Notes: generated by a model not told the origin, from the sequence alone. A stretch of DNA of 64,000 bases from Podarcis muralis (GCF_964188315.1 NC_135662.1:7688001-7752000), one strand, 5' to 3'; counted from the stretch's first letter, positions 1 to 64,000 are shown. Numbers and translations are program-made.

Positions 1-774
1 AGAAGCAAACATAATTGATAGATAAACAAATGAACAGATACCCCTGGTGGTGGTGATTCAGAAAATTTATAATACTCTCCCCTCCAAATTCCCCAGTCAT
101 TTTGCTAGTGCAAGGAAACTGAGCATTAGCATTTGGGCTGTTACTTTAGGTGCAATTGAGAGCTGGTGGCATCACACCTTCGTGGCTTTCAGCTTGGCCC
201 TACTCCAGGCACCTGTTTACGTCTACATCCCCTTCCTCCACAGTAGCCTCACACACAATATGCTGGGAAGACTTCGCAGTCCTCCTTGCCTACCAGATTC
301 TCCTCTGGGGTGATGGGGAAATTTCCAAGAACTGGCAAGCAACCCAAGTAAATAGTGTGGAGAATTCTGATGATGGGGTAGGGATGTAACTAATCTTCAC
401 TTGTAAGGACCAAGAATAAGGAAAGTGCTCTACTGGCATTCTGAGAGTTGACTCAATGAGTGTCTTATAGAAAAGGGAGAAACGAACTCTTCAGGGGGAT
501 AACTATTGTTCTGTAGCTTCACACTAAGGATTTAGTCACTCACAGAACAGAGGAAGGAATTCAAGAATTAAAGAGAGTGTATATGTTTATATATTAAGCG
601 GAATCCCCTCATTGTATGTGCTTCCAGGAACATGGATATCTGCTCCCTTCGTATTGCTTTAATAAGACCAACTTTCCCAAGAATTCCCTGATCAATCAGA
701 GGTGAATTGCCTGCACTGGACTTGGATCACTTGAAATTACCCAGTCTATTCTGTGTACTTGTTAAAATACATTA

Positions 775-1010
775 CAGTACAGATTAAGTACTTAATTTGT
801 TCCCGAGGTCCATTCTTAACCTGAAACTGTTCTTAACCTGAAACACCACTTTAGCTAATGGGGCCCCCTGCTGCTGCCGCCCCACTGGCGCACGATTTCT
901 GTTCTCATCCTGAAGCAAAGTTCTGAACCCAAGGTACTATTTTTGGGTTAGCGGAGTCTGTACCCTAAAGAATATGTAACCAGAAGCGTAAGTAACCCAA
1001 GGTACCACTG
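775..1010. mobile_element. Tigger/pogo-like (Tc1/mariner) MITE, site 1
   Basis: Right TIR aacccaaggtaccactg, TA on both sides. Empty sites (atacatTAatctc) in paralogous units at ~14744 and ~25746. Confidence 0.85.
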
Positions 1011-2151
1011 TAATCTCATTGTGTCTGGATATCATGTTTGTTCTCTCCCTTGGCAAAACCTCAGGAAGTCACCTTCCTGAGTCTGAGTTAGACTATTGGT
1101 CTATCAAGATCAGGACTTGTCAAACAGACTCTCAGTGCCACTCTGTAGTATTTTTAAAAGTGGTCTTTTCAACCCTACCTGGAGGTGCCGGGAATCAACC
1201 TTCTGCAAGCACCACAGCTTGCATCCTGTGAATGTTTCACCCAACCTTCTGACTAACCGCAGATCAGCAGTCTTCAGAGATGGTGAGTGCAAGAGAACAA
1301 GGACACAACAACTATGACTGGAATGGCAGGTCCATGCACTTAAGAGAAAAAATATGGTCCCACTCATGCCCCAGGGGAAAATGATAAATCTTACCAGTTT
1401 CACTCAAAGGTGCAAAACGGTCCGTCCTGTTCTTCATCTGGGTTTAATTTGATTCTTTGCCTCATAGGGCAAGAAGATGCTCTTTAATTGGATATGAGAT
1501 AATTATCAGTTCACCAAGGAGGAGGAGACTATTGTCATATATCTCCCAAAAGGCTACTGTCATGAAGACTAGGTTTGTAATTGGTTCTGGACGAAGCAGC
1601 TCATGTCTCACATACTTCTTTATCTGTACCAGACAAATGGAATAAATCAAGACCTCATCTCCAGATTTCTAATCAAGGCTGTCTAAGCAAGATAACAACT
1701 TCCTGGCCTTTTAACGGCCAAAAGCATTTGTCCCTATGTGCCTTTTATTGGTTGGGGGAGTTGACTATTGGTGGGGAGACATGACTACCTAGGGTGGGAT
1801 AGAAGGTTGCTTTTGAGTAGGCCAACTAGGTGGAGGGGGGCAAGGAGTCAGAGCCATTTGCTGTGACCCATGGAAGGGCCCTGATCCACCAGGTCATCTA
1901 TCATTAGCAGGCAATTCCATAGTAACCAATGTAATGTTTATTTCTTTTCACTTATTTCATAAAATTTCAATTAAAAAACACACACACCCCAAAGCAGCTT
2001 ACAAAAGAATGAACAGAAAAATCACGAAAAATCACAACCATACTTTAAAACATGCAAAAGTTAAAATACTGAAACAGATTTAATAGATGCTAAGCTATGA
2101 TATATTGTGTTTGCGGTAATATTATTTGAACTCCAATTATATTAATATCTA

Positions 2152-2360
2152 CAGTAGTACCTCGGGTTAAGAACTTAATTCATTCCGGACGGCCATTCTT
2201 AACCTGAAACTGTTCTTAACCTGACGTACCACTTTAGCTAATGCGATTTCTGTTCTCATCCTGAAGCAAAGTTCTTAACTGAGGTACTATTTCTGGGTTA
2301 CCGGAGTCTGTAACCTGAAGTGTCTGTAACCTGGAGCATCTTTAATCCAAGGTACCACTG
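2152..2360. mobile_element. Tigger-like MITE, site 2
   Basis: cagtagtacctcgggttaag ... ccaaggtaccactg. Same insertion at 16686-16903 and 24068-24301. Confidence 0.85.
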
Positions 2361-3140
2361 CATTTAACATATATATGAAGCCATTGGATGTGGTCATTAT
2401 GAGTTTTGGAGCAAGGTGTCAGCACTATGATGATGTTGACATATAGCTCTACTTTCCCATAACATATGAATTGGGAAGGACTCTGAAAACTTTGAACCAG
2501 CTTCTTGATGCAGTAGTGGTCTGGATGAGGGCTGATCAACTGTGTTTGAATTCGAGGACAATGAGGGCTCTTTGGGTGGGGAGGGGTTCCCCATGTTTTG
2601 GAAACTGGCAAGTTCCCTGTTCCGAGTGGAATCGTGATCCCCTTTGAAGGAGCCAGTGTGAAGTTTGGGGGTAGTTCTGGATTCATCTGTGCCATTGGAT
2701 GCTCAGATGTCCCCTGTCTCCTCCATTCAGAACACTGGATTGTATTTTGGTTAACTCTTGCACCAGGACATTCGCAAGTGATGAGATGTGAAAGCAGTGT
2801 TTGGATTTAAAATGTGTCAGGCTTATTTAACACTGTTAAAGTTCTGCAAATGGGTAACAGTTACTATATAAAGGAATTCCCAACAGCATGATCTCCTATA
2901 CATCTGAGGAATAATGTAGCTGTACCTATCACTTCAAAGTGTTGGTCAAGCTCCAGAGTAGTTTATTCCCTGCTCATAGTCATTCCTTGGAGGTACATTT
3001 ACAGTACAATCCAAACCCAAAGTCTGCCAGGATTAATGAGTTTAAAATTTCTTTCCATTCATTTTGTTTTCCCCCATTTTCAGACACAAAAACCCAAGCC
3101 CAAAATGTCTTACAAAAAAAGACAGAAACAGGGATACAGT

Positions 3141-3141
<1 letters not shown>

Positions 3142-3190
<49 letters not shown>

Positions 3191-3382
3191 AAAAAAGCAT
3201 TTGTCCTGCATGTGTCTTTTATTGGGTGGGGAAGGTGACTATTGGTGGGGAGACTTGATTGCCTACGGTAGAGTGGGTGGTTGCTCTTGAGTAGCCAAAT
3301 ATGTGGAGGGAGGCAATGTGACAGAGCCATTTGCTGTGACCCGTGGAAGGGAGCTGATCCATCCAGTCACCCATCTCTACTC

Positions 3383-3418
<36 letters not shown>

Positions 3419-3499
3419 ATTTATACCCCATCCACTCTGGGTGGCACCCAACAAAATACTACTACTACTACTACTACTACTAATAATAATAATAATAAT
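3142..3499. repeat. Microsatellite cluster (CA)n 3142-3187, (GAT)n 3386-3419, (CTA)n/(TAA)n 3456-3499
   Basis: Directly visible. The paralogous tracts at 17686-17707 and 17905-18005 are shorter. Confidence 0.95.
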
Positions 3500-3756
3500 A
3501 AAAATGTCAAGATATCAAACATTAAAAACTTCCCTGAACAGGGCTGCCTTCAGTTGTCTTCTAACAGTCAGATACTCGTATATTTCCTTGACACATGATC
3601 GGAGGGCATTCCACAGGGTAGGCGCCACTACAGAGAAGGCCCTCTGCCTGGTTCCCTGTAACCTCACTTCTGGCAGTGAGGGAATTGCTAGAAGGCCCTC
3701 GGAGTAGGGCCTCATTGTCTGGGCTGAACAATGGGGATGGAGATGATCTTTCAGGT
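3421..3756 (-). mobile_element. L2-clade LINE 3' fragment with microsatellite tail (paralogous copy 17925-18258)
   Basis: Translates to EGLLAIPSLPEVRLQGTRQRAFSVVAPTLWNAL...LKAALFREVFN, the same element as 30125-30699 and 50178-50622. Confidence 0.85.
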
Positions 3757-4608
3757 AATTAGCAGTGGTTAAAATACTGAAGCAGATCAAATATATGCTA
3801 AGCTTATTTACATGATATACTGTGCTTATGATAATATTATTTGAACTCCAGTTAAGATTAATATCTATTTAATATCTATATGGAGCCATTGGATGCGGTC
3901 GTTAGGAGTTTTGGAGCAAGGTATTCACAGTGTGATATGATGTTAACACACAACTCTCCTTTTCCATAACATATGAATCAGGAAAGGCTATGAAAGCTTT
4001 GACCCAGTGTATTGATGCAGTAGTGGTCTAGATGAGGGTTGATCAACTGTGTTTGAATTCTAGGAAGATGGAGCTCTTTGGATGGGTGGTCCCCATGTTT
4101 TGGAAATTGGCAAGTTCCCTTTTCTGAGTGCAGTTGCACTCCCTTTGAAGGAGCGAGTGTAAAGTTTGGGGGTACTTTGGGTACATTTCTGTCACTAGAT
4201 GCTCAGATGTCCTCTGTGTCCTCCGTTCACAACTCTGGATCAAATTTTGGTTGACGCTTGTGCCAGGACAATTGCAAGTGATGAGATGTGAAAACAATGC
4301 TTGGACTTAAATTGATAAATGTTTATTTAACACAGCTACTGTAAAGGTCTGCAAATGGGTAACGGTTACTATATAAAGGAATTTCCAATGGTATGAGCTC
4401 CTATACATCTGAGGCATAATGTTGTTATACCTATCACTTCAAAGTTTGGGCAAGCTCCATTGACTCAAAGACACAGATGAGTTAATTCCCTGCCCGTAGT
4501 CATTTCTTGCAGGTTAATTAACAATGCAATCTAAACCCAAGATTTACCAAAATTACAGAGTCTAAAATTTCATTTCATTCATTTAATCCCCCCCCCCAAT
4601 ATTCCTAT

Positions 4609-4976
4609 GGTGGGACGCGGGTGGCGCTGTGGGTAAAACCTCAGCGCCTAGGACTTGCCGATCACATTGTCGGCGGTTCAGATCCCTGTGGCGGGGTGAG
4701 CTCCCGTCTTTAGGTCCCAGCTCCTGCCCACCTAGCAGTTCGAAAGCACCCCTAAGTGCAAGTAGATAAATAGGTACCGCTTTATAGCAGGAAGGTAAAC
4801 GGCGTTTCTGTGTGCTGCGCTGGTGGCGGCTCGCCAGAGCCGCTTCGTCACGCTGGCCACGTGACCCGGAAGTGTCTGTGGACAGCGCTGGCCCCCGGCC
4901 TCTTAAGTGAGATGGGCGCACAACCCTAGAGTCGGACACGACTGGCCCGTACGGGCAGAGGTACCTTTACCTTTTT
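4609..4976 (+). mobile_element. Sauria SINE, full length, 11-bp TSD
   Basis: gggacgcgggtggcgctgtggg head, central gcaagtagataaataggtacc, tail acctttacct. TSD aatattcctat at 4598-4608 and 4977-4987. Empty paralogous sites at ~11615 and ~19103. Confidence 0.92.
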
Positions 4977-5718
4977 AATATTCCTATATGAAAACCCATG
5001 CCCAAAGTGGCTTACAACATCAACAAAACAGGGATGCATTTCAAACGAACCAAAAACAATTTCATAATAACAAAACAACAACAACAACATAGTGATAATA
5101 TCATGATAACACGGGAAAACAAATATATAGTAACATAAAATAAACCACATGTCAATACTATAAGAAGGTCACCTAAACAGCATGTAGCCTCCAACATCAA
5201 AAATAACAAGGGAGCTTCCCAATAACTCTCTCATTCAAGGGTATTTGTTTTAGTACCTTGAGACTAAGGGTGGATGAGCAATCTTCAGATTTGTTGATCA
5301 CACGACAAGAGCAGCCTGCTGGGACGGCAGGTGTGTGTGGGGGGGATGTGATACCAGTTGTGTCCCAAAGAGGAATGTACAATTTTTCTATTCTCAGTCC
5401 AAGTTGTACAGATGATTCCACCTGATCTTTGTCTTGTCTATTTCAGCTTGTGTAATATAGGTGTACAGTGTGGAGCATTTTGAGCTATAGGGCATTATAT
5501 CTCCATAGCCAACATTTCAGGGGCCATATACCATGGTGGGGGGGGGGGGGGGACACAGAAGAAAAATTGGGAGTAGAAGAAACATGACTCCTGCCTTTGT
5601 AGAGTGGGATACATTTCAACTGCACAAACCTCAAAATTGTCAACAAAACCCCAGCCACTTTTTCTGGTGAGCAAGAGTCATCAATGCAGTCCAAGGACAT
5701 AATACAGCCAAAGAACTC

Positions 5719-6726
5719 TTATGAAAGGTTCCTAAGTGGGATCGAACAAGGAGGGTCCATTTCCTGTCTGTCATTCTCCTCCTCATTCAAAACCCGCTGG
5801 AGGATGACCAGTAGACCCTCCCTAGATTGACCTCCCTTCTTCCTCCCAACCAGAAAATAAAGCAAGGGGTTCACACTGCTGTTGAGGGAGGCACACAAAT
5901 AGGCATAATGGAATGGAATGGGAATATTCAGGTCTACAATGAATATATCGAGATAAATGGCATTGAGTGGAAAAGCAAGCATGAGGAAGAAGAGGAGTGT
6001 AAGTAAAATAACCGTTAAAAGCCTTCCCAGCATTCGTGGGTGTGATTTAAAACAGACTTTGATGAAAATAATCACAGCTGAAATCGTCATAAGTGGGAAG
6101 GAAAGCAGTCCAGTCAAGAGAAATTGAAAATTTGCTGTGAGGATATAATGATAGATGTTATCTGGTGTAAAGGGTAATGTTGTTGAGATAATGAAGAGGA
6201 CTATGGAGAGCAGACAGGAGAGGACCCATATGAGGGCACACAAAGTGGTGGGCAAATGGGTCGGCCGAACACACCGATGCCAAATAGGGAAGAGGACAGA
6301 CACACATCTGTCAATGCTGATGGCTGTCAGAAGAAGTTGGCCAGTGTTGTATGTGAAGGATAAGAGATGATTAGCAATTATATAAAGAACATAAGCAAAG
6401 TGAGTAAACCTAATAAAAACATGGAACTCTAGGCTCAGGAGCAATGCAAAGTCAGCAACAGCCAAATTAAGGATGTAGGTGGTGAACGGTTTCCTCCTAA
6501 TGCGGAAACCAAGAAGCCAGATCACAGTTCCATTCCCCAAAAATCCCACACAGCAGATAACTAAAATAAAGCCATATATTATAGATTCTTCATATTCTTC
6601 ATATTGGAAATTTCCTTGGTCATTAGATGAGCTATTATAAGTTTCATCATACTCATTATCTGTCACAGCAACCGCAGCAGATTGCAAAGTCCCATTGATA
6701 TTTATTTCCATGTTGAATGACTGCAT
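5719..6726 (-). CDS. MAS-related GPCR (MAS1/MRGPR family), tandem copy 1, intact, 335 aa, single coding exon
   Basis: Seven hydrophobic segments with MRGPR-type motifs GNGTVIWLLGF (TM1), FTTYILNLAVAD (TM2), LTAISIDRCVSVLFPIWHRC (TM3), LNSSVNPLLYFLVG (TM7). Splice acceptor ttttctatttcctag lies 39 nt upstream of the ATG. Exact orthologue cannot be assigned by eye. Confidence 0.96.
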   Translation of the reverse strand: MQSFNMEININGTLQSAAVAVTDNEYDETYNSSSNDQGNFQYEEYEESIIYGFILVICCVGFLGNGTVIWLLGFRIRRKPFTTYILNLAVADFALLLSLEFHVFIRFTHFAYVLYIIANHLLSFTYNTGQLLLTAISIDRCVSVLFPIWHRCVRPTHLPTTLCALIWVLSCLLSIVLFIISTTLPFTPDNIYHYILTANFQFLLTGLLSFPLMTISAVIIFIKVCFKSHPRMLGRLLTVILLTLLFFLMLAFPLNAIYLDIFIVDLNIPIPFHYAYLCASLNSSVNPLLYFLVGRKKGGQSREGLLVILQRVLNEEENDRQEMDPPCSIPLRNLS

Positions 6727-7212
6727 GTGGAAATGTTGTCTCCTCTTCTGGAGCAGAAGTTTCCTCTAGGAAATAGAAAATATCACAAAGATGTTTGACT
6801 CAGCTGGAATTCTGTGCAAAACCCAGAACTGTGAGACCCAGAAGCCCATTGAACAACATATAAACCTACAACATCTGTCTGTCAAGCAAAAAGTCATATA
6901 TGTGCAATTCTCTGTAATATAACTGAATCTCCCACATGGGCCACACCCCTCTGGATTTTTTTCTCATTGAGTTTTGATTGGTGCCAAGAGAAGAAGTCAG
7001 TACAGGATTCCCTGGCATTATTGTCTGGTATGTAATGTCTCTCCAAAATAGGGGTTCAGTCATATTTCTTTTGCTATGGCCAAGCTCATCATTCCTGCTT
7101 AGGAGTAGATATCAGTAAGCATGAAGGAGATGGACTGAGACAGAATGAGAAAGAAGCCACCTTGTTTAGGGAAAGATTGATATCAAGTTTTATTGCAGTG
7201 AATTTCACTTAC

Positions 7213-7297
7213 CTACTGCACATTCATCCAGGTGGGTGGGACTATCTTCCAATGCAATAAGAGCAGGCTAGGAATGAATGAGGGTGTGCAGGAGGTT
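7213..7297 (-). other. Predicted 85-nt non-coding 5'UTR exon of receptor copy 1 (intron 6766-7212)
   Basis: Minus strand: branch-like cctgac, then ctctctttcag acceptor at 7298, and donor cagtag|gtaagt at 7212. Conserved in copies 2 and 3. Confidence 0.7.
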
Positions 7298-8134
7298 CTG
7301 AAAGAGAGGTCAGGCAGTAATGTCACATTTTTTCTTATTACGTATAACTCTTTTTGTTGTTCAGTTCCTAGGATTCTCCCCAAAATAGAGCAAGCTTTCT
7401 GATATGTCTATATTGGCGCCCCCCTAACCAAGAAGGCTGTTTTTGACAGATGGGAAGCAAACATGTGGGGGAGGGGCAGCTGTTTACCCAAGTAGTAGTA
7501 GCACCTTTAAGAAGCAAACATATTTGATAGATAAACAAGTTAACAGATACCCCTGGTGGTGGTGATTCAGAAGATTTATAATACTCTCCCTTCCAAATGC
7601 CCCAGCCATTTTCCTAGTGCAAGGCAGCTGAGCATTAGCACTTGCGCTGTTGCTTTAGCTACAATTGAGAGCTGGTGGCATCACACCTTCCTGGCTTTCA
7701 GGCTGGCCTTAATCCAGGCAGCTGTTTACATCTACATCCCCTTCCTCCACAGTAGCCTCATACACAGCATGCTCGGAAGACTTAGCAGTCCTCCTTGCCT
7801 ACCAGGTTCTCTTCTTCTGTAGTCCTGAGGCTGATGGGGAAATTTCCAAGAGTTAGCAAAACACAAGTGGCTAATGTGCAGACCTCTGGTGATGGGGTAG
7901 GGATGTAACTTACCTTCACTTGTAAGGACCAAGAGTAAGGAAAGTGCTCTACTGGCATTCTGAGTGTTGACTCAAAGAGTGACTTTTAGAATGGGGAGAA
8001 ACAAACTCTTCAGTGTGATAACTATTCTTCTTTTGCTTCACGCTAAGGGTTTAGTCACTCACAGAACAGAGGAAGGAATTCAAGAATTAAAGAGAGTGTA
8101 TATGTTTATATATTAAGTGGAATCCCATCATTAT

Positions 8135-8198
8135 GTTAGCGGAGTCTGTAACCTAAAGAATATGTAACCTGAAGCGTATGTAACCCGAGGTACCACTG
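8135..8198. mobile_element. Right-hand remnant of the site-1 MITE in unit 2
   Basis: gttagcggagtctgtaacctaaagaatatgtaacc...gaggtaccactgTAatctc shares the junction and the taaagaatatg variant with 775-1010. The left part is lost in a deletion. Confidence 0.8.
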
Positions 8199-9329
8199 TA
8201 ATCTCATTGTGTCTGGATATCATGTTTGTACTCTCCCTTGGCAAAACCTCAGGAAGTCACCTTCCTGAGTCTGAGTTAGACTATTGTTCTATCAAGATCA
8301 GGACTTGTCAAACAGACTCTCAGTGCCACTCTGTAGCATTTTTAAAAGTGGTCTTTTCAACCCTACCTGGAGGTGCCGGGAATCAACCTTCTGCAAGCAC
8401 CACAGCCATGGCCTTTCCTGTGAATGTTTCACCCAACCTTCTGACTAACTGCAGATCAGCAGTCTTCAGAGATGGTGAGTGCAAGAGAACAAGGACACAA
8501 CAACTATGACTGGAATGGCAGGTCCATGCACTTAAGAGAAAAAATATGGCCCCACTCATACCCCAGGAGAAAATGTAAAATCATACCAGTCTCACTCAAA
8601 GGTGCAAAACGGTCCCTCCTGTTCTTCGTCTGGGTTTAATTTGATTCTTTGCCTCATAAGACAAGAGGATGCTCTTTAATGGGATATGAAGATAATTATC
8701 AGTTCTCCATGGAGGAGGAGACTATTGTCATATATGTCCCAGAAGGCTACAGTCATGAAGACTAGGTTTGTAATTGGTTCTGGAGGAAGCAGCTCATGTC
8801 TCACATACTTCTTTATCTGTACCAGACAAATGGAATAAATCAAGACCTCATCCCCAGATTTCTAATCAAGGCTGTCTAAGCAAGATAACAACTTCCTGGC
8901 CTTTTAACGGCCAAAAGCATTTGTCCCTATGTGCCTTTTATGGTGTGGGGGAATTGACTATTAGTGGGGAGACATGACTACATAGGGTGGGAGGGGAGAT
9001 TGCTCTTGAGCAGGCCAACTAGGTGGAGGGGGGCAAGGAATCAGAGTCATTTATTTATTTTCATTTATTTATTTTCATTTATTTCATAAAATATATATAC
9101 TGCTTGAATGTAAAAAAGAAAAAAAACAACAACAACCCAAAAGCAGCTTACAAAAGAATAAACAGAAAAATCAAGAAAAATCACAACCATACTTTAAAAC
9201 ATGCCAAAGTTAAAATACTGAAGCAGATCAAATATATGTTAAGCTTCTTTCCATGTTATATTGTACTTGCAGTATTATCATTTGAACTCCAATTAACTTT
9301 AATATCTATTTAATATCTACGGTATATGA

Positions 9330-10180
9330 AGCCATTGGATGTGGCCATTAGGAGTTTTGGAGCAAGGTATCAGCAGTGTGATGATGTTGACACATCTTTC
9401 CCTTTCTATAACATAGGAATTGGGAGAGGCTGTAAATGCTTTGAACCGGTATCTGGATGCAGTAGTGGTCTGGATGAGGGCTGAAATCTATTAAGATGCG
9501 GGCTCTTTGGGTGGGTGGTTCCCGTGTTTTGGAAATTGGCAAGTTCCCTGTTCTGAGTGGGGTTGCACTCTCTTTGAAGGAGCAAGTGTGAAGTTTGGCG
9601 GTACTTCTGGATACATCTCTGTCACTAGATGCTCAGGTGTCCTCTGTGACTAGGAGTGCCTTTTCCAGCTATGGCAATTCCTGGACAGGGATAGCCTGAC
9701 TACTGCAAGAGCATATATTGGTAACCTCATGGCTAGATTACTGTGATGTGCTTGATGTGGGGCTGCTCTTGGGTCTGGTTTGGAAGTTCCAGCAGATGCA
9801 GAATGCTGCTGCCAGATTGCTGATGGGAGCTTCTCGTTGAGAACATGTGATGCCATTATTAAAACAGCTGTTCTGGCTGCTCCTGAGCTGGGTTCAAGAT
9901 TCTTGCATTGATTTACCCAGCCCCGAACAACTTGGCTCTAGGATACCTCAGGGATCACCTGAACCCTTATATTCCAGCTTGAGGAATTAGGCCATTTGCA
10001 TAAGTATCTTTGGTCTTTCTCTCTGTTGTTGAGGTTCATTTGACAACAAAAATAATTGAAGCCTGGTCCTGTGGAACACCCTGCTGATAGAGATTTGGTA
10101 GCCACTTTCTGTGTCAACTTTTAAGTTCCTGCTGAAAACTTTTCTATTGTGCGAGGCCTATACGAGCAATTAGAGTACTG
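9330..10180 (+). mobile_element. Ancient, degraded L2-like ORF2 relic (paralogue ~26940-27790; shorter pieces at ~2376, 3880, 10985, 16920, 18383)
   Basis: Remnant translations DDVDTQLSFS, LDAVVVWMRADQLCLNS and QQMQNAAARLL resemble YADDTQLY, WMRANKLKLNP and QNAAARL of L2 reverse transcriptases. Confidence 0.7.
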
Positions 10181-11790
10181 TACTTCCTCCACAATTGTCT
10201 ACTGATATTTGTTGTTGTTGTTGAAAATACCCTTTAATATCCATACTGTCAGGAGGTCCTACACATGAGTAGGAGTCCGGCAGAGACACATGCCCGACTG
10301 GCATGTTCTCTCCCTCCTGGTCATTCGTTTGGGAGATTCAAAAGCTTTCTCCAGTGTGAACATCACAGCGATTGGTACCAAGAGGCATCAGCACACTTCA
10401 GGATCTGCAGCATAAAGGCCATCGGTGTTCAGACTTAGTAGCACAGCAATTTGGCTAAACTACTTTTAATCACATATATACACTCGGAGCATCGTAACTC
10501 AGCACCTTCCTCTTCAGCATCAGACTGCAAAGAAAGAGAACAAGGGACAAAAATCCTACATCATGGAAACGCAGTAATAAAAACATCCTGTCTCTGACAC
10601 TTACCACAATGTGGAATGAAAACATATACCTTCATGTGATAAAAACAATCCCATGACTGCAACACAGGGAGTGAATCCTAGCACATACTGCTATTGGCAT
10701 GTTCTATTATCTCTTTATTATTATTTTTAATATTGTTATTTTTAGTAGTTTTATTTTTCTTATGTGTATTATTAGTTGGAGTATTGTTCAGCTCAGATCT
10801 TTGTCTGGGCTGAACAATGGGGATGGAGATGCTCTTTGAGTTAATTAGCAGGCAATTTAATGGTTAAAATACTGAAGCAGATCAAATATATGCTAAGCTT
10901 CTTTACTTGATATATTGTGCTTATGATAATATTATTTGAACTCCAATTAACATTAATATTAATATTTTTTAATATCTATATGTAGCCATCGGATGCGGTC
11001 ATTAGCAGTTTTGGAGGAAGTTATCTGCTGTACGATATGATGTTAACACACAACTCTCCTTTTCCATAACATATGAATCGGGAAAGGCTATGAAAGCTTT
11101 GAACCAGTGTATAGATGGAGTAGTGGTCTGGATGAGGGTTGATCAACTGTGTTTGAATTCTAGGAAGATGGAGCTCTTTGGGTGGGTGGTCCTCATGTTT
11201 CGGAAATTGGCAAGTTCCCTTTTCTGAGTGTGGCTGCACTCCCTTTGAAGGAGCGAGTGTAAAGTTTTGCGCCAGGACATTTGCAAGTGATAAGACATGA
11301 AAACAATGCTTGAACTTAAAATGAGAAGTGTTTATTTAACACAACTACTGTAAAGGTCTGCAAATGGGTAACAGTTTCTATATAATGAAATTTCCAATGG
11401 CATGAGCTCCTATACATCTGAGGCATAATGTTCTTGTACCTATCACTTCAAAGTGTTGGGCAAGCTCCATTAACTCAGGGACCCAGATTAGTTAATTCCC
11501 TGCCCGTAGTCATTTCTTGCAGGTACATTAACAATGCAATCCAAACCCCAGATTTGCCGAAATTATGGAGTCTAAAATTTCATTTCATTCATTTTCAACC
11601 CCCCCCCCCCCGCATTCCCATACGGAACCCCATGCCCAAAGTGGCTTACAAGAACAAAACAGGGATGCATTTCAAACAAACCATACAAAAACAATTTCAT
11701 AATAACAAAACAACAACAACGTAGTGATAATATCATGATAACATGGGAAAACAAATATATAATAACATAAAATAAACCACATGTCAATAC

Positions 11791-11843
11791 TAGTATAGTA
11801 TAGTATAGTATAGTATAGTATAGTATAGTATAGTATAGTATAG
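11791..11843. repeat. (TAGTA)n pentanucleotide microsatellite unique to unit 2
   Basis: Directly visible. Units 1 and 3 have only caatactataa at this site. Confidence 0.95.
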
Positions 11844-12400
11844 CTGTCACCTAAACAGCATGTAGCCTCCAACATCAAAAATAACAAGGGAGTTTCCCAA
11901 TAACTCTCTCATTCAAGGGTATTTGTTTTAGTACCTTGAGAATATGGGGGGATAAGCAATCTTCAGATTTCTTGATCACAAGACAAGAGCAGCCTGCTGG
12001 GATGGCAGGTGCGAAAGACATATGGAAAAAATGTGGTACCAGTTGTGTCCCAAAGAAGTATGTACAATTTTTCTATGCTCAGTCCAAGTTGTACAGATGA
12101 TTCAAACCAATCTTTGTCTTCTCTATTTCAGCTTGTGCACTATAGGCACACAGTGTGGAGTATTTTAAGCTGTAGGGCTTTATATCTCCATGGCCAACAT
12201 TTCAGGGGCTGTATACCATGGGTGGGGGGGGGGGGGCACAGAAAAAAATTGGGAGAAGAAAAAACATGACTCCTGCCTTTGTAGAGTAGGATACATTTCA
12301 AATACACAAACCTCAAAATTTTCAACAAAACCCAAACTTCTTCTTCTGGTGAGCAAGAGTCATCAATGCAGTCCAAGGATATAAAACAGCCAAAGAACTC

Positions 12401-13408
12401 TTACGAAAGGTTCCTAAGTGGGATCGAACAAGGAGGGTTCATTTCCTGTCTGTCATTCTCCTCCTCATTCAAAACCCGCTGGAGGATGACCACTAGGTTC
12501 TCCCTAGATTGACCTCTCTTTTTCCTCCCAACCAGAAAATAAAGCAAGGGGTTCACACTGCTGTTGAGGGAGGCACACAAAAAGCCATAACGGACTGGAA
12601 TGGGAATTTTCAGGAGTAAAATTAATCTACCGAGAAGAAAGGCATTGAGTGGAAAAGCAAGCATGAGGAAGAAGAGGAGTGTAAGTAAAATAACAATTAA
12701 AAGCCTTCCCCGCTTTCTTGGGTGTGATTTAAAACAGACTTTGATGAAAAGAATCACAGTTGAAATTGTCATAAGTGGGAGACAAAGCAGTCCAGTCAAG
12801 AGAAATTGAAAATTTGCTGTGAGGATATAATGATAGATGTTATCTGGTGTAAAGGCTAATGTTGTTGAGATAATGAAAAGGACTATGGAGAGCAGACAGG
12901 AGAGGACCCATATGAGGGCACACACAGTGGTGGACAAATGGGTAGGCCGGACACACCGATACCAAATAGGGAAGAGGACAGACACACATCTGTCAATGCT
13001 AATGGCTGTCAGAAGAAGTTGGCCAGTGTTGTATGTGATGGTTAAGAGACGATTAGCAATAATATAAAGAACATAACCAAAGTGAGTAAACCTAATAAAA
13101 GCATGGAACTCTAGGCTCAGGAGCAATGCAAAGTCAGCAACAGCCAAATTAAGGATGTAGGTGGTGAACGGATTCCTCCTAATGTGGAACCCAAGAAGCC
13201 AGATGACAGTTCCATTCCCCAAAAATCCCACAAAGCAGATAACTAAAATAAAGCCATATATTATAGATACTTCATATTCCTTATATTTGAAATTTCCTTG
13301 ATCATCAGATGAGCTATTATAAGTGCCATTGTACTCCTTATATGTCACAGCATCCGCAGCAGATTGCAAAGTCCCATTAATTTGTCTTTCCATGCTGAAT
13401 GACTGCAT
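12401..13408 (-). CDS. MAS-related GPCR, tandem copy 2, intact, 335 aa
   Basis: Same motifs as copy 1 (DRC, NPLLY), open frame, acceptor 39 nt upstream of the ATG. Confidence 0.96.
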   Translation of the reverse strand: MQSFSMERQINGTLQSAADAVTYKEYNGTYNSSSDDQGNFKYKEYEVSIIYGFILVICFVGFLGNGTVIWLLGFHIRRNPFTTYILNLAVADFALLLSLEFHAFIRFTHFGYVLYIIANRLLTITYNTGQLLLTAISIDRCVSVLFPIWYRCVRPTHLSTTVCALIWVLSCLLSIVLFIISTTLAFTPDNIYHYILTANFQFLLTGLLCLPLMTISTVILFIKVCFKSHPRKRGRLLIVILLTLLFFLMLAFPLNAFLLGRLILLLKIPIPVRYGFLCASLNSSVNPLLYFLVGRKKRGQSRENLVVILQRVLNEEENDRQEMNPPCSIPLRNLS

Positions 13409-13892
13409 GTGGAAATCTTGCCTCCTCTTCTGGAGCAGAAGTTTCCTCTAGGAAATGGAAAAGATCACAAAGATGTTTGACTCAGCTGGAATTCTGTGCA
13501 AAACGCAGAACTGTGAGACCCAGAAGCCCATTGAACAACATATAAACCTACAACATCTGTCTATCAAGCAAAAAGTCATATATGTGCAATTCTCTGCAAT
13601 ATAACTGAATCTCCCACATTGGACACCCCTCTGGATTTTTTTCTCATTGAGTTTTGATTGGTGCCAAGAGAAGAAGTCAGTACAGCATTCCCTGGCATTA
13701 TTGTCTGGTATGTAATGTCTCTCCAATATTGGGGTTCAGTCATATTTCTTTTGCTATGGCCAAGCTCATCACGCCTGCTTAGGAGGAGATATCAGTAAGG
13801 ATGAAGGAGATGAACTGGGACAGGATGAGAAAGACACCTCCTTGTTTTGGGAAAGATTGATATAAAGTTTTATAGCAGTGAATTTCACTTAC

Positions 13893-13977
13893 CTACTGCA
13901 CATTCATCCAGCTGGGTGAGGCTATCTTCCAATGCAATAAGAGCAGGCTAGGAATTAATGAGGGTGCGCAGGAGGTT
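13893..13977 (-). other. Predicted 85-nt 5'UTR exon of copy 2 (intron 13448-13892)
   Basis: Same acceptor and AG|GTAAGT donor as in copy 1. Confidence 0.7.
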
Positions 13978-16685
13978 CTGAAAGAGAGGTCAGGCAGTAA
14001 TGTCACATTTTTTCTTATTACGTATAACTCAGTTTTCTTTTTGTAGTTCAGTTCCTAGGATTCTCCCCAAAATAGAGCAAGCTTTCTGATATGTCTATAT
14101 TGGCTCCCCCCTAACCAAGGAGGCTGTTTTTGACAGATGGGAAGCAAACATGTGGGGGAGGGGCAGCTGTTTACCCAAGTAGTAGTAGCACCTTTAAGAA
14201 GCAAACATACTTGATAGATAAACAAATGAACAGATACCCCTGGTGGTGGTGATTCAGAAGATTTATAATACTCTCCCTTCCAAATGCCCCACCCATTTTC
14301 CTAGTGCAAGGCAGCTGAGCATTAGCACTTGTGCTGTTGCTTTAGCTACAATTGAGAGCTGGTGGCATCACACCTTCCTGGCTTTCAGGCTGGCCTTAAT
14401 CCAGGCAGCTGTTTACATCTACATCCCCTTCCTCCACAGTGGCCTCATACACAGCATGCTCGGAAGACTTAGCAATCCTCCTTGCCTACCAGGTTCTCTT
14501 CTTCTGTAGTCCTGAGGCTGATGGGGAAATTTCCAAGAGTTGGCAAAACACAAGTGGCTAATGTGGAGACGTCTGGTGATGGGGTAGGGATGTAACTTAC
14601 CTTCACTTGTAAGGACCAAGAGTAAGGAAATGCTCTACTGGCATTCTGAGTGTTGACTCAAAGAGTGACTTTTAGAAAGGGGAGAAAAAAACTCTTCAGT
14701 GCGATAATGACCCAGTCTATTCTGCATACCCGTTAAAATACATTAATCTCCTTGTGTCTGGATACAATGTTTGTTCTCTCTCTTGGCAAAACCTCAGGAA
14801 GTCACCTTCCTGAGTCTGAGTTAGACTATTGGTTTAGCAAGATCAGAACTTGTCAAACAGACTCTCAGTGCCACTCTCTAGCATTTTAAGAAGTCCTCTT
14901 TCCAACCCTACCTAGGGGTACTTGGGAATTAACCTCTTGCAAGCACTGCAGCTCTGGCCTCTCCTGTAAATGTTTCACCCAACCTTGTGACTAACTGCAG
15001 ATCAGAAGACTTCAGAAATGGTGAGTGCAAGAGAACAAGGACACAGCATCTTGCACTGGAATGGCAGGTCCTAAGGACTTAAGAGAGAGAAAAAATGTGT
15101 CCCCACTCATGCCCCTTGGAGAAAATGTAAAATCTTACCAGTCTCACTCAAAGGTGCAAAACGGTCCCTCCTGTTCTTCATCTGGGTTTAATTTGATTCT
15201 CTGCCTCATAAGACAAGAGGATGCTCTTTAATTGGATATGAAGATAATTATCTATTCTCCATGGAGGAGGAGACTATTGTCATTTATGTCCCAGAAGGCT
15301 ACAGTCATGAAGACTAGGTATGTAATTGGTTCTGGACGAAGCAGCTCATGTCTCACATACTTCTTTATCTGTACCAGACAAATGGAATAAATCAAGATCT
15401 CATCCACACATTTCTAATCAAGACTGTCTAAGCAAGATAACAACTTCCTGGCCTTTTAACGGCCAAAAGCATTTGTCCTGTATGGGTCTTTTATTGGGTG
15501 GCAGAAATGTCTATTGGTGGGGGAGACATGATTACCAAGGGCGGGAGGTTACGCAAACTAGGTGGAGGGGGCAAGCATTCAGAGTCATTTGCTGTGACTC
15601 ATTGAAAGGAGCAGATCCACCAGGTCATCCTTCTCCTCCCCACCTTCATTAGCAGGCAATTCCATGGTAACCCCCTGACTCTCACTCTAACTGTCACAAC
15701 CACCATGTTCGACTTTTTCTGCCTCTCTCTGACCCTCACTCCCTCTATGGTAAACCCCTGGGCTGAGCCTCAAAACCAGGTAGGTTCTGCCTCTGAGCTT
15801 TCTCATTGGTCAATCTACATTAACCATTTCCATCCCCCTATACAAACATAACCACAAGGAATAGGCAAATGCCACATCAATGTCACATTTATTTCTTTTC
15901 ATTTATTTCATAAAATTTATACACTGCTTGATTGTAAAAAAGAAAAAAAAAACACCCCAAAGCAGCTTACAAATGAATAAACAGAAAAACCAAGAAAAAT
16001 CACAACCATACTTTAAAACATGCAAAAGTTAAAATACTGAAGCAGATCGAATATATGTTAAGCTTCTTTACATGATATATTGTGCTTACAGTATTATCAT
16101 TTCAACTCCAATGAACATGTCTCACATACTTCTTTATCTGTACCAGACAAATGGAATAAATCAAGATCTCATCCACAGATTTCTAATGAAGGCTTTCTAA
16201 GCAAGATAACAACTTCCTGGCCTTTTAACGGCCAAAAGCATTTGTCCCTATGTGCCTTTTATTGGGTTGGGGGAGTTGACTATTGGTGGGGAGACATGAC
16301 TACCTAGGGTGGGAGGGAAGGTTGCTCTTGAGTAGGCCAACTAGGTGGAGGGGGGCCAGGAGTCAGAGCCATTTGCCCATGGAAGGGAGCTGATCCACCA
16401 GGTCATCCGTCATGCCCCCCTTCATTAGCAGGCAATTCCATGGTAACCAATGTAATGTTTATTTCTTTTCACTTATTTCATAAAATTTATACACTGCTTG
16501 ATTGGAAAAAAAATACCCCAAAGCAGCTTACAAAAGAATGAACAGAAAAATCACGAAAAATCACAACCATACTTTAAAACATACAAAAGTTAAAATACTG
16601 AAGCAGATTGAATGATGCTAAGCTTTGCTATGATATATTGTGTTTGCGGTAATATTATTTGAACTCCAATTAACATTAATATCTA

Positions 16686-16903
16686 CAGTAGTACCTCGGG
16701 TTAAGAACATAATTCGTTCCGGAGGGCCGTTCTTAACCTGAAAATGTTCTTAACCTGAGGTACCACTTTAGCTAATGGGGCCTCCCGCTGCCGCCGCCAT
16801 GAGATTTCTGTTCTCATCCTGAAGCAAAGTTCTTAACCTGAGGTACTATTTCTGGGTTACCAGAATCTGTAACCTGAAGCATCTTTAACCCGAGGTACCA
16901 CTG
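16686..16903. mobile_element. Tigger-like MITE, site 2 copy in unit 3
   Basis: TIRs and flanks match those of 2152-2360. Confidence 0.85.
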
Positions 16904-17967
16904 CATTTAATATATGTATGAAGCCATTGGATGTGGTCATTATGAGTTTTGGAGCAAGGTGTCAGCACTGTGATGATGTTGACACACAGCTCTCCTTTTC
17001 CATAACATATGAATTGGGAAAGACTGTGAAAACTTGGAAGCAGTATCTTGATGCAGTAGTGGTCTGGATGAGGGCTGATCAACTGTGTTTGAATTCGAGG
17101 ACTATGGGGGCTCTTTGGGTGGGGAGGGGTTCCCCATGTTTTGGAAACTGGCAAGTTCCCTGTTCCGAGTGGAATTGTGATCCCCTTTGAAGGAGCCAGT
17201 GTGAAGTTTGGGGGTAGTTCTGGATTCATCTGTGTCACAGGATGCTCAGATGTCCCCTGTCTCTTCCATTCAGAACGCTGGATTGTATTTTGGTTGACTC
17301 TTGCACCAGGACATTTGCAAGTGATGAGATGTGAAAGCAGTGTTTGGATTTAAAATGTGTCAGGCTTATTTAACACAGTTAAAGTTCTGCAAATGGGTAA
17401 CAGTTACTATATAAAGGAATTCCCAACAGCATGAACTCCTATACATCTGAGGCATAATGTTGCTGTATCTATCACTTCAAAGTGTTGGTCAAGCTCCAGA
17501 GTAGTTTATTCCCTGCTCACAGTCATTCCTTGGAGGTGCAGTTACAGTACAATCCAAACCCAAGATCTGTCAGGATTAATGAGTTTAAAATTTCTTTCCA
17601 TTCATTTTGTTTCCCCCCATTTTCACACACAAAATCCCATGTCCAAAATGTCTTACAAAAAAAGAAAGAAACAGGGATACAGTAAAACACACACACACAC
17701 ACACACTACAAAAAAGCATTTGTCCTGCATGTGTCTTTTATTGGGTGGGGAAGGTGACTATTGGTGTGGAGACATTATTGCCTACGGTAGAGTGGGGGGT
17801 TGCTCTGGAGTACCCAAGTATGTGGAGGGAGGCAAGGAGTCAGAGCCATTTGCTGTGACTCGTGGAAGGGAGATGATCCACCCGGTCACCCATCTCTACT
17901 CTTTAATGATGATGATGATGATAATTAATAATAATTATACCCCAGCCACTGTGGGTGGCACCCAACG

Positions 17968-17999
<32 letters not shown>

Positions 18000-19844
18000 A
18001 TAATAAAATGCCAAGATATCGAACATTAAAAACATCCCTGAACAGGGCTGCCTTCAGTTGTCTTCTAACAGTCAGATACTTGTATATTTCCTTGACACAT
18101 AATTGGAGGGCATTCCACAGGGCAGGCGCCACTACAGAGAAGGCCCTCTGCCTGGTTCCCTGTAACCTCACTTCTGGCAGTGAGGGAATTCCCAGAAGGC
18201 CCTCGGAGTAGGGCCTCAGTGTCTGGGCTGAACAATGGGGATGGAAACGCTCTTTCAGGCAATTCAATGGTTAAAATACTGAAGCAGATCAAATATATGG
18301 TAAGCTTATTTACATAATATATTGTGCTTACGATCATATTATTTGAACTCAAGTTAACATTAATACCTAGTTAATATCTATATGAAGCCATTGGATGCGG
18401 TCATTAGAATTTTGGAGCAAGTTATCAGCAGTGTGGTATGATGTTAACACACAACTCTCCTTTTCCACGACATATGAATCGGGAGAGGCTGTGAAAGCTT
18501 TGAACCAGTGTATAGATGGAGTAGTGGTCTGGATGAGGGTTGATCAACTGTGTTTGAATTCCAGTAAAATGGGGCTCTTTGGGTGGGTGGTCCCCATTTT
18601 TTGAAAATTGGCATGTTCCCTTTTCTGAGTGGGGTTGCACTCCCTTTGAAGAGGCGAGTGTAAAGTTTTGGGTACTTTGGGTACATCTCTGTCACCAGAT
18701 GCTCAGATGTCCTCTGTGTCCACCGTTCACAACTCTGGATCATATTTTGGTTGACGCTTGCGCCAGGACATGTGCAAGTCATGAGATGTGAAAACAATGC
18801 TTGGACTTAAAATGAGAAGTGTTTACTTAACGTAACTACTGTAAAGGTCTGCTAATGGGTAACAGTTACTATATAAAGGAATTTTCAATGGCATGAGCTC
18901 CTATACATCTGAGGCATAATGTTGTTGTACCTATCACTTCAAAGTGTTGGCCAAGCTCCATTAACTCAGGGACCCAGATTGGTTAATTCCCTGCCCGCAG
19001 TCATTTCTTGCAGGTACGTTAACAATGCAATCCAAACCCAAGATTTGCCGAGATTACGGAGTAAAAAATTTCATTTCATTCACTTTATCCCCCCCCCCCC
19101 ATATTCCCATACGAAAACCCATGCCCAAAGTGGCTTACAACAACAAAACAGGGGTACATTTCAAACAAACCATACAAAAACAATTTCATAATAACAAAAA
19201 ACAACAACGTAGTGATAATATCATGATAACATGGGAAAACAAATATATAATAACATAAATTAAAGCACATGTCAATACTATAACAAGGTCACCTAAACAG
19301 CATGTAGCCTCCAACATCAAAAATAACAAGGGAGCTTCCCAATAACTCTCTCATTCAAGGGTATTTGTTTGACTACGTTGAGACTAAGGTTGGATAAGCA
19401 ATCTTCAGATTTCTTGATCACAAGACAAGAGGAGCCTGCTGGGATGGCAGGTGCGAAGGACTTGTGGGGGGGAAATGTGATACGAATTGTGTCCCAAAGA
19501 AGAATGTACAGTTTTTCCATTCTCAGTCCAAGTTTTACAGATGATTCCACCCGATCTTTGTCTCGTCTATTTCAGCTTGTGCAATATAGGTGCACAGTGT
19601 GGAGCATTTTTAGCTGTAGGGCTTTATATCTCCATGGCCAACATTTCAGGGGCTGTATACCATGGTGGGGGGGGGGGACACAGAAGAAAAATTGGGAAAA
19701 GAAAAAAACATGACTCCTGCCTTTGTAGAGTAGGATACATTTCAACTACACAAACCTCAAAATTGTCAACAAAACCCAATCCTCTTTTTCTGGTGAGCAA
19801 GAGTCATCAATGCTGTCCAATGACATAATTCAGCCAAAAGATTC

Positions 19845-20846
19845 TTATGAAAGGTTTCTAAGTGGGATCGAACAAGGAGGGTCCATTTCCTGTCTGTCAT
19901 TCTCCTCCTCATTCAAAACCCGCTGTAGGATGACCAGTAGGCTCTCCCTAGATTGACCTCCCTTCTTCCTCCCAACCAGAAAATAAAGCAAGGGGTTCAC
20001 ACAGCTGTTGAGGGAGGCACACAAATAGGCATAATGGGATGGAATGGGAATATTCAGGCCTACAATCAATTCACTGAGATGAATGGCATTGAGTGGGAAA
20101 GCAAGCATGAGGAAGAAGAGGAGTGTAAGTAAAATAACCGTTAAAAGCCTTCCCCGCTTTCGTGGGTGTGATTTAAAACAGACTTTGCTGAAAAGGATCA
20201 CAGTTGAAATTGTCATGAGTGGGAGGCAAAGCAGTCCAGTCAAGAGAAATTGAAAATATGCTGTGATGATACGATGAAAGATGTCATCTGAAATAAGGAA
20301 AGATGTCAATTTGAGAATGTAGAGGACTATGGAGAGCAGACAGGAGAGGACCCATATGAGGGCACACACAGTGGTGGACAAATGGGTCGGCCGGACACAC
20401 CAATGCCAAATAGGGAAGAGGACAGACACACATCTGTCAATGCTGATGGCTGTCAGAAGAAGTTGGCCAGTGTTGTATGTGAAGGAGAAGAGACATTCAT
20501 CAATACTATCAAGAACATCATCAGGAAAGCTAATAAAAGTATGGAACTGTAGGCTCAGGAGGAATGCAAAGTCAGCAACAGCCAAATTAAGGATGTAGGT
20601 GGTGAATGGTTTCCTCCTAATGCGGAAACCAAGAAGCCAGATCACAGTTCCATTCCCCAAAAATCCCACACAGCAGATAACTAAAATAAAGCCATATATT
20701 ATAGATTCTTCATATTCCTTATATTGGAAATCTTCTTGGTCATTATATGAGCTATTATACGTTTCATCATACTCATTATCTGTCACAGCATCAACAGCAG
20801 ATTGCAAAGTCCCATTGATATTTATTTCCATGTTGAATGACTGCAT
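19845..20846 (-). CDS. MAS-related GPCR, tandem copy 3, intact, 333 aa
   Basis: Same motifs. ECL1 is two codons shorter, and ECL1/ECL2 are divergent and acidic. Confidence 0.96.
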   Translation of the reverse strand: MQSFNMEININGTLQSAVDAVTDNEYDETYNSSYNDQEDFQYKEYEESIIYGFILVICCVGFLGNGTVIWLLGFRIRRKPFTTYILNLAVADFAFLLSLQFHTFISFPDDVLDSIDECLFSFTYNTGQLLLTAISIDRCVSVLFPIWHWCVRPTHLSTTVCALIWVLSCLLSIVLYILKLTSFLISDDIFHRIITAYFQFLLTGLLCLPLMTISTVILFSKVCFKSHPRKRGRLLTVILLTLLFFLMLAFPLNAIHLSELIVGLNIPIPSHYAYLCASLNSCVNPLLYFLVGRKKGGQSRESLLVILQRVLNEEENDRQEMDPPCSIPLRNLS

Positions 20847-21338
20847 GTGGAAATGTTGTCTCCTCTTCTGGAGCAGAAGTTTCCTCTAGGAAATAGAAAA
20901 GATCACAAAGATGTCTGACTCAGCTGGAATTTTGTGCAAAACCCAGAATTGTGAGAGTGAGGAGCCCATTGAACAACACATAAACCTACAACATCTGTCT
21001 ATCAAGCCAAAAGTCATATATGTGCAATATATCTGCAATATAACTGAATCCCCCACATAGGCCACACCCCTCTGGATTTTTTCTCATCGAGTTTTGATTG
21101 GTGCCAAGAGACGAAGTCAGTACAGCATTTCCTGGTCTTCTGGCATTATTGTCTGATATGTAATGTCTCCAAAACTGAGGTTCAGTCATATTTCTATTGC
21201 TATTGCCAAGCTCATCATTCCTGCTTAGGAAGAGATATCAGTAAGGATGAAGGAGATGGACTGAGACAGAATGAGAAAGATGCCACCTTATTTAGGGAAA
21301 GATTGATATAAAGTTTTATAGCAGTGAATTTCACTTAC

Positions 21339-21423
21339 CTACTGCACATTCATCCAGCTGGGTGGGGCTATCTTCCAATGAAATAAGAATAGACTAGGAA
21401 TTAATGAGGGTGTGCAGGAGGTT
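21339..21423 (-). other. Predicted 85-nt 5'UTR exon of copy 3 (intron 20886-21338)
   Basis: Same acceptor and AG|GTAAGT donor as in copy 1. Confidence 0.7.
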
Positions 21424-21855
21424 CTGAAAGAGAAGTCAGGCAATAATGTCACATTTTTTCCTATTATGTATAACACAGTTTCCTTCTTGTTGTTCAGTTC
21501 CTAGGATTCTCCCCCCAAAAGAGCAAGCTTTCTGATATGTCTATATTGGCGGCTTGCCTACCAGGTTCACTTCTTTTGTAGTCCTGAGGTTGATGCGGAA
21601 ATTTCCAAGAGCTGGCAAAAACCCAAGTAGCTAACGTGAAGACCTCTAGTGATGGGGTAGGGATGTAACTTACCTTCACTTGTAAGGACCAAGAGTAAAG
21701 GAAGTGTTCTACTGGCATTATGAGTGTTGACTCAATGAGTGACTTGTAGAAAGGGGAGTAATGAACTCTTCGGTGGGATAACTATTGTTCTGTAGCTTCA
21801 GGCTAAGGATTTAGTAACTCACAGAACGGAGAAAGGAATTCAAAAGGATTCAAAA

Positions 21856-22517
21856 GGGAATTTTCAGGCGTAAAATTAATCTACAGAAAAGAATGACATT
21901 GAGTGGAAAAGCAAACATGAGGATGAAGAGGAGTGTAAGTAAAATAACTATTAAATGCCTTCCCCGCTTTCGTGGGTGTGATTTAAAACGGACTTTGATG
22001 AAAAGGATCACAGTTGAAATTGTCATGAGTGGGAGGCAAAGCAGTCCAGTCAAGAGAAATTGAATATATATATATGCCAAATAGGGAAGAGGACAGACAC
22101 ACATCTGTCAATGCTGATGGCTGTCAGAAGAAGTTGGCCAGTGTTGTATGTGAAGTATAAGAGACAAAAAGCAATACTATGAAGAACATAATCAGGAAAC
22201 CTAATAAAAACATAGATCTCTAAGTTCAGAAGGAATGCAAAGTCAGCAACCGCCAAATTACGGATGTAGGTGGTGAACGGTTTCCTCCTAATGCGGAAAC
22301 CAAGAAGCCAGATGACAGTTCCATTCCCCAAAAATCCTACACAGCAGATAATTAAAATAAAGCCATATATTATAGATTCTTCATATTCTTCATATTGGAA
22401 ATTTCCTTGGTCATTAGATGAGCTATTATAAGTGCCATTGTACTCCTTATATGTCACAGCATCCACAGTAGATTGCAAAGTCCCATTGATATTTATTTCC
22501 ATGCTGAATGACTGCAT
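21856..22517 (-). pseudogene. MAS-related GPCR pseudogene (copy P4): TM4/ECL2 deleted with frameshift, 3' end truncated in ECL3
   Basis: ORF 22050-22517 matches copies 1-3 up to VLFPIW, then frameshifts at a (TA)n filler (22065-22073). The TM5-TM6 remnant QFLLTGLLCLPLMTIS...LKIPF is in another frame and then fuses to spacer DNA at ~21856. Confidence 0.93.
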
Positions 22518-22617
22518 GTGGAATCCTTGTCTCCTCTTCTGGAGCAGAAGTTTCCTCTAAGAAATGGAAAATATCACAAAGATGTTTGACTCAGCTAGAA
22601 TTCCATGCAAAACCCAG

Positions 22618-23298
22618 CCAATCGGTCAATCGGTGCCAAAGAAGGATAGAATTTTCTTTATGTATGCTACAACAGCAGCAAGAATACTCATCGCAAAGTA
22701 CTGGAAGACACAAGATCTACCCACCAGGGAAGAATGGCAGATGAAGGTGATGGACTATATGGAACTGGTGGAAATGACTGGCAGGATCCGAGACCAGGGA
22801 GAAGAGTCGGTGGAGAAAGATTGGAAGAAATTTAAAGACTACTTACAGAAACATTGTAAAATTAATGAATGTTAGAAAGATATTGGAATGAACTTATGTG
22901 GTTTTAGCAGAAATGTTATAAAGGATTAAGAAAAAATAGACTGTTAATTGGTGAAACGAGGGAAAGTAAAGTTATATTATATTAAGATAAATTACAGGAC
23001 AAAAATTGGAAAAGATGGAAAGGATTTGCTGAAATAGTTAACTGAACTAGAATACAAAAAAGGGAGGTGTGAGGAGGTCAAGGAAACAAGCTAACGAAAG
23101 ATAAGTTATGGGAAGATTCGATGTGTTATTTTGTTAATGGATTTTATTTTTCTGTTTTCGTATTTTATTTTTCTTTTTTTTCTTTTTCTTTTCTTATTAT
23201 GATGTGTTGGTTTTGATGTTGTTTAATATGATGTTTTTACTTTTTCTTTTTGTAACCCTTAAAACCTTAATAAATATTATTTTAAAAAAACCAAAAAG
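22618..23298 (+). mobile_element. L1/Tx1-clade LINE 3' fragment
   Basis: ORF2 C-terminus FMYATTAARILIAKYWKTQDLPTREEW...WKKFKDYL, long AT-rich 3'UTR, aataaa and A-rich tail. Same family as 62804-63662. Confidence 0.85.
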
Positions 23299-24067
23299 AA
23301 ACCTAAGTAGCTAATGTGAAGACCTCTGGTGATGGGGTAGGGATGTAATTAGCCTTCACTTGTAAGGACCAAGAGTAAGGAAAGTGCTCCACTGACATTC
23401 TGAGGGTCATTCTGAGGGTTGACTCAATGAGTGAATGAGAGTGTATATGTTTATATATTAAGCGGAATCCCCTCATTGTGTTTGCTTCTAGGAACATGGC
23501 TATCTGCTCCCTTCGTATTGCCTTAATAAGACTTAATAAGACTCAAGACCTCATCCCCACATTTCTAATCAAGGCTGTCTAAGCAAGATAACAACTTCCT
23601 GGCCTTTCAACGGCCAAAAGCATTTGTCCCTATGTGCCTTTTATTGGGTGGGGGAGGTGGCTATTGGTGGGGAGACATGCTTCCCTAGGGCAGGAGGGAA
23701 GGTTGCTCTTGAGTAGGCCAACTATGTGGAGGAGGGCAAGGAGTCACAACCCTTGGAAGGGAGCTGATCCACCAGGTCATCCGTCATGCCCCCCTTCATT
23801 AGCAGGCAATTACATGGTAACCAATGTAATGTTTATTTCTTTTCACTTATTTCATAAAATTTATACACTGCTTGATTTTTTTTTTAAAAAACACACCCCA
23901 AAGCAGCCTACCAAAGAATGAAGAGAAATAATCAAGTAAAATCACAACCGTACTTTAAAACATGCAAAAGTTAAAATACTGAAGCAGATTGAATAGATGC
24001 TAAGCTTTGTTATGATATATTGTGTTTAAGGTAATATTATTTGAACTCCAGTTAACATTAATATCTA

Positions 24068-24301
24068 CAGTAGTACCTCGGGTTAAGAACTTAATTTGTT
24101 CCGGAGGGCTGTTCTTAAACTGAAACTGTTCTTAACCTGAAGCACCACTTTAGCTAATGGGGCCTCCTGCTGCCGCCACCATGCGATTTCTGTTCTCATC
24201 CTGAAGCGAAGTTCTTAACCTGAGGTACTATTTCTGGGTTACCAGAGTCTGTAACCAGAAGTGTCTGTATCCTGAAGCTTCTTTAACCCGAGGTACCACT
24301 G
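24068..24301. mobile_element. Tigger-like MITE, site 2 copy in unit 5
   Basis: Same TIRs. A deletion 5 nt beyond its right end joins directly to receptor fragment P5. Confidence 0.85.
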
Positions 24302-24306
24302 CATTT

Positions 24307-24583
24307 AAGTCAGCAACAGCCAAATTAAGGATGTAGGTGGTCAACGGTTTCCTCCTAATGCGGAAACCAAGAAGCCAGATGACCGTCCCATTCCCCAAAA
24401 ATCCCACACAGCAGATAACTAAAATAAAGCCATATCTTATAGATTTTTCGTATTCCTTATTTTGAAATTTCCTTGGTCATTATATGAGCTATTATAAGTG
24501 CCATTGTACTCCTTATATGTCACAGCATCCACAGCAGATTGCAAAGTCCCATTAATTTGTCTTTCCATGCTGAATGACTGCAT
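24307..24583 (-). pseudogene. MAS-related GPCR 5' fragment (copy P5), N-terminus to TM2 only, with a 1-nt frameshift
   Basis: Reverse strand reads ATGCAGTCATTCAGCATGGAAAGACAAATT (MQSFSMERQI). One base is missing near 24460 relative to copy 2 (ccttat-tttgaaa vs ccttatatttgaaa). The sequence ends after NLAVAD, abutting a MITE. Not in the supplied ORF track. Confidence 0.92.
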
Positions 24584-27500
24584 GTGGAAATCTTGTCTCC
24601 TCTTCTTGAGCAGAAGTTTCCTCTAGGAAATGGAAAGTATCACAAAGATGTTTGACTCAGCAGGAGTTCTGTGCAAAACCCAGAATTGTGAGACCCAGGA
24701 GCCCATTGAACAACACATAAATCCACAACATCTGTCTATCAAGCCAAAAGTCATATATGTGTGTAGTTCTTCACAATATTACTGAATCCCCCACCTGGGC
24801 CACACCCCTCTGGATTTTTTCTCTTTGAGCTTTTTTTGGACTTTAGTGAGTTAGTTTACCTGGAAACTGGGTTTGATTGGTGCCAAGAGAATAAGTCAAT
24901 ACATCATTCCCTGGTCTTCTGGCATTATTGTCTGATTTACCCATGTAGTAGTAGCACCTTTAAGAAGCAAACATACTTGATAAATAAACAAATGAACAGA
25001 TACCCCTGGTGGTGGTGATTCAGAAGATTTATATTATTCTCCCCTCCAAATGCCCCAGTCATTTTCCTAGTGCAAGGCAACTGAGCATTAGCACTTGGGC
25101 TGTTGCTTTAGCTGCAGTTGAGAGCTGGTGGCATCACACCTTCCTGGCTTTCAGCCTGGACCTAATCCAGACAGCTGTTTATATCTACATCCCCTTCCTC
25201 CACACAGCCTCATACACAACATGCTGGGAAGACTTAGCAGTCCTCCTTGCCTACCAGATTCTCCTCTCCTGTAGTCCTGGGGTGATGGGGAAATTTCCAA
25301 GAAGAGGAAAGAAACCCAAGTAACTAGTGTGGAGAATTCTTACGATGGGGTAGGGATGTAACTAACCTTCACTTGTAATGACCAAGAGTAAGGAAAGTGC
25401 TCTCCTGGCATTCTGAGAGTTGACTCAATGAGTGTCTTATAGAAAAGGGAGAAACGAACTCTTCAGGGGGATAACTATTGTTCTGTAGCTTCATGCTAAG
25501 GGTTTAGTCACTCACAGAAGAGAGAAAGGAATTCAAGAATTCAAGAGAGTGTATATGTTTATATTTTAAGCGGAATCCCCTCATTGTGTTTGCTTCTAGG
25601 AACATGGATATCTGCTCTCTTCATATCGCCTTAATAAGAACAATTTTTCCAAGACTTCACTGATCAATCAGAGGTGAATTCCCTGCACTGGACTTGGATC
25701 ACTTGAAATGACCCAGTCTATTCTGTGTACCTGTTAAAATACATTAATCTCATTTTGTCTGGATACAATGTTTGTTCTCTCCCTATTCAAAACCTCAGGA
25801 AGTCACCTTCCTGAGTCTGAGTCAGACTATTGGTCTATCAAGATCAGGACTTGTCAAACAGACTCTCAGTGCCACTCTGTAACATTTTAAAAAGTGGTCT
25901 TTTCAACCCTACCTGGAGGTGCTTGGGAATCACCCTTCTGCAAGCACTGCAGCTCTGGCCTCTCCTGTGAATGTTTCACCCAACCTTCTGACGACCTACA
26001 GATCAGCAGTCTTCAGAGAAGGTGAGTGCAAGAGAACAAGGACACAACATCTTGCACTGGAATGGCAGGTCCTAAAGACTTAAGAGAAAAAAATGTGGCC
26101 CCACTCAAGCCCCATGGAAAAAATGATAAATCTTACCAGTCTCACTCAAAGGTGCAAAACGATCCCTCCTGGTCTTTGTCTGGGTTTAATTTGATTCTCT
26201 GCCTCGTAAGACAAGAGGATGCTCTTTAATAGGATATGAAGATATGAAGATAATTATCAGTTCTCCATGGAGGAGGAGACTATTGCCATTTATGTCCCAG
26301 AAGGCTACAGTCATGAAGACTAGGTTTGTAATTGGTTCTGGACGAAGCAGCTCATGTCTCACATATTTCTTTATCTGTACCAGACGAATGGAATAAATCA
26401 AGATCTCATCCACACATTTCTAATCAAGACTGTCTAAGCAAGATAGCAACTTCCTGGCCTTTTAACGGCCAAAAGCATTTGTCCCTGTGTGCCTTTTATT
26501 GGGTGGGGGAGTTGACTATTGGTGGGGAGACATGACTACCTAGAGTGGGAGGGAAGGTTGCTCTTGAGTAGGCCAACTAGGTGGAGGGGGGCAAGGAGTC
26601 AGAGCCATTTGCTGTGTCCCATGGAAGGGCCCTGATCCACCAGGTCATTTGTCATTAGCAGGCAATTCCATGGTAACCAATTTAATGTTTATTTCTTTTC
26701 ATTTATTTCATAAAAATTATACACTGCTTGATTGTAAAAAAAGAAATAAAAACACCCCAAACAGCTTACAAATGAATAAACAGAAAAACCAAGAAAAATC
26801 ACAACCATACTTTAAAACATGCAAAAGTTAAAATACTGAAGCAGATTGAATATATGTTAAGCTTCTTTACATGATATATTGTGCTTACAGTATTATCATT
26901 TGAACTCCAATTAACATTAATATCTATTTAATATCTATATGGAGCCATTGGATGCAGTCATTAGGAGTTTTGGAGCAAGGTATCAGCAGTGTGATGATGT
27001 TGACACACAGCTTTCCCTTTCCATAACATAGGAATTGGGAGAGGCTGTGAAAGCTTTGAACCGGTGTCTGGATGCAGTAGTGGTCTGGATGAGGGCTGAA
27101 ATCTATGAAGATGGGGGCTCTTTGGGTGGGTGGTTCCCGTGTTTTGGAAATTGGCAATTTCCCTGTTCTGAGTGGGGTTGCACTCTCTTTGAAGGAGCAA
27201 GTGTGAAGTTTGGCGGTACTTCTGGATACATCTCTGTCACTAGATGCTCAGGTGTCCTCTGTGACTAGGAGCACCTTTTCCAGCTATGGCAGTTCCTGGA
27301 CAGGGATAGCCTGACCACTGCAAGAGCATATATTGGTAACCTCGTGGTTAGATTACTGTGATGTGCTTGATGTGGGGCTGCTCTTGGGTCTGGTTTGGAA
27401 GCTCCAGCAGATGCAGAATGCTGCTGCCAGATTGCTGACGGGAGCTTCTCATTGAGAACATGTGAAGCCATTATTTAAACAGCTGTTCTGGCTGCTCCTG

Positions 27501-28438
27501 AGCCGGGTTCACGATTCTTGCATTGATTTACACAGTCCTGAACAACTTGGCTCTAAGATACCTCAGGGATCACCTGAACCCTTATATTCCAGCTTGAGGA
27601 ATTAGACGATTTGCATGAGCATCTTTGGTCATTCTCTCTGTTGTTGAGGTTATTTGACAATAAAAGGAATTTAAGCCTGGTCCTGTGGAACACCCTGCTG
27701 ACAGAGATTTGGTAGCCACTTTCTGTGTCAGCTTTTAAGTACCTGCTGAAAACTTTTCTATTGTGCCAGGCCTATACGAGCAATTAGAGTACTTCCTCCA
27801 CAATGGCCTGTTGATATTTGTTGTTGCTGTTGTTGAAAATACCCTTTAATAGCCATACTGTCAGGAGGTCCTACACATGAGTAGGAGTCCGGCAGAGACA
27901 CGTGCCCGACTGGCATGTTCTCTCCCTCCTGGTCATTCGTTTGGGAGATTCAAAAGCTTTCTCCAGTCTGAACATCACAGCGATTGATACCAAGAGGCAT
28001 CAGCACACTTCAGGATCAGCAGAGTATAGGCCGTCAGTGTTCAGACTCAATAGCACAGCAATTTGGCTAAACTACTTTTAATTACATATATCCACTCGGA
28101 GCATCGTAACTCAGCTCCTTCCTCTTCAGCATCAGACTGCAAAGAGAGAGAACAAGGGACAAAAATCCTACATCACGGAAACACAGTAATAAAAATATCC
28201 TGTCTCTGCCACTTACCACAATGTGGAATGAAAACATACACCTTCATGTGATAAAAACAATCCCATGACTGCAACACAGGGAGTGAATCCTAGCACATAC
28301 TGCTATTGGCATGTTCTATTATCTCTTTATTATTATTTTTAATATTGTTATTTTTAGTTATTTTATTTTTAGTAGTTTTATTTTTATTATTTTTATTATT
28401 AGTTGGAATATTTTCAAAGGAGTTATCTGATGTATTTT

Positions 28439-28572
28439 NNNNNNNNNNNNNNNNNNNNNNNNNNNNNNNNNNNNNNNNNNNNNNNNNNNNNNNNNNNNNN
28501 NNNNNNNNNNNNNNNNNNNNNNNNNNNNNNNNNNNNNNNNNNNNNNNNNNNNNNNNNNNNNNNNNNNNNNNN
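28439..28572. other. Assembly gap (N run)
   Basis: 134 Ns. Confidence 1.
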
Positions 28573-29004
28573 AAACTTGGGTAGTTCATCCACTATGCAA
28601 AGAACCTATTTTCTACATAATTTATAATTTCCTTACAGACGATTGAAGTGGCATGATCCCCCCCATTACATCTCTTAAGGAAATATTTTCAGTTGATTTT
28701 TTTTTAATGTCCTTCAATCCAGGAGACATTTACTATACCCCTGAAATGACACCAAAAAATAGCCACAGGAAATCACTTTAAATTAAGCAAAGAGCAATAA
28801 GAAAGTGAAGCAAACACCAAGTACTAAAATTGCATCACATATCAGCAGTTGAAGAAATGAGATGATGGTTCATTTCTGTTCCTCCCCAGGCATATACAAT
28901 CAACAGTGAAAAGCAGCAGGTTTACAAAAAAAGAGGGCTAAAGGGAACATAGATTGTCATAGCAAGAGGTGCAATTGTGGAGCTCTCTGATTATTTTGAA
29001 CGTA

Positions 29005-29994
29005 TCACACCTGGGTCTGGATTGGGACATTATTGGCCTCCTCTCTGCAGTCTTCCTCCTCCTTGAAAAGCCTCTGGAGTATGACTTTCATGCTCTCCCT
29101 AGATTGACCGCTCTTTCTCCTCCCAACCAGGAAATAAATCAATGGCTTAACGCTGCTGTTTAGGCAGCAGCATAAGGCCCCAACGTGTAGGGCATTACGA
29201 AATGTAAGATGGGGGAAAGAAAATATTAAATAAAGGAAAGTAAATGGGAAAGCAAACAAGAGGGAAAAGAGGAGCACCATCAGGATGGCTATTAAAAGAT
29301 TTCCTTGCTGCCTCTGCTGTGATCTCAAGCAAAGTTTGATGAAGAGGATCAGAGTGGAGACACTCATGAGCGGGAGGCACAACACAGCACTCACCAGCAA
29401 CTGGTACCAACCAAAAGCTACTCCAAAGTCTACAATGTCATTAAGGATGCTCACAAGAGTGAGCAGGAAAGCAAGGCTCCATATGATGGCACACACAATG
29501 ATGGACAGGTTGGGTGGCCGGCGACATCGATGCCAAATGGGGAAGGCGACAGAAACACAGCTGTCGATGCTGATGGCTGTCAGCAGAAATTGACCAATGA
29601 GGTTCGTGGAGAAAAAGCAATAGGCACTTATGATCACTAAATAGTAAACATCGAAATTGACAAGATGCGAACGAGAATTATCGAGGAAGACAATTGTCCT
29701 CCAAGGAACTGAGCCTAGGAGGACCCCAAGGTCAGCAACAGCCAAATTCAGGATATAGGTTGCGAAAGCAGTCCTTTTCATGCAAAATCCGAGAATCCAG
29801 ATGACAGTTCCATTCCCTAAAAGTCCAAAGACACTAATGAGGAAAATGCAGACAAGGAGAATAATAATCGTTACGTCATATGATGGTATTTCGTCAAAAT
29901 AATCAGTATAGTCTGGGAGCCCAGTTGCATTGTGTATATTATATTCCTCTTCAGCACCCAAAGGGATTGGAGAGTGCAGGCCATTATTGGCCAT
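29005..29994 (-). CDS. Divergent MAS-related GPCR, intact ORF, ~329 aa from ATG 29994 (MANNGL...)
   Basis: LGNGTVIWILGF, FATYILNLAVAD, LTAISIDSCVSVAFPIWHRCRRP, LNSSVKPLIYFLVG. The track start at 30042 is a GTG right after a splice acceptor (tttttctcttttattcccagtag). The first ATG (29994) has a strong context, atcATGg. Confidence 0.93.
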   Translation of the reverse strand: MANNGLHSPIPLGAEEEYNIHNATGLPDYTDYFDEIPSYDVTIIILLVCIFLISVFGLLGNGTVIWILGFCMKRTAFATYILNLAVADLGVLLGSVPWRTIVFLDNSRSHLVNFDVYYLVIISAYCFFSTNLIGQFLLTAISIDSCVSVAFPIWHRCRRPPNLSIIVCAIIWSLAFLLTLVSILNDIVDFGVAFGWYQLLVSAVLCLPLMSVSTLILFIKLCLRSQQRQQGNLLIAILMVLLFSLLFAFPFTFLYLIFSFPHLTFRNALHVGALCCCLNSSVKPLIYFLVGRRKSGQSRESMKVILQRLFKEEEDCREEANNVPIQTQV

Positions 29995-30124
29995 GATGTT
30001 CAATCTCTTCTCTTCTCTTTCAGCTACTTCTTGCAGAGTCACCTACTGGGAATAAAAGAGAAAAAAGTGAAGTTTGTTTATGGACTGCCTCGCCAAAGTG
30101 GTGCATGCACGCCATGTGGTTATC

Positions 30125-30699
30125 TCCTACTTGGACTACTGCAATGCACTCTACGTGAGGCTTTGAAGGTGATCTGGAAACTACAACTAATCCAGAATGC
30201 GGCAGCTAGACTGGTGACTGGGAGCAGCCACCGAGACCACATAACACCAGTCTTGAAAGACCTACATTGGCTCCCTGTTCGTTTCTGAGCACAATTCAAA
30301 GTGTTGGTGTTCACCTTTAAAGCCCTAAATGGCCACGGTCCAGTATATTTGAAGGAGCGTCTCCACCCCCATTGTTCTGCCCGGACACTGAGGTCCAGCG
30401 CCGAGGGCCTTCTGGCAGCTCCCTCACTGCAAGAAGGCAAGTTACAGGGAACCAGGCAGTGGCCTTCTTGGTAGTGGCACCCTCCCTGTGGAACGTCCTC
30501 CCACCAGATGTCAAAGAGAACAACAACTACCAGACTTTTAGAAGACATCTGAAGGCAGCCCTGTTTAGGGAAGCTTTTAATGTTTGATGCATTATGGTAT
30601 TTTTATATATTTTTTTGAAGCCACCCAGAGTGGCTGGGGAAGCCCAGACAGATGGGTGGGGTATAAATAATACATTATTATTATTATTATTATTATTAA
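30125..30699 (+). mobile_element. L2-clade LINE 3' fragment in the intron of the divergent receptor
   Basis: KLQLIQNAAARLVTGSSHRDHITPVLKDLHWLPVRF, with a (TTA)n tail. Confidence 0.9.
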
Positions 30700-32049
30700 G
30701 CTGAAAAATATTTCACTGCTTCCTGCAGTTGGTTATAAATTTTTCACTTTTGTTCTCATTGTCAATTGAAAGGGGAGAGTTCACTGTGGAGCGCTGAGAT
30801 CTCGCTTCAGTGACGTTAGTTTCTTAGGGAGCAACTCTTTGGACTAGAAGCGGTAGTAAATCAAGCAGATTCAAATTCAGCTGGTATAAAGTTATGTCAG
30901 ATTCAAACCCTGCCCATCAGCTGTGCTGCTTCTGCACTTTCTAAGCCTGGCAGAAGGAAAACAAGCCTTTAAGAACATATTCTATGCTAAGTTACCCAGT
31001 TACATGACTGAGCTGGATGGGCTTAGGATCCAGCTTAAATCCCTGCTCTCTGGCCCCATCCTGAGAAGAACCCCAGAACATGCCTTTTCTAGGACTTACG
31101 TAGAATTCAGTCCAAGGAGCCTCAGCTCAGATTGCTGAGTGCCACATGAGCGAGAGAGGTCATACAGTGAGACAAAACATTGTATCTCTTCTTTGTCCTC
31201 TTTTGGTTCTCACCCAACGTTACAACCCTTGACCTGACCCAGTTTATTCTGCAACATCTGCTAACACTCAAAGGACTCAATGATTCTGGATCTAATGTTC
31301 TCTCCCTCCGTTTGTCCCTCTGAACAAAACAATGGCCCTATACTGTGCCAGAGCAGAGCTTTCTTTGGCCCGAACTTTTCTCCAATTATTATTCTTATTG
31401 GTTCTCCGCTTGGCCAAACACGCGTGGGCAAGGGGATCCATCAGGATCTAGCACCCATCAGAATCTAGTACTCCTCCTTTTCGCCATGTGCGTCATCATC
31501 ACGGAAGCTCAGGGCTCCTCTGCAAAGTCTGGGGGCTTGCATCGCAGTACCAAGCGGAGTCATTTGATGCTGCCGCTTCCTCCTCCTCCGTCCATGTTGC
31601 TCCCAGGTGGCGGTTTCACTTGGAGGTGTATCGCAGGTGAAACTGCTGCTGAGTCCCTCTGCCACCTGGAAGCTGCCCTGTCACTCCTACTTGCATGCAC
31701 CAGCCGGAGAGGAAGAGCAGCTCGCTGGACTGGCAGAACTGATGGACGGGGTCAGGGAGGCTTGGGGGGGCTCTTTGGGCTCTGGGGTGGGTCATTTCAG
31801 GGTGCTCCCCATTATACGTGATTTTGCGCACGCGCAGGGGCTACCCCCGTGTAAATGGGGAGCCATCTGTACTACAATGGGTCTCACTCCAGATTAAATT
31901 GTGTTAGGATTACATCCTTAGACAAGGAGGCAGGCTTTATGTTTGGAGGTGCCAGAACAAAGTTATCTGCAATACAATTAGTCATTTAGTTTGGTTTTTT
32001 TTTTTAAATTTACTTGATTGGGCGGGGGGGCAGCTGCTCCCTACACCCC

Positions 32050-33700
32050 CCTGGCTACACCCATGCTTAGACATGAATAAAAACTTCCTTCTAGCATCTC
32101 AAAAATTGTGGTTCCTATTTTTTATTTTTCAAAGTACTGTACCATCAAGTCCCACGTTGGGTACTTCCTTCACATCCACGAAGGATAGTGATTTTGTCTT
32201 ATTTCTCCCCCCTGAGGAATCAAAAGATAGAAGGAAACTCCATCAAGCACCTATCAGTTATCTTCTGGTGGTTCCAGAAAGTTTCACTTCCATAACGACA
32301 ATCATTCGTCTTACCTGTAGGAGAAAAAGCAGTGAAGATCCTGCAGCCCCGGTTGAACTGCGTTACTTCCAGCACTGAGAGATACACTTGCAGCCAGATC
32401 AGTAACTTGTTATCCAAAAGGAGCCTTGGGGAGCAAGCAAAAGGAAAGCCAAACCCAGCAGGGTATTTGAGGACGTCGGGAAAAACCTTCCTCCACCCTA
32501 CTTTCCAGAGATATGAAGACGCTCTCTTGAAAAACCGATACCGACCGAGTTAGGAAATGAAAGACGGGGACAAATGGAATAGTTCAAACTCAGGAAATTT
32601 CACGGTAGTAACAGCAGCAACCGGGACAGAGCTATGCGACCCCATTGCTCTCAGAGTGAGGCTAATTTTGGAAGGAAGATACTAAGTTTGGAAGGCAAAT
32701 GGGAAGGGAAGTGAGGTGAGGAGGCGGTGCCTCTGCGAAGGGTCTGCAGCGTGAATGAAGGGTGTGCGTGAAAGGATCTAGAGTGGAAGCTGGAAGGGAC
32801 CTTGTGGGTAAGGAAGAAAGCCTGAAGAGAAGAGGGCGCTTGGAGGGACCTCGGGGATTGTCACAAATTTTAGACAACCCTAAATGCCCTTTCTAAGAAG
32901 TGAGTCTATTGAGCGCAGACTTCCTTTGCAGTGAATAAGTCATAGGGTTGCACAGAGAGAGATCCCCCGACAGGTCAAATATCTGAAAGGAGAGTGGTGA
33001 GGATTTGTTATTGGAAATGGAAGGGGGAAGGAACTAGAAGGTGAGGAAGAAAGAGAAAAGGAGAGAGTGTTTTTTTTTAAAAAAATAAATAATTTATTGT
33101 GAGAATAGTCAACTTCTATGCAGTCTGCAGCAAAGCAGTTCAGGGACATTGTCTGTAACATTTTGACTGCAAAGAGTCTAGCTTCTAAATGTGAAGGATT
33201 TAGCTTTGTTACCTTTGCTCTGAGCACATTCTTGGTTGTAGGAAGCAAAGGAGGAACCAGATCTCGGTTTGCATGGAGAAGGTCCCAGGTGTCATTCTTG
33301 GCATCTGCAGGTAGGACTGGGGAAATCCCTGCCTGCAACTGTGGACAGGTGCTGCCATCCAGTGCCAACCAGCATCTCCCACCTGGCATTCTCCAGATGA
33401 TTTGGACTACAATTCTCATCATCCCTGACCATTAGTCATGCTGGCTGTGGATAGTGGGAGTTGGAGTTTGCAGGGTATCAGGTGGGCGAAAAGGTGTGCT
33501 AGGCACGGGGAGCCTCCAGCCAGCAGGACAAACGAGACCTCATTTTGCTGGTAAGGCTGTTTCTCCCAAACCTCATCTGCCTGTCACACACATGATATCA
33601 TATGTGATATCAACTCTGGGCCATGTAAGGAATACATGACTAGAAAGGAACTATCAGGAGCTAGGTTTGGCATGTGGAGCTCACTGTCAGCTGTTTGGTA
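32050..33700 (-). repeat. Left arm of an inverted duplication; promoter/first-exon-like block with donor cctacag|gtaag at 32314
   Basis: The reverse complement aligns with 45910-47520. The donor points toward the acceptor of the divergent receptor at ~30045. Confidence 0.85.
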
Positions 33701-33824
33701 CAGGCAGCGAGCCCCTTTAAAGTTGTCTCTTTGCTGGAAGGATTTGGCTGCAAACTCTGCCTTCAAATGGATGCTCCCCCTCTTTGCACACTTGCCAACC
33801 TGTCTGCAAAGAAGAAGAGTTTGG

Positions 33825-34037
33825 ATTTGATATCCCGCTTTATCACTACCCAAAAGAGTCTCAAAGCTGCTAACATTCTCCTTTCCTTTCCTCCCCACAC
33901 AACAAACACTCTGTGAGGTGAGTGGGGCTGAGAGACTTCAAAGAAGTGTGACTAGCCCAAGGTCACCCAGCAGCTGCATGTGGAGGAGCAGAGACGCAAA
34001 CCCAGTTCACCAGATTACGAGTCTACTGCTCTTAACC
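33825..34037 (-). mobile_element. tRNA-derived squamate SINE (Squam2/Squam3-like, family uncertain)
   Basis: Reverse strand starts gagagccagtgtggtgtagtggttaagagc (box A). Same family at 37981-38203, 58855-59100 and 61110-61330. Confidence 0.85.
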
Positions 34038-36334
34038 ACTACACCACACTGGCTCTCGTAGAATCATAGAATTGTAGAGCTGGAAAGCTCCATCTAGTCC
34101 AACCCTCTGCAATGCAAGAATCTTTTGCCCAACGTGGGGCTCAAACCCACGACCCTGAGATCAAGTTCTGTGCTCTGCTCGGTCTAAACAGAAGGGGGAA
34201 GAAAGCCTGTTTGCAGCACAGTCTGGATCCAAATCAGTATAATTGTATATGATATAAAGGAGATTCCTGTATCCTAATTTACTAGCTACTTGCAGGAAAC
34301 CAAATTACTGCTTCAGAAGCTGCAAGTGGCTGCCCCAGAGAAAGTGGAGGCTGTTCTGTTAGGGCAAATGAGGCAATAACACACCAACCTATTTCTGTCT
34401 GCCTTTCAACTTCTTTCTCCTTAGTTGACCCTTGTAGAACTCAACAGGGAAGAGGATGGAACAGAAAACCAAAATTTGTTGACTTGGCCTGTCGTTGGTT
34501 CCGGCTCCACAAATTATTGGGCTCAATGCCCAGTGGCATGTTGGCCACTCCTGCCCAGAGGTATCCTCTTCTCACTGCATGGATAACAGAACCTAGTATC
34601 AGAGATGATCTTGTGGATCTTCTTGCCCTATCTGAATATTGGTTGGCTGGTTGTATTTATATCCCATCCTTTTGTTCTTTCTTTTTATACTGCACTCTCA
34701 ATGTAAAACACACACACACACACAAGCACACCCCAAACCCCCCCAACTACAGTCACTAGCAAAAACCAAGTGTAAACAATGTAAATTCAGATATAGAAAA
34801 CGTAAATACAAATAAAGTGACAAGGGATCACTTTTAAGTAAGTTTCGTTTTTTCACCAAGTGTGTGTAATATTTGGGGGGGGGGGGTGATAACCTTGTAC
34901 AGTAAGTGTTCAATGGATTGAAACTGGCTGTAAGAACATTTCCCATTTATTCCTAAGTATTATTTGAAAGTTTGATCTCAGAGAGATCAGAAGAATTAAA
35001 GCAATAGGCAAATGTTTCCATCATATTTTTTTTTTTTAAAATCAATTATAAATATGCCCCATGTTGCTTCCAGTGATACAACAATAAAAGTAACCACATT
35101 GCAAAACTTAAATACAATGAGCACAGAGGGGTAAAATAATCACTATTAGAGGAGGTTAAGGGGGGAAACACAGGACTGAGAGCTACCAGGCCAGTTTTAG
35201 CCCCACTTGGCTAAGTACATTGATCTTTTTATAGCTGCTTCTGAAATAACATACTGTGCAGGGGAGAGGGAGGGGTGTTGGATGGAGAGAAAGAAGACCC
35301 TAGGATCTTGTGTGCTGCCCACTAGGTCCAAGTGGAATGGAAAGTTACATTATGGAGGGTCCAGTAGATGGCAGCATTTGCCTGTTGAAATGGCCCTTGT
35401 CACCCACTCCCCCCCCCCCCCCCGCATTTTGGCCAGCTCCTAAGCAGATGCAGGTCACTGAACTTCCCAAGATTTAAGTTTATATGGAACATGATTTTTG
35501 AACTTTGAGTCAATGCCTTTCCCATAGGACTATTGGTTCTCTACCCATCCTTTGTGATTGTGTTGCATTTTTTCCTATGACATACTTTTTGCACTTTTTG
35601 CACCTTCTACATGATTTAAGTTGCAATCCATTACCCATTTAGGCTGGAGTAAGCACCATTGAACTTAGTGAGACTTATACCTGAGTGGATGTTTGCAGGG
35701 CTGCACTGCAATGCCCATTCTATTAGGAAACCTAATTGTGTCAATCAGCTCTGCAGTTCATCTGCTGACATTTTGCTAGATCAATCAATCAGGTTTATTG
35801 CAAACCTGAAGGCATAATAAAAAAACAGATAATAAATGCAACAGCAAATCAATGTCAGTGTTCATCATAACAGTTAAGTACATTGTTGGCAGAATATAAT
35901 CCTATCTTGCCATAGCAATTTACTTTTAATAAAATTTATCCTCAAAGACATTCCTAGCAACTGTTTCTATAGCTGTGGGGAACTTCCTTCTCTTAGACAC
36001 TAACCAATTCCAATACAGGCCATATTCTGGTACGGCTACAAGGTTTTCCAAATAATGTTATGGCTGGCTAGATTTGAATTGCTGTTGTTGTTTTCCCACC
36101 TTTCTCCCAAGTTGGGATTCAAGACAGCTAGCAACTTTTAGAAACACATTATAAAATACAAAGCAGTAAAAACAAACTAGTTAAAAACAATAGTTGAAAT
36201 ACATTAAAAGATTTAAAACCAGCAATTTAGATTCAAGGATGCTTACACGCCTTAGTATGTTGAAGACCAAACCATAGGCAGTTGCTTGAAATCAGCCATA
36301 TAAAATTAAAAACCAGGAAAGGGATTAGGAGAAA

Positions 36335-36410
36335 GCACCATAGCTCAGTGAGAGAACAACTGCCTTGCATGCAGAAGGCTCCAGGTTCAATCCTTGGCCT
36401 CTGCCTCCAT
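36335..36410 (+). mobile_element. tRNA-Ala-like SINE head remnant
   Basis: catagctcagtg...ttgcatgcagaaggctccaggttcaatcc, with degenerate stems. Confidence 0.6.
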
Positions 36411-36842
36411 TTGCCATTGACAGATTGCAAGTTCAGCCCTACCATTTGACAGAGTGAGGTGGCAGCTGCAGGTGGTGGGTGCTGGGGAGCGGGGTAGGAT
36501 GTTTGAAGACAGAGTTGTGTGCATGTCATATGACATGCCTGTGCCCCTTCTGAGATCAGCTGCAGTGGGAGACATCATCCCACCACCAAATTTCTAACAC
36601 ATGGAATGAAAAGTGGATGTCATCTTGTCCTTCGCCTCTGGCAGCAACATCTCTTTGCCCTGCTCTGCCAGACTCTGCTATTTTTCCTGACTGCTTCAGC
36701 AACATCATTACGTTTTAAGGAAATTTATTTCCAAATGTTTTTCCAAGGGATGGTTTATACTTGGAAAGTTAATGGGAGTCCTGAATGCATGATTCTGCAG
36801 AAGGCTATATCTTGGAAATTAATACCAAGTAGGCTTTATCTT

Positions 36843-37250
36843 AAAGCTGGACCATAAAGAAGGCTGATCGCCGAAGAATTGATGCTTTTGAATGGTGTTG
36901 GAGGAGACTCTTGAGAGTCCCATGGACTGCAAGAAGATCAAACCTATCCATTCTGAAGGAAATCAGCCCTGAGTGCTCACTAGAAGGACAGATCGTGAAG
37001 CTGAGGCTCCAATACTTTGGCCACCTCATGAGAAGAGAAGACTCCCTGGAAAAGACCCTGATGTTGGGAAAGATGGAGGGCACAAGGAGAAGGGGACGAC
37101 AGAGGACGAAATGGTGGGACAGTGTTCTCGAAGCTACCAGCATGAGTTTGACCAAACTGCGGGAGGCAGTGGAAGACAGGAGTGCCTGGCGTGCTCTGGT
37201 CCAGGGGGTCACGAAGAGTCCGACATGACTAAACGATTAAACAACAACAA
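36843..37250 (+). mobile_element. BovB (RTE-clade LINE) 3' fragment with 12-bp TSD
   Basis: MRVPWTARRSNLSILKEISPECSLEGQIVKLRLQYFGHLMRREDSLEKTLMLGK, (CAA)n tail, TSD aggctttatctt at 36831-36842 and 37250-37261. Confidence 0.93.
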
Positions 37251-37569
37251 GGCTTTATCTTTGTTTTAACAGGGAGTATAACTGTTCAATTGTGTCTCTG
37301 ATCCTGCATTTTGGAGCGGCCCTAGTCCAACTCAGATCTGAACCCCCAAATGCCCAGTCATGAAATTGCAGGAAGGGTGGGAGAGGGGAGGAATATCTCC
37401 TCCTCTCTCCCATACATATGCTTACTTTGAACTAGCACACCTGTTGGAAGATCTTTGGAGCTCCTCATCATTCCACCAACCCCATTCTTTGATTCCAAGC
37501 TGCTATAACATATTTCATAAAGGGTATTCTTTTAATTGGGGAGAAAGGGGATAATCAAAGGACTAAGAC

Positions 37570-37852
37570 AAGCATCATGTTGCTGTTGTCTAGCTGCTAC
37601 CATCCACCTGTCCCAGGAAACAATGGAAGATTTCACCTTTGTGGGTGAAGTCAAACTGTTGGAGAGTTACAGCGCCTGCTGTGGCTGTAGAGACCAATAC
37701 AGGAGAGACATGTTTTGTTGCAGTTGGGGCAGATGAAGGTATCCAGTTATGCTGCTGCAGATGTGATTCTTCTCTTTGTGCTCCTCCAAGTGGTCATTCT
37801 TCCTCTGGTCACTGCTGTGGATGCACAACCTGGCTATTTGTCTCCAGGCACT
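37570..37852 (-). mobile_element. RTE-clade LINE (non-BovB) 3' fragment running into the gap
   Basis: Reverse strand encodes FICPNCNKTCLSCIGLYSHSRRC, the C-terminal zinc finger typical of RTE ORF2, followed by a short UTR and a caacagcaac tail. Confidence 0.8.
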
Positions 37853-37980
37853 NNNNNNNNNNNNNNNNNNNNNNNNNNNNNNNNNNNNNNNNNNNNNNNN
37901 NNNNNNNNNNNNNNNNNNNNNNNNNNNNNNNNNNNNNNNNNNNNNNNNNNNNNNNNNNNNNNNNNNNNNNNNNNNNNNNN
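37853..37980. other. Assembly gap (N run)
   Basis: 128 Ns. Confidence 1.
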
Positions 37981-38203
37981 CCCGCTTTATCACTACCCAA
38001 AGGAGTCTCAAAGAGGCTAACATTCTCCTTTCCCTTCCTCCCCCACAACAAACACTCTGTGAGGTGGGTGGGGCTGAGAGACTTCAGAGAAGTGGGACTA
38101 GCCCAAGGTCACCCAGCAGCTGCATGTGGAAGAGCGGAGACGCGAACCCGGTTCCCCAGATTACGAGACTACCGCTCTTAACCACTACACCACACTGGCT
38201 CTC
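37981..38203 (-). mobile_element. tRNA-derived squamate SINE
   Basis: Same head and body as 33825-34037. Confidence 0.85.
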
Positions 38204-38241
38204 ACATGGTGGGTTTGACGTTGCCAGCCTTCGTGTCATGT

Positions 38242-40145
38242 TCAAAGACGAATTCAAACAAATAGCCAGCACGTGTAGACACAAAGTCAGAAAAGCTAAA
38301 GCACAAAATGAACTCAGGCTTGCTAGAGAGGTTAAAAGCAACAAAAAAGGCTTTTATGGGTATGTTCGTAGCAAAAGGAAGAACAAAGAAACCGTGGGGT
38401 CACTCAGAGGAGAAGATGGTGAAATGCAAACAGGGGACACAGAAAGGGCTGAACTCCTCAATGCCTTCTTTGCCTCAGTCTTCTCCAATAAAGAAAACAA
38501 TGCCCGACCTGAAGAATTTGGAGCAAATGATTCAGCAGAGGAAACACAGCCCAGAATAACTAAGGAGATAGTACAAGAATACTTGGCTAGTCTAGATGTA
38601 TTCAAGTCTCCAGGGCCAGATGAACTGCATCCAAGAGTATTAAAAGAACTGGCAGATGTGATTTCAGAACCACTGGCAGTCATCTTTGAGAATTCCTGGA
38701 GAACAGGCGAAGTCCCGGCAGACTGGAGGAGGGCAAATGTTGTCCCTATTTTCAAAAAGGGGAAAAGAGAGGACCCAAATAATTACTGCCCAGTCAGTCT
38801 GTCATCAATACCAGGGAAGATTCTGGAGAAGATCATTAAGCAAACAGTCTGTGAGCACCTAGAAAGGAATGCTGTGATCACCAATAGTCAGCATGGATTT
38901 CTGAAAAATAAGTCATGTCAGACTAACCTGATCTCGTTTTTTGACAGAATTACAAGCCTGGTAGATGAAGGGAACGCAGTGGATGTAGTCTACCTTGATT
39001 TCAGCAAGGCATTTGACAAGGTGCCCCATGATATTCTTGTAAAGAAGCTGGTAAAATGCGGTCTTGACTATGCTACCACTCAGTGGATTTGTAACTGGCT
39101 GACTGACCGAACCCAAAGGGTGCTCATCAATGGTTCCTCTTCATCCTGGAGAAGAGTGACTAGTGGGGTGCCACAGGGTTCTGTCTTGGGCCCGGTCTTA
39201 TTCAACATCTTTATCAACGACTTGGATGATGGACTCAAGGGCATCCTGATCAAATTTGCAGATGATACCAAACTGGGAGGGGTGGCTAACACCCCAGAGG
39301 ACAGGATCACACTTCAAAACGACCTTGACAGATTAGAGAACTGGGCCAAAACAAACAAGATGAATTTTAACAGGGAGAAATGTAAAGTATTGCACTTGGG
39401 CAAAAAAAATGAGAGGCACAAATACAAGATGGGTGACACCTGGCTTGAGAGCAGTACATGTGAAAAGGATCTAGGAGTCTTGGTTGACCACAAACTTGAC
39501 ATGAGCCAACAGTGTGACGCGGCAGCTAAAAAAGCCAATGCAATTCTGGGCCTCATCAATAGGAGTATAGCATCTAGATCAAGGGAAGTAATAGTGCCAC
39601 TGTATTCTGCTCTGGTCAGACCTCACCTGGAGTACTGTGTCCAGTTCTGGGCACCACAGTTCAAGAAGGACACTGACAAACTGGAACGTGTCCAGAGGAG
39701 GGCAACCAAAATGGTCAAAGGCCTGGAAATGATGCCTTATGAGGAACGGCTAAGGGAGCTGGGCATGTTTAGCCTGGAGAAGAGGAGGTTAAGGGGTGAT
39801 ATGATAGCCATGTTCAAATATATAAAAGGATGTCACATAGAGGAGGGAGAAAGGCTGTTTTCTGCTGCTCCAGAGAAGCGGACACGGAGCAATGGATCCA
39901 AACTACAAGAAAGAAGATTCCACCTAAACATTAGGAAGAACTTCCTGACAGTAAGAGCTGTTCGACAGTGGAATTTGCTGCCAAGGAGTGTGGTGGAGTC
40001 TCCTTCTTTGGAGGTCTTTAAGCAGAGGCTTGACAACCATATGTCAGGAGTGCTCTGATGGTGTTTCCTGCTTGGCAGGGGGTTGGACTCGATGGCCCTT
40101 GTGGTCTCTTCCAACTCTATGATTCTATGATTCTATGATTCTATG
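38242..40145 (+). mobile_element. CR1 LINE, 5'-truncated, uninterrupted RT-containing ORF2 portion (stop at 40058)
   Basis: [45 protein letters not shown], and an (ATTCTATG)n tail at 40118-40145. Confidence 0.97.
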
Positions 40146-40511
40146 TTTGCAGATATCTTTGGACTGAAGAGTTGGCCTGTCAATGGGCCAGGTGTCTGAA
40201 GCTAGCTCCCAATAGAGCACATCATTGGGGATCATGTAATACATTGGGGGGGGGGGTTGTCAAGTGAATGCCTAATAGCTAAAGTTGGGGTTCCCCTAAT
40301 GCTTTTGAGTAAGGAAGGTGCTATGGAAAAGTCCTTTTTATCTTCACAAGGAAACCAGCAGCCCAGAGCAAAGGATGAGAGTGAAAGGAAAAGTAACTGA
40401 ATTAAAACTTGGCGATGGGGAAGAGGAAAATGAGGCAAATCGCTGGATTCTCCAGCAGACCCCACAAGGCCAATCACATGGTCACTCACCTTGTTATAGA
40501 CTTTGGGGGGG

Positions 40512-40895
40512 GGGGAGCACGTTGGTGGCGCTTTGGTCTAAACCACTGAGCTTCTTGGGTTTGCCAGTCAGAAGGTCAGCGGTTTGAATCCCCGCGACGG
40601 GGTGAGCTCCCGTTGCTCTGTCCCAGCTCCTGCCAACCTAGCAGCTCGAAAGCACACCAGTGCAAGTAGATAAATAGGTAGCACTGCAGCAGGAAGGTAA
40701 ACAGCATTTCCATGCACTCTGGCTTCCGTCACAGTGTTCCGTTGTGGCAGAAGTGGTTTAGTCATGCTGGCCACATGACCTGTGGAGAAATGCCGGCTTC
40801 CTTGGCCTGAAAGAGAGATGAGCACCACAACTCCATAGATGCCTTTGACTGGACTTAACAGCCCAGAGGTCCTTTACCTATTTTTTTAACCTTTA
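40512..40895 (+). mobile_element. Sauria SINE
   Basis: ggtggcgct...gcaagtagataaataggta...cctttacc. Confidence 0.88.
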
Positions 40896-41324
40896 GACAT
40901 TGGGAATCACCAGTAGGTCTGCCATCCTCCCTCTGTATCCCACCAAATCTTACATCTAGGGTTCTTCTTAGGCCACAGGTTGTGGCCTTGGTGCTGAATG
41001 GATGGTACCCCATATGGTGGCTACCTCTGGCCTCTTGCTGAGAGGCAGAAGGTGGTTACCAGCAGCATGGAGGTGCCTCCTCCCTTGTTAGGGATGGGGG
41101 TGCCCAGTCTCACACCACAACCAACAGAGGGCCGGATCCACATTCAGGGTAAGGGGGCTGCATACTGCTGTTGACACCCCAGGGGGATTTCCTTCCCAAG
41201 TCTTGTCACCATTTAATCATGGATATGTCAATTGGTCAGCATTATATTTGAGGAGTACCTCATCCAGCCTTGGCAGCAGGTGATCATTTTTATGCATCAT
41301 GTTTATGGATATTTTTTTTTTTTT

Positions 41325-41972
41325 CATTTTCTGTTGCATGAGATTTTTCAACTGTTCTTATATGTTCTTTCAATGCTGAATTCAAATCTGAAATCGATTT
41401 TCGTGTACATGCTATGGTTATCTTTCAATTTCTGACTTTTGCCGATATGTCATATTTACACTGGGGATAAGTGGACACTGACACATTGGTCTACCCTAAC
41501 CACATGGTAATTATTGTTTTGCAAACTTAATTTTTCTTTATTTTTATAGTTTTGTAACCTAAATATTTGTATTTTTCAGATCGGACCATGGCTTCTTCAA
41601 GTAGACAAAAATGTGTAATGTGTATACTGTGTATTCCAAGGGAATACTTTTTTTGCTTACCTCCAACTGTACATAGATATACACGTCATTTTCAATGCTA
41701 TACATGTCATGTTCAATGCTATATAAGTCACTTACATTTATACTCATATTGTACTACTTTGGCTATGTGTTTAATAAAATATTGGATTCTTGCATTGTGA
41801 ATAACAAAGATTAGGTTGAAAAGTGAAAAACATGAACTACAAAAAAAACACAAAAAAACACTAGAGCTTACAGAACAAAACCAACTTCAGATATGAAATC
41901 AGCACATTGAAATTAGGTTAGAACAACTGCAAGTGTCAATGCAACAAAAATTTTGTTCCCCAGTGTTATTTG
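41325..41972. mobile_element. Non-autonomous DNA transposon relic with long imperfect terminal inverted repeats
   Basis: 41325-41420 (gttgcatg...ttcaatgctgaattcaaatctgaaatc) resembles the reverse complement of 41870-41965. An internal acceptor and ATG read tttttcag|atcggaccATGGCTTCTTCAAGT. Superfamily not determined. Confidence 0.5.
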
Positions 41973-42383
41973 AGAGCATTCACATCATGGGGATTTTCCT
42001 GATTGAAGCTTCCTCTGATTTCTGAGTGCTCCACCCCATGCTTTGTCAAATCCATATATTTAAGGAGATTATGTTCCCTTCAGATCTTGAACCTACCACC
42101 TTTTCTTCTCTCTGTATCATTTAATACTGATCATAGGCTGCATGCACACCACACATTCAAAGCACATAATTTCTCTCAAAGAATCCTCCCAACTGTAGTT
42201 GTTGGAGGGTGCTGGGAACTGTGGCTCTGTGAGGGATAACTTACAGTTTCCTGAATTGTTTGGGAGAAGGCATGTGCTTGAATTGTGCATTAAATGTATG
42301 GTGGGTAGGCATCCCTAGTGGCGAGCTCTTTGGACTTAAAAGCCTTTTGCACAGATGCACACAATTTATAAATTTTACATATA

Positions 42384-42643
42384 CAGTGGTAACTCTGGTT
42401 GTGAACGGGATCCGTTCCAGAGGCCCATTCGCAATGGGAAAAGAACAAAACCTGCAGCATCGTGTCTGCGCACGTGTGGGTTGTGATTCGCTGCTTCTGC
42501 ACATGTGCATGATGTCATTTTGTGTGTCTGTGCATGCGCGAGCAGCGAAACCCGGAAGTAACCCTTTCTGGTACTTCCGGGTCGCCGCGGGACATAACCT
42601 GAAAGAACGTAACAGGAAGCGGACGTAACATGAGGTATGATTG
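42384..42643. mobile_element. Tigger-like MITE (second subfamily)
   Basis: TA-flanked, cagtggtaactc ... gaggtatgattg ends, internal aacccggaagta. Related element at 54411-54600. Confidence 0.65.
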
Positions 42644-42714
42644 TATACAATGTGGAGAGATAAAGAGAGGGCAAGCATGGCCAATGGCCAGGGATGATGA
42701 GAATTGTAGTTCAG

Positions 42715-42930
42715 CACCATATCTTAAGGACTGTCATATGGAAGATAGAGCAAGCTTGCTCTTGCTACAGAGCATAGGACTCGAACCAACGGCTTTAAGT
42801 TACCAGAAAGGAAATTCCTACTAAGCATCAGGAATAATTTTTTGATGTTAAGAACTGTTTGACAGTGGGATGGACTGCCTTGGGAGGTTCTGGACTTTCC
42901 ATCACTAGGTGTTTTAAAGGAGAGGTGTGT
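42715..42930 (+). mobile_element. Old CR1 3' fragment
   Basis: YLKDCHMED... and the gacagtgggatggactgcc...ccatcact block, homologous to the end of CR1 ORF2. Confidence 0.7.
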
Positions 42931-42996
42931 GTGTGGGGGGGTATCTCTCATGGATGCTTTAAGCTGAGATGCCTTCATTGGACTAGATGCCTCTAA

Positions 42997-43366
42997 AAAG
43001 GTAAAAGTAAAGAACCCCTGACCGTTAAGTCCAGTTGCAAACGACTCTGGGGTTGCAGTGCTCATCTCACTTTACTGGCCGAGGGAGCCGGCGTTTGTCT
43101 GCAGACAGGTTTTCCGGGTCATGTGGCCAGCATGACTAAGCCGCTTCTGGTGAAACCAGAGCAGCGCACGGAAACGCTGTTTACCTTCTCGCCGAAGCGA
43201 TACCTATTTATCTATTTGCACTTTGACATGCTTTCAAACTGCTAGGTTGGCAGGAACTGGGACCGAGCAACGGGAGCTCACCCCGTCATGGGGATTCAAA
43301 CTGCTGACCTTCCCATCGGCAAGCCCAAGGCTCAGTGGTTTACATCACAGCACCACCCATGTCCCT
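42997..43366 (-). mobile_element. Sauria SINE
   Basis: aaggtaaa tail, tacctatttatctatttgcac core, on the reverse strand. Confidence 0.88.
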
Positions 43367-45909
43367 TAGATGACTCGGGGGGGGGTGTCTATTGGTCTAT
43401 GATTCTATGGAGGGTCAAAGGTTCCTCACTCATGTATGAAGGGGTGTATTCAACTAAATTTCAATCAGAGTAGATTTACTAAAATTAATAGACCCTAGTC
43501 AGTTGTGACCATTAATTTCAATAGGTCTACTCTGGGTAAAGGTTAATTGACTACTGCTCCAAGTAACCACACACACCAATCTGGATGGCAGATTCTTGAT
43601 TGAAAGAAGCATGTTGAGAATGAGCATGAATGATTTTGTATCAATTAAAAAATGCATTTTTGTGTGTGCTATAAACAGGTAAGCCAAACTTGCATCAGGG
43701 AAAAAACTATTCAGAATCTTCCTTCTGGAAGGCAAAGGGTATTATATAGGGCCATAAAGTATCTTTAATCCTTGTTTTCTGCTTGCAGAAACATATGAGA
43801 CAAAACTAGGGGGCACCAGCTGATATCTCTCTGCACCTCACAACAGATGCCTCTGATCAAAGCTGCCCCAAAAATAAGAACCTGGGAATTTTCTACAAGG
43901 GTGGAGTGGCGGCTCCAGCCATCAAGCCACAGCTGAGCTACCTCCCAAAATATTCCTGCCATGGGCCTTTTAATTTAGACCACAAGCTAGAAAGCAATTT
44001 GGTAAGAATCTTCTCATCTCAAAATAACATTCCGCCCCCCCTCCAAATCTGATAAGATGCATAGCCTGCCTCCCCATTGTTTCCCCTCTCTTCAGCTTAA
44101 ACCTCAGCTCAAAATACCTGAATCTGTATTTTCAAAGGGGGAGGAGGTTTTTTTTTTTACAGACCTAGGGTCATATTTCTATCCATCCAACACCCCTCCT
44201 TCTCCCCTGCACAGTAAGTTATTTCAGAAGCAGCTATAAAAAGACCAAAATACTTAGCCAAGTGGGGCTAAAATTGGCTTGGGAGCTCTCAGTCTCGGTT
44301 TTTCTCCTTCACCTTCTCTAATAGAGAAACTTGTGCCTTTTATTCCTTCATTTTCCCTTTTCTTTTCATCCGCTTGCTGGTCTCTTCCTTCTCTTTCTAA
44401 TTTCTTTTGATTCAAACCAACACCAATGAATTCTATCTCTCTCAGTTCTTTCTCACCTGGTTGATAGGTGAGACATCTGCTGGGGAAGGTGATGATCAAA
44501 GGTGGTGATCAACTCTGGATTGAGTTATGCTCCTCTTTAAGATCAAGGTTGGACTCAGGGTTCTTGGTGGACTCTTGGGGTCCTCCTAGATAGTTGATGG
44601 AGGATTAGGTATTGCAGTGGCTTGGTGGGTCTTCCACCAGTTCAGCTGGGATTCCAGGTATGGACCGCTCTTGGGCACAAGTAGCCTAGCCATTATGATT
44701 TATGCTGTAGTTAGACTACTGTTATGCCAGCATGACCAAACCTGGCCCTCCAGCTCTTTTGGGACTACAGTTCCCACCATCCCTGACCACTGGTCCTATT
44801 AGCTAGGGATGATGGGAGTTGTAGTCTCAAAACAGCTGGAGGGCCAAGTTTGGCCATGCCTGTGTTATGCATTTAACATAGGGCTATCTTAGAAGACTGG
44901 CCATCTTAAAATACAGCTACTAGCCACTGCTTTGTGGGCAGTGGTGAAGCTGCATGCTCCACTACTGAGGGCGGAGAGAAGGTGGGGGTGTGGCTGGCAC
45001 CCCCGGGGGCGTGGCAGGCATCCCAGGGGCGTGACGCGCCACCTGTGGGGGCGTGGCTCCCGGCGCCCGAGGGGGTGAGTGGCGTGTGTCCGGGAGGGGG
45101 GCGCTGTGATGGCAACCTACTAGAATAGTGGTGCCGGGGGTGGTCCGCTCCCTCCGCACTCCCATTCCTCTGCCAGTGTTTGTGGGACCAGTTATTGTGA
45201 ACATATCTCACCATGGTATAAACAGATTCACTGATCCTTGAGCCATTTCTTAGCACAATCCAAAGTCTTGGTGCTTACCTTCTGAAGCCGGATATAGGCT
45301 TGGTGACTGAATGAGCACAAATACTTCCATGTCATCCACCTGTGCACTCAGGTCTACACCAGAGACCTGGGTGTCCTACCATTAATGGTGATACCTGGGG
45401 GAAGGAAGGATCTTCTTAGTGGTGGCACCCAATGTATTGAAAGTGCTCTCCAGAGAGGTTCAGAAAGTGGCCCATCTCAGAACTGAGCAAAGAGCATTTT
45501 AATTTTTTTCACCCTGAAAATTTGTAGATGTGATTAATTTACCCCTCTGTGCTCATTGTATTTAAGTTTTGCAATGTGCTTGCTTTTATTGTTGTAACCA
45601 CTGCAAGCAAAATAATAATAATAATAACATATTTGTACTCTGCCCATCTGGCTGGTTTCCCAGCAACTCTGGGCGGGTTCCAACAGAGACTCAAAATACA
45701 TTAAAATATCAGTCATTAAAAACTTCCCTAAACATGGCACATTACACACACACACACACACAAATATATGAATGTGATGAAAACATTTAACTTTTGCTTT
45801 TATTCTACTGTTTCTCTTTTATTTAATGTGGTCCTCAGATCAAATTTTAAAATAATACTTACGACTAATTTGGGAGTGTTCTTACAACTTTAAAGGGGCT
45901 TGTTGTCTG

Positions 45910-47520
45910 TAAGTGAGCTCCACCTGCCAAACCTAGTTCCTGAATGTTCCTTTCTAGTCATGTATTCTTTACATGCCCCACAGTTGATATCACATATGAT
46001 ATCATGTGTGTGACAGGCAGATGATGTTTGGGAGAAACAGCCTTACCACAAAATTAGGTCTCGTTTGACCTGCTGGCTGGAGGCTCCCCATGCCTAGCAC
46101 ACCTTTTCGCCCACCTAATACCCTGCAAACTCCAACTCCCACTCTCCACAGCCAGCATGACTAATGGTCAGGGATGATGAGAATTGTAGTCCAAATCATC
46201 TGGAGAATGCCAGGTGGGAGATGCTGGTCTGCACTGACTGGCAGCACCTGTCCACCTTTTCAGGCAGGGATTTTCCCAGTCCTACCTGCAGATACCAAGA
46301 ATGACACCTGGGACCTTCTCCATGCAAACCGAGAACTGGTTCCTCCTTTTCTTCCTCTAACTAAGAAGGCCCCCAGTGCAAAATGTAAGAAAACTAAATC
46401 CTCTACCTTTGGACTCTTGGCAGCCAAAATGTTACAGTTGAGGATATTGTCCCAGAACTGCTTGACTTGGGACCCTGCATAGAAGATAATGATTCCCATC
46501 CCCACAATCCAAACTCTCTCCTTTTCTCTTTCTTCCTCAGCTGCTAATTCCCTTCCCGCTCCATTCCCAGAGACAAATCCTTACCGCTTCCCTTTCTGTT
46601 CCGCATTCTACCTGTCCCGCGATCTCTCTCAGGGCAAACCTAGGACCTGCAAAGTGCAAATGAAGTCTGCATCCATTAGGCACACTCCCTAGAAAAGGGC
46701 GTTTAGGGTTGCCTAGGATTTGAGACAATCCCCGATGTCCCTTCAGGCTCTTTCTTCTCTTAAGGCTTCCTTCCTCACCCGCAAGGTCCCTTCCAGCTTC
46801 CCCTCTGCATCGGTTCGCACACACCCTTCATTCCCGCTACAGACCCCTCCCAAAAACACCACCTCCTCACTTCCCTGGCCCCCTCGCCTTCCCATCCTTC
46901 CAAACTTAGCCGCACTCTGAGCAACAAGGGCGCAGCGCTCTGTCCCGGGTGCTGCTGCTGCTGCTACTGTGGAAATTCTGGAGTTTTAACTACTACTTCA
47001 TTTGTTCCCGTCTTTCATTTCTCTCCCTCTCCCTTTCTCTCTTAACTCAGTATCCGTTTTTCAAGACAGCGTCTTCAAGTCTCTGGAAAGTAGGATGGAG
47101 AGAGATTTCCCCCCTCCTCCCTTTTCATGTTAAAGTTCCCCCACAACACCCTGCTGGGTTTGGCTTGCCTTGCGTTTATTCCCCAAGCCTCCTTTAGGAG
47201 AGCAAGTTTCTGACCAGGCTACAAGTGCATCATCTCTCGGTGCTGGAAGTAACTCAGTTCAACTGGGGCTGGAGGATCTCCGCTGCCTTTTCTCCTGCAG
47301 GTAAGAGGAACGATTGTAATTACAGAAGTGAAACTCTCTGGAACAACCAGAAGACGACTGATATCTGGTGCTATCTTTTGTCCTGGGACGAGGTGGTGGT
47401 GGTGGAATAAAACAGAACCTCTGACCTTCGTGGATGTGAATGTGTGTCTTGATGATAAGAATAGGAACCACAAATTTTTAGACACTAGAAGGAAGGGGTT
47501 TTTTTTGGTTTTTTTAAAGT
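45910..47520 (+). repeat. Right arm of the inverted duplication; donor cctgcag|gtaag at 47301
   Basis: Paired pseudo-ORFs MMRIVVQIIWRMPGGRCW (32940-33422 minus, 46174-46482 plus) and LSVLEVTQFN (32220-32417 minus, 47225-47410 plus) show the homology. Confidence 0.85.
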
Positions 47521-47554
47521 CTAAGGATGTAATCCAAACCCAATTTACACAGGA

Positions 47555-47765
47555 TTGAGCCCTGTTGAAATCAATACCCCATGAATTCTGAGTAGACATG
47601 AGTGGAACCCTAATCCCACTTACTCGGGAGTAAGTTCCATTGAATTAAATAGCACTAACTTCAGAGTAGATGTGGGTGTATACCTGCTAGTCTATGTCTA
47701 GCCCTGCTTACACAGGAGTAAGCCCCATTGAATTCAATAGGACTAACTTCTGAGTAGACGTGGTA
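47555..47765. repeat. Three adjacent copies of a short palindromic interspersed repeat (ggagtaag.cccattgaa.tcaat.g.act.acttctgagtaga)
   Basis: Unit visible at ~47560, 47628 and 47716, and also at 35645 and 59633. Confidence 0.65.
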
Positions 47766-48185
47766 AGGGTAGCAGCCTAGGAGTGGAAACAGAAGGTAGC
47801 CAAGCTAATGTTAATCTGGAAAAGTCTAGTGAGTTTTATTGAACCAATGAGGAGAAACATCCTAGTTTAATTTTTTTTCAACAAAATTGTTTCTGGTATA
47901 AGAACACACAGGAGATGCCTAAGGATAGTGTTTTTCAGTGGATGCTTTTTGCATAATACAGATTTCTCTCCCATCCAAACAACTGCTTCTAAGACGCTAA
48001 CTGATATGTGAGCATTATAACCAATGGAATAAATAAATAAGACTACATTAAGCTATACATGGGTTGCAATTTCCACCTTGGGTAATGACACCGCTTCAGC
48101 AAAGTTCCACAGTAAAGCAGGCAAAATATAGATTATTAAAGGTTCAAAAGTGGTTTTCATTTGTACTTATAACTACAATTAATTA

Positions 48186-48400
48186 CAGTGGTACCTAGGG
48201 TTACAGATGCTTCAGGTTACAGACTCCGCTAACCCAGAAATAGTATCTCGGGCTAAGAACTTTGCTTCAGGATGAGAACAGAAATTGCGTGGCAGCAGCG
48301 GGAGGCCCCATTAGCTAAAGTGGTAGCTCAGGTTAAGAACAGTTTCAGGTTAAGAACAGGCCTCCAGAATGAATTAAGTTCTTAACCCGAGGTGCCACTG
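48186..48400. mobile_element. Tigger-like MITE
   Basis: TA-cagtggtacct...gaggtgccactg-TA. Confidence 0.85.
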
Positions 48401-48669
48401 TATATGAAGCCTTCTTTGGTTTCAACGTGAATGTAAGAACAGTCTGCCAAATAGGAAAAACTCACCTCTCTGTTAGAGACAGCAAATGTGGGTGCTGTTC
48501 CCACTGTCATTGGGACAAGGGTAGCCAACATTGTGCCCTCTAAATATTGTGGACTATAACTCCCATCATCCCTGACCATTGGTCTTGCTGATTGAGGCTG
48601 ATAGGAATTGTAGTCTGGCAATATCTGGTAAGGGTCACATTGTTCTAGGGATATCTTGCAGTATAGAGT

Positions 48670-48977
48670 TGGTTCGAATCCCCGCGACGGGGTGAGTTCC
48701 CGTTGCTCAGTCGCAGCTCCTGCCAACCTAGCAGTTTGAAAGCTCATCAAAGTGCAAGTAGATAAATAGGTACCACTCCAGCGGGAAGGTAAACAGCGTT
48801 TCCGTGCACTGCTCTGGTTTCACCAGAAGCGGCTTAGTCATGCTCACCACATGACCCGGAAAAACTGTCTGTAGACAAATGTCGGCTCCCTTGGCCAATA
48901 AAGTGAGATGAGCACCGCAACCCCAGAGTCGTTCGCAACTGGACTCAACTGTCAGGGGTCCTTTATCTTTACCTTTA
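48670..48977 (+). mobile_element. Sauria SINE, 5'-truncated
   Basis: ggttcgaatcccgcgacggggtgag...gcaagtagataaataggtacc...ctttaccttta. Confidence 0.85.
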
Positions 48978-49025
48978 GAGTTGGAAAACACCTTGAGGCC
49001 ATCAAATCAAATCCTTCTTAACTTT

Positions 49026-49270
49026 TCATGCCCAGAACACGACACGGTACCCAGTTGGGGTCTGACCAAGACAGACTAGAGTGGGACTATGACTTCCCTT
49101 GAACTGGACACTATACTTCTGTTGACACAGCCTAGAATAGCACTGTTGACTCATGTTAAGCTTGTGGTCTACCAAGACGCCTAGATCCTGTTCACATATA
49201 CTGCTAGTAAGCCAGGTGTCCCCCATCCTATATTTGTGCATCTGGTTCTTCCTGCATAAGTACAGAACCT
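49026..49270 (-). mobile_element. CR1 ORF2 internal fragment
   Basis: [33 protein letters not shown] matches the intact CR1 at ~39420-39520. Confidence 0.85.
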
Positions 49271-50177
49271 ATTGGGTGATGTCAACAATGGCAGTGGGCA
49301 CCACCATGACATGCATAGGAGCATGTATGAGAAAAGGTGTCTGTTCTGCATTATGATTGTCCACTGTCAGAGGCGGTATGCCTTTGTATACTAGTTGATG
49401 GGAATTGCAAGAGGAAAGAGAACTGTGTTGCACTCGTTTCTGATTGCAGGATTCCCAAGGCATGTGGTTGGCCTCTGCAAGAACAGAGAACATGGGTCTT
49501 TAGCCTTTTCCCAAAGAGCATCTCTGTATGCTCTGAACTGGTAATTTTTGAACTATGTATGTGTATTTTTGTGTATGTGTGGGTTAATAATACTTTATAA
49601 GCAAATTCCTTTGTGACTCCTGTTGCTAGTACTGATAGTTTCAGGGCAAACATTTCTGTGCTGCATGTCAGAGCAACATTTGATGTGTGAAAGATGTAGA
49701 TATTTTGAAGATAACTTGTGGCTTTATGCTGGGAACTCCTCCATAGCTATTTATTGTGGAAAGTTTTGTAGGCAAGTCCCCCTGGAACTTGTTTTTTTTT
49801 AAGTCTCATAGTCATATTTTGCCTTGAGCCATATGTTTTAATCACATTTTAAATCACTCTCAGATCTTCCCTCACATGCTTCCCTGCTAAGGAAAACATG
49901 TCTGACAGTACCTTTTTTTCAGGATGGGAAAACCCCTTCTTCCATCTCAGAGCTGACAGGGTAAATCAACGTTGTAATTTCCTGCCTCTCTTGTTATCTG
50001 CAATATCTCCTCTATCACTCTTTTTAAGCCTCCAAACACAGTGCCCAGAAGGGTCTGTCAAAAGGTTCTGCTCAACATATCAGCCAAATTAGGTATTTGC
50101 CTTCGATCCTGACTCTGACTTTACAACCTACGATTGCCTTTTGTCTGTCTATTAAGATTTTATCCTACCTTTCCTTC

Positions 50178-50622
50178 AATAACAACAACAACAACAATAA
50201 TAATAATTTATTATTTGTACCCCGCCCATCTGGCTGGGTTTCCCCAGCCACTCTGGGCGGCTTCCAACAAAGATGAAAGATACACTAAAATGTCACATAT
50301 TAAAAACTTCCCTGAACAGGGCTGCCTTCAGATGTCTTCTGAATGTCAGGTAGATGTTTATCGCTTTGACATCTGATGGGAGGGCGTTCCACAGGGCGGG
50401 CGCCACTACCGAGAAGGCCCTCTGCCTGGTTCCCTGTAACTTGGCCTCTCGCAGTGAGGGAACCGCCAGAAGGCCCTCGGAGCTGGACCTCAGTGTCCGG
50501 GCAGAACGATGGGGGAGGAGACGCTCCTTCAGATATACTGGACCAAGGCCGTTTAGGGCTTTAAAGGTCAGCACCAACACTTTGAATTGTGCTCGGAAAC
50601 GTACTGGGAGCCAATGTAGGTC
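50178..50622 (-). mobile_element. L2-clade LINE 3' fragment
   Basis: DLHWLPVRFRAQFKVLVLTFKALNGLGPVYLKERL...LKAALFREVFN, with a (TAA)/(CAA) tail. Confidence 0.92.
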
Positions 50623-51250
50623 AAAAAAACTGAGGGCAATATACACAGGGACTATTCCATTTTTTAAAAAAATGACAACAGCCCTGTGGAGTAGGCTGAT
50701 AGGAGTCTAGGGTAACTCGGTGATCATTGTGGCTAGACAGACTCAGGTTTCTGAATCATAATCTCCCTGTTTCAAGGTGGATAATCTTACCAAACCATCT
50801 CTCCCCGCGTTGCCCACCAGATGCTAGCCCACCATAATGAGATTTATAGTTCAAAACTTCTGCAAAGCACCAGGGTGGTTAAGGCTGTTCTGACCACTAG
50901 ACTGGATTGAGTATCACTTTGGGTATGCTCAGGCATCTGAGAGGCAACTCTAAAAAGGCCTGTTCTTGTGATGCTACCCTCTGCACCTCCCTCAGTGAGA
51001 GCGTAAGGAGAAGGACCTCAGAAAAGGCCATCTTGTCTATGAGGTGGACTGAGGCATGTGGGAATGTTCAGGGTGGCAGGAGAGGATATATTGTTTATTA
51101 ATATCCTTCCTAACTTGCACTAGCAAGTTCCTTTACTTAGCAGAGTTTACATTCCCCTTTTTACATGCATAACAGATAGCTGGTTGCAGGCTAGTGTAAG
51201 CCTCTCACTATTATACAATTCAGTTTGTTTCAGACTGAATTGTACATTCA

Positions 51251-51678
51251 TGGTAAGTTCCCTTGGATCCCTCTTAAAAGAATAAAGACGCCACAATCTT
51301 ATTCAAAGTCAATAAAATAAGTTTACTTACATCAGGCAGAACACAGTGTGATCCCTGAAGGCAGACTTAGTTACAAATATGTACATGTGGATCTACACCA
51401 TATGGAGGAATGATCCTAGCTTCTGCTAGCAGTCCTAGCTAGAAGCTGATCAAATGTAAAATAATGTGAAAAAGAGAGAGGTGTGCTGTGTGACTCATCC
51501 TTTTGTTACCTGGACAAGTTAGGTCACACCCACCTTCTATCACCTGCAAAAGGAAGGATGCTCCAGCCAGGAGGAACAAGGAAGTTTCGACTGGCTGGAC
51601 CAAACATCTCCTTGCATGTCTACTCTAGGAAAACAAAGAATGTTATATTTGACTGCCCCCAGTGGATTACATCCCACA
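51251..51678 (-). mobile_element. Possible solo LTR
   Basis: Reverse strand begins TGtgggatg and ends aacttacCA, with a gtaagtaaacttatt stretch near the end. No TSD found. Confidence 0.35.
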
Positions 51679-53087
51679 AGGCTGTCACCTTGGGCAGTGG
51701 AATCCCAGGGACAGTGCCCTGCCTGGCCCACCCCTGCTGCCCAAGAAAGGAGAAGAAGCAGTTGCAGCTTTCAAGGATATCTCAGCGGCCTCACATGAGA
51801 CATCACTGGAACCCAGAAGACACCCCGTTAATTAATTCTCAAGGACAGCTGCTCTCTCTCCCTCTCTTTCTCTCTCTGAGAACTTCAGATACAGCTCATT
51901 CCACTCTAGCTCAAAGTGTAGGATGCTCCCAGGAGTGTATCAGAGGAAAGCTGATGCAGAAGAACTTGGATAATTTTCCGTATAACTAAACAGACATGCA
52001 AAAAGTGACATTCTTGGCTTCGTCTTCTTTGAGGTGAATAATAATTAATTGTCACAGTAAACCGGGCTAATGGCAAAATTCTAGGATGTGTATCTCCATC
52101 TGGACAGCCCTTCATTCAGATGGAATGGATTGAAGTCAATGGGGCTTGTTGCATATCAAGACCCCATGACCACCCTGTTCCCTGAGGTGCAAATAACTAG
52201 ATAATGCACAGCATATTGGTTTGGGGGATCAAATAAGGCCACAACTTTATTGCTTACAGATGTGAGGTTTGGCCATAGGCATTGTGGTAAGCAATGGCAC
52301 ATGTCACTCCCACTTGTGTGCTGGGGGTGATTCTGAGGGTTAGGCTGGCAAAGGGGTGTGTGTGCCTATGTCCTATGTCAAATTGGGGAGTGCCCCAAGA
52401 GGTCCCCGTTGGAGGAGTGGCTTGGCCCTAGCCCCATCTGGGCATCGGACAGGAGCCACTCCTTCTGGATGCTTTTAACAGAATACCCTAACCCATGGAG
52501 GGGCAGGCAGAGGCTACAACCTTCCCTCCAACCCAGGCTAGGCTTACCTAATGCCTACCCGCCTTACAAAGTTGTGACGATTGCTATGAGATAGGTGGAA
52601 ACCCAAATGGTGGTGCCAATTAACCAAGTGGGGAAAAATCCTGCCCTGCTCCTGAAAAGTAGGCAACTGACATTGTCCATAACAAGGTCGTACCATCCAG
52701 GAAGAAACCCTAATTTGAGGGACTGTGGGTGGGAGAACAGGTGCGGCAAGAGAGTGACCAAAAGGCCCCACAGGCCAGGCATTTAAACTTCCCCTGGGCA
52801 TGGTGCCAAGGACCTCAATTGGTCATTTGGTCCCGCACTCAGGAGAATGCCCCCTAACTCCTGCCGCTATTGGTCCATTTGACGGCAGGAAGACAATCTG
52901 GCCTGTGATAGGCTGATTTACTAGGGAGGCCTGGGGTCTGCCTGCAAAGCAGCTCGCCCAATAAGAGGGCGAACAGTCTTCCCAGAGCAGGGTTGGCCTG
53001 TAAGCTTGTACACAGTTATAAGGAAGGCCCATTTTTAATCACTCTTGTTATTGTGTGTGATTTCTCTCCAGCCCACTTTCTGTTCTA

Positions 53088-53329
53088 CAGTGGTACCTCG
53101 GGTTACATACGCTTCAGGTTACATACGCTTCAGGTTACAGACTCCGCTAACCCAGAAACAGTGCTTCAGGTTAAGAACTTTGCTTCAGGATGAGAACAGA
53201 AATTGTGCTCCGGCGGCGTGGCGGCAGCAGGAGGCCCCATTAGCTAAAGTGGTGCTTCAGGTTAAGAACAGTTTCAGGTTAAGTACAGACCTCCGGAACG
53301 AATTAAGTACTTAACCCGAGGTACCACTG
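53088..53329. mobile_element. Tigger-like MITE, young copy
   Basis: Perfect 18-bp TIR cagtggtacctcgggtta / taacccgaggtaccactg, TA TSD. Confidence 0.92.
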
Positions 53330-54410
53330 TATTTTCGTTTTTATTCACCTTGATGCCCCTTGGTTTTCTATTACCTTATTTTTCATTAGCAAGATTTTCA
53401 TGTTATTTCCAAATGACTGTCTACAGAAGACTTCCAGGCTTCCTTATTTTAAGATGAAATCATAGCCCATGTCCTATGAGCTGCCGAAGGGAGGAGGCTG
53501 GCAGTGGTGGCCACAGAGAGGCCATGGAGAAACAACAGGATTCTCCATCGCAGCCACAGCTGCCGCTCAGGTCAAGCGCCAACTCATCCTCTTCCATGAA
53601 CGCGGTGGCAGCAGCACAGGTAGAGGAAATAGGGACATTCCAGAATCAAATTGGTAGCCGAGATGGCTTTCATAATTCCAGGACTGTCCCCGGAAAACTG
53701 GGACACTTGAAGGGTATGGCCTTCCCCTCACCACTATTTTGCAAGGTTAAACTTGGATAGAGGGGATTCTGGGTAAAATCACTATTTCCCCTTGGTTTTC
53801 TGAGAACCTTCTTGCAAAAGGCTCTGAAAGGCTTCTCTGCATTCCAAAGAAGTCAAGAAGAACTCAACCACAACCAAGAAAGAGCCAGCCTGACTGCTAT
53901 GTAATTCCAAGATCTCTTGTGCTCCCTCAGTTTGCACTATGTTTTTGCTCTGCCTGCTGGTCATCCCCTCTTCTTCCAGTATTACATCTTGGGGGGACTG
54001 AATTTTGTCAGTATTCAGCCTGGTGGTAGCAATAGCAATAGCAGTGTACGTGATTCTTCCTTATGGATCATTTTCATGGCTTTGCAAAGATGACGGTTGA
54101 TTGTCGTTTTGGCCCAGAATTCTATTTCTGAAAGTGGGCAGCACCTGAAGCTCTTAAGCAAGTGTACATCCAGCACAACATAATGACAGAGTTTTGAACT
54201 TCCTGCTTTCCCCTCCCAGCTTTGGGCAAACTTAGCAACTGCATTGCAGACCACATAATCACAGAGACCAGACCGCTTAATGGCAGATGTTAGAGAAAAG
54301 AACACCATACCAAAATAGACTTATGTGAATTGAATTATTTCTAGGTGAAATGAAATATCTGGGGGTAGCCTCCAAGCTCTGGAGAAAACTCTTCATAGCG
54401 TGAGCTATTA

Positions 54411-54600
54411 CAGTCGTACCACTACTTATGTATCCCTCCTGATACATAAACTTCAGGTTGTGAACGCGGCAAACCCAGAAGTGTATACTTCCGGGTTTCA
54501 CTGCGCATGCATGTGTAGAAGCGGATCCCCTGGATTTGGACTTTTCAGGTTGTGGATGGACACCCTGAACAAATTAAGTTCGTATCAGGAGGGTCCACTG
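54411..54600. mobile_element. Tigger-like MITE (second subfamily, degraded)
   Basis: TA-cagtcgtacc ... gggtccactg-TA, internal caggttgtgaacg and acttccggg. Confidence 0.6.
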
Positions 54601-57043
54601 TATTGACCAAATGGCCAGCAGATGTCATGTGTCCCATGAATGCCCTGTTTAAATCTTTTGTCACCCAGGATGGGCAAATCCATTGATGCTAATTGATGTG
54701 TTTCTCATTTTCCCATTCTTTGTTTATCCAACCGTAAGTTTAGTCCTCCACATTCTGTGACAGTTCATGAAGTGTGTGGGTTTTTTTTTTTTTAAGTCCT
54801 CATGAAAATCCATCAGAATTGTTTTGCAGATTACACAGATTTGTGCAAGCACTTTCCCCAAATATAATCATAGAATTGTAGAGTTGGAAGGGACCCTAAG
54901 GATCATCTAGTCCAACCCTCTGCAATGCAGGAATATGTAGCTGTCCCATATGGGGATCAAACCTGCAACCTCATTGTTATTAGCACCACACTCTAACTAA
55001 CTGAGCCATCCTGCACTGTGCATGTTATTGTCTCTAGTTTGTGATTACTTTTGCACACTTCCCATTAATATGCACATTTAATTTGCAAATATTATGGCTA
55101 AGGAACTGCATTGCAAAGTTCAGAGAATTGCAAATTTCAAAGGAAAAATTGTCTTTCAGTTCAAATATTGCTTTGAGATGTGTAAATTAGGGAGGTCTGC
55201 ATTAAACTGCAAGTCAATCTGAATGTTTCCCCCTGTGTCCCTCACCCTCATTTCTCACCCCTCCTATTCTCTTGCAGTGCAAGAGCTAAACTTGGGACAG
55301 TTCCAATGTAAGTTTGAATTGACACCTCTACACAGTTTTGGGGAAACCACATGCAGGTGTGAGGCAGGCTTGCGTAGGATGAAAACTGAGGACTGGTGGT
55401 TTGGGGCATGTGGTGGAAATGGCACAACATGTGTTTGAGGGGAAATGCATGGGTGTATACAAGATATATTTAAAACCCTGTTTTAAACAGGGTGTGGTTT
55501 ACATTTTAATTACACACGGCCACACCACTGTTACTGAACATTTCCTGCAGCCAAATTGGCCCTTCTGCAATTTCATACTGGATTGCACTGTGCTGAGCAA
55601 CGTGGCTAAAACTGGCAGGATTGCGTCTTTCCCTATTAGAAGAAATCCTTACTGTACAGAGAGCAACCGTGAGGCAAATATAACAAAGAGTCTCTGAAAA
55701 CCAACAAATTTATCTTGCTGTTTACGGTATTACTGTCTTCAGCCTTCTGTCTGAACTCAGTGTGAGAAGGGAGGTCTAAATATTCTGGGAAAAGATCTCT
55801 CAAAGCACCTATTGTAGAAGTTTGAGAACTGATTGAGAGTTTTGGTTTCAAATCTGGTGCCTTTCCCCCCCCCCCAGGGTGGGTGGGGGGAAAGGAGGCA
55901 AGATTCCAGGCAGGAATTTTGGGCGTTGCCCCAGTAACCCGACTGCAGCACACGCCAGGAAGAAATGTGTCACCATCAGTTGAATGGGGACGTCAAGCGT
56001 ATCCCCAGAAGGGGGGATAAATGCCTTTACAAAGATTGTTTGTAGAGATCCTTAAACAAAGCAGGCAGGGTTAAGTTGCTGTGGTGATCAGTGGAGTGTG
56101 GTGAGAGATCATTTGCTTACTTCAAAGAAGCACACTTTGCATTAGTTAATAAGTTAGCAGCTTTTCTCAACTGCAGAGCCCTCATTACTTTGTAACTGGA
56201 GGCTGGTGAGACAGTATGAGCAAAATGGTAGCAGTGTTCAAAGTCTCCTGGTGGGTGGGATGGCATGAGAGGATACACAACTCCCCCCCCCCCCCATTTT
56301 CTCTGATATCTCTGTTTTGCTTAAAAACCGACTTTGGTTGTTTTGGATCATTTACTTACATAGGAGAACAAGTCAGGTTTGCAAGGACAATGTTTTCAGT
56401 TATAGATGCAGTTCTATTGGAGTTGAGTAAGTTTTGCTAACCTTCCAGGTTTGGCCTTGACAGCAGCTGTGTTAGGAGGAAACTGCCCTACTCCTGCCCT
56501 TTCTCACACATGATACTGTCACGAGATTAAGAAAACAAACCATAAGACTCCATTTACACAGTGGACTGAGATACTTGACAATGATAAAATAATAACTGGT
56601 GCTCAGCTGAAAATCTTGTTGGTGGCAAGGAAAGTATAAAATAGAGAAAGGCGAATTCCTGGATGCCAAGTATTCTTGGGAAAAGTTTGGGGTTTGGGGC
56701 AAGGACTCTTTGGTGAAAGAACACCATCGGAGATTTAAAGTCATGAAATACACAGCAGAGTAAAACCTGCTCCCTAATCCATGGGTGCAGAGTTCACATG
56801 CTCAGAGATGTACATGAAGACAACTTCTATCCCCAAAATTTGTTTTTGCTGCATAATGGCAAATCGGGAGAAGCCGTGGGCTTGCTGTGAAGCTGTCAGA
56901 GTTATGAATGGTAAAGCTCAGTCATTATATAAAAATTATCTCTGTTAATCTGTGAAGCTGCAGTAGCAAATTCTGCAGTAAACTCTGAACGTGGGGTGGT
57001 TTTGGTGCTCGGAAACTGGTGCTGTTCATCTTCAGTCTTCAGG

Positions 57044-57351
57044 CATGGGTAGGCAAACTAAAGCCTGGGGTCCTGATCCAGCCCAATCGCCTTCTAAATC
57101 TGGCCCGCGGACAGTCCGGGAATCAGTGTTTTTACATGAGTAGAATGTGTCCTTTTATTTGAAATGTATGTCTGAGTTATTTGTGGGGCCTGCCTGGTGT
57201 TTTCACATGAGTAGAATGTGTGTTTTTATTTAAAATGCACCTCTGGGTTATTTGGGGGGCATAGGAATCCCCTTCAAAATGTAGTCCAGCCCCCCACAAA
57301 GTCTGAGGGACAGTGGATCAGCCCCCTGCTGAAAAACTTTGCTGACCCCTG
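57044..57351. mobile_element. hAT-like MITE
   Basis: Ends catgggtaggcaaac / tttgctgacccctg; internal direct repeat tttacatgagtagaatgtgt twice. Confidence 0.65.
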
Positions 57352-57559
57352 CTCTAAGGTGAGACAGACTCCAGAATTTCCTGGCTGGTGACAATGCCTT
57401 GTAATTTTCCTGCAAGGGAAGTATATCCTAAAAATCCACATTAAGCTTCTCCTCCTCCTCCCGTTGTTTTAATTGACCCTTCTGTTCATCACAAACAGGA
57501 ACTGTTTAACCATGCCCTGTGTTGCTGAGATGTTTAAAGCCTATTAAAGTGATGCTGTT

Positions 57560-57881
57560 TCTTCCAAGCTTCGCTTTAAAAACCCTGAAAGCCCATTTCA
57601 GATTGCTTAGTTGTTTTAATGTGCCGCCTTCTGCATTGACAAATCAGCAATTCAACATGATCCCAGTTAATGATGATATGTATGTGTTTGTGTGGAGCCA
57701 GAGCAACAGAGGCTGTTGATCACATTCTATGGAATTGTAACTTATATTCTAAGAATTCTCCCAGGAAAAACTCTTCTGTAGATTTGGAATTGTTTTACTC
57801 AAGGGATGTCTATTCCCATATCACTGAGACAACTGAAAAAAGCAAAAGAAAACTGACTTCAAGGAAGATTAGGAGGAATGT

Positions 57882-57928
<47 letters not shown>
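57560..57928 (+). mobile_element. Degraded non-LTR retrotransposon 3' fragment with CCHC knuckle and (TAA)n tail
   Basis: CLCGARATEAVDHILWNCNLY preceded by FRLLSCFNVPPSAL; (TAA)n at 57883-57928. Clade uncertain. Confidence 0.55.
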
Positions 57929-57929
<1 letters not shown>

Positions 57930-58854
57930 TGTTTATTTGTTTTTAAGTGTTTTAACTAGTTGTACAATTTTAATTGTGTGTTTCATTGTATTGGCCTGTG
58001 ACTGTAATAAATCATTCAATCAGAAGTAAAAGAATGGACAAGAGGAGAGAAGGAGGGAAATAGAAAATGGAACCATATAGCAAGATGGTTAGAATTCCTT
58101 CCAGCAAATGTCAGGACTATTGACCGGTCTTTGCGTCAACACCTGCCAGAGACAGGGGGTGGGGGCAAGACGTGGCCAAGAGCCTGTTCAGAGAATGAGT
58201 TGTGGTGACCCTCCTTTTGGCTCCTGTGCCAGAGGGGTCAGGCCTCTGCAAAGCTACCAGCATGACAGACTCTTCCATGAATGCTGTTTGTGTAGCAACA
58301 AGGGCCTTGAAATCTCAGTGTGGGCTCTTAGAAGAACTTTGTTTTCAGGGAGTCCTTTCCCTGTCTGTAACATGCTTTGCCATAGAAGCTTTCCTTCCTG
58401 CTTCCTTCATCTCGTTCTCTCCTCTATCTCCTCTCTAAATTCCAGACTATGAGAGAAACCCACCCATCTCCTGTTTAATCAAGTGAGGTAACCAGAGGAA
58501 TTCATGGAGATAAACATGGAAGGTTTTTTCTTCTTCTTCCCCAGATTGGTGCCCCATTCTAAAGTATTGTTTCCCCTCTCTTTCTCTTTGCTGCCTGTTA
58601 CCAGACTTTTTAAAAGACTCTTTTGTCTAACTATTACCCTTTAGAGCTTCTGAGAGCCACGGCACAAGAAACAGTCCGACATATTTGCAATGTACAGAAT
58701 TATAGAACTCTGTAATTCCACAAAGCTATGAGTTGCCATTGTTATGAGGTATACGTTAATTTAACTGGAAACTTTTTTTGGGGTGGGGTGGGAGTTCTCT
58801 TCTTTTGCTTTTGGAGATGTTTTCTCTGATCAAGACCTTCAAAATAGCTTCAGT

Positions 58855-59105
58855 TTTTGCCAGTGTGGTGTAGTGGTTAAGAGCGATAGACTCGTAATCT
58901 GGTGAACCGGGTTCGCTTCCCCGCTCCTCCACATGCAGCTGCTGGGTGACCTTGGGTTTAGTCACACTTCTTTGAAGTCTCTCAGCCCCACTCACCTCAC
59001 AGAGTGTTTGTTGTGGGGGAGGAAGGGAAAGGAGAATGTTAGCCGCTTTGATACTCCTTCAGGTAGTGATAAAGCGGGATATCAAATCCAAACTACTACT
59101 ACTAC
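58855..59105 (+). mobile_element. tRNA-derived squamate SINE
   Basis: gccagtgtggtgtagtggttaagagc...ccgggttcg, with a (CTA)n tail. Confidence 0.85.
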
Positions 59106-59239
59106 TACTCTTCTTCTTCTTTGCTTTAGGTGAGATTTGGCAGCAATGCTACCTCTCTCCCTGTTTCCATGATATTTATAGTTGCCAGGCCAGTGACATT
59201 TTTTTTTGGGGGGGGGGCCTGGAAGCTTGAACAGTTATG

Positions 59240-59880
59240 GGAGCTCCTTTGGTGCTGACCTTTAAAGCCCTAAATGGCCTCGGCCCACTATACGTGAAGG
59301 AGCACCCCTATCGTTCTGCCCGGACACTGAGGTCCAGCTCTGAGGGCCTTCTGGTAGTTCCCTTACTGCAAGAAGTGAGGTTACAGGGAACCATGGAAAG
59401 AGGGCCTTCTCGGTAGTGGTGCCTGCCCTGTGGAACGCCCTCCCATCAGATGTCAAAGAAATAAACAACTATCCAACTTTTAGAAAACATCTGAAGGCAG
59501 CCCTGTTTAAGTGAAGTTTTTAATGTCTAATGTCCTTCATGATTGTGTTGCATTTTTTTCTATGACATTACTTTTTGTACTTAATTGACACCTTCTACAC
59601 GATTTAAGATGTGATCCATTACCCATTTAGGTTGGAGTAAGCCCCATTGAACTTAGTGAGACTATCTGACTTTCCATCTGACTATCTGACAACTATCTGA
59701 CTTTTAGAAGACATCTGAAGGCAGCCCTGCTTAGAGAAGTTTTTAATGTTTGATATTTTATCGTGTTTTTAATATTCTGTTGAGAGCTGCCCAGAGTGGC
59801 TGGGAAAACCCAGCCAGATGGGTGGGGTATAAATAATAAATTGTTATTGTTGTTGTTGTCACTATTATTTTATTATTATT
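59240..59880 (+). mobile_element. L2-clade LINE 3' fragment interrupted by a ~130-bp insert and a duplicated segment
   Basis: L2 end (ctgaaggcagccctg...tttttaatg) appears at 59490-59525 and again at 59713-59748. Confidence 0.85.
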
Positions 59881-61109
59881 ATAGAATCCAGGACTGGGTA
59901 ACGATTGTTATCTTCCTCAGTGGGCTTGGTTACAAAACCTTTACAACACCTATGCTACTAACTCTCAAACTTTGAAATATAGACAACAACAAAAAAGAAT
60001 CAATTTGAATTGTGTGACACAAATCGGGTATGCTAGACTCTTTAAAAAAAAAAAAAAGGGATGTGGATCAAAGTTGCTTCTGGGACCACTCCAGGGTTAG
60101 GGCCCCTGAAGCTTAAGCTTCTTTAGTTTTATAATAGGTTTGTCCCTGACAGTGCAGGGATAATTATCACCACTACTAAGGGCTGCTGCAGCTGTATTAT
60201 CCAAAGAGCTTGCTGAGCAGAGAAGCAGGTCACATACGATAGAGTCAGATTAGTATATATCTGGTCTGTGTCAATCTCACACATGTTCATTCATAAATCC
60301 ATTCTGTCCTGATTCCATATTAATCTGCATTTAGAAACAAAGCAAACACTCACACAACTGCATGTAGCACACAATTCAAGAGTTGTGACCCAATTTCATC
60401 AGGGTGTAACGCTCAACTTGTGTGACTCTCAGAGGCATTTGCTGGGCACTAGGTGAAGGGTGCTCATCCAGAATTTGCTGTCGTGGTATAGTGTGCGACT
60501 ACAGTTGATGGAGACACAATTGTTCTTGTTGCTGTTTGCAGTCTGACAGCCACTGAGCCACAAATGTAGCACCTAGGTCAGCGGCCAAGAAGCCAGTGTT
60601 GCATCAAGTGATGATTTGAATGAAATATTTTTTATTTATTTTTAAATCTCCATGTCAGGCTTATTTTCACATTCCCATCTTGCTTCTTGATCTTGACAAA
60701 AAGCAAGTATCCCCCCCCCCCCATTTCTGCTAAAAATACAAACAGTTGTTGTATATCATATTAGTAGTAGTAGTATACACTCCAGGTTTCCTAAAGCAAC
60801 CAGCACATAAGCACATAAATATGGCAATATGCTTAACTGTATAAATGTGCTTCATATTTATAAAATTATATGGTAGAAATATAGTATAGCACAAAGCTTG
60901 TGCATTTTTATGCATTACACATGTAATACGTGCATTGTATGTATTATATTTGCACATATCACATGTAACTTTAATTAGTTTAAGACCATTTTTAATATGG
61001 AATTTTAAATTGTTGCAACATTCCCTGGGGCCTAATGATGAAGGGCGTCTGATAGCTTGAAATAATAATGCTAATGATAATTTTGTCTATAATTTTCGAG
61101 CACACTTTA

Positions 61110-61331
61110 TTTATTTAACACATGCATATCACACCTTTTTCCTCCAAAGAGCTCCGGGGGTATACATGGTTCTCTCTCATCCTCATTTAATCCCCACAGC
61201 AGCCTTGTGAGGTAGCTTAGGCTGAGAGACGGTGACTGGCCCAAGGTCAAAATCTTCATGGCTGAGTGGGGAATTTGAACCCTGTTGTCCCAGGTCCCAG
61301 TGGGGCACTCTATCCACAACACTACACTGGC
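61110..61331 (-). mobile_element. Older tRNA-derived SINE
   Basis: tgactggcccaaggtca...cactacactggc, diverged from the above family. Confidence 0.65.
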
Positions 61332-61431
61332 TTTTATACGAACCAAACCAAAAACCTTTGGTGATGCATAGGTAGCTCTGACCAGGGCCAGCTCAAGACA
61401 TTTTGCTGCCTGAGGCAAAGGACAAGATGGC

Positions 61432-61878
61432 CAGATTTAGGTCTGATAAGGCCCTAAACTACTGAAGGTAGAGGGCCCTTCGTATGTCCAGCTGTCCTTT
61501 GTCAACAACAAATTGTCGCTGCTTTTTGTGTTGAATATATGTTATGTGGTAATTTATGGACCTAATAGGTATCTAAAGCCATTTGCACATATTGCATGTA
61601 ACCAGCCCCTGCAGAATGCAGGCACCCTATATATAGAAATGAGCAAAACAGTGATATTTTAGGGAGCAGGTTAGCAGGCGGGGCCCATTACTTACACCAT
61701 AGCAGCTTACACAACACAAAACACTGTTGCTGTATGTAGGTTTTATTTTATTTGTTTTTTATCTTATATTTTGGAAATGTACATCCAGGTTTTTTCCCCC
61801 TTTTAATGTTTTGGGGGCCCCCAAGAGAGTGGGGCCCTAAGCTATAGCTTGTTTAGCTTATACGTAAATCTGGCACTG
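61432..61878. mobile_element. Non-autonomous DNA transposon nested in a shorter cagggcc/gccgcctgaggc-type element
   Basis: Ends gccagatttag / taaatctggcactg are inverted; flanked by a 26-bp direct repeat. Confidence 0.55.
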
Positions 61879-62600
61879 CCTGAGGCAAAGGACAAGATGG
61901 CACCCTTCCCTAAAGCATATGCAGAGAGTCCACTTGTCCCTACAGTATCTGCCGCCTGAGGCAACTGGATAGGGCTGTCACTGGTTGTGACATGAGGGAG
62001 CAGCAGTCCACTGTTGGAAAGTTTGTTCAGATCAGAACCACCAAATTCCCTGTAGACAGATTAGATAGATAGATAGATGATATAGATATTAGTCTATTGC
62101 CCATAGGTGAGGTGCCCTCAAGCATCTCCTCATATTTTGCCCTTTATAGGGGAAACAGGCAAGTATTTCCACCCCCAAACCAGATTTAGGACTGTTGCTC
62201 CATCACTCTTCTTCAATTCCTATAAAAAGGCATGACACACTGGCTCTTTCATTAACACAATCCTGTACTGCGCTAAAAAAGAAAAGGTTAGATTTCATCC
62301 ATGGAGCCAGAATAACTTCCTTGCCGATATAAAAAGCATGAAGCGATTGGCGTGTGTGAAATCTGTTTCTTTTTAAAAGCCCCTCGCTTAGGAGTTTCAG
62401 GATCTACTGAGAGACGGGAACAAAGGCTGGGGAAGCCCCCTCCCCCCGAAGAATTTAGCTTGTTCTTTTGGAAGGGTTTTTTGTTTTTGTTTTTTTGCAT
62501 CCCTTAACATTCCTGAGATATGTTGCCCAAACTGGACAATATAAAGAAATCAGCTCAAAATTGCCTCTGAATTTCACCTAAAGAAGAACTATGAGGTTGC

Positions 62601-62603
<3 letters not shown>

Positions 62604-62649
<46 letters not shown>

Positions 62650-63863
62650 TTACACCCCACCCATCTGGCTTGGTTTCTGCAGCCACTCTGGGCAGCTCCC
62701 AGCAGAACACTAAAAATATGATAAAACTTCAAACATTAAAAACTTTCGTAAACAGGGCTGCCTTCAGATGTCTCCTTAAAGTCTTCTAAAAGTCAGATAG
62801 TTGGTACATGACCCCAGTCAAGTTAGCTAAGATATACCATCTGTCTGATAATAAATGTTGGAAATGTAAGGAGGCAGAAGGGACATTCTTTCACCTTTGG
62901 TGGACCTGCCCAAAAGTGAAGGCCTACTGGGAAATGATTCACAATGAGTTAAAAAAGGTATTTAGGTATACCTTCCCTAAGAAACCAGAGGCATGGTGGA
63001 CCAGAGGGTGTTAAAGAAGGACAGAACTTTGTTTATGTACGCTACCACAGCAGCAAGAATTCTTCTTGCAAAGCACTGGAAGACTCAAGATCTACCCACG
63101 TTGGAGGAGTGGCAGACGCAGTTGATGGACTATATGCAACTGGCTGAAATGACTGGCAGAATCCGAGATCTGGGAGAGGAAACAATGGAAGAGGACTGGA
63201 AAAAATTTAAGGACTATTTGCAAAAACATTATAAGTTGTATGAATGTTAAGAAATATGCACGATTAGGAAATTTTTGCTTTAGCAACTTGATTAGGTAAA
63301 CTGAAAATTAAGACAAGAAAAAAGAGGTGGTAATATGAATCAACTTTATTATGTTAATTTTAAATGTACAAAGTTTGGGATATGAGATTGTGAAATCGGA
63401 AACATAATAACTGAAAGATACAGTAAGTTAAGAAACAAGGTAACAAATTGCTGAAACTTTTATTGCAAAGAACGCAGGGTCTGGAGGATGTGGGGAAGTC
63501 CACCTGGAATATTGAAAAAACTATTGAAAGTTGGACAGAAATAACCTTTTTTTGTTTTCTATTACTTCTTTTTGTATTTGTTTCTTGCACTTTCTTATTG
63601 TTATTTTGTGTTTATGAACCTAAGAAAAGAAACTCAATAAAAAATATTTAAAAAATAAAAATAAAAGTCAGATAGTTGTTTATTTCCTTGACATCTGATG
63701 GGAGGGTATTCCACAGGGCAGGCACCACTACCAAGAAGGCCCTCTTTCCATGGTTCCCTGTAACCTCACGTCTCACAGTGAGGGAAGAGCCAGAAGGCCC
63801 TTGGAGCTGGACCTCAATGTCCAGCAGAATGACGGGTGTGGAGACGCTCCTTCGGGTATACTG
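62604..63863 (-). mobile_element. L2-clade LINE 3' fragment split by an L1 insertion
   Basis: (TAA)n tail at 62601-62648, acagggctgccttcagatg block, resuming at 63663 with gtcagatagttgtttatttccttgacatctgatggg. Confidence 0.88.
62804..63662 (+). mobile_element. L1/Tx1-clade LINE 3' fragment with 16-bp TSD
   Basis: CWKCKEAEGTFFHLWWTC knuckle, MYATTAARILLAKHWK, aataaa plus A-rich tail, TSD aaaagtcagatagttg at 62788-62803 and 63663-63678. Confidence 0.92.
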
Positions 63864-64000
63864 AAGTTAAGGAAAAATGTGTACTAAAATCCTGGTGAAT
63901 TTTCAAGAGGGTTTTTTATTCAAAATGTAAATGTGGCAAATATTGGAGAATTTCAGATTGAATTTGAGACCGGAGAAAATGAGAAATGGCAGGAAACTGA

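What the first reader, a model, noticed from the sequence alone, without database searches (positions are those of the whole stretch)
5719..24583. Receptor array whose extracellular modules are shuffled combinatorially between copies
Seen: the five tandem receptor copies are nearly identical in the TM cores and intracellular loops, but differ in blocks at the ligand-facing parts, and the blocks group differently. N-terminus DNEYDE (copies 1, 3) vs YKEYNG (2, P4, P5). ECL1 long THF.YVLYIIAN (1, 2) vs two-codon-shorter PD.VL.SI (3, P4). ECL2 TTL.FTPDNIYHYILTAN (1, 2) vs LTSFLISDDIFHRIITAY (3). ECL3 LNIPIP.HYAYL (1, 3) vs RLIL.LKIP (2, P4). No single tree fits these groupings. Established: MRGPR clusters expand lineage-specifically and act as itch, pain and mast-cell sensors. 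Inference: this lizard locus may generate new ligand pockets by exchanging loop-sized tracts, with the broken copies acting as a reservoir of donor modules. This is the best candidate in the window for an undescribed system.
Basis: partly seen in the sequence, partly recalled or inferred. Interest (0 to 1): 0.82.

Follow-up and report, generated by a model that had tools for sequence, protein, structure and literature searches.

The report
Lizard itch-receptor gene array, fast-evolving loops
A tandem array of Mas-related receptor genes in the common wall lizard has outward-facing loops that evolve under strong diversifying selection, and the copies occasionally exchange short DNA tracts; this is the ordinary behaviour of young receptor gene clusters, not a new shuffling system.

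Summary
The window is Podarcis muralis OZ076961.1:7688001-7752000. It holds three intact MRGPR-H-like genes (C1, C2, C3), two broken copies (P4, P5) and a divergent sixth copy. The array continues to the left of the window with at least five more copies.

The variable blocks exist and group the copies in conflicting ways. None of the 15 possible trees of the five closest copies is accepted by all four blocks (AU test). PHI and ILD tests give p≤0.0005.

- The loops differ mainly through excess amino-acid-changing substitutions: 69 nonsynonymous against 6 synonymous changes, omega about 3.4, against 0.4 in the rest of the gene. Synonymous divergence is flat at about 0.10, so the TM cores are conserved by purifying selection and are not homogenised.
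- The recombination signal is equally present in the non-coding flanks (PHI p=0.002), so exchange is not aimed at the loops.
- Among the three intact copies the four blocks show only two groupings. These are carried by nonsynonymous sites only.
- A few short exchange tracts of 74-100 nt are supported, and two candidates involve the pseudogenes. The direction of transfer is unknown.

Diversifying selection combined with interlocus gene conversion, including pseudogene partners, is already described for other receptor families. I class this as a new member of a known kind.

The parts
5719..6726 (-). C1, intact MRGPR-H-like gene, 335 aa
   Evidence: ORF. Pfam 7tm_1 E=2e-16. PDB MAS1/MRGPR matches E=1e-48. 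DRC and NPLLY motifs present.
12401..13408 (-). C2, intact copy, 335 aa. It carries an extra N-glycosylation sequon (NGT at residue 27).
   Evidence: Pieces are present at 97-100% identity in independent individuals.
19845..20846 (-). C3, intact copy, 333 aa. It lacks the 6-nt ECL1 insertion of C1 and C2.
21853..22517 (-). P4, pseudogene in two pieces (22074-22517 = CDS nt 1-450; 21853-22067 = nt 596-810). The 145-nt deletion shifts the frame, and homology is lost after about nt 810.
   Evidence: blastn, alignment, translations.
24307..24583 (-). P5, 278-nt 5' fragment of a copy with a 1-nt deletion near nt 120
29005..30042 (-). Copy 6, a divergent intact paralogue (64% nt and 42% aa identity to C1) at the upstream end of the array
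12557..12630 (-). ECL3 tract of C2 (CDS nt 779-852). It is identical to the non-adjacent copy C0 across 15-27 polymorphic sites and is the best-supported exchange tract.
   Evidence: Run test p=0.001-0.003. In the ECL3 block C2-C0 differ at 3 of 69 nt, against 12-15 for C2 with C3, C1 or Cm1. At least six of the shared states are derived relative to Cm2/Cm3.
13309..13408 (-). N-terminal tract of C2 (nt 1-100), which differs from pseudogene P5 (24484-24583) at 1 of 100 nt while neighbouring segments differ by 7-15%
   Evidence: The strict run test did not reach significance.
22358..22431 (-). P4 tract (nt 87-160) identical to C1 (6567-6640) across 22 polymorphic sites
   Evidence: pairwise p=0.003, Bonferroni 0.095.
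20481..20564 (-). ECL1 block of C3. It is 5 of 90 nt from the distant copy Cm2 (about 37 kb away) and 12-18 from all other copies.
   Evidence: Block tree places (C3,Cm2) with 82% support. ILD of ECL1 against the other blocks p=0.001.
6037..6567 (-). Central part of C1 (nt 160-690, ECL1 to ECL2). It is nearer to C2 (4.7%) than to C3 (9.9%), and the reverse holds at the ends. The pattern is carried by nonsynonymous sites only.
4978..8021 (-). Best-conserved core of the 6.7-7.9 kb tandem repeat unit. Equivalent stretches are 11614-14707 and 19101-21551. Flanks are 89-92% identical between units.
   Evidence: Self-blastn, spacer comparison.

Best explanation
[quoted passage not shown] It arose in the Podarcis lineage.

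**Selection.** The repeat units are about 7 kb long and have diverged by 8-10% at neutral sites everywhere. In the membrane cores, intracellular loops and C-tail, purifying selection removes amino-acid changes. In the extracellular loops and the adjoining helix tips that line the ligand pocket, diversifying positive selection fixes them. The proteins therefore look identical in the cores and scrambled in the loops.

**Exchange.** Because the units are about 90% alike over kilobases, they occasionally exchange sequence by interlocus gene conversion or unequal crossing-over. This happens in coding and non-coding DNA alike. It becomes visible at the protein level only where it crosses a variable block, which gives the impression of loop modules being shuffled.

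**Shown:** family membership, the array structure, flat dS with loop omega above 1, rejection of a single tree, and a recombination signal in the flanks.

**Inferred:** that the conflicting groupings in the coding blocks are due to exchange rather than parallel adaptive change, the tract boundaries, and the ligand-driven nature of the selection.
For: **Family and topology**
- Pfam 7tm_1.
- Best PDB sequence matches are MAS1, MRGPRE, X4, D, X1 and X2, E=1e-48 to 1e-35.
- Public names of homologues are MRGPR-H-like or Mas-like.
- There is no Cys at position 3.25, Ala stands at 6.48, and ECL2 has no Cys.

**Array**
- The window sits at OZ076961.1:7688001-7752000, shown by an exact overlap.
- At least 11 copies are present.
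- Units and spacers are 84-92% identical.
- The five closest copies are monophyletic against Lacerta and Zootoca copies in both the core (88%) and extracellular (90%) partitions.
- dS is 0.10 among the five copies, 0.137 to Lacerta/Zootoca copies and 0.065 for the Cm3 / P. raffonei pair.

**Selection**
- dS is 0.098 in the extracellular blocks and 0.104 in the core.
- dN is 0.25-0.31 in the three ECL blocks (omega 3.4-13.6) and 0.03 in the core (omega 0.29).
- With zones fixed a priori from predicted helix ends, the ECL zones show 69 nonsynonymous against 6 synonymous changes. The binomial test gives p=0.0006, and Fisher against the rest gives p=2e-7.

**Conflict and exchange**
- Nine of the ten possible 2|3 splits are seen among 53 informative sites.
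- PHI p=0.0002 for the CDS, 0.0024 for the non-coding flanks and 0.0002 for the whole unit. The fraction of incompatible site pairs is 0.45 in the CDS and 0.55 in the flanks.
- ILD p=0.0005.
- AU tests: no topology passes all four blocks. ECL1 accepts only trees with (C2,C1), and ECL3 rejects all such trees.
- Segmentation with three or more breakpoints beats permuted site orders (p=0.003). Breakpoints fall in both coding and non-coding DNA.
- Nine of ten synonymous informative sites are compatible with the nearest nonsynonymous site (read from the table; binomial p of about 0.02 by my hand calculation).

**Not an assembly artefact locally**
- Contigs from independent individuals and from another species label match C2 with 0-4 differences per 100-300 nt. 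They span the N-terminal and ECL3 tracts.
Against: - Synonymous sites alone do not show recombination inside the CDS. PHI on third positions gives p=0.40 from only 16 informative sites.
- The centre-versus-ends pattern of C1 is absent at synonymous sites.
- 43 of the 53 informative coding sites are nonsynonymous. Parallel adaptive substitution could therefore contribute to the conflict, and HKY+G does not model it.
- The tract tests are only marginal after multiple-test correction.
- Block boundaries were chosen after seeing the variation. One search repeats the test with a priori zones, but these come from a low-confidence model (pLDDT 44).
- No expression or ligand data are available.
Confidence: 0.72

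Rival explanations
1. Selected cassette shuffling. Short loop-sized tracts are exchanged among copies, with P4 and P5 kept as donor reservoirs. New combinations of pocket loops are the adaptive product.
For: - The supported tracts are short (74-100 nt) and lie on variable blocks: C2=C0 in ECL3 and C3~Cm2 in ECL1.
- The pseudogenes share near-identical N-terminal tracts with intact copies.
- The highly conserved TM cores flanking each block would be natural substrates for exchange.
- ECL1 of C2 may vary between individuals.
Against: - Non-coding flanks carry the same recombination signal and the same incompatibility level, so there is no sign of targeting.
- Tracts can be detected only where sites vary, so a loop-sized appearance is expected from detection bias.
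- Loop diversity is explained by omega above 1 with flat dS.
- No tract is identical over more than about 100 nt, and all pairs are 5-10% diverged, so exchange is infrequent and mostly old.
- The direction of transfer from the pseudogenes is unknown.
- The P4-C3 'module' in ECL1 is not real.
Confidence: 0.12
2. No exchange within the genes. A single duplication tree holds, and the conflicting block groupings come from copy-specific bursts of adaptive substitution, retention of ancestral states and parallel selection for the same residues.
For: - For C1, C2 and C3 the mosaic is carried by nonsynonymous differences only, and synonymous distances are flat along the gene.
- 43 of 53 informative sites are nonsynonymous.
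- Both N-terminal motif types recur in Zootoca and Lacerta copies, although the N-terminal tree does not group copies by motif. This may be convergence.
Against: - C2 and C0 share at least six derived states within 40 nt and are identical over 74 nt.
- A 6-nt insertion and the upstream non-coding DNA (3.3% against 7.4-7.9%) link C1 with C2, while the N-terminus and ECL3 link C1 with C3.
- PHI is significant in non-coding DNA.
- Synonymous informative sites follow the local split of their neighbours.
Confidence: 0.1
3. Assembly artefact. The mosaics are chimeras made by mis-joining or collapsing near-identical repeat units or haplotypes.
For: - The repeats are about 90% identical.
- Two runs of N lie in the window (28439-28572 and 37853-37980).
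- Proteins from the older P. muralis annotation lack close counterparts here.
- X1 and X2 lack window 13039-13172 at 97% identity or better.
Against: - Ten per cent divergence is easy for modern assemblers to resolve.
- Short contigs from independent individuals reproduce C2 across the N-terminal and ECL3 tract junctions with 0-3 differences.
- The same kind of conflict is seen in every copy and in the flanks.
Confidence: 0.04

Closest known systems
Mammalian MRGPR clusters (rodent Mrgpra/b/c, primate MRGPRX)
   Same: Same receptor family by sequence. Both show lineage-specific tandem expansion with pseudogenes and rapid evolution. Positive selection in MRG/MRGX genes is reported by Choi & Lahn 2003 and Yang et al. 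2005, as cited and re-confirmed in PMC3221663. That the selection is concentrated in extracellular domains is my recollection of Choi & Lahn; the paper was not held.
   Different: This is an independent expansion in a squamate. It is related to the sauropsid MRGPR / 'MRGPRH-like' group, whose orthology to mammalian genes is unsettled (PMC6504862). Ligands, expressing cells and function are unknown here.
Interlocus gene conversion in segmental duplications and tandem gene families
   Same: Short tracts move between paralogues about 90% identical, in coding and non-coding DNA, giving site patterns that no single tree fits (PMC4467073 and PMC3790853).
   Different: Nothing mechanistic differs. 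Tracts here are few and mostly old.
Diversifying selection combined with gene conversion in recognition gene clusters (MHC; plant NBS-LRR clusters; olfactory-receptor clusters; S-locus with a preserved pseudogene)
   Same: Positive selection acts on ligand-contact residues together with conversion among paralogues (coffee SH3 cluster, PMC3113787). Pseudogenes take part in exchange (Takuno et al. 2008, Sharon et al. 1999 and Ohta 1991, as listed in PMC4467073).
   Different: The gene family and host differ. A donor role for the pseudogenes is not demonstrated here.
Programmed cassette diversification (chicken immunoglobulin V pseudogene conversion, trypanosome VSG, Neisseria pilin)
   Same: The only resemblance is superficial: variable segments flanked by conserved sequence, with silent partial copies nearby.
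   Different: Those systems are somatic or clonal and directional. They have one expressed acceptor locus, many silent donors and dedicated machinery. Here several intact genes sit in a germline array with rare, old, untargeted exchange.

Membership tests
MAS/MRGPR subfamily of class A GPCRs | Rhodopsin-type seven-helix receptor domain | tested here: met
   Pfam PF00001 scores 60-69 bits against a cut-off of 30.5 for C1, C2 and C3. Seven helices plus helix 8 are predicted (low confidence).
MAS/MRGPR subfamily of class A GPCRs | Closest characterised relatives are MAS1/MRGPR members rather than other class A groups | tested here: met
   The top 17 PDB sequences are MAS1 and MRGPRE/X4/D/X1/X2 (E=1e-48 to 3e-35). 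The next group, C3aR/FPR, starts at 4e-20. Source names of homologues are MRGPR-H-like or Mas-like.
MAS/MRGPR subfamily of class A GPCRs | Loss of the canonical TM3(3.25)-ECL2 disulfide and of the Trp6.48 toggle. This definition comes from my knowledge of MRGPRX2/X4 structures. | tested here: met
   Residue 3.25 is Tyr in C1 and C2 and Asp in C3. Residue 6.48 is Ala. ECL2 has no Cys. DRC and NPLLY are retained.
MAS/MRGPR subfamily of class A GPCRs | Expression in sensory neurons or mast cells, and an itch, pain or degranulation function | not testable with these tools
   Only short RNA-library contigs over conserved parts were seen, and they are not copy-specific.
Tandem gene family evolving by birth-and-death with positive selection and interlocus gene conversion | Head-to-tail paralogues including pseudogenes, with a lineage-specific clade | tested here: met
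Tandem gene family evolving by birth-and-death with positive selection and interlocus gene conversion | dN/dS above 1 confined to ligand-contact regions, with dS uniform along the gene | tested here: met
Tandem gene family evolving by birth-and-death with positive selection and interlocus gene conversion | Phylogenetic incongruence or recombination signal along the repeat, including neutral DNA | tested here: met
   PHI, ILD, AU and segmentation tests. The test on synonymous sites alone is underpowered.
Programmed or selected cassette-shuffling system with pseudogene donors | Exchange concentrated on the variable cassettes relative to the surrounding DNA | tested here: not met
   The flanks show PHI p=0.002 and 55% incompatible site pairs, against 45% in the CDS. 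Breakpoints occur in non-coding DNA.
Programmed or selected cassette-shuffling system with pseudogene donors | Directional transfer from silent or broken copies into expressed copies | tested here: inconclusive
   P5~C2 and P4=C1 tracts exist, but their polarity cannot be read from one genome.
Programmed or selected cassette-shuffling system with pseudogene donors | Frequent, ongoing generation of new combinations (segregating or somatic) | not testable with these tools
   There is only a hint: the ECL1 stretch of C2 is missing in two individuals and present in others.

The most novel reading that the evidence does not exclude
The conserved TM cores act as recombination anchors, so that pocket loops are passed between copies as cassettes. 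This would include transfer from the broken copies P4 and P5. Selection would favour new loop combinations, and different wall-lizard individuals would carry different loop sets at the same array position. That would be a germline combinatorial repertoire for a chemosensory or immune GPCR family.
Probability: 0.1. Interest if true: 0.7.

Novelty: new member of a known kind. Interest (0 to 1): 0.3.

Why it matters
The array is a clear squamate example of what is known from mammalian MRGPR clusters: a rapid, lineage-specific expansion with strong diversifying selection on the ligand pocket. I found no description of lizard MRGPR arrays in the papers searched.

It gives a set of closely related natural receptor variants that differ almost only in pocket-lining loops. 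These could be used to map ligand specificity. They also raise the question of which ligands drive such selection in lacertids; candidates are cationic peptides, skin or femoral-gland chemicals, and microbial products.

It does not reveal a new mechanism of diversification.

Tried and rejected
- **Two-gene duplication block.** I tested whether alternate copies are alike because a two-gene block was duplicated. All spacers resemble one another at 84-91% with no clear alternation, so I dropped the idea.
- **Trans-species loop modules with homogenised cores.** This was rejected. The five copies are monophyletic in the extracellular partition as well, the N-terminal tree does not group copies by motif type across species, and dS in the cores is not reduced.
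- **A single central conversion tract making C1 a C3/C2 chimera.** Total differences support it, but synonymous sites do not. I kept it only as a possibility.
- **AlphaFold model of C1.** The model was too poor (pLDDT 44) to map residues in three dimensions. Only the helix ends were used, and no fold search was run.
- **Choi & Lahn 2003.** The paper could not be read. Searches for 'Mrgpr' with 'gene conversion' and for lizard MRGPR found nothing relevant.
- **Reads.** The runs served are short Logan contigs. They confirm local sequence but cannot confirm which blocks sit together on one gene.
- **Run tests for pseudogene tracts.** The GENECONV-like tests were not significant after correction.


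Full report
**What is there**

ORF listing and self-alignment show three intact 333-335-aa genes on the minus strand: C1 at 5719-6726, C2 at 12401-13408 and C3 at 19845-20846. Three further copies are present.
- P4 is a pseudogene in two pieces, 22074-22517 and 21853-22067. It has a 145-nt frame-shifting deletion and loses homology after about nt 810.
- P5 (24307-24583) is a 278-nt 5' fragment with a 1-nt deletion.
- A divergent intact paralogue lies at 29005-30042.

The genes sit in head-to-tail repeat units of 6.7-7.9 kb. The non-coding parts of these units are 84-92% identical, about the same as the coding parts.

An exact overlap with a fetched locus places the window at Podarcis muralis OZ076961.1:7688001-7752000. 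The array continues to the left of the window with C0 (intact), Cm1 (in-frame stop at codon 25), Cm2, Cm3 and Cm4.

**Family**

The proteins match Pfam 7tm_1. Their closest solved relatives are MAS1 and MRGPRE/X4/D/X1/X2, at E=1e-48 to 1e-35, far ahead of other class A receptors. Public annotations of homologues read 'MRGPR member H-like' or 'Mas-like'. DRC and NPLLY are kept. Position 3.25 is not Cys, position 6.48 is Ala, and ECL2 has no Cys. By my knowledge of the MRGPRX structures these are MRGPR hallmarks.

**Check of the observation**

The quoted motifs and groupings are present. Among the five closest copies (C3, C2, C1, C0, Cm1), 53 informative coding sites display nine of the ten possible 2|3 splits. 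These splits are spatially clustered.

Four formal tests agree that no single tree fits:
- PHI gives p=0.0002.
- A parsimony ILD test over all 945 seven-taxon trees gives p=0.0005 for the four blocks. The N-terminus and ECL3 are congruent with each other, and both conflict with ECL1 and ECL2.
- In ML AU tests none of the 15 five-taxon topologies is accepted by all four blocks. ECL1 accepts only trees with (C2,C1), and ECL3 rejects all of these.
- A dynamic-programming segmentation of the 2.7-kb unit needs three or more breakpoints, p=0.003 against permuted site orders.

The statement 'no single tree fits' therefore holds.

One detail fails. P4 does not share C3's ECL1 module: the two differ at 17 of 86 nt. 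They share only the lack of a 6-nt insertion that is specific to C1 and C2.

**Why the loops differ**

Nei-Gojobori estimates give the same synonymous divergence in the extracellular blocks (0.098) and in the cores (0.104). This is similar to the 8-10% divergence of the flanks. Nonsynonymous divergence is 0.25-0.31 in the three ECL blocks (omega 3.4-13.6) against 0.03 in the cores (omega 0.29).

Those blocks were drawn after seeing the variation, so I repeated the count with zones fixed beforehand. The zones were the predicted loops plus or minus 8 residues, taken from the helix ends of a low-confidence model, with each change counted once. The result was 69 nonsynonymous against 6 synonymous changes in the ECL zones. 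The binomial test gives p=0.0006 for an excess over neutrality. In the rest of the gene the counts were 45.5 against 35.5, and Fisher gives p=2e-7.

The N-terminus shows no excess (ratio about 0.5). The contrast between identical cores and different loops is therefore purifying against diversifying selection acting on uniformly diverged duplicates. The cores are not being homogenised, and the loops do not contain older imported DNA.

**Age and origin**

With Lacerta agilis, Zootoca vivipara and P. raffonei copies added, the five close copies form one clade in both the core (88%) and the extracellular (90%) partitions. Their mutual dS is 0.10. That lies between the dS to Lacerta/Zootoca copies (0.137) and the dS of the Cm3 / P. 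raffonei pair (0.065). The expansion is therefore specific to the Podarcis lineage.

**Is exchange aimed at loops?**

It is not. The non-coding flanks alone give PHI p=0.0024, with upstream 0.0018 and downstream 0.0088. In the flanks 55% of informative site pairs are incompatible, against 45% in the CDS. Segment boundaries fall in non-coding as well as coding DNA. Exchange can be seen only where sites vary, so tracts inevitably look loop-sized inside a gene whose cores are nearly invariant.

**How much exchange do the coding blocks require?**

For the three intact copies the four blocks show only two groupings. C1 is nearer to C2 in the centre (4.7% against 9.5%) and nearer to C3 at the ends (5.3% against 9.9%).

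This reciprocal pattern is carried entirely by nonsynonymous differences. Synonymous distances are flat. It could equally be produced by copy-specific adaptive bursts, in C3 at ECL1 and ECL2 and in C2 at the N-terminus and ECL3.

Exchange becomes necessary when the other copies are added:
- C2 and the non-adjacent C0 are identical over nt 779-852 across 15-27 polymorphic sites (p=0.001-0.003). They share at least six derived states within 40 nt.
- C3's ECL1 is 5 of 90 nt from Cm2, which lies 37 kb away, but 12-18 from all other copies. Cm2 differs from its overall sister Cm3 by 16 in the same block.
- P5 differs from C2 at 1 of 100 nt at the 5' end, against 7-15% in the neighbouring segments.
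- P4 is identical to C1 over nt 87-160, pairwise p=0.003 and Bonferroni 0.095.
- Nine of ten synonymous informative sites are compatible with the split of their nearest nonsynonymous neighbour. I read this from the table; the binomial p of about 0.02 is my hand calculation.

No pair shares long identical stretches, and every pair is 5-10% diverged throughout. Exchange is therefore sporadic and mostly old.

**Assembly**

Contigs from two other individuals of the same species label, and from one run of another species label, reproduce C2 and its flanks at 97-100% identity. They cover the N-terminal and ECL3 tract junctions. The local mosaics are therefore real. Linkage over a whole gene could not be checked.

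One stretch, window 13039-13172 (the end of TM2 plus ECL1 of C2), is absent in both same-species individuals. It is held by other runs. This may be a segregating variant.

**Comparison with what is known**

Positive selection in MRG/MRGX genes is published, as cited in PMC3221663. Interlocus gene conversion in duplications is well described (PMC4467073). The combination of conversion with positive selection on contact residues is reported for recognition gene clusters (PMC3113787). So is the preservation of pseudogenes as conversion partners, in references listed. I found no paper on lizard MRGPR arrays.

**Verdict**

The mechanism is the ordinary one for young receptor arrays: diversifying selection plus untargeted interparalog exchange. 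This is a new member of a known kind. The selected loop-cassette reading is not excluded, but I give it about 10%.

Noticed in passing
L001:10001-11002, L001:17775-18776, L002:10001-10984, L002:14740-15708, L002:18417-19382 (left of the window): The array continues beyond the window start with C0 (intact), Cm1 (in-frame stop at codon 25), Cm2, Cm3 and the more divergent Cm4. Cm2 and Cm3 have a six-codon shorter ECL2.
   Followed up: yes
window 13039-13172: Two independent same-species individuals have zero contig depth (at 97% identity or better) over the end of TM2 and the ECL1 block of C2, although the rest of C2 is covered. Other runs hold 0.78-0.89 of this stretch's sampled words. This may be a segregating ECL1 variant.
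   Followed up: partly
proteins P0006, P0012, P0017 (older P. muralis annotation): P0006 and P0012 have no counterpart at 90% identity or better in the 91 kb examined, so array content may differ between individuals or assemblies. P0017 looks like a gene model that joins the N-terminus of copy 6 to the body of P0006.
   Followed up: partly
window 29005-30042 (-): The divergent copy 6 is intact but has DSC in place of DRC and KPLIY in place of NPxxY.
   Followed up: no
window 13325-13345 and 6643-6663; L004 copies: The two N-terminal motif types, D-N-E-Y-D-E and Y-K-E-Y-N-G, both occur also among Zootoca and Lacerta copies. The second type adds an N-glycosylation sequon (NGT) in C2. Whether this is an ancient dimorphism or convergence is unresolved.
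   Followed up: partly
window 37776-40058 (+), N run 37853-37980: A long ORF has reverse-transcriptase-like sequence (LINE-type retroelement) and is interrupted by a run of N. A second run of N lies at 28439-28572, between P5 and copy 6.
   Followed up: no
L005 (P. raffonei): No receptor copy lies within 10 kb upstream of the P. raffonei orthologue of Cm3, whereas P. muralis has Cm2 3.8 kb upstream. Array structure therefore differs between Podarcis species.
   Followed up: no
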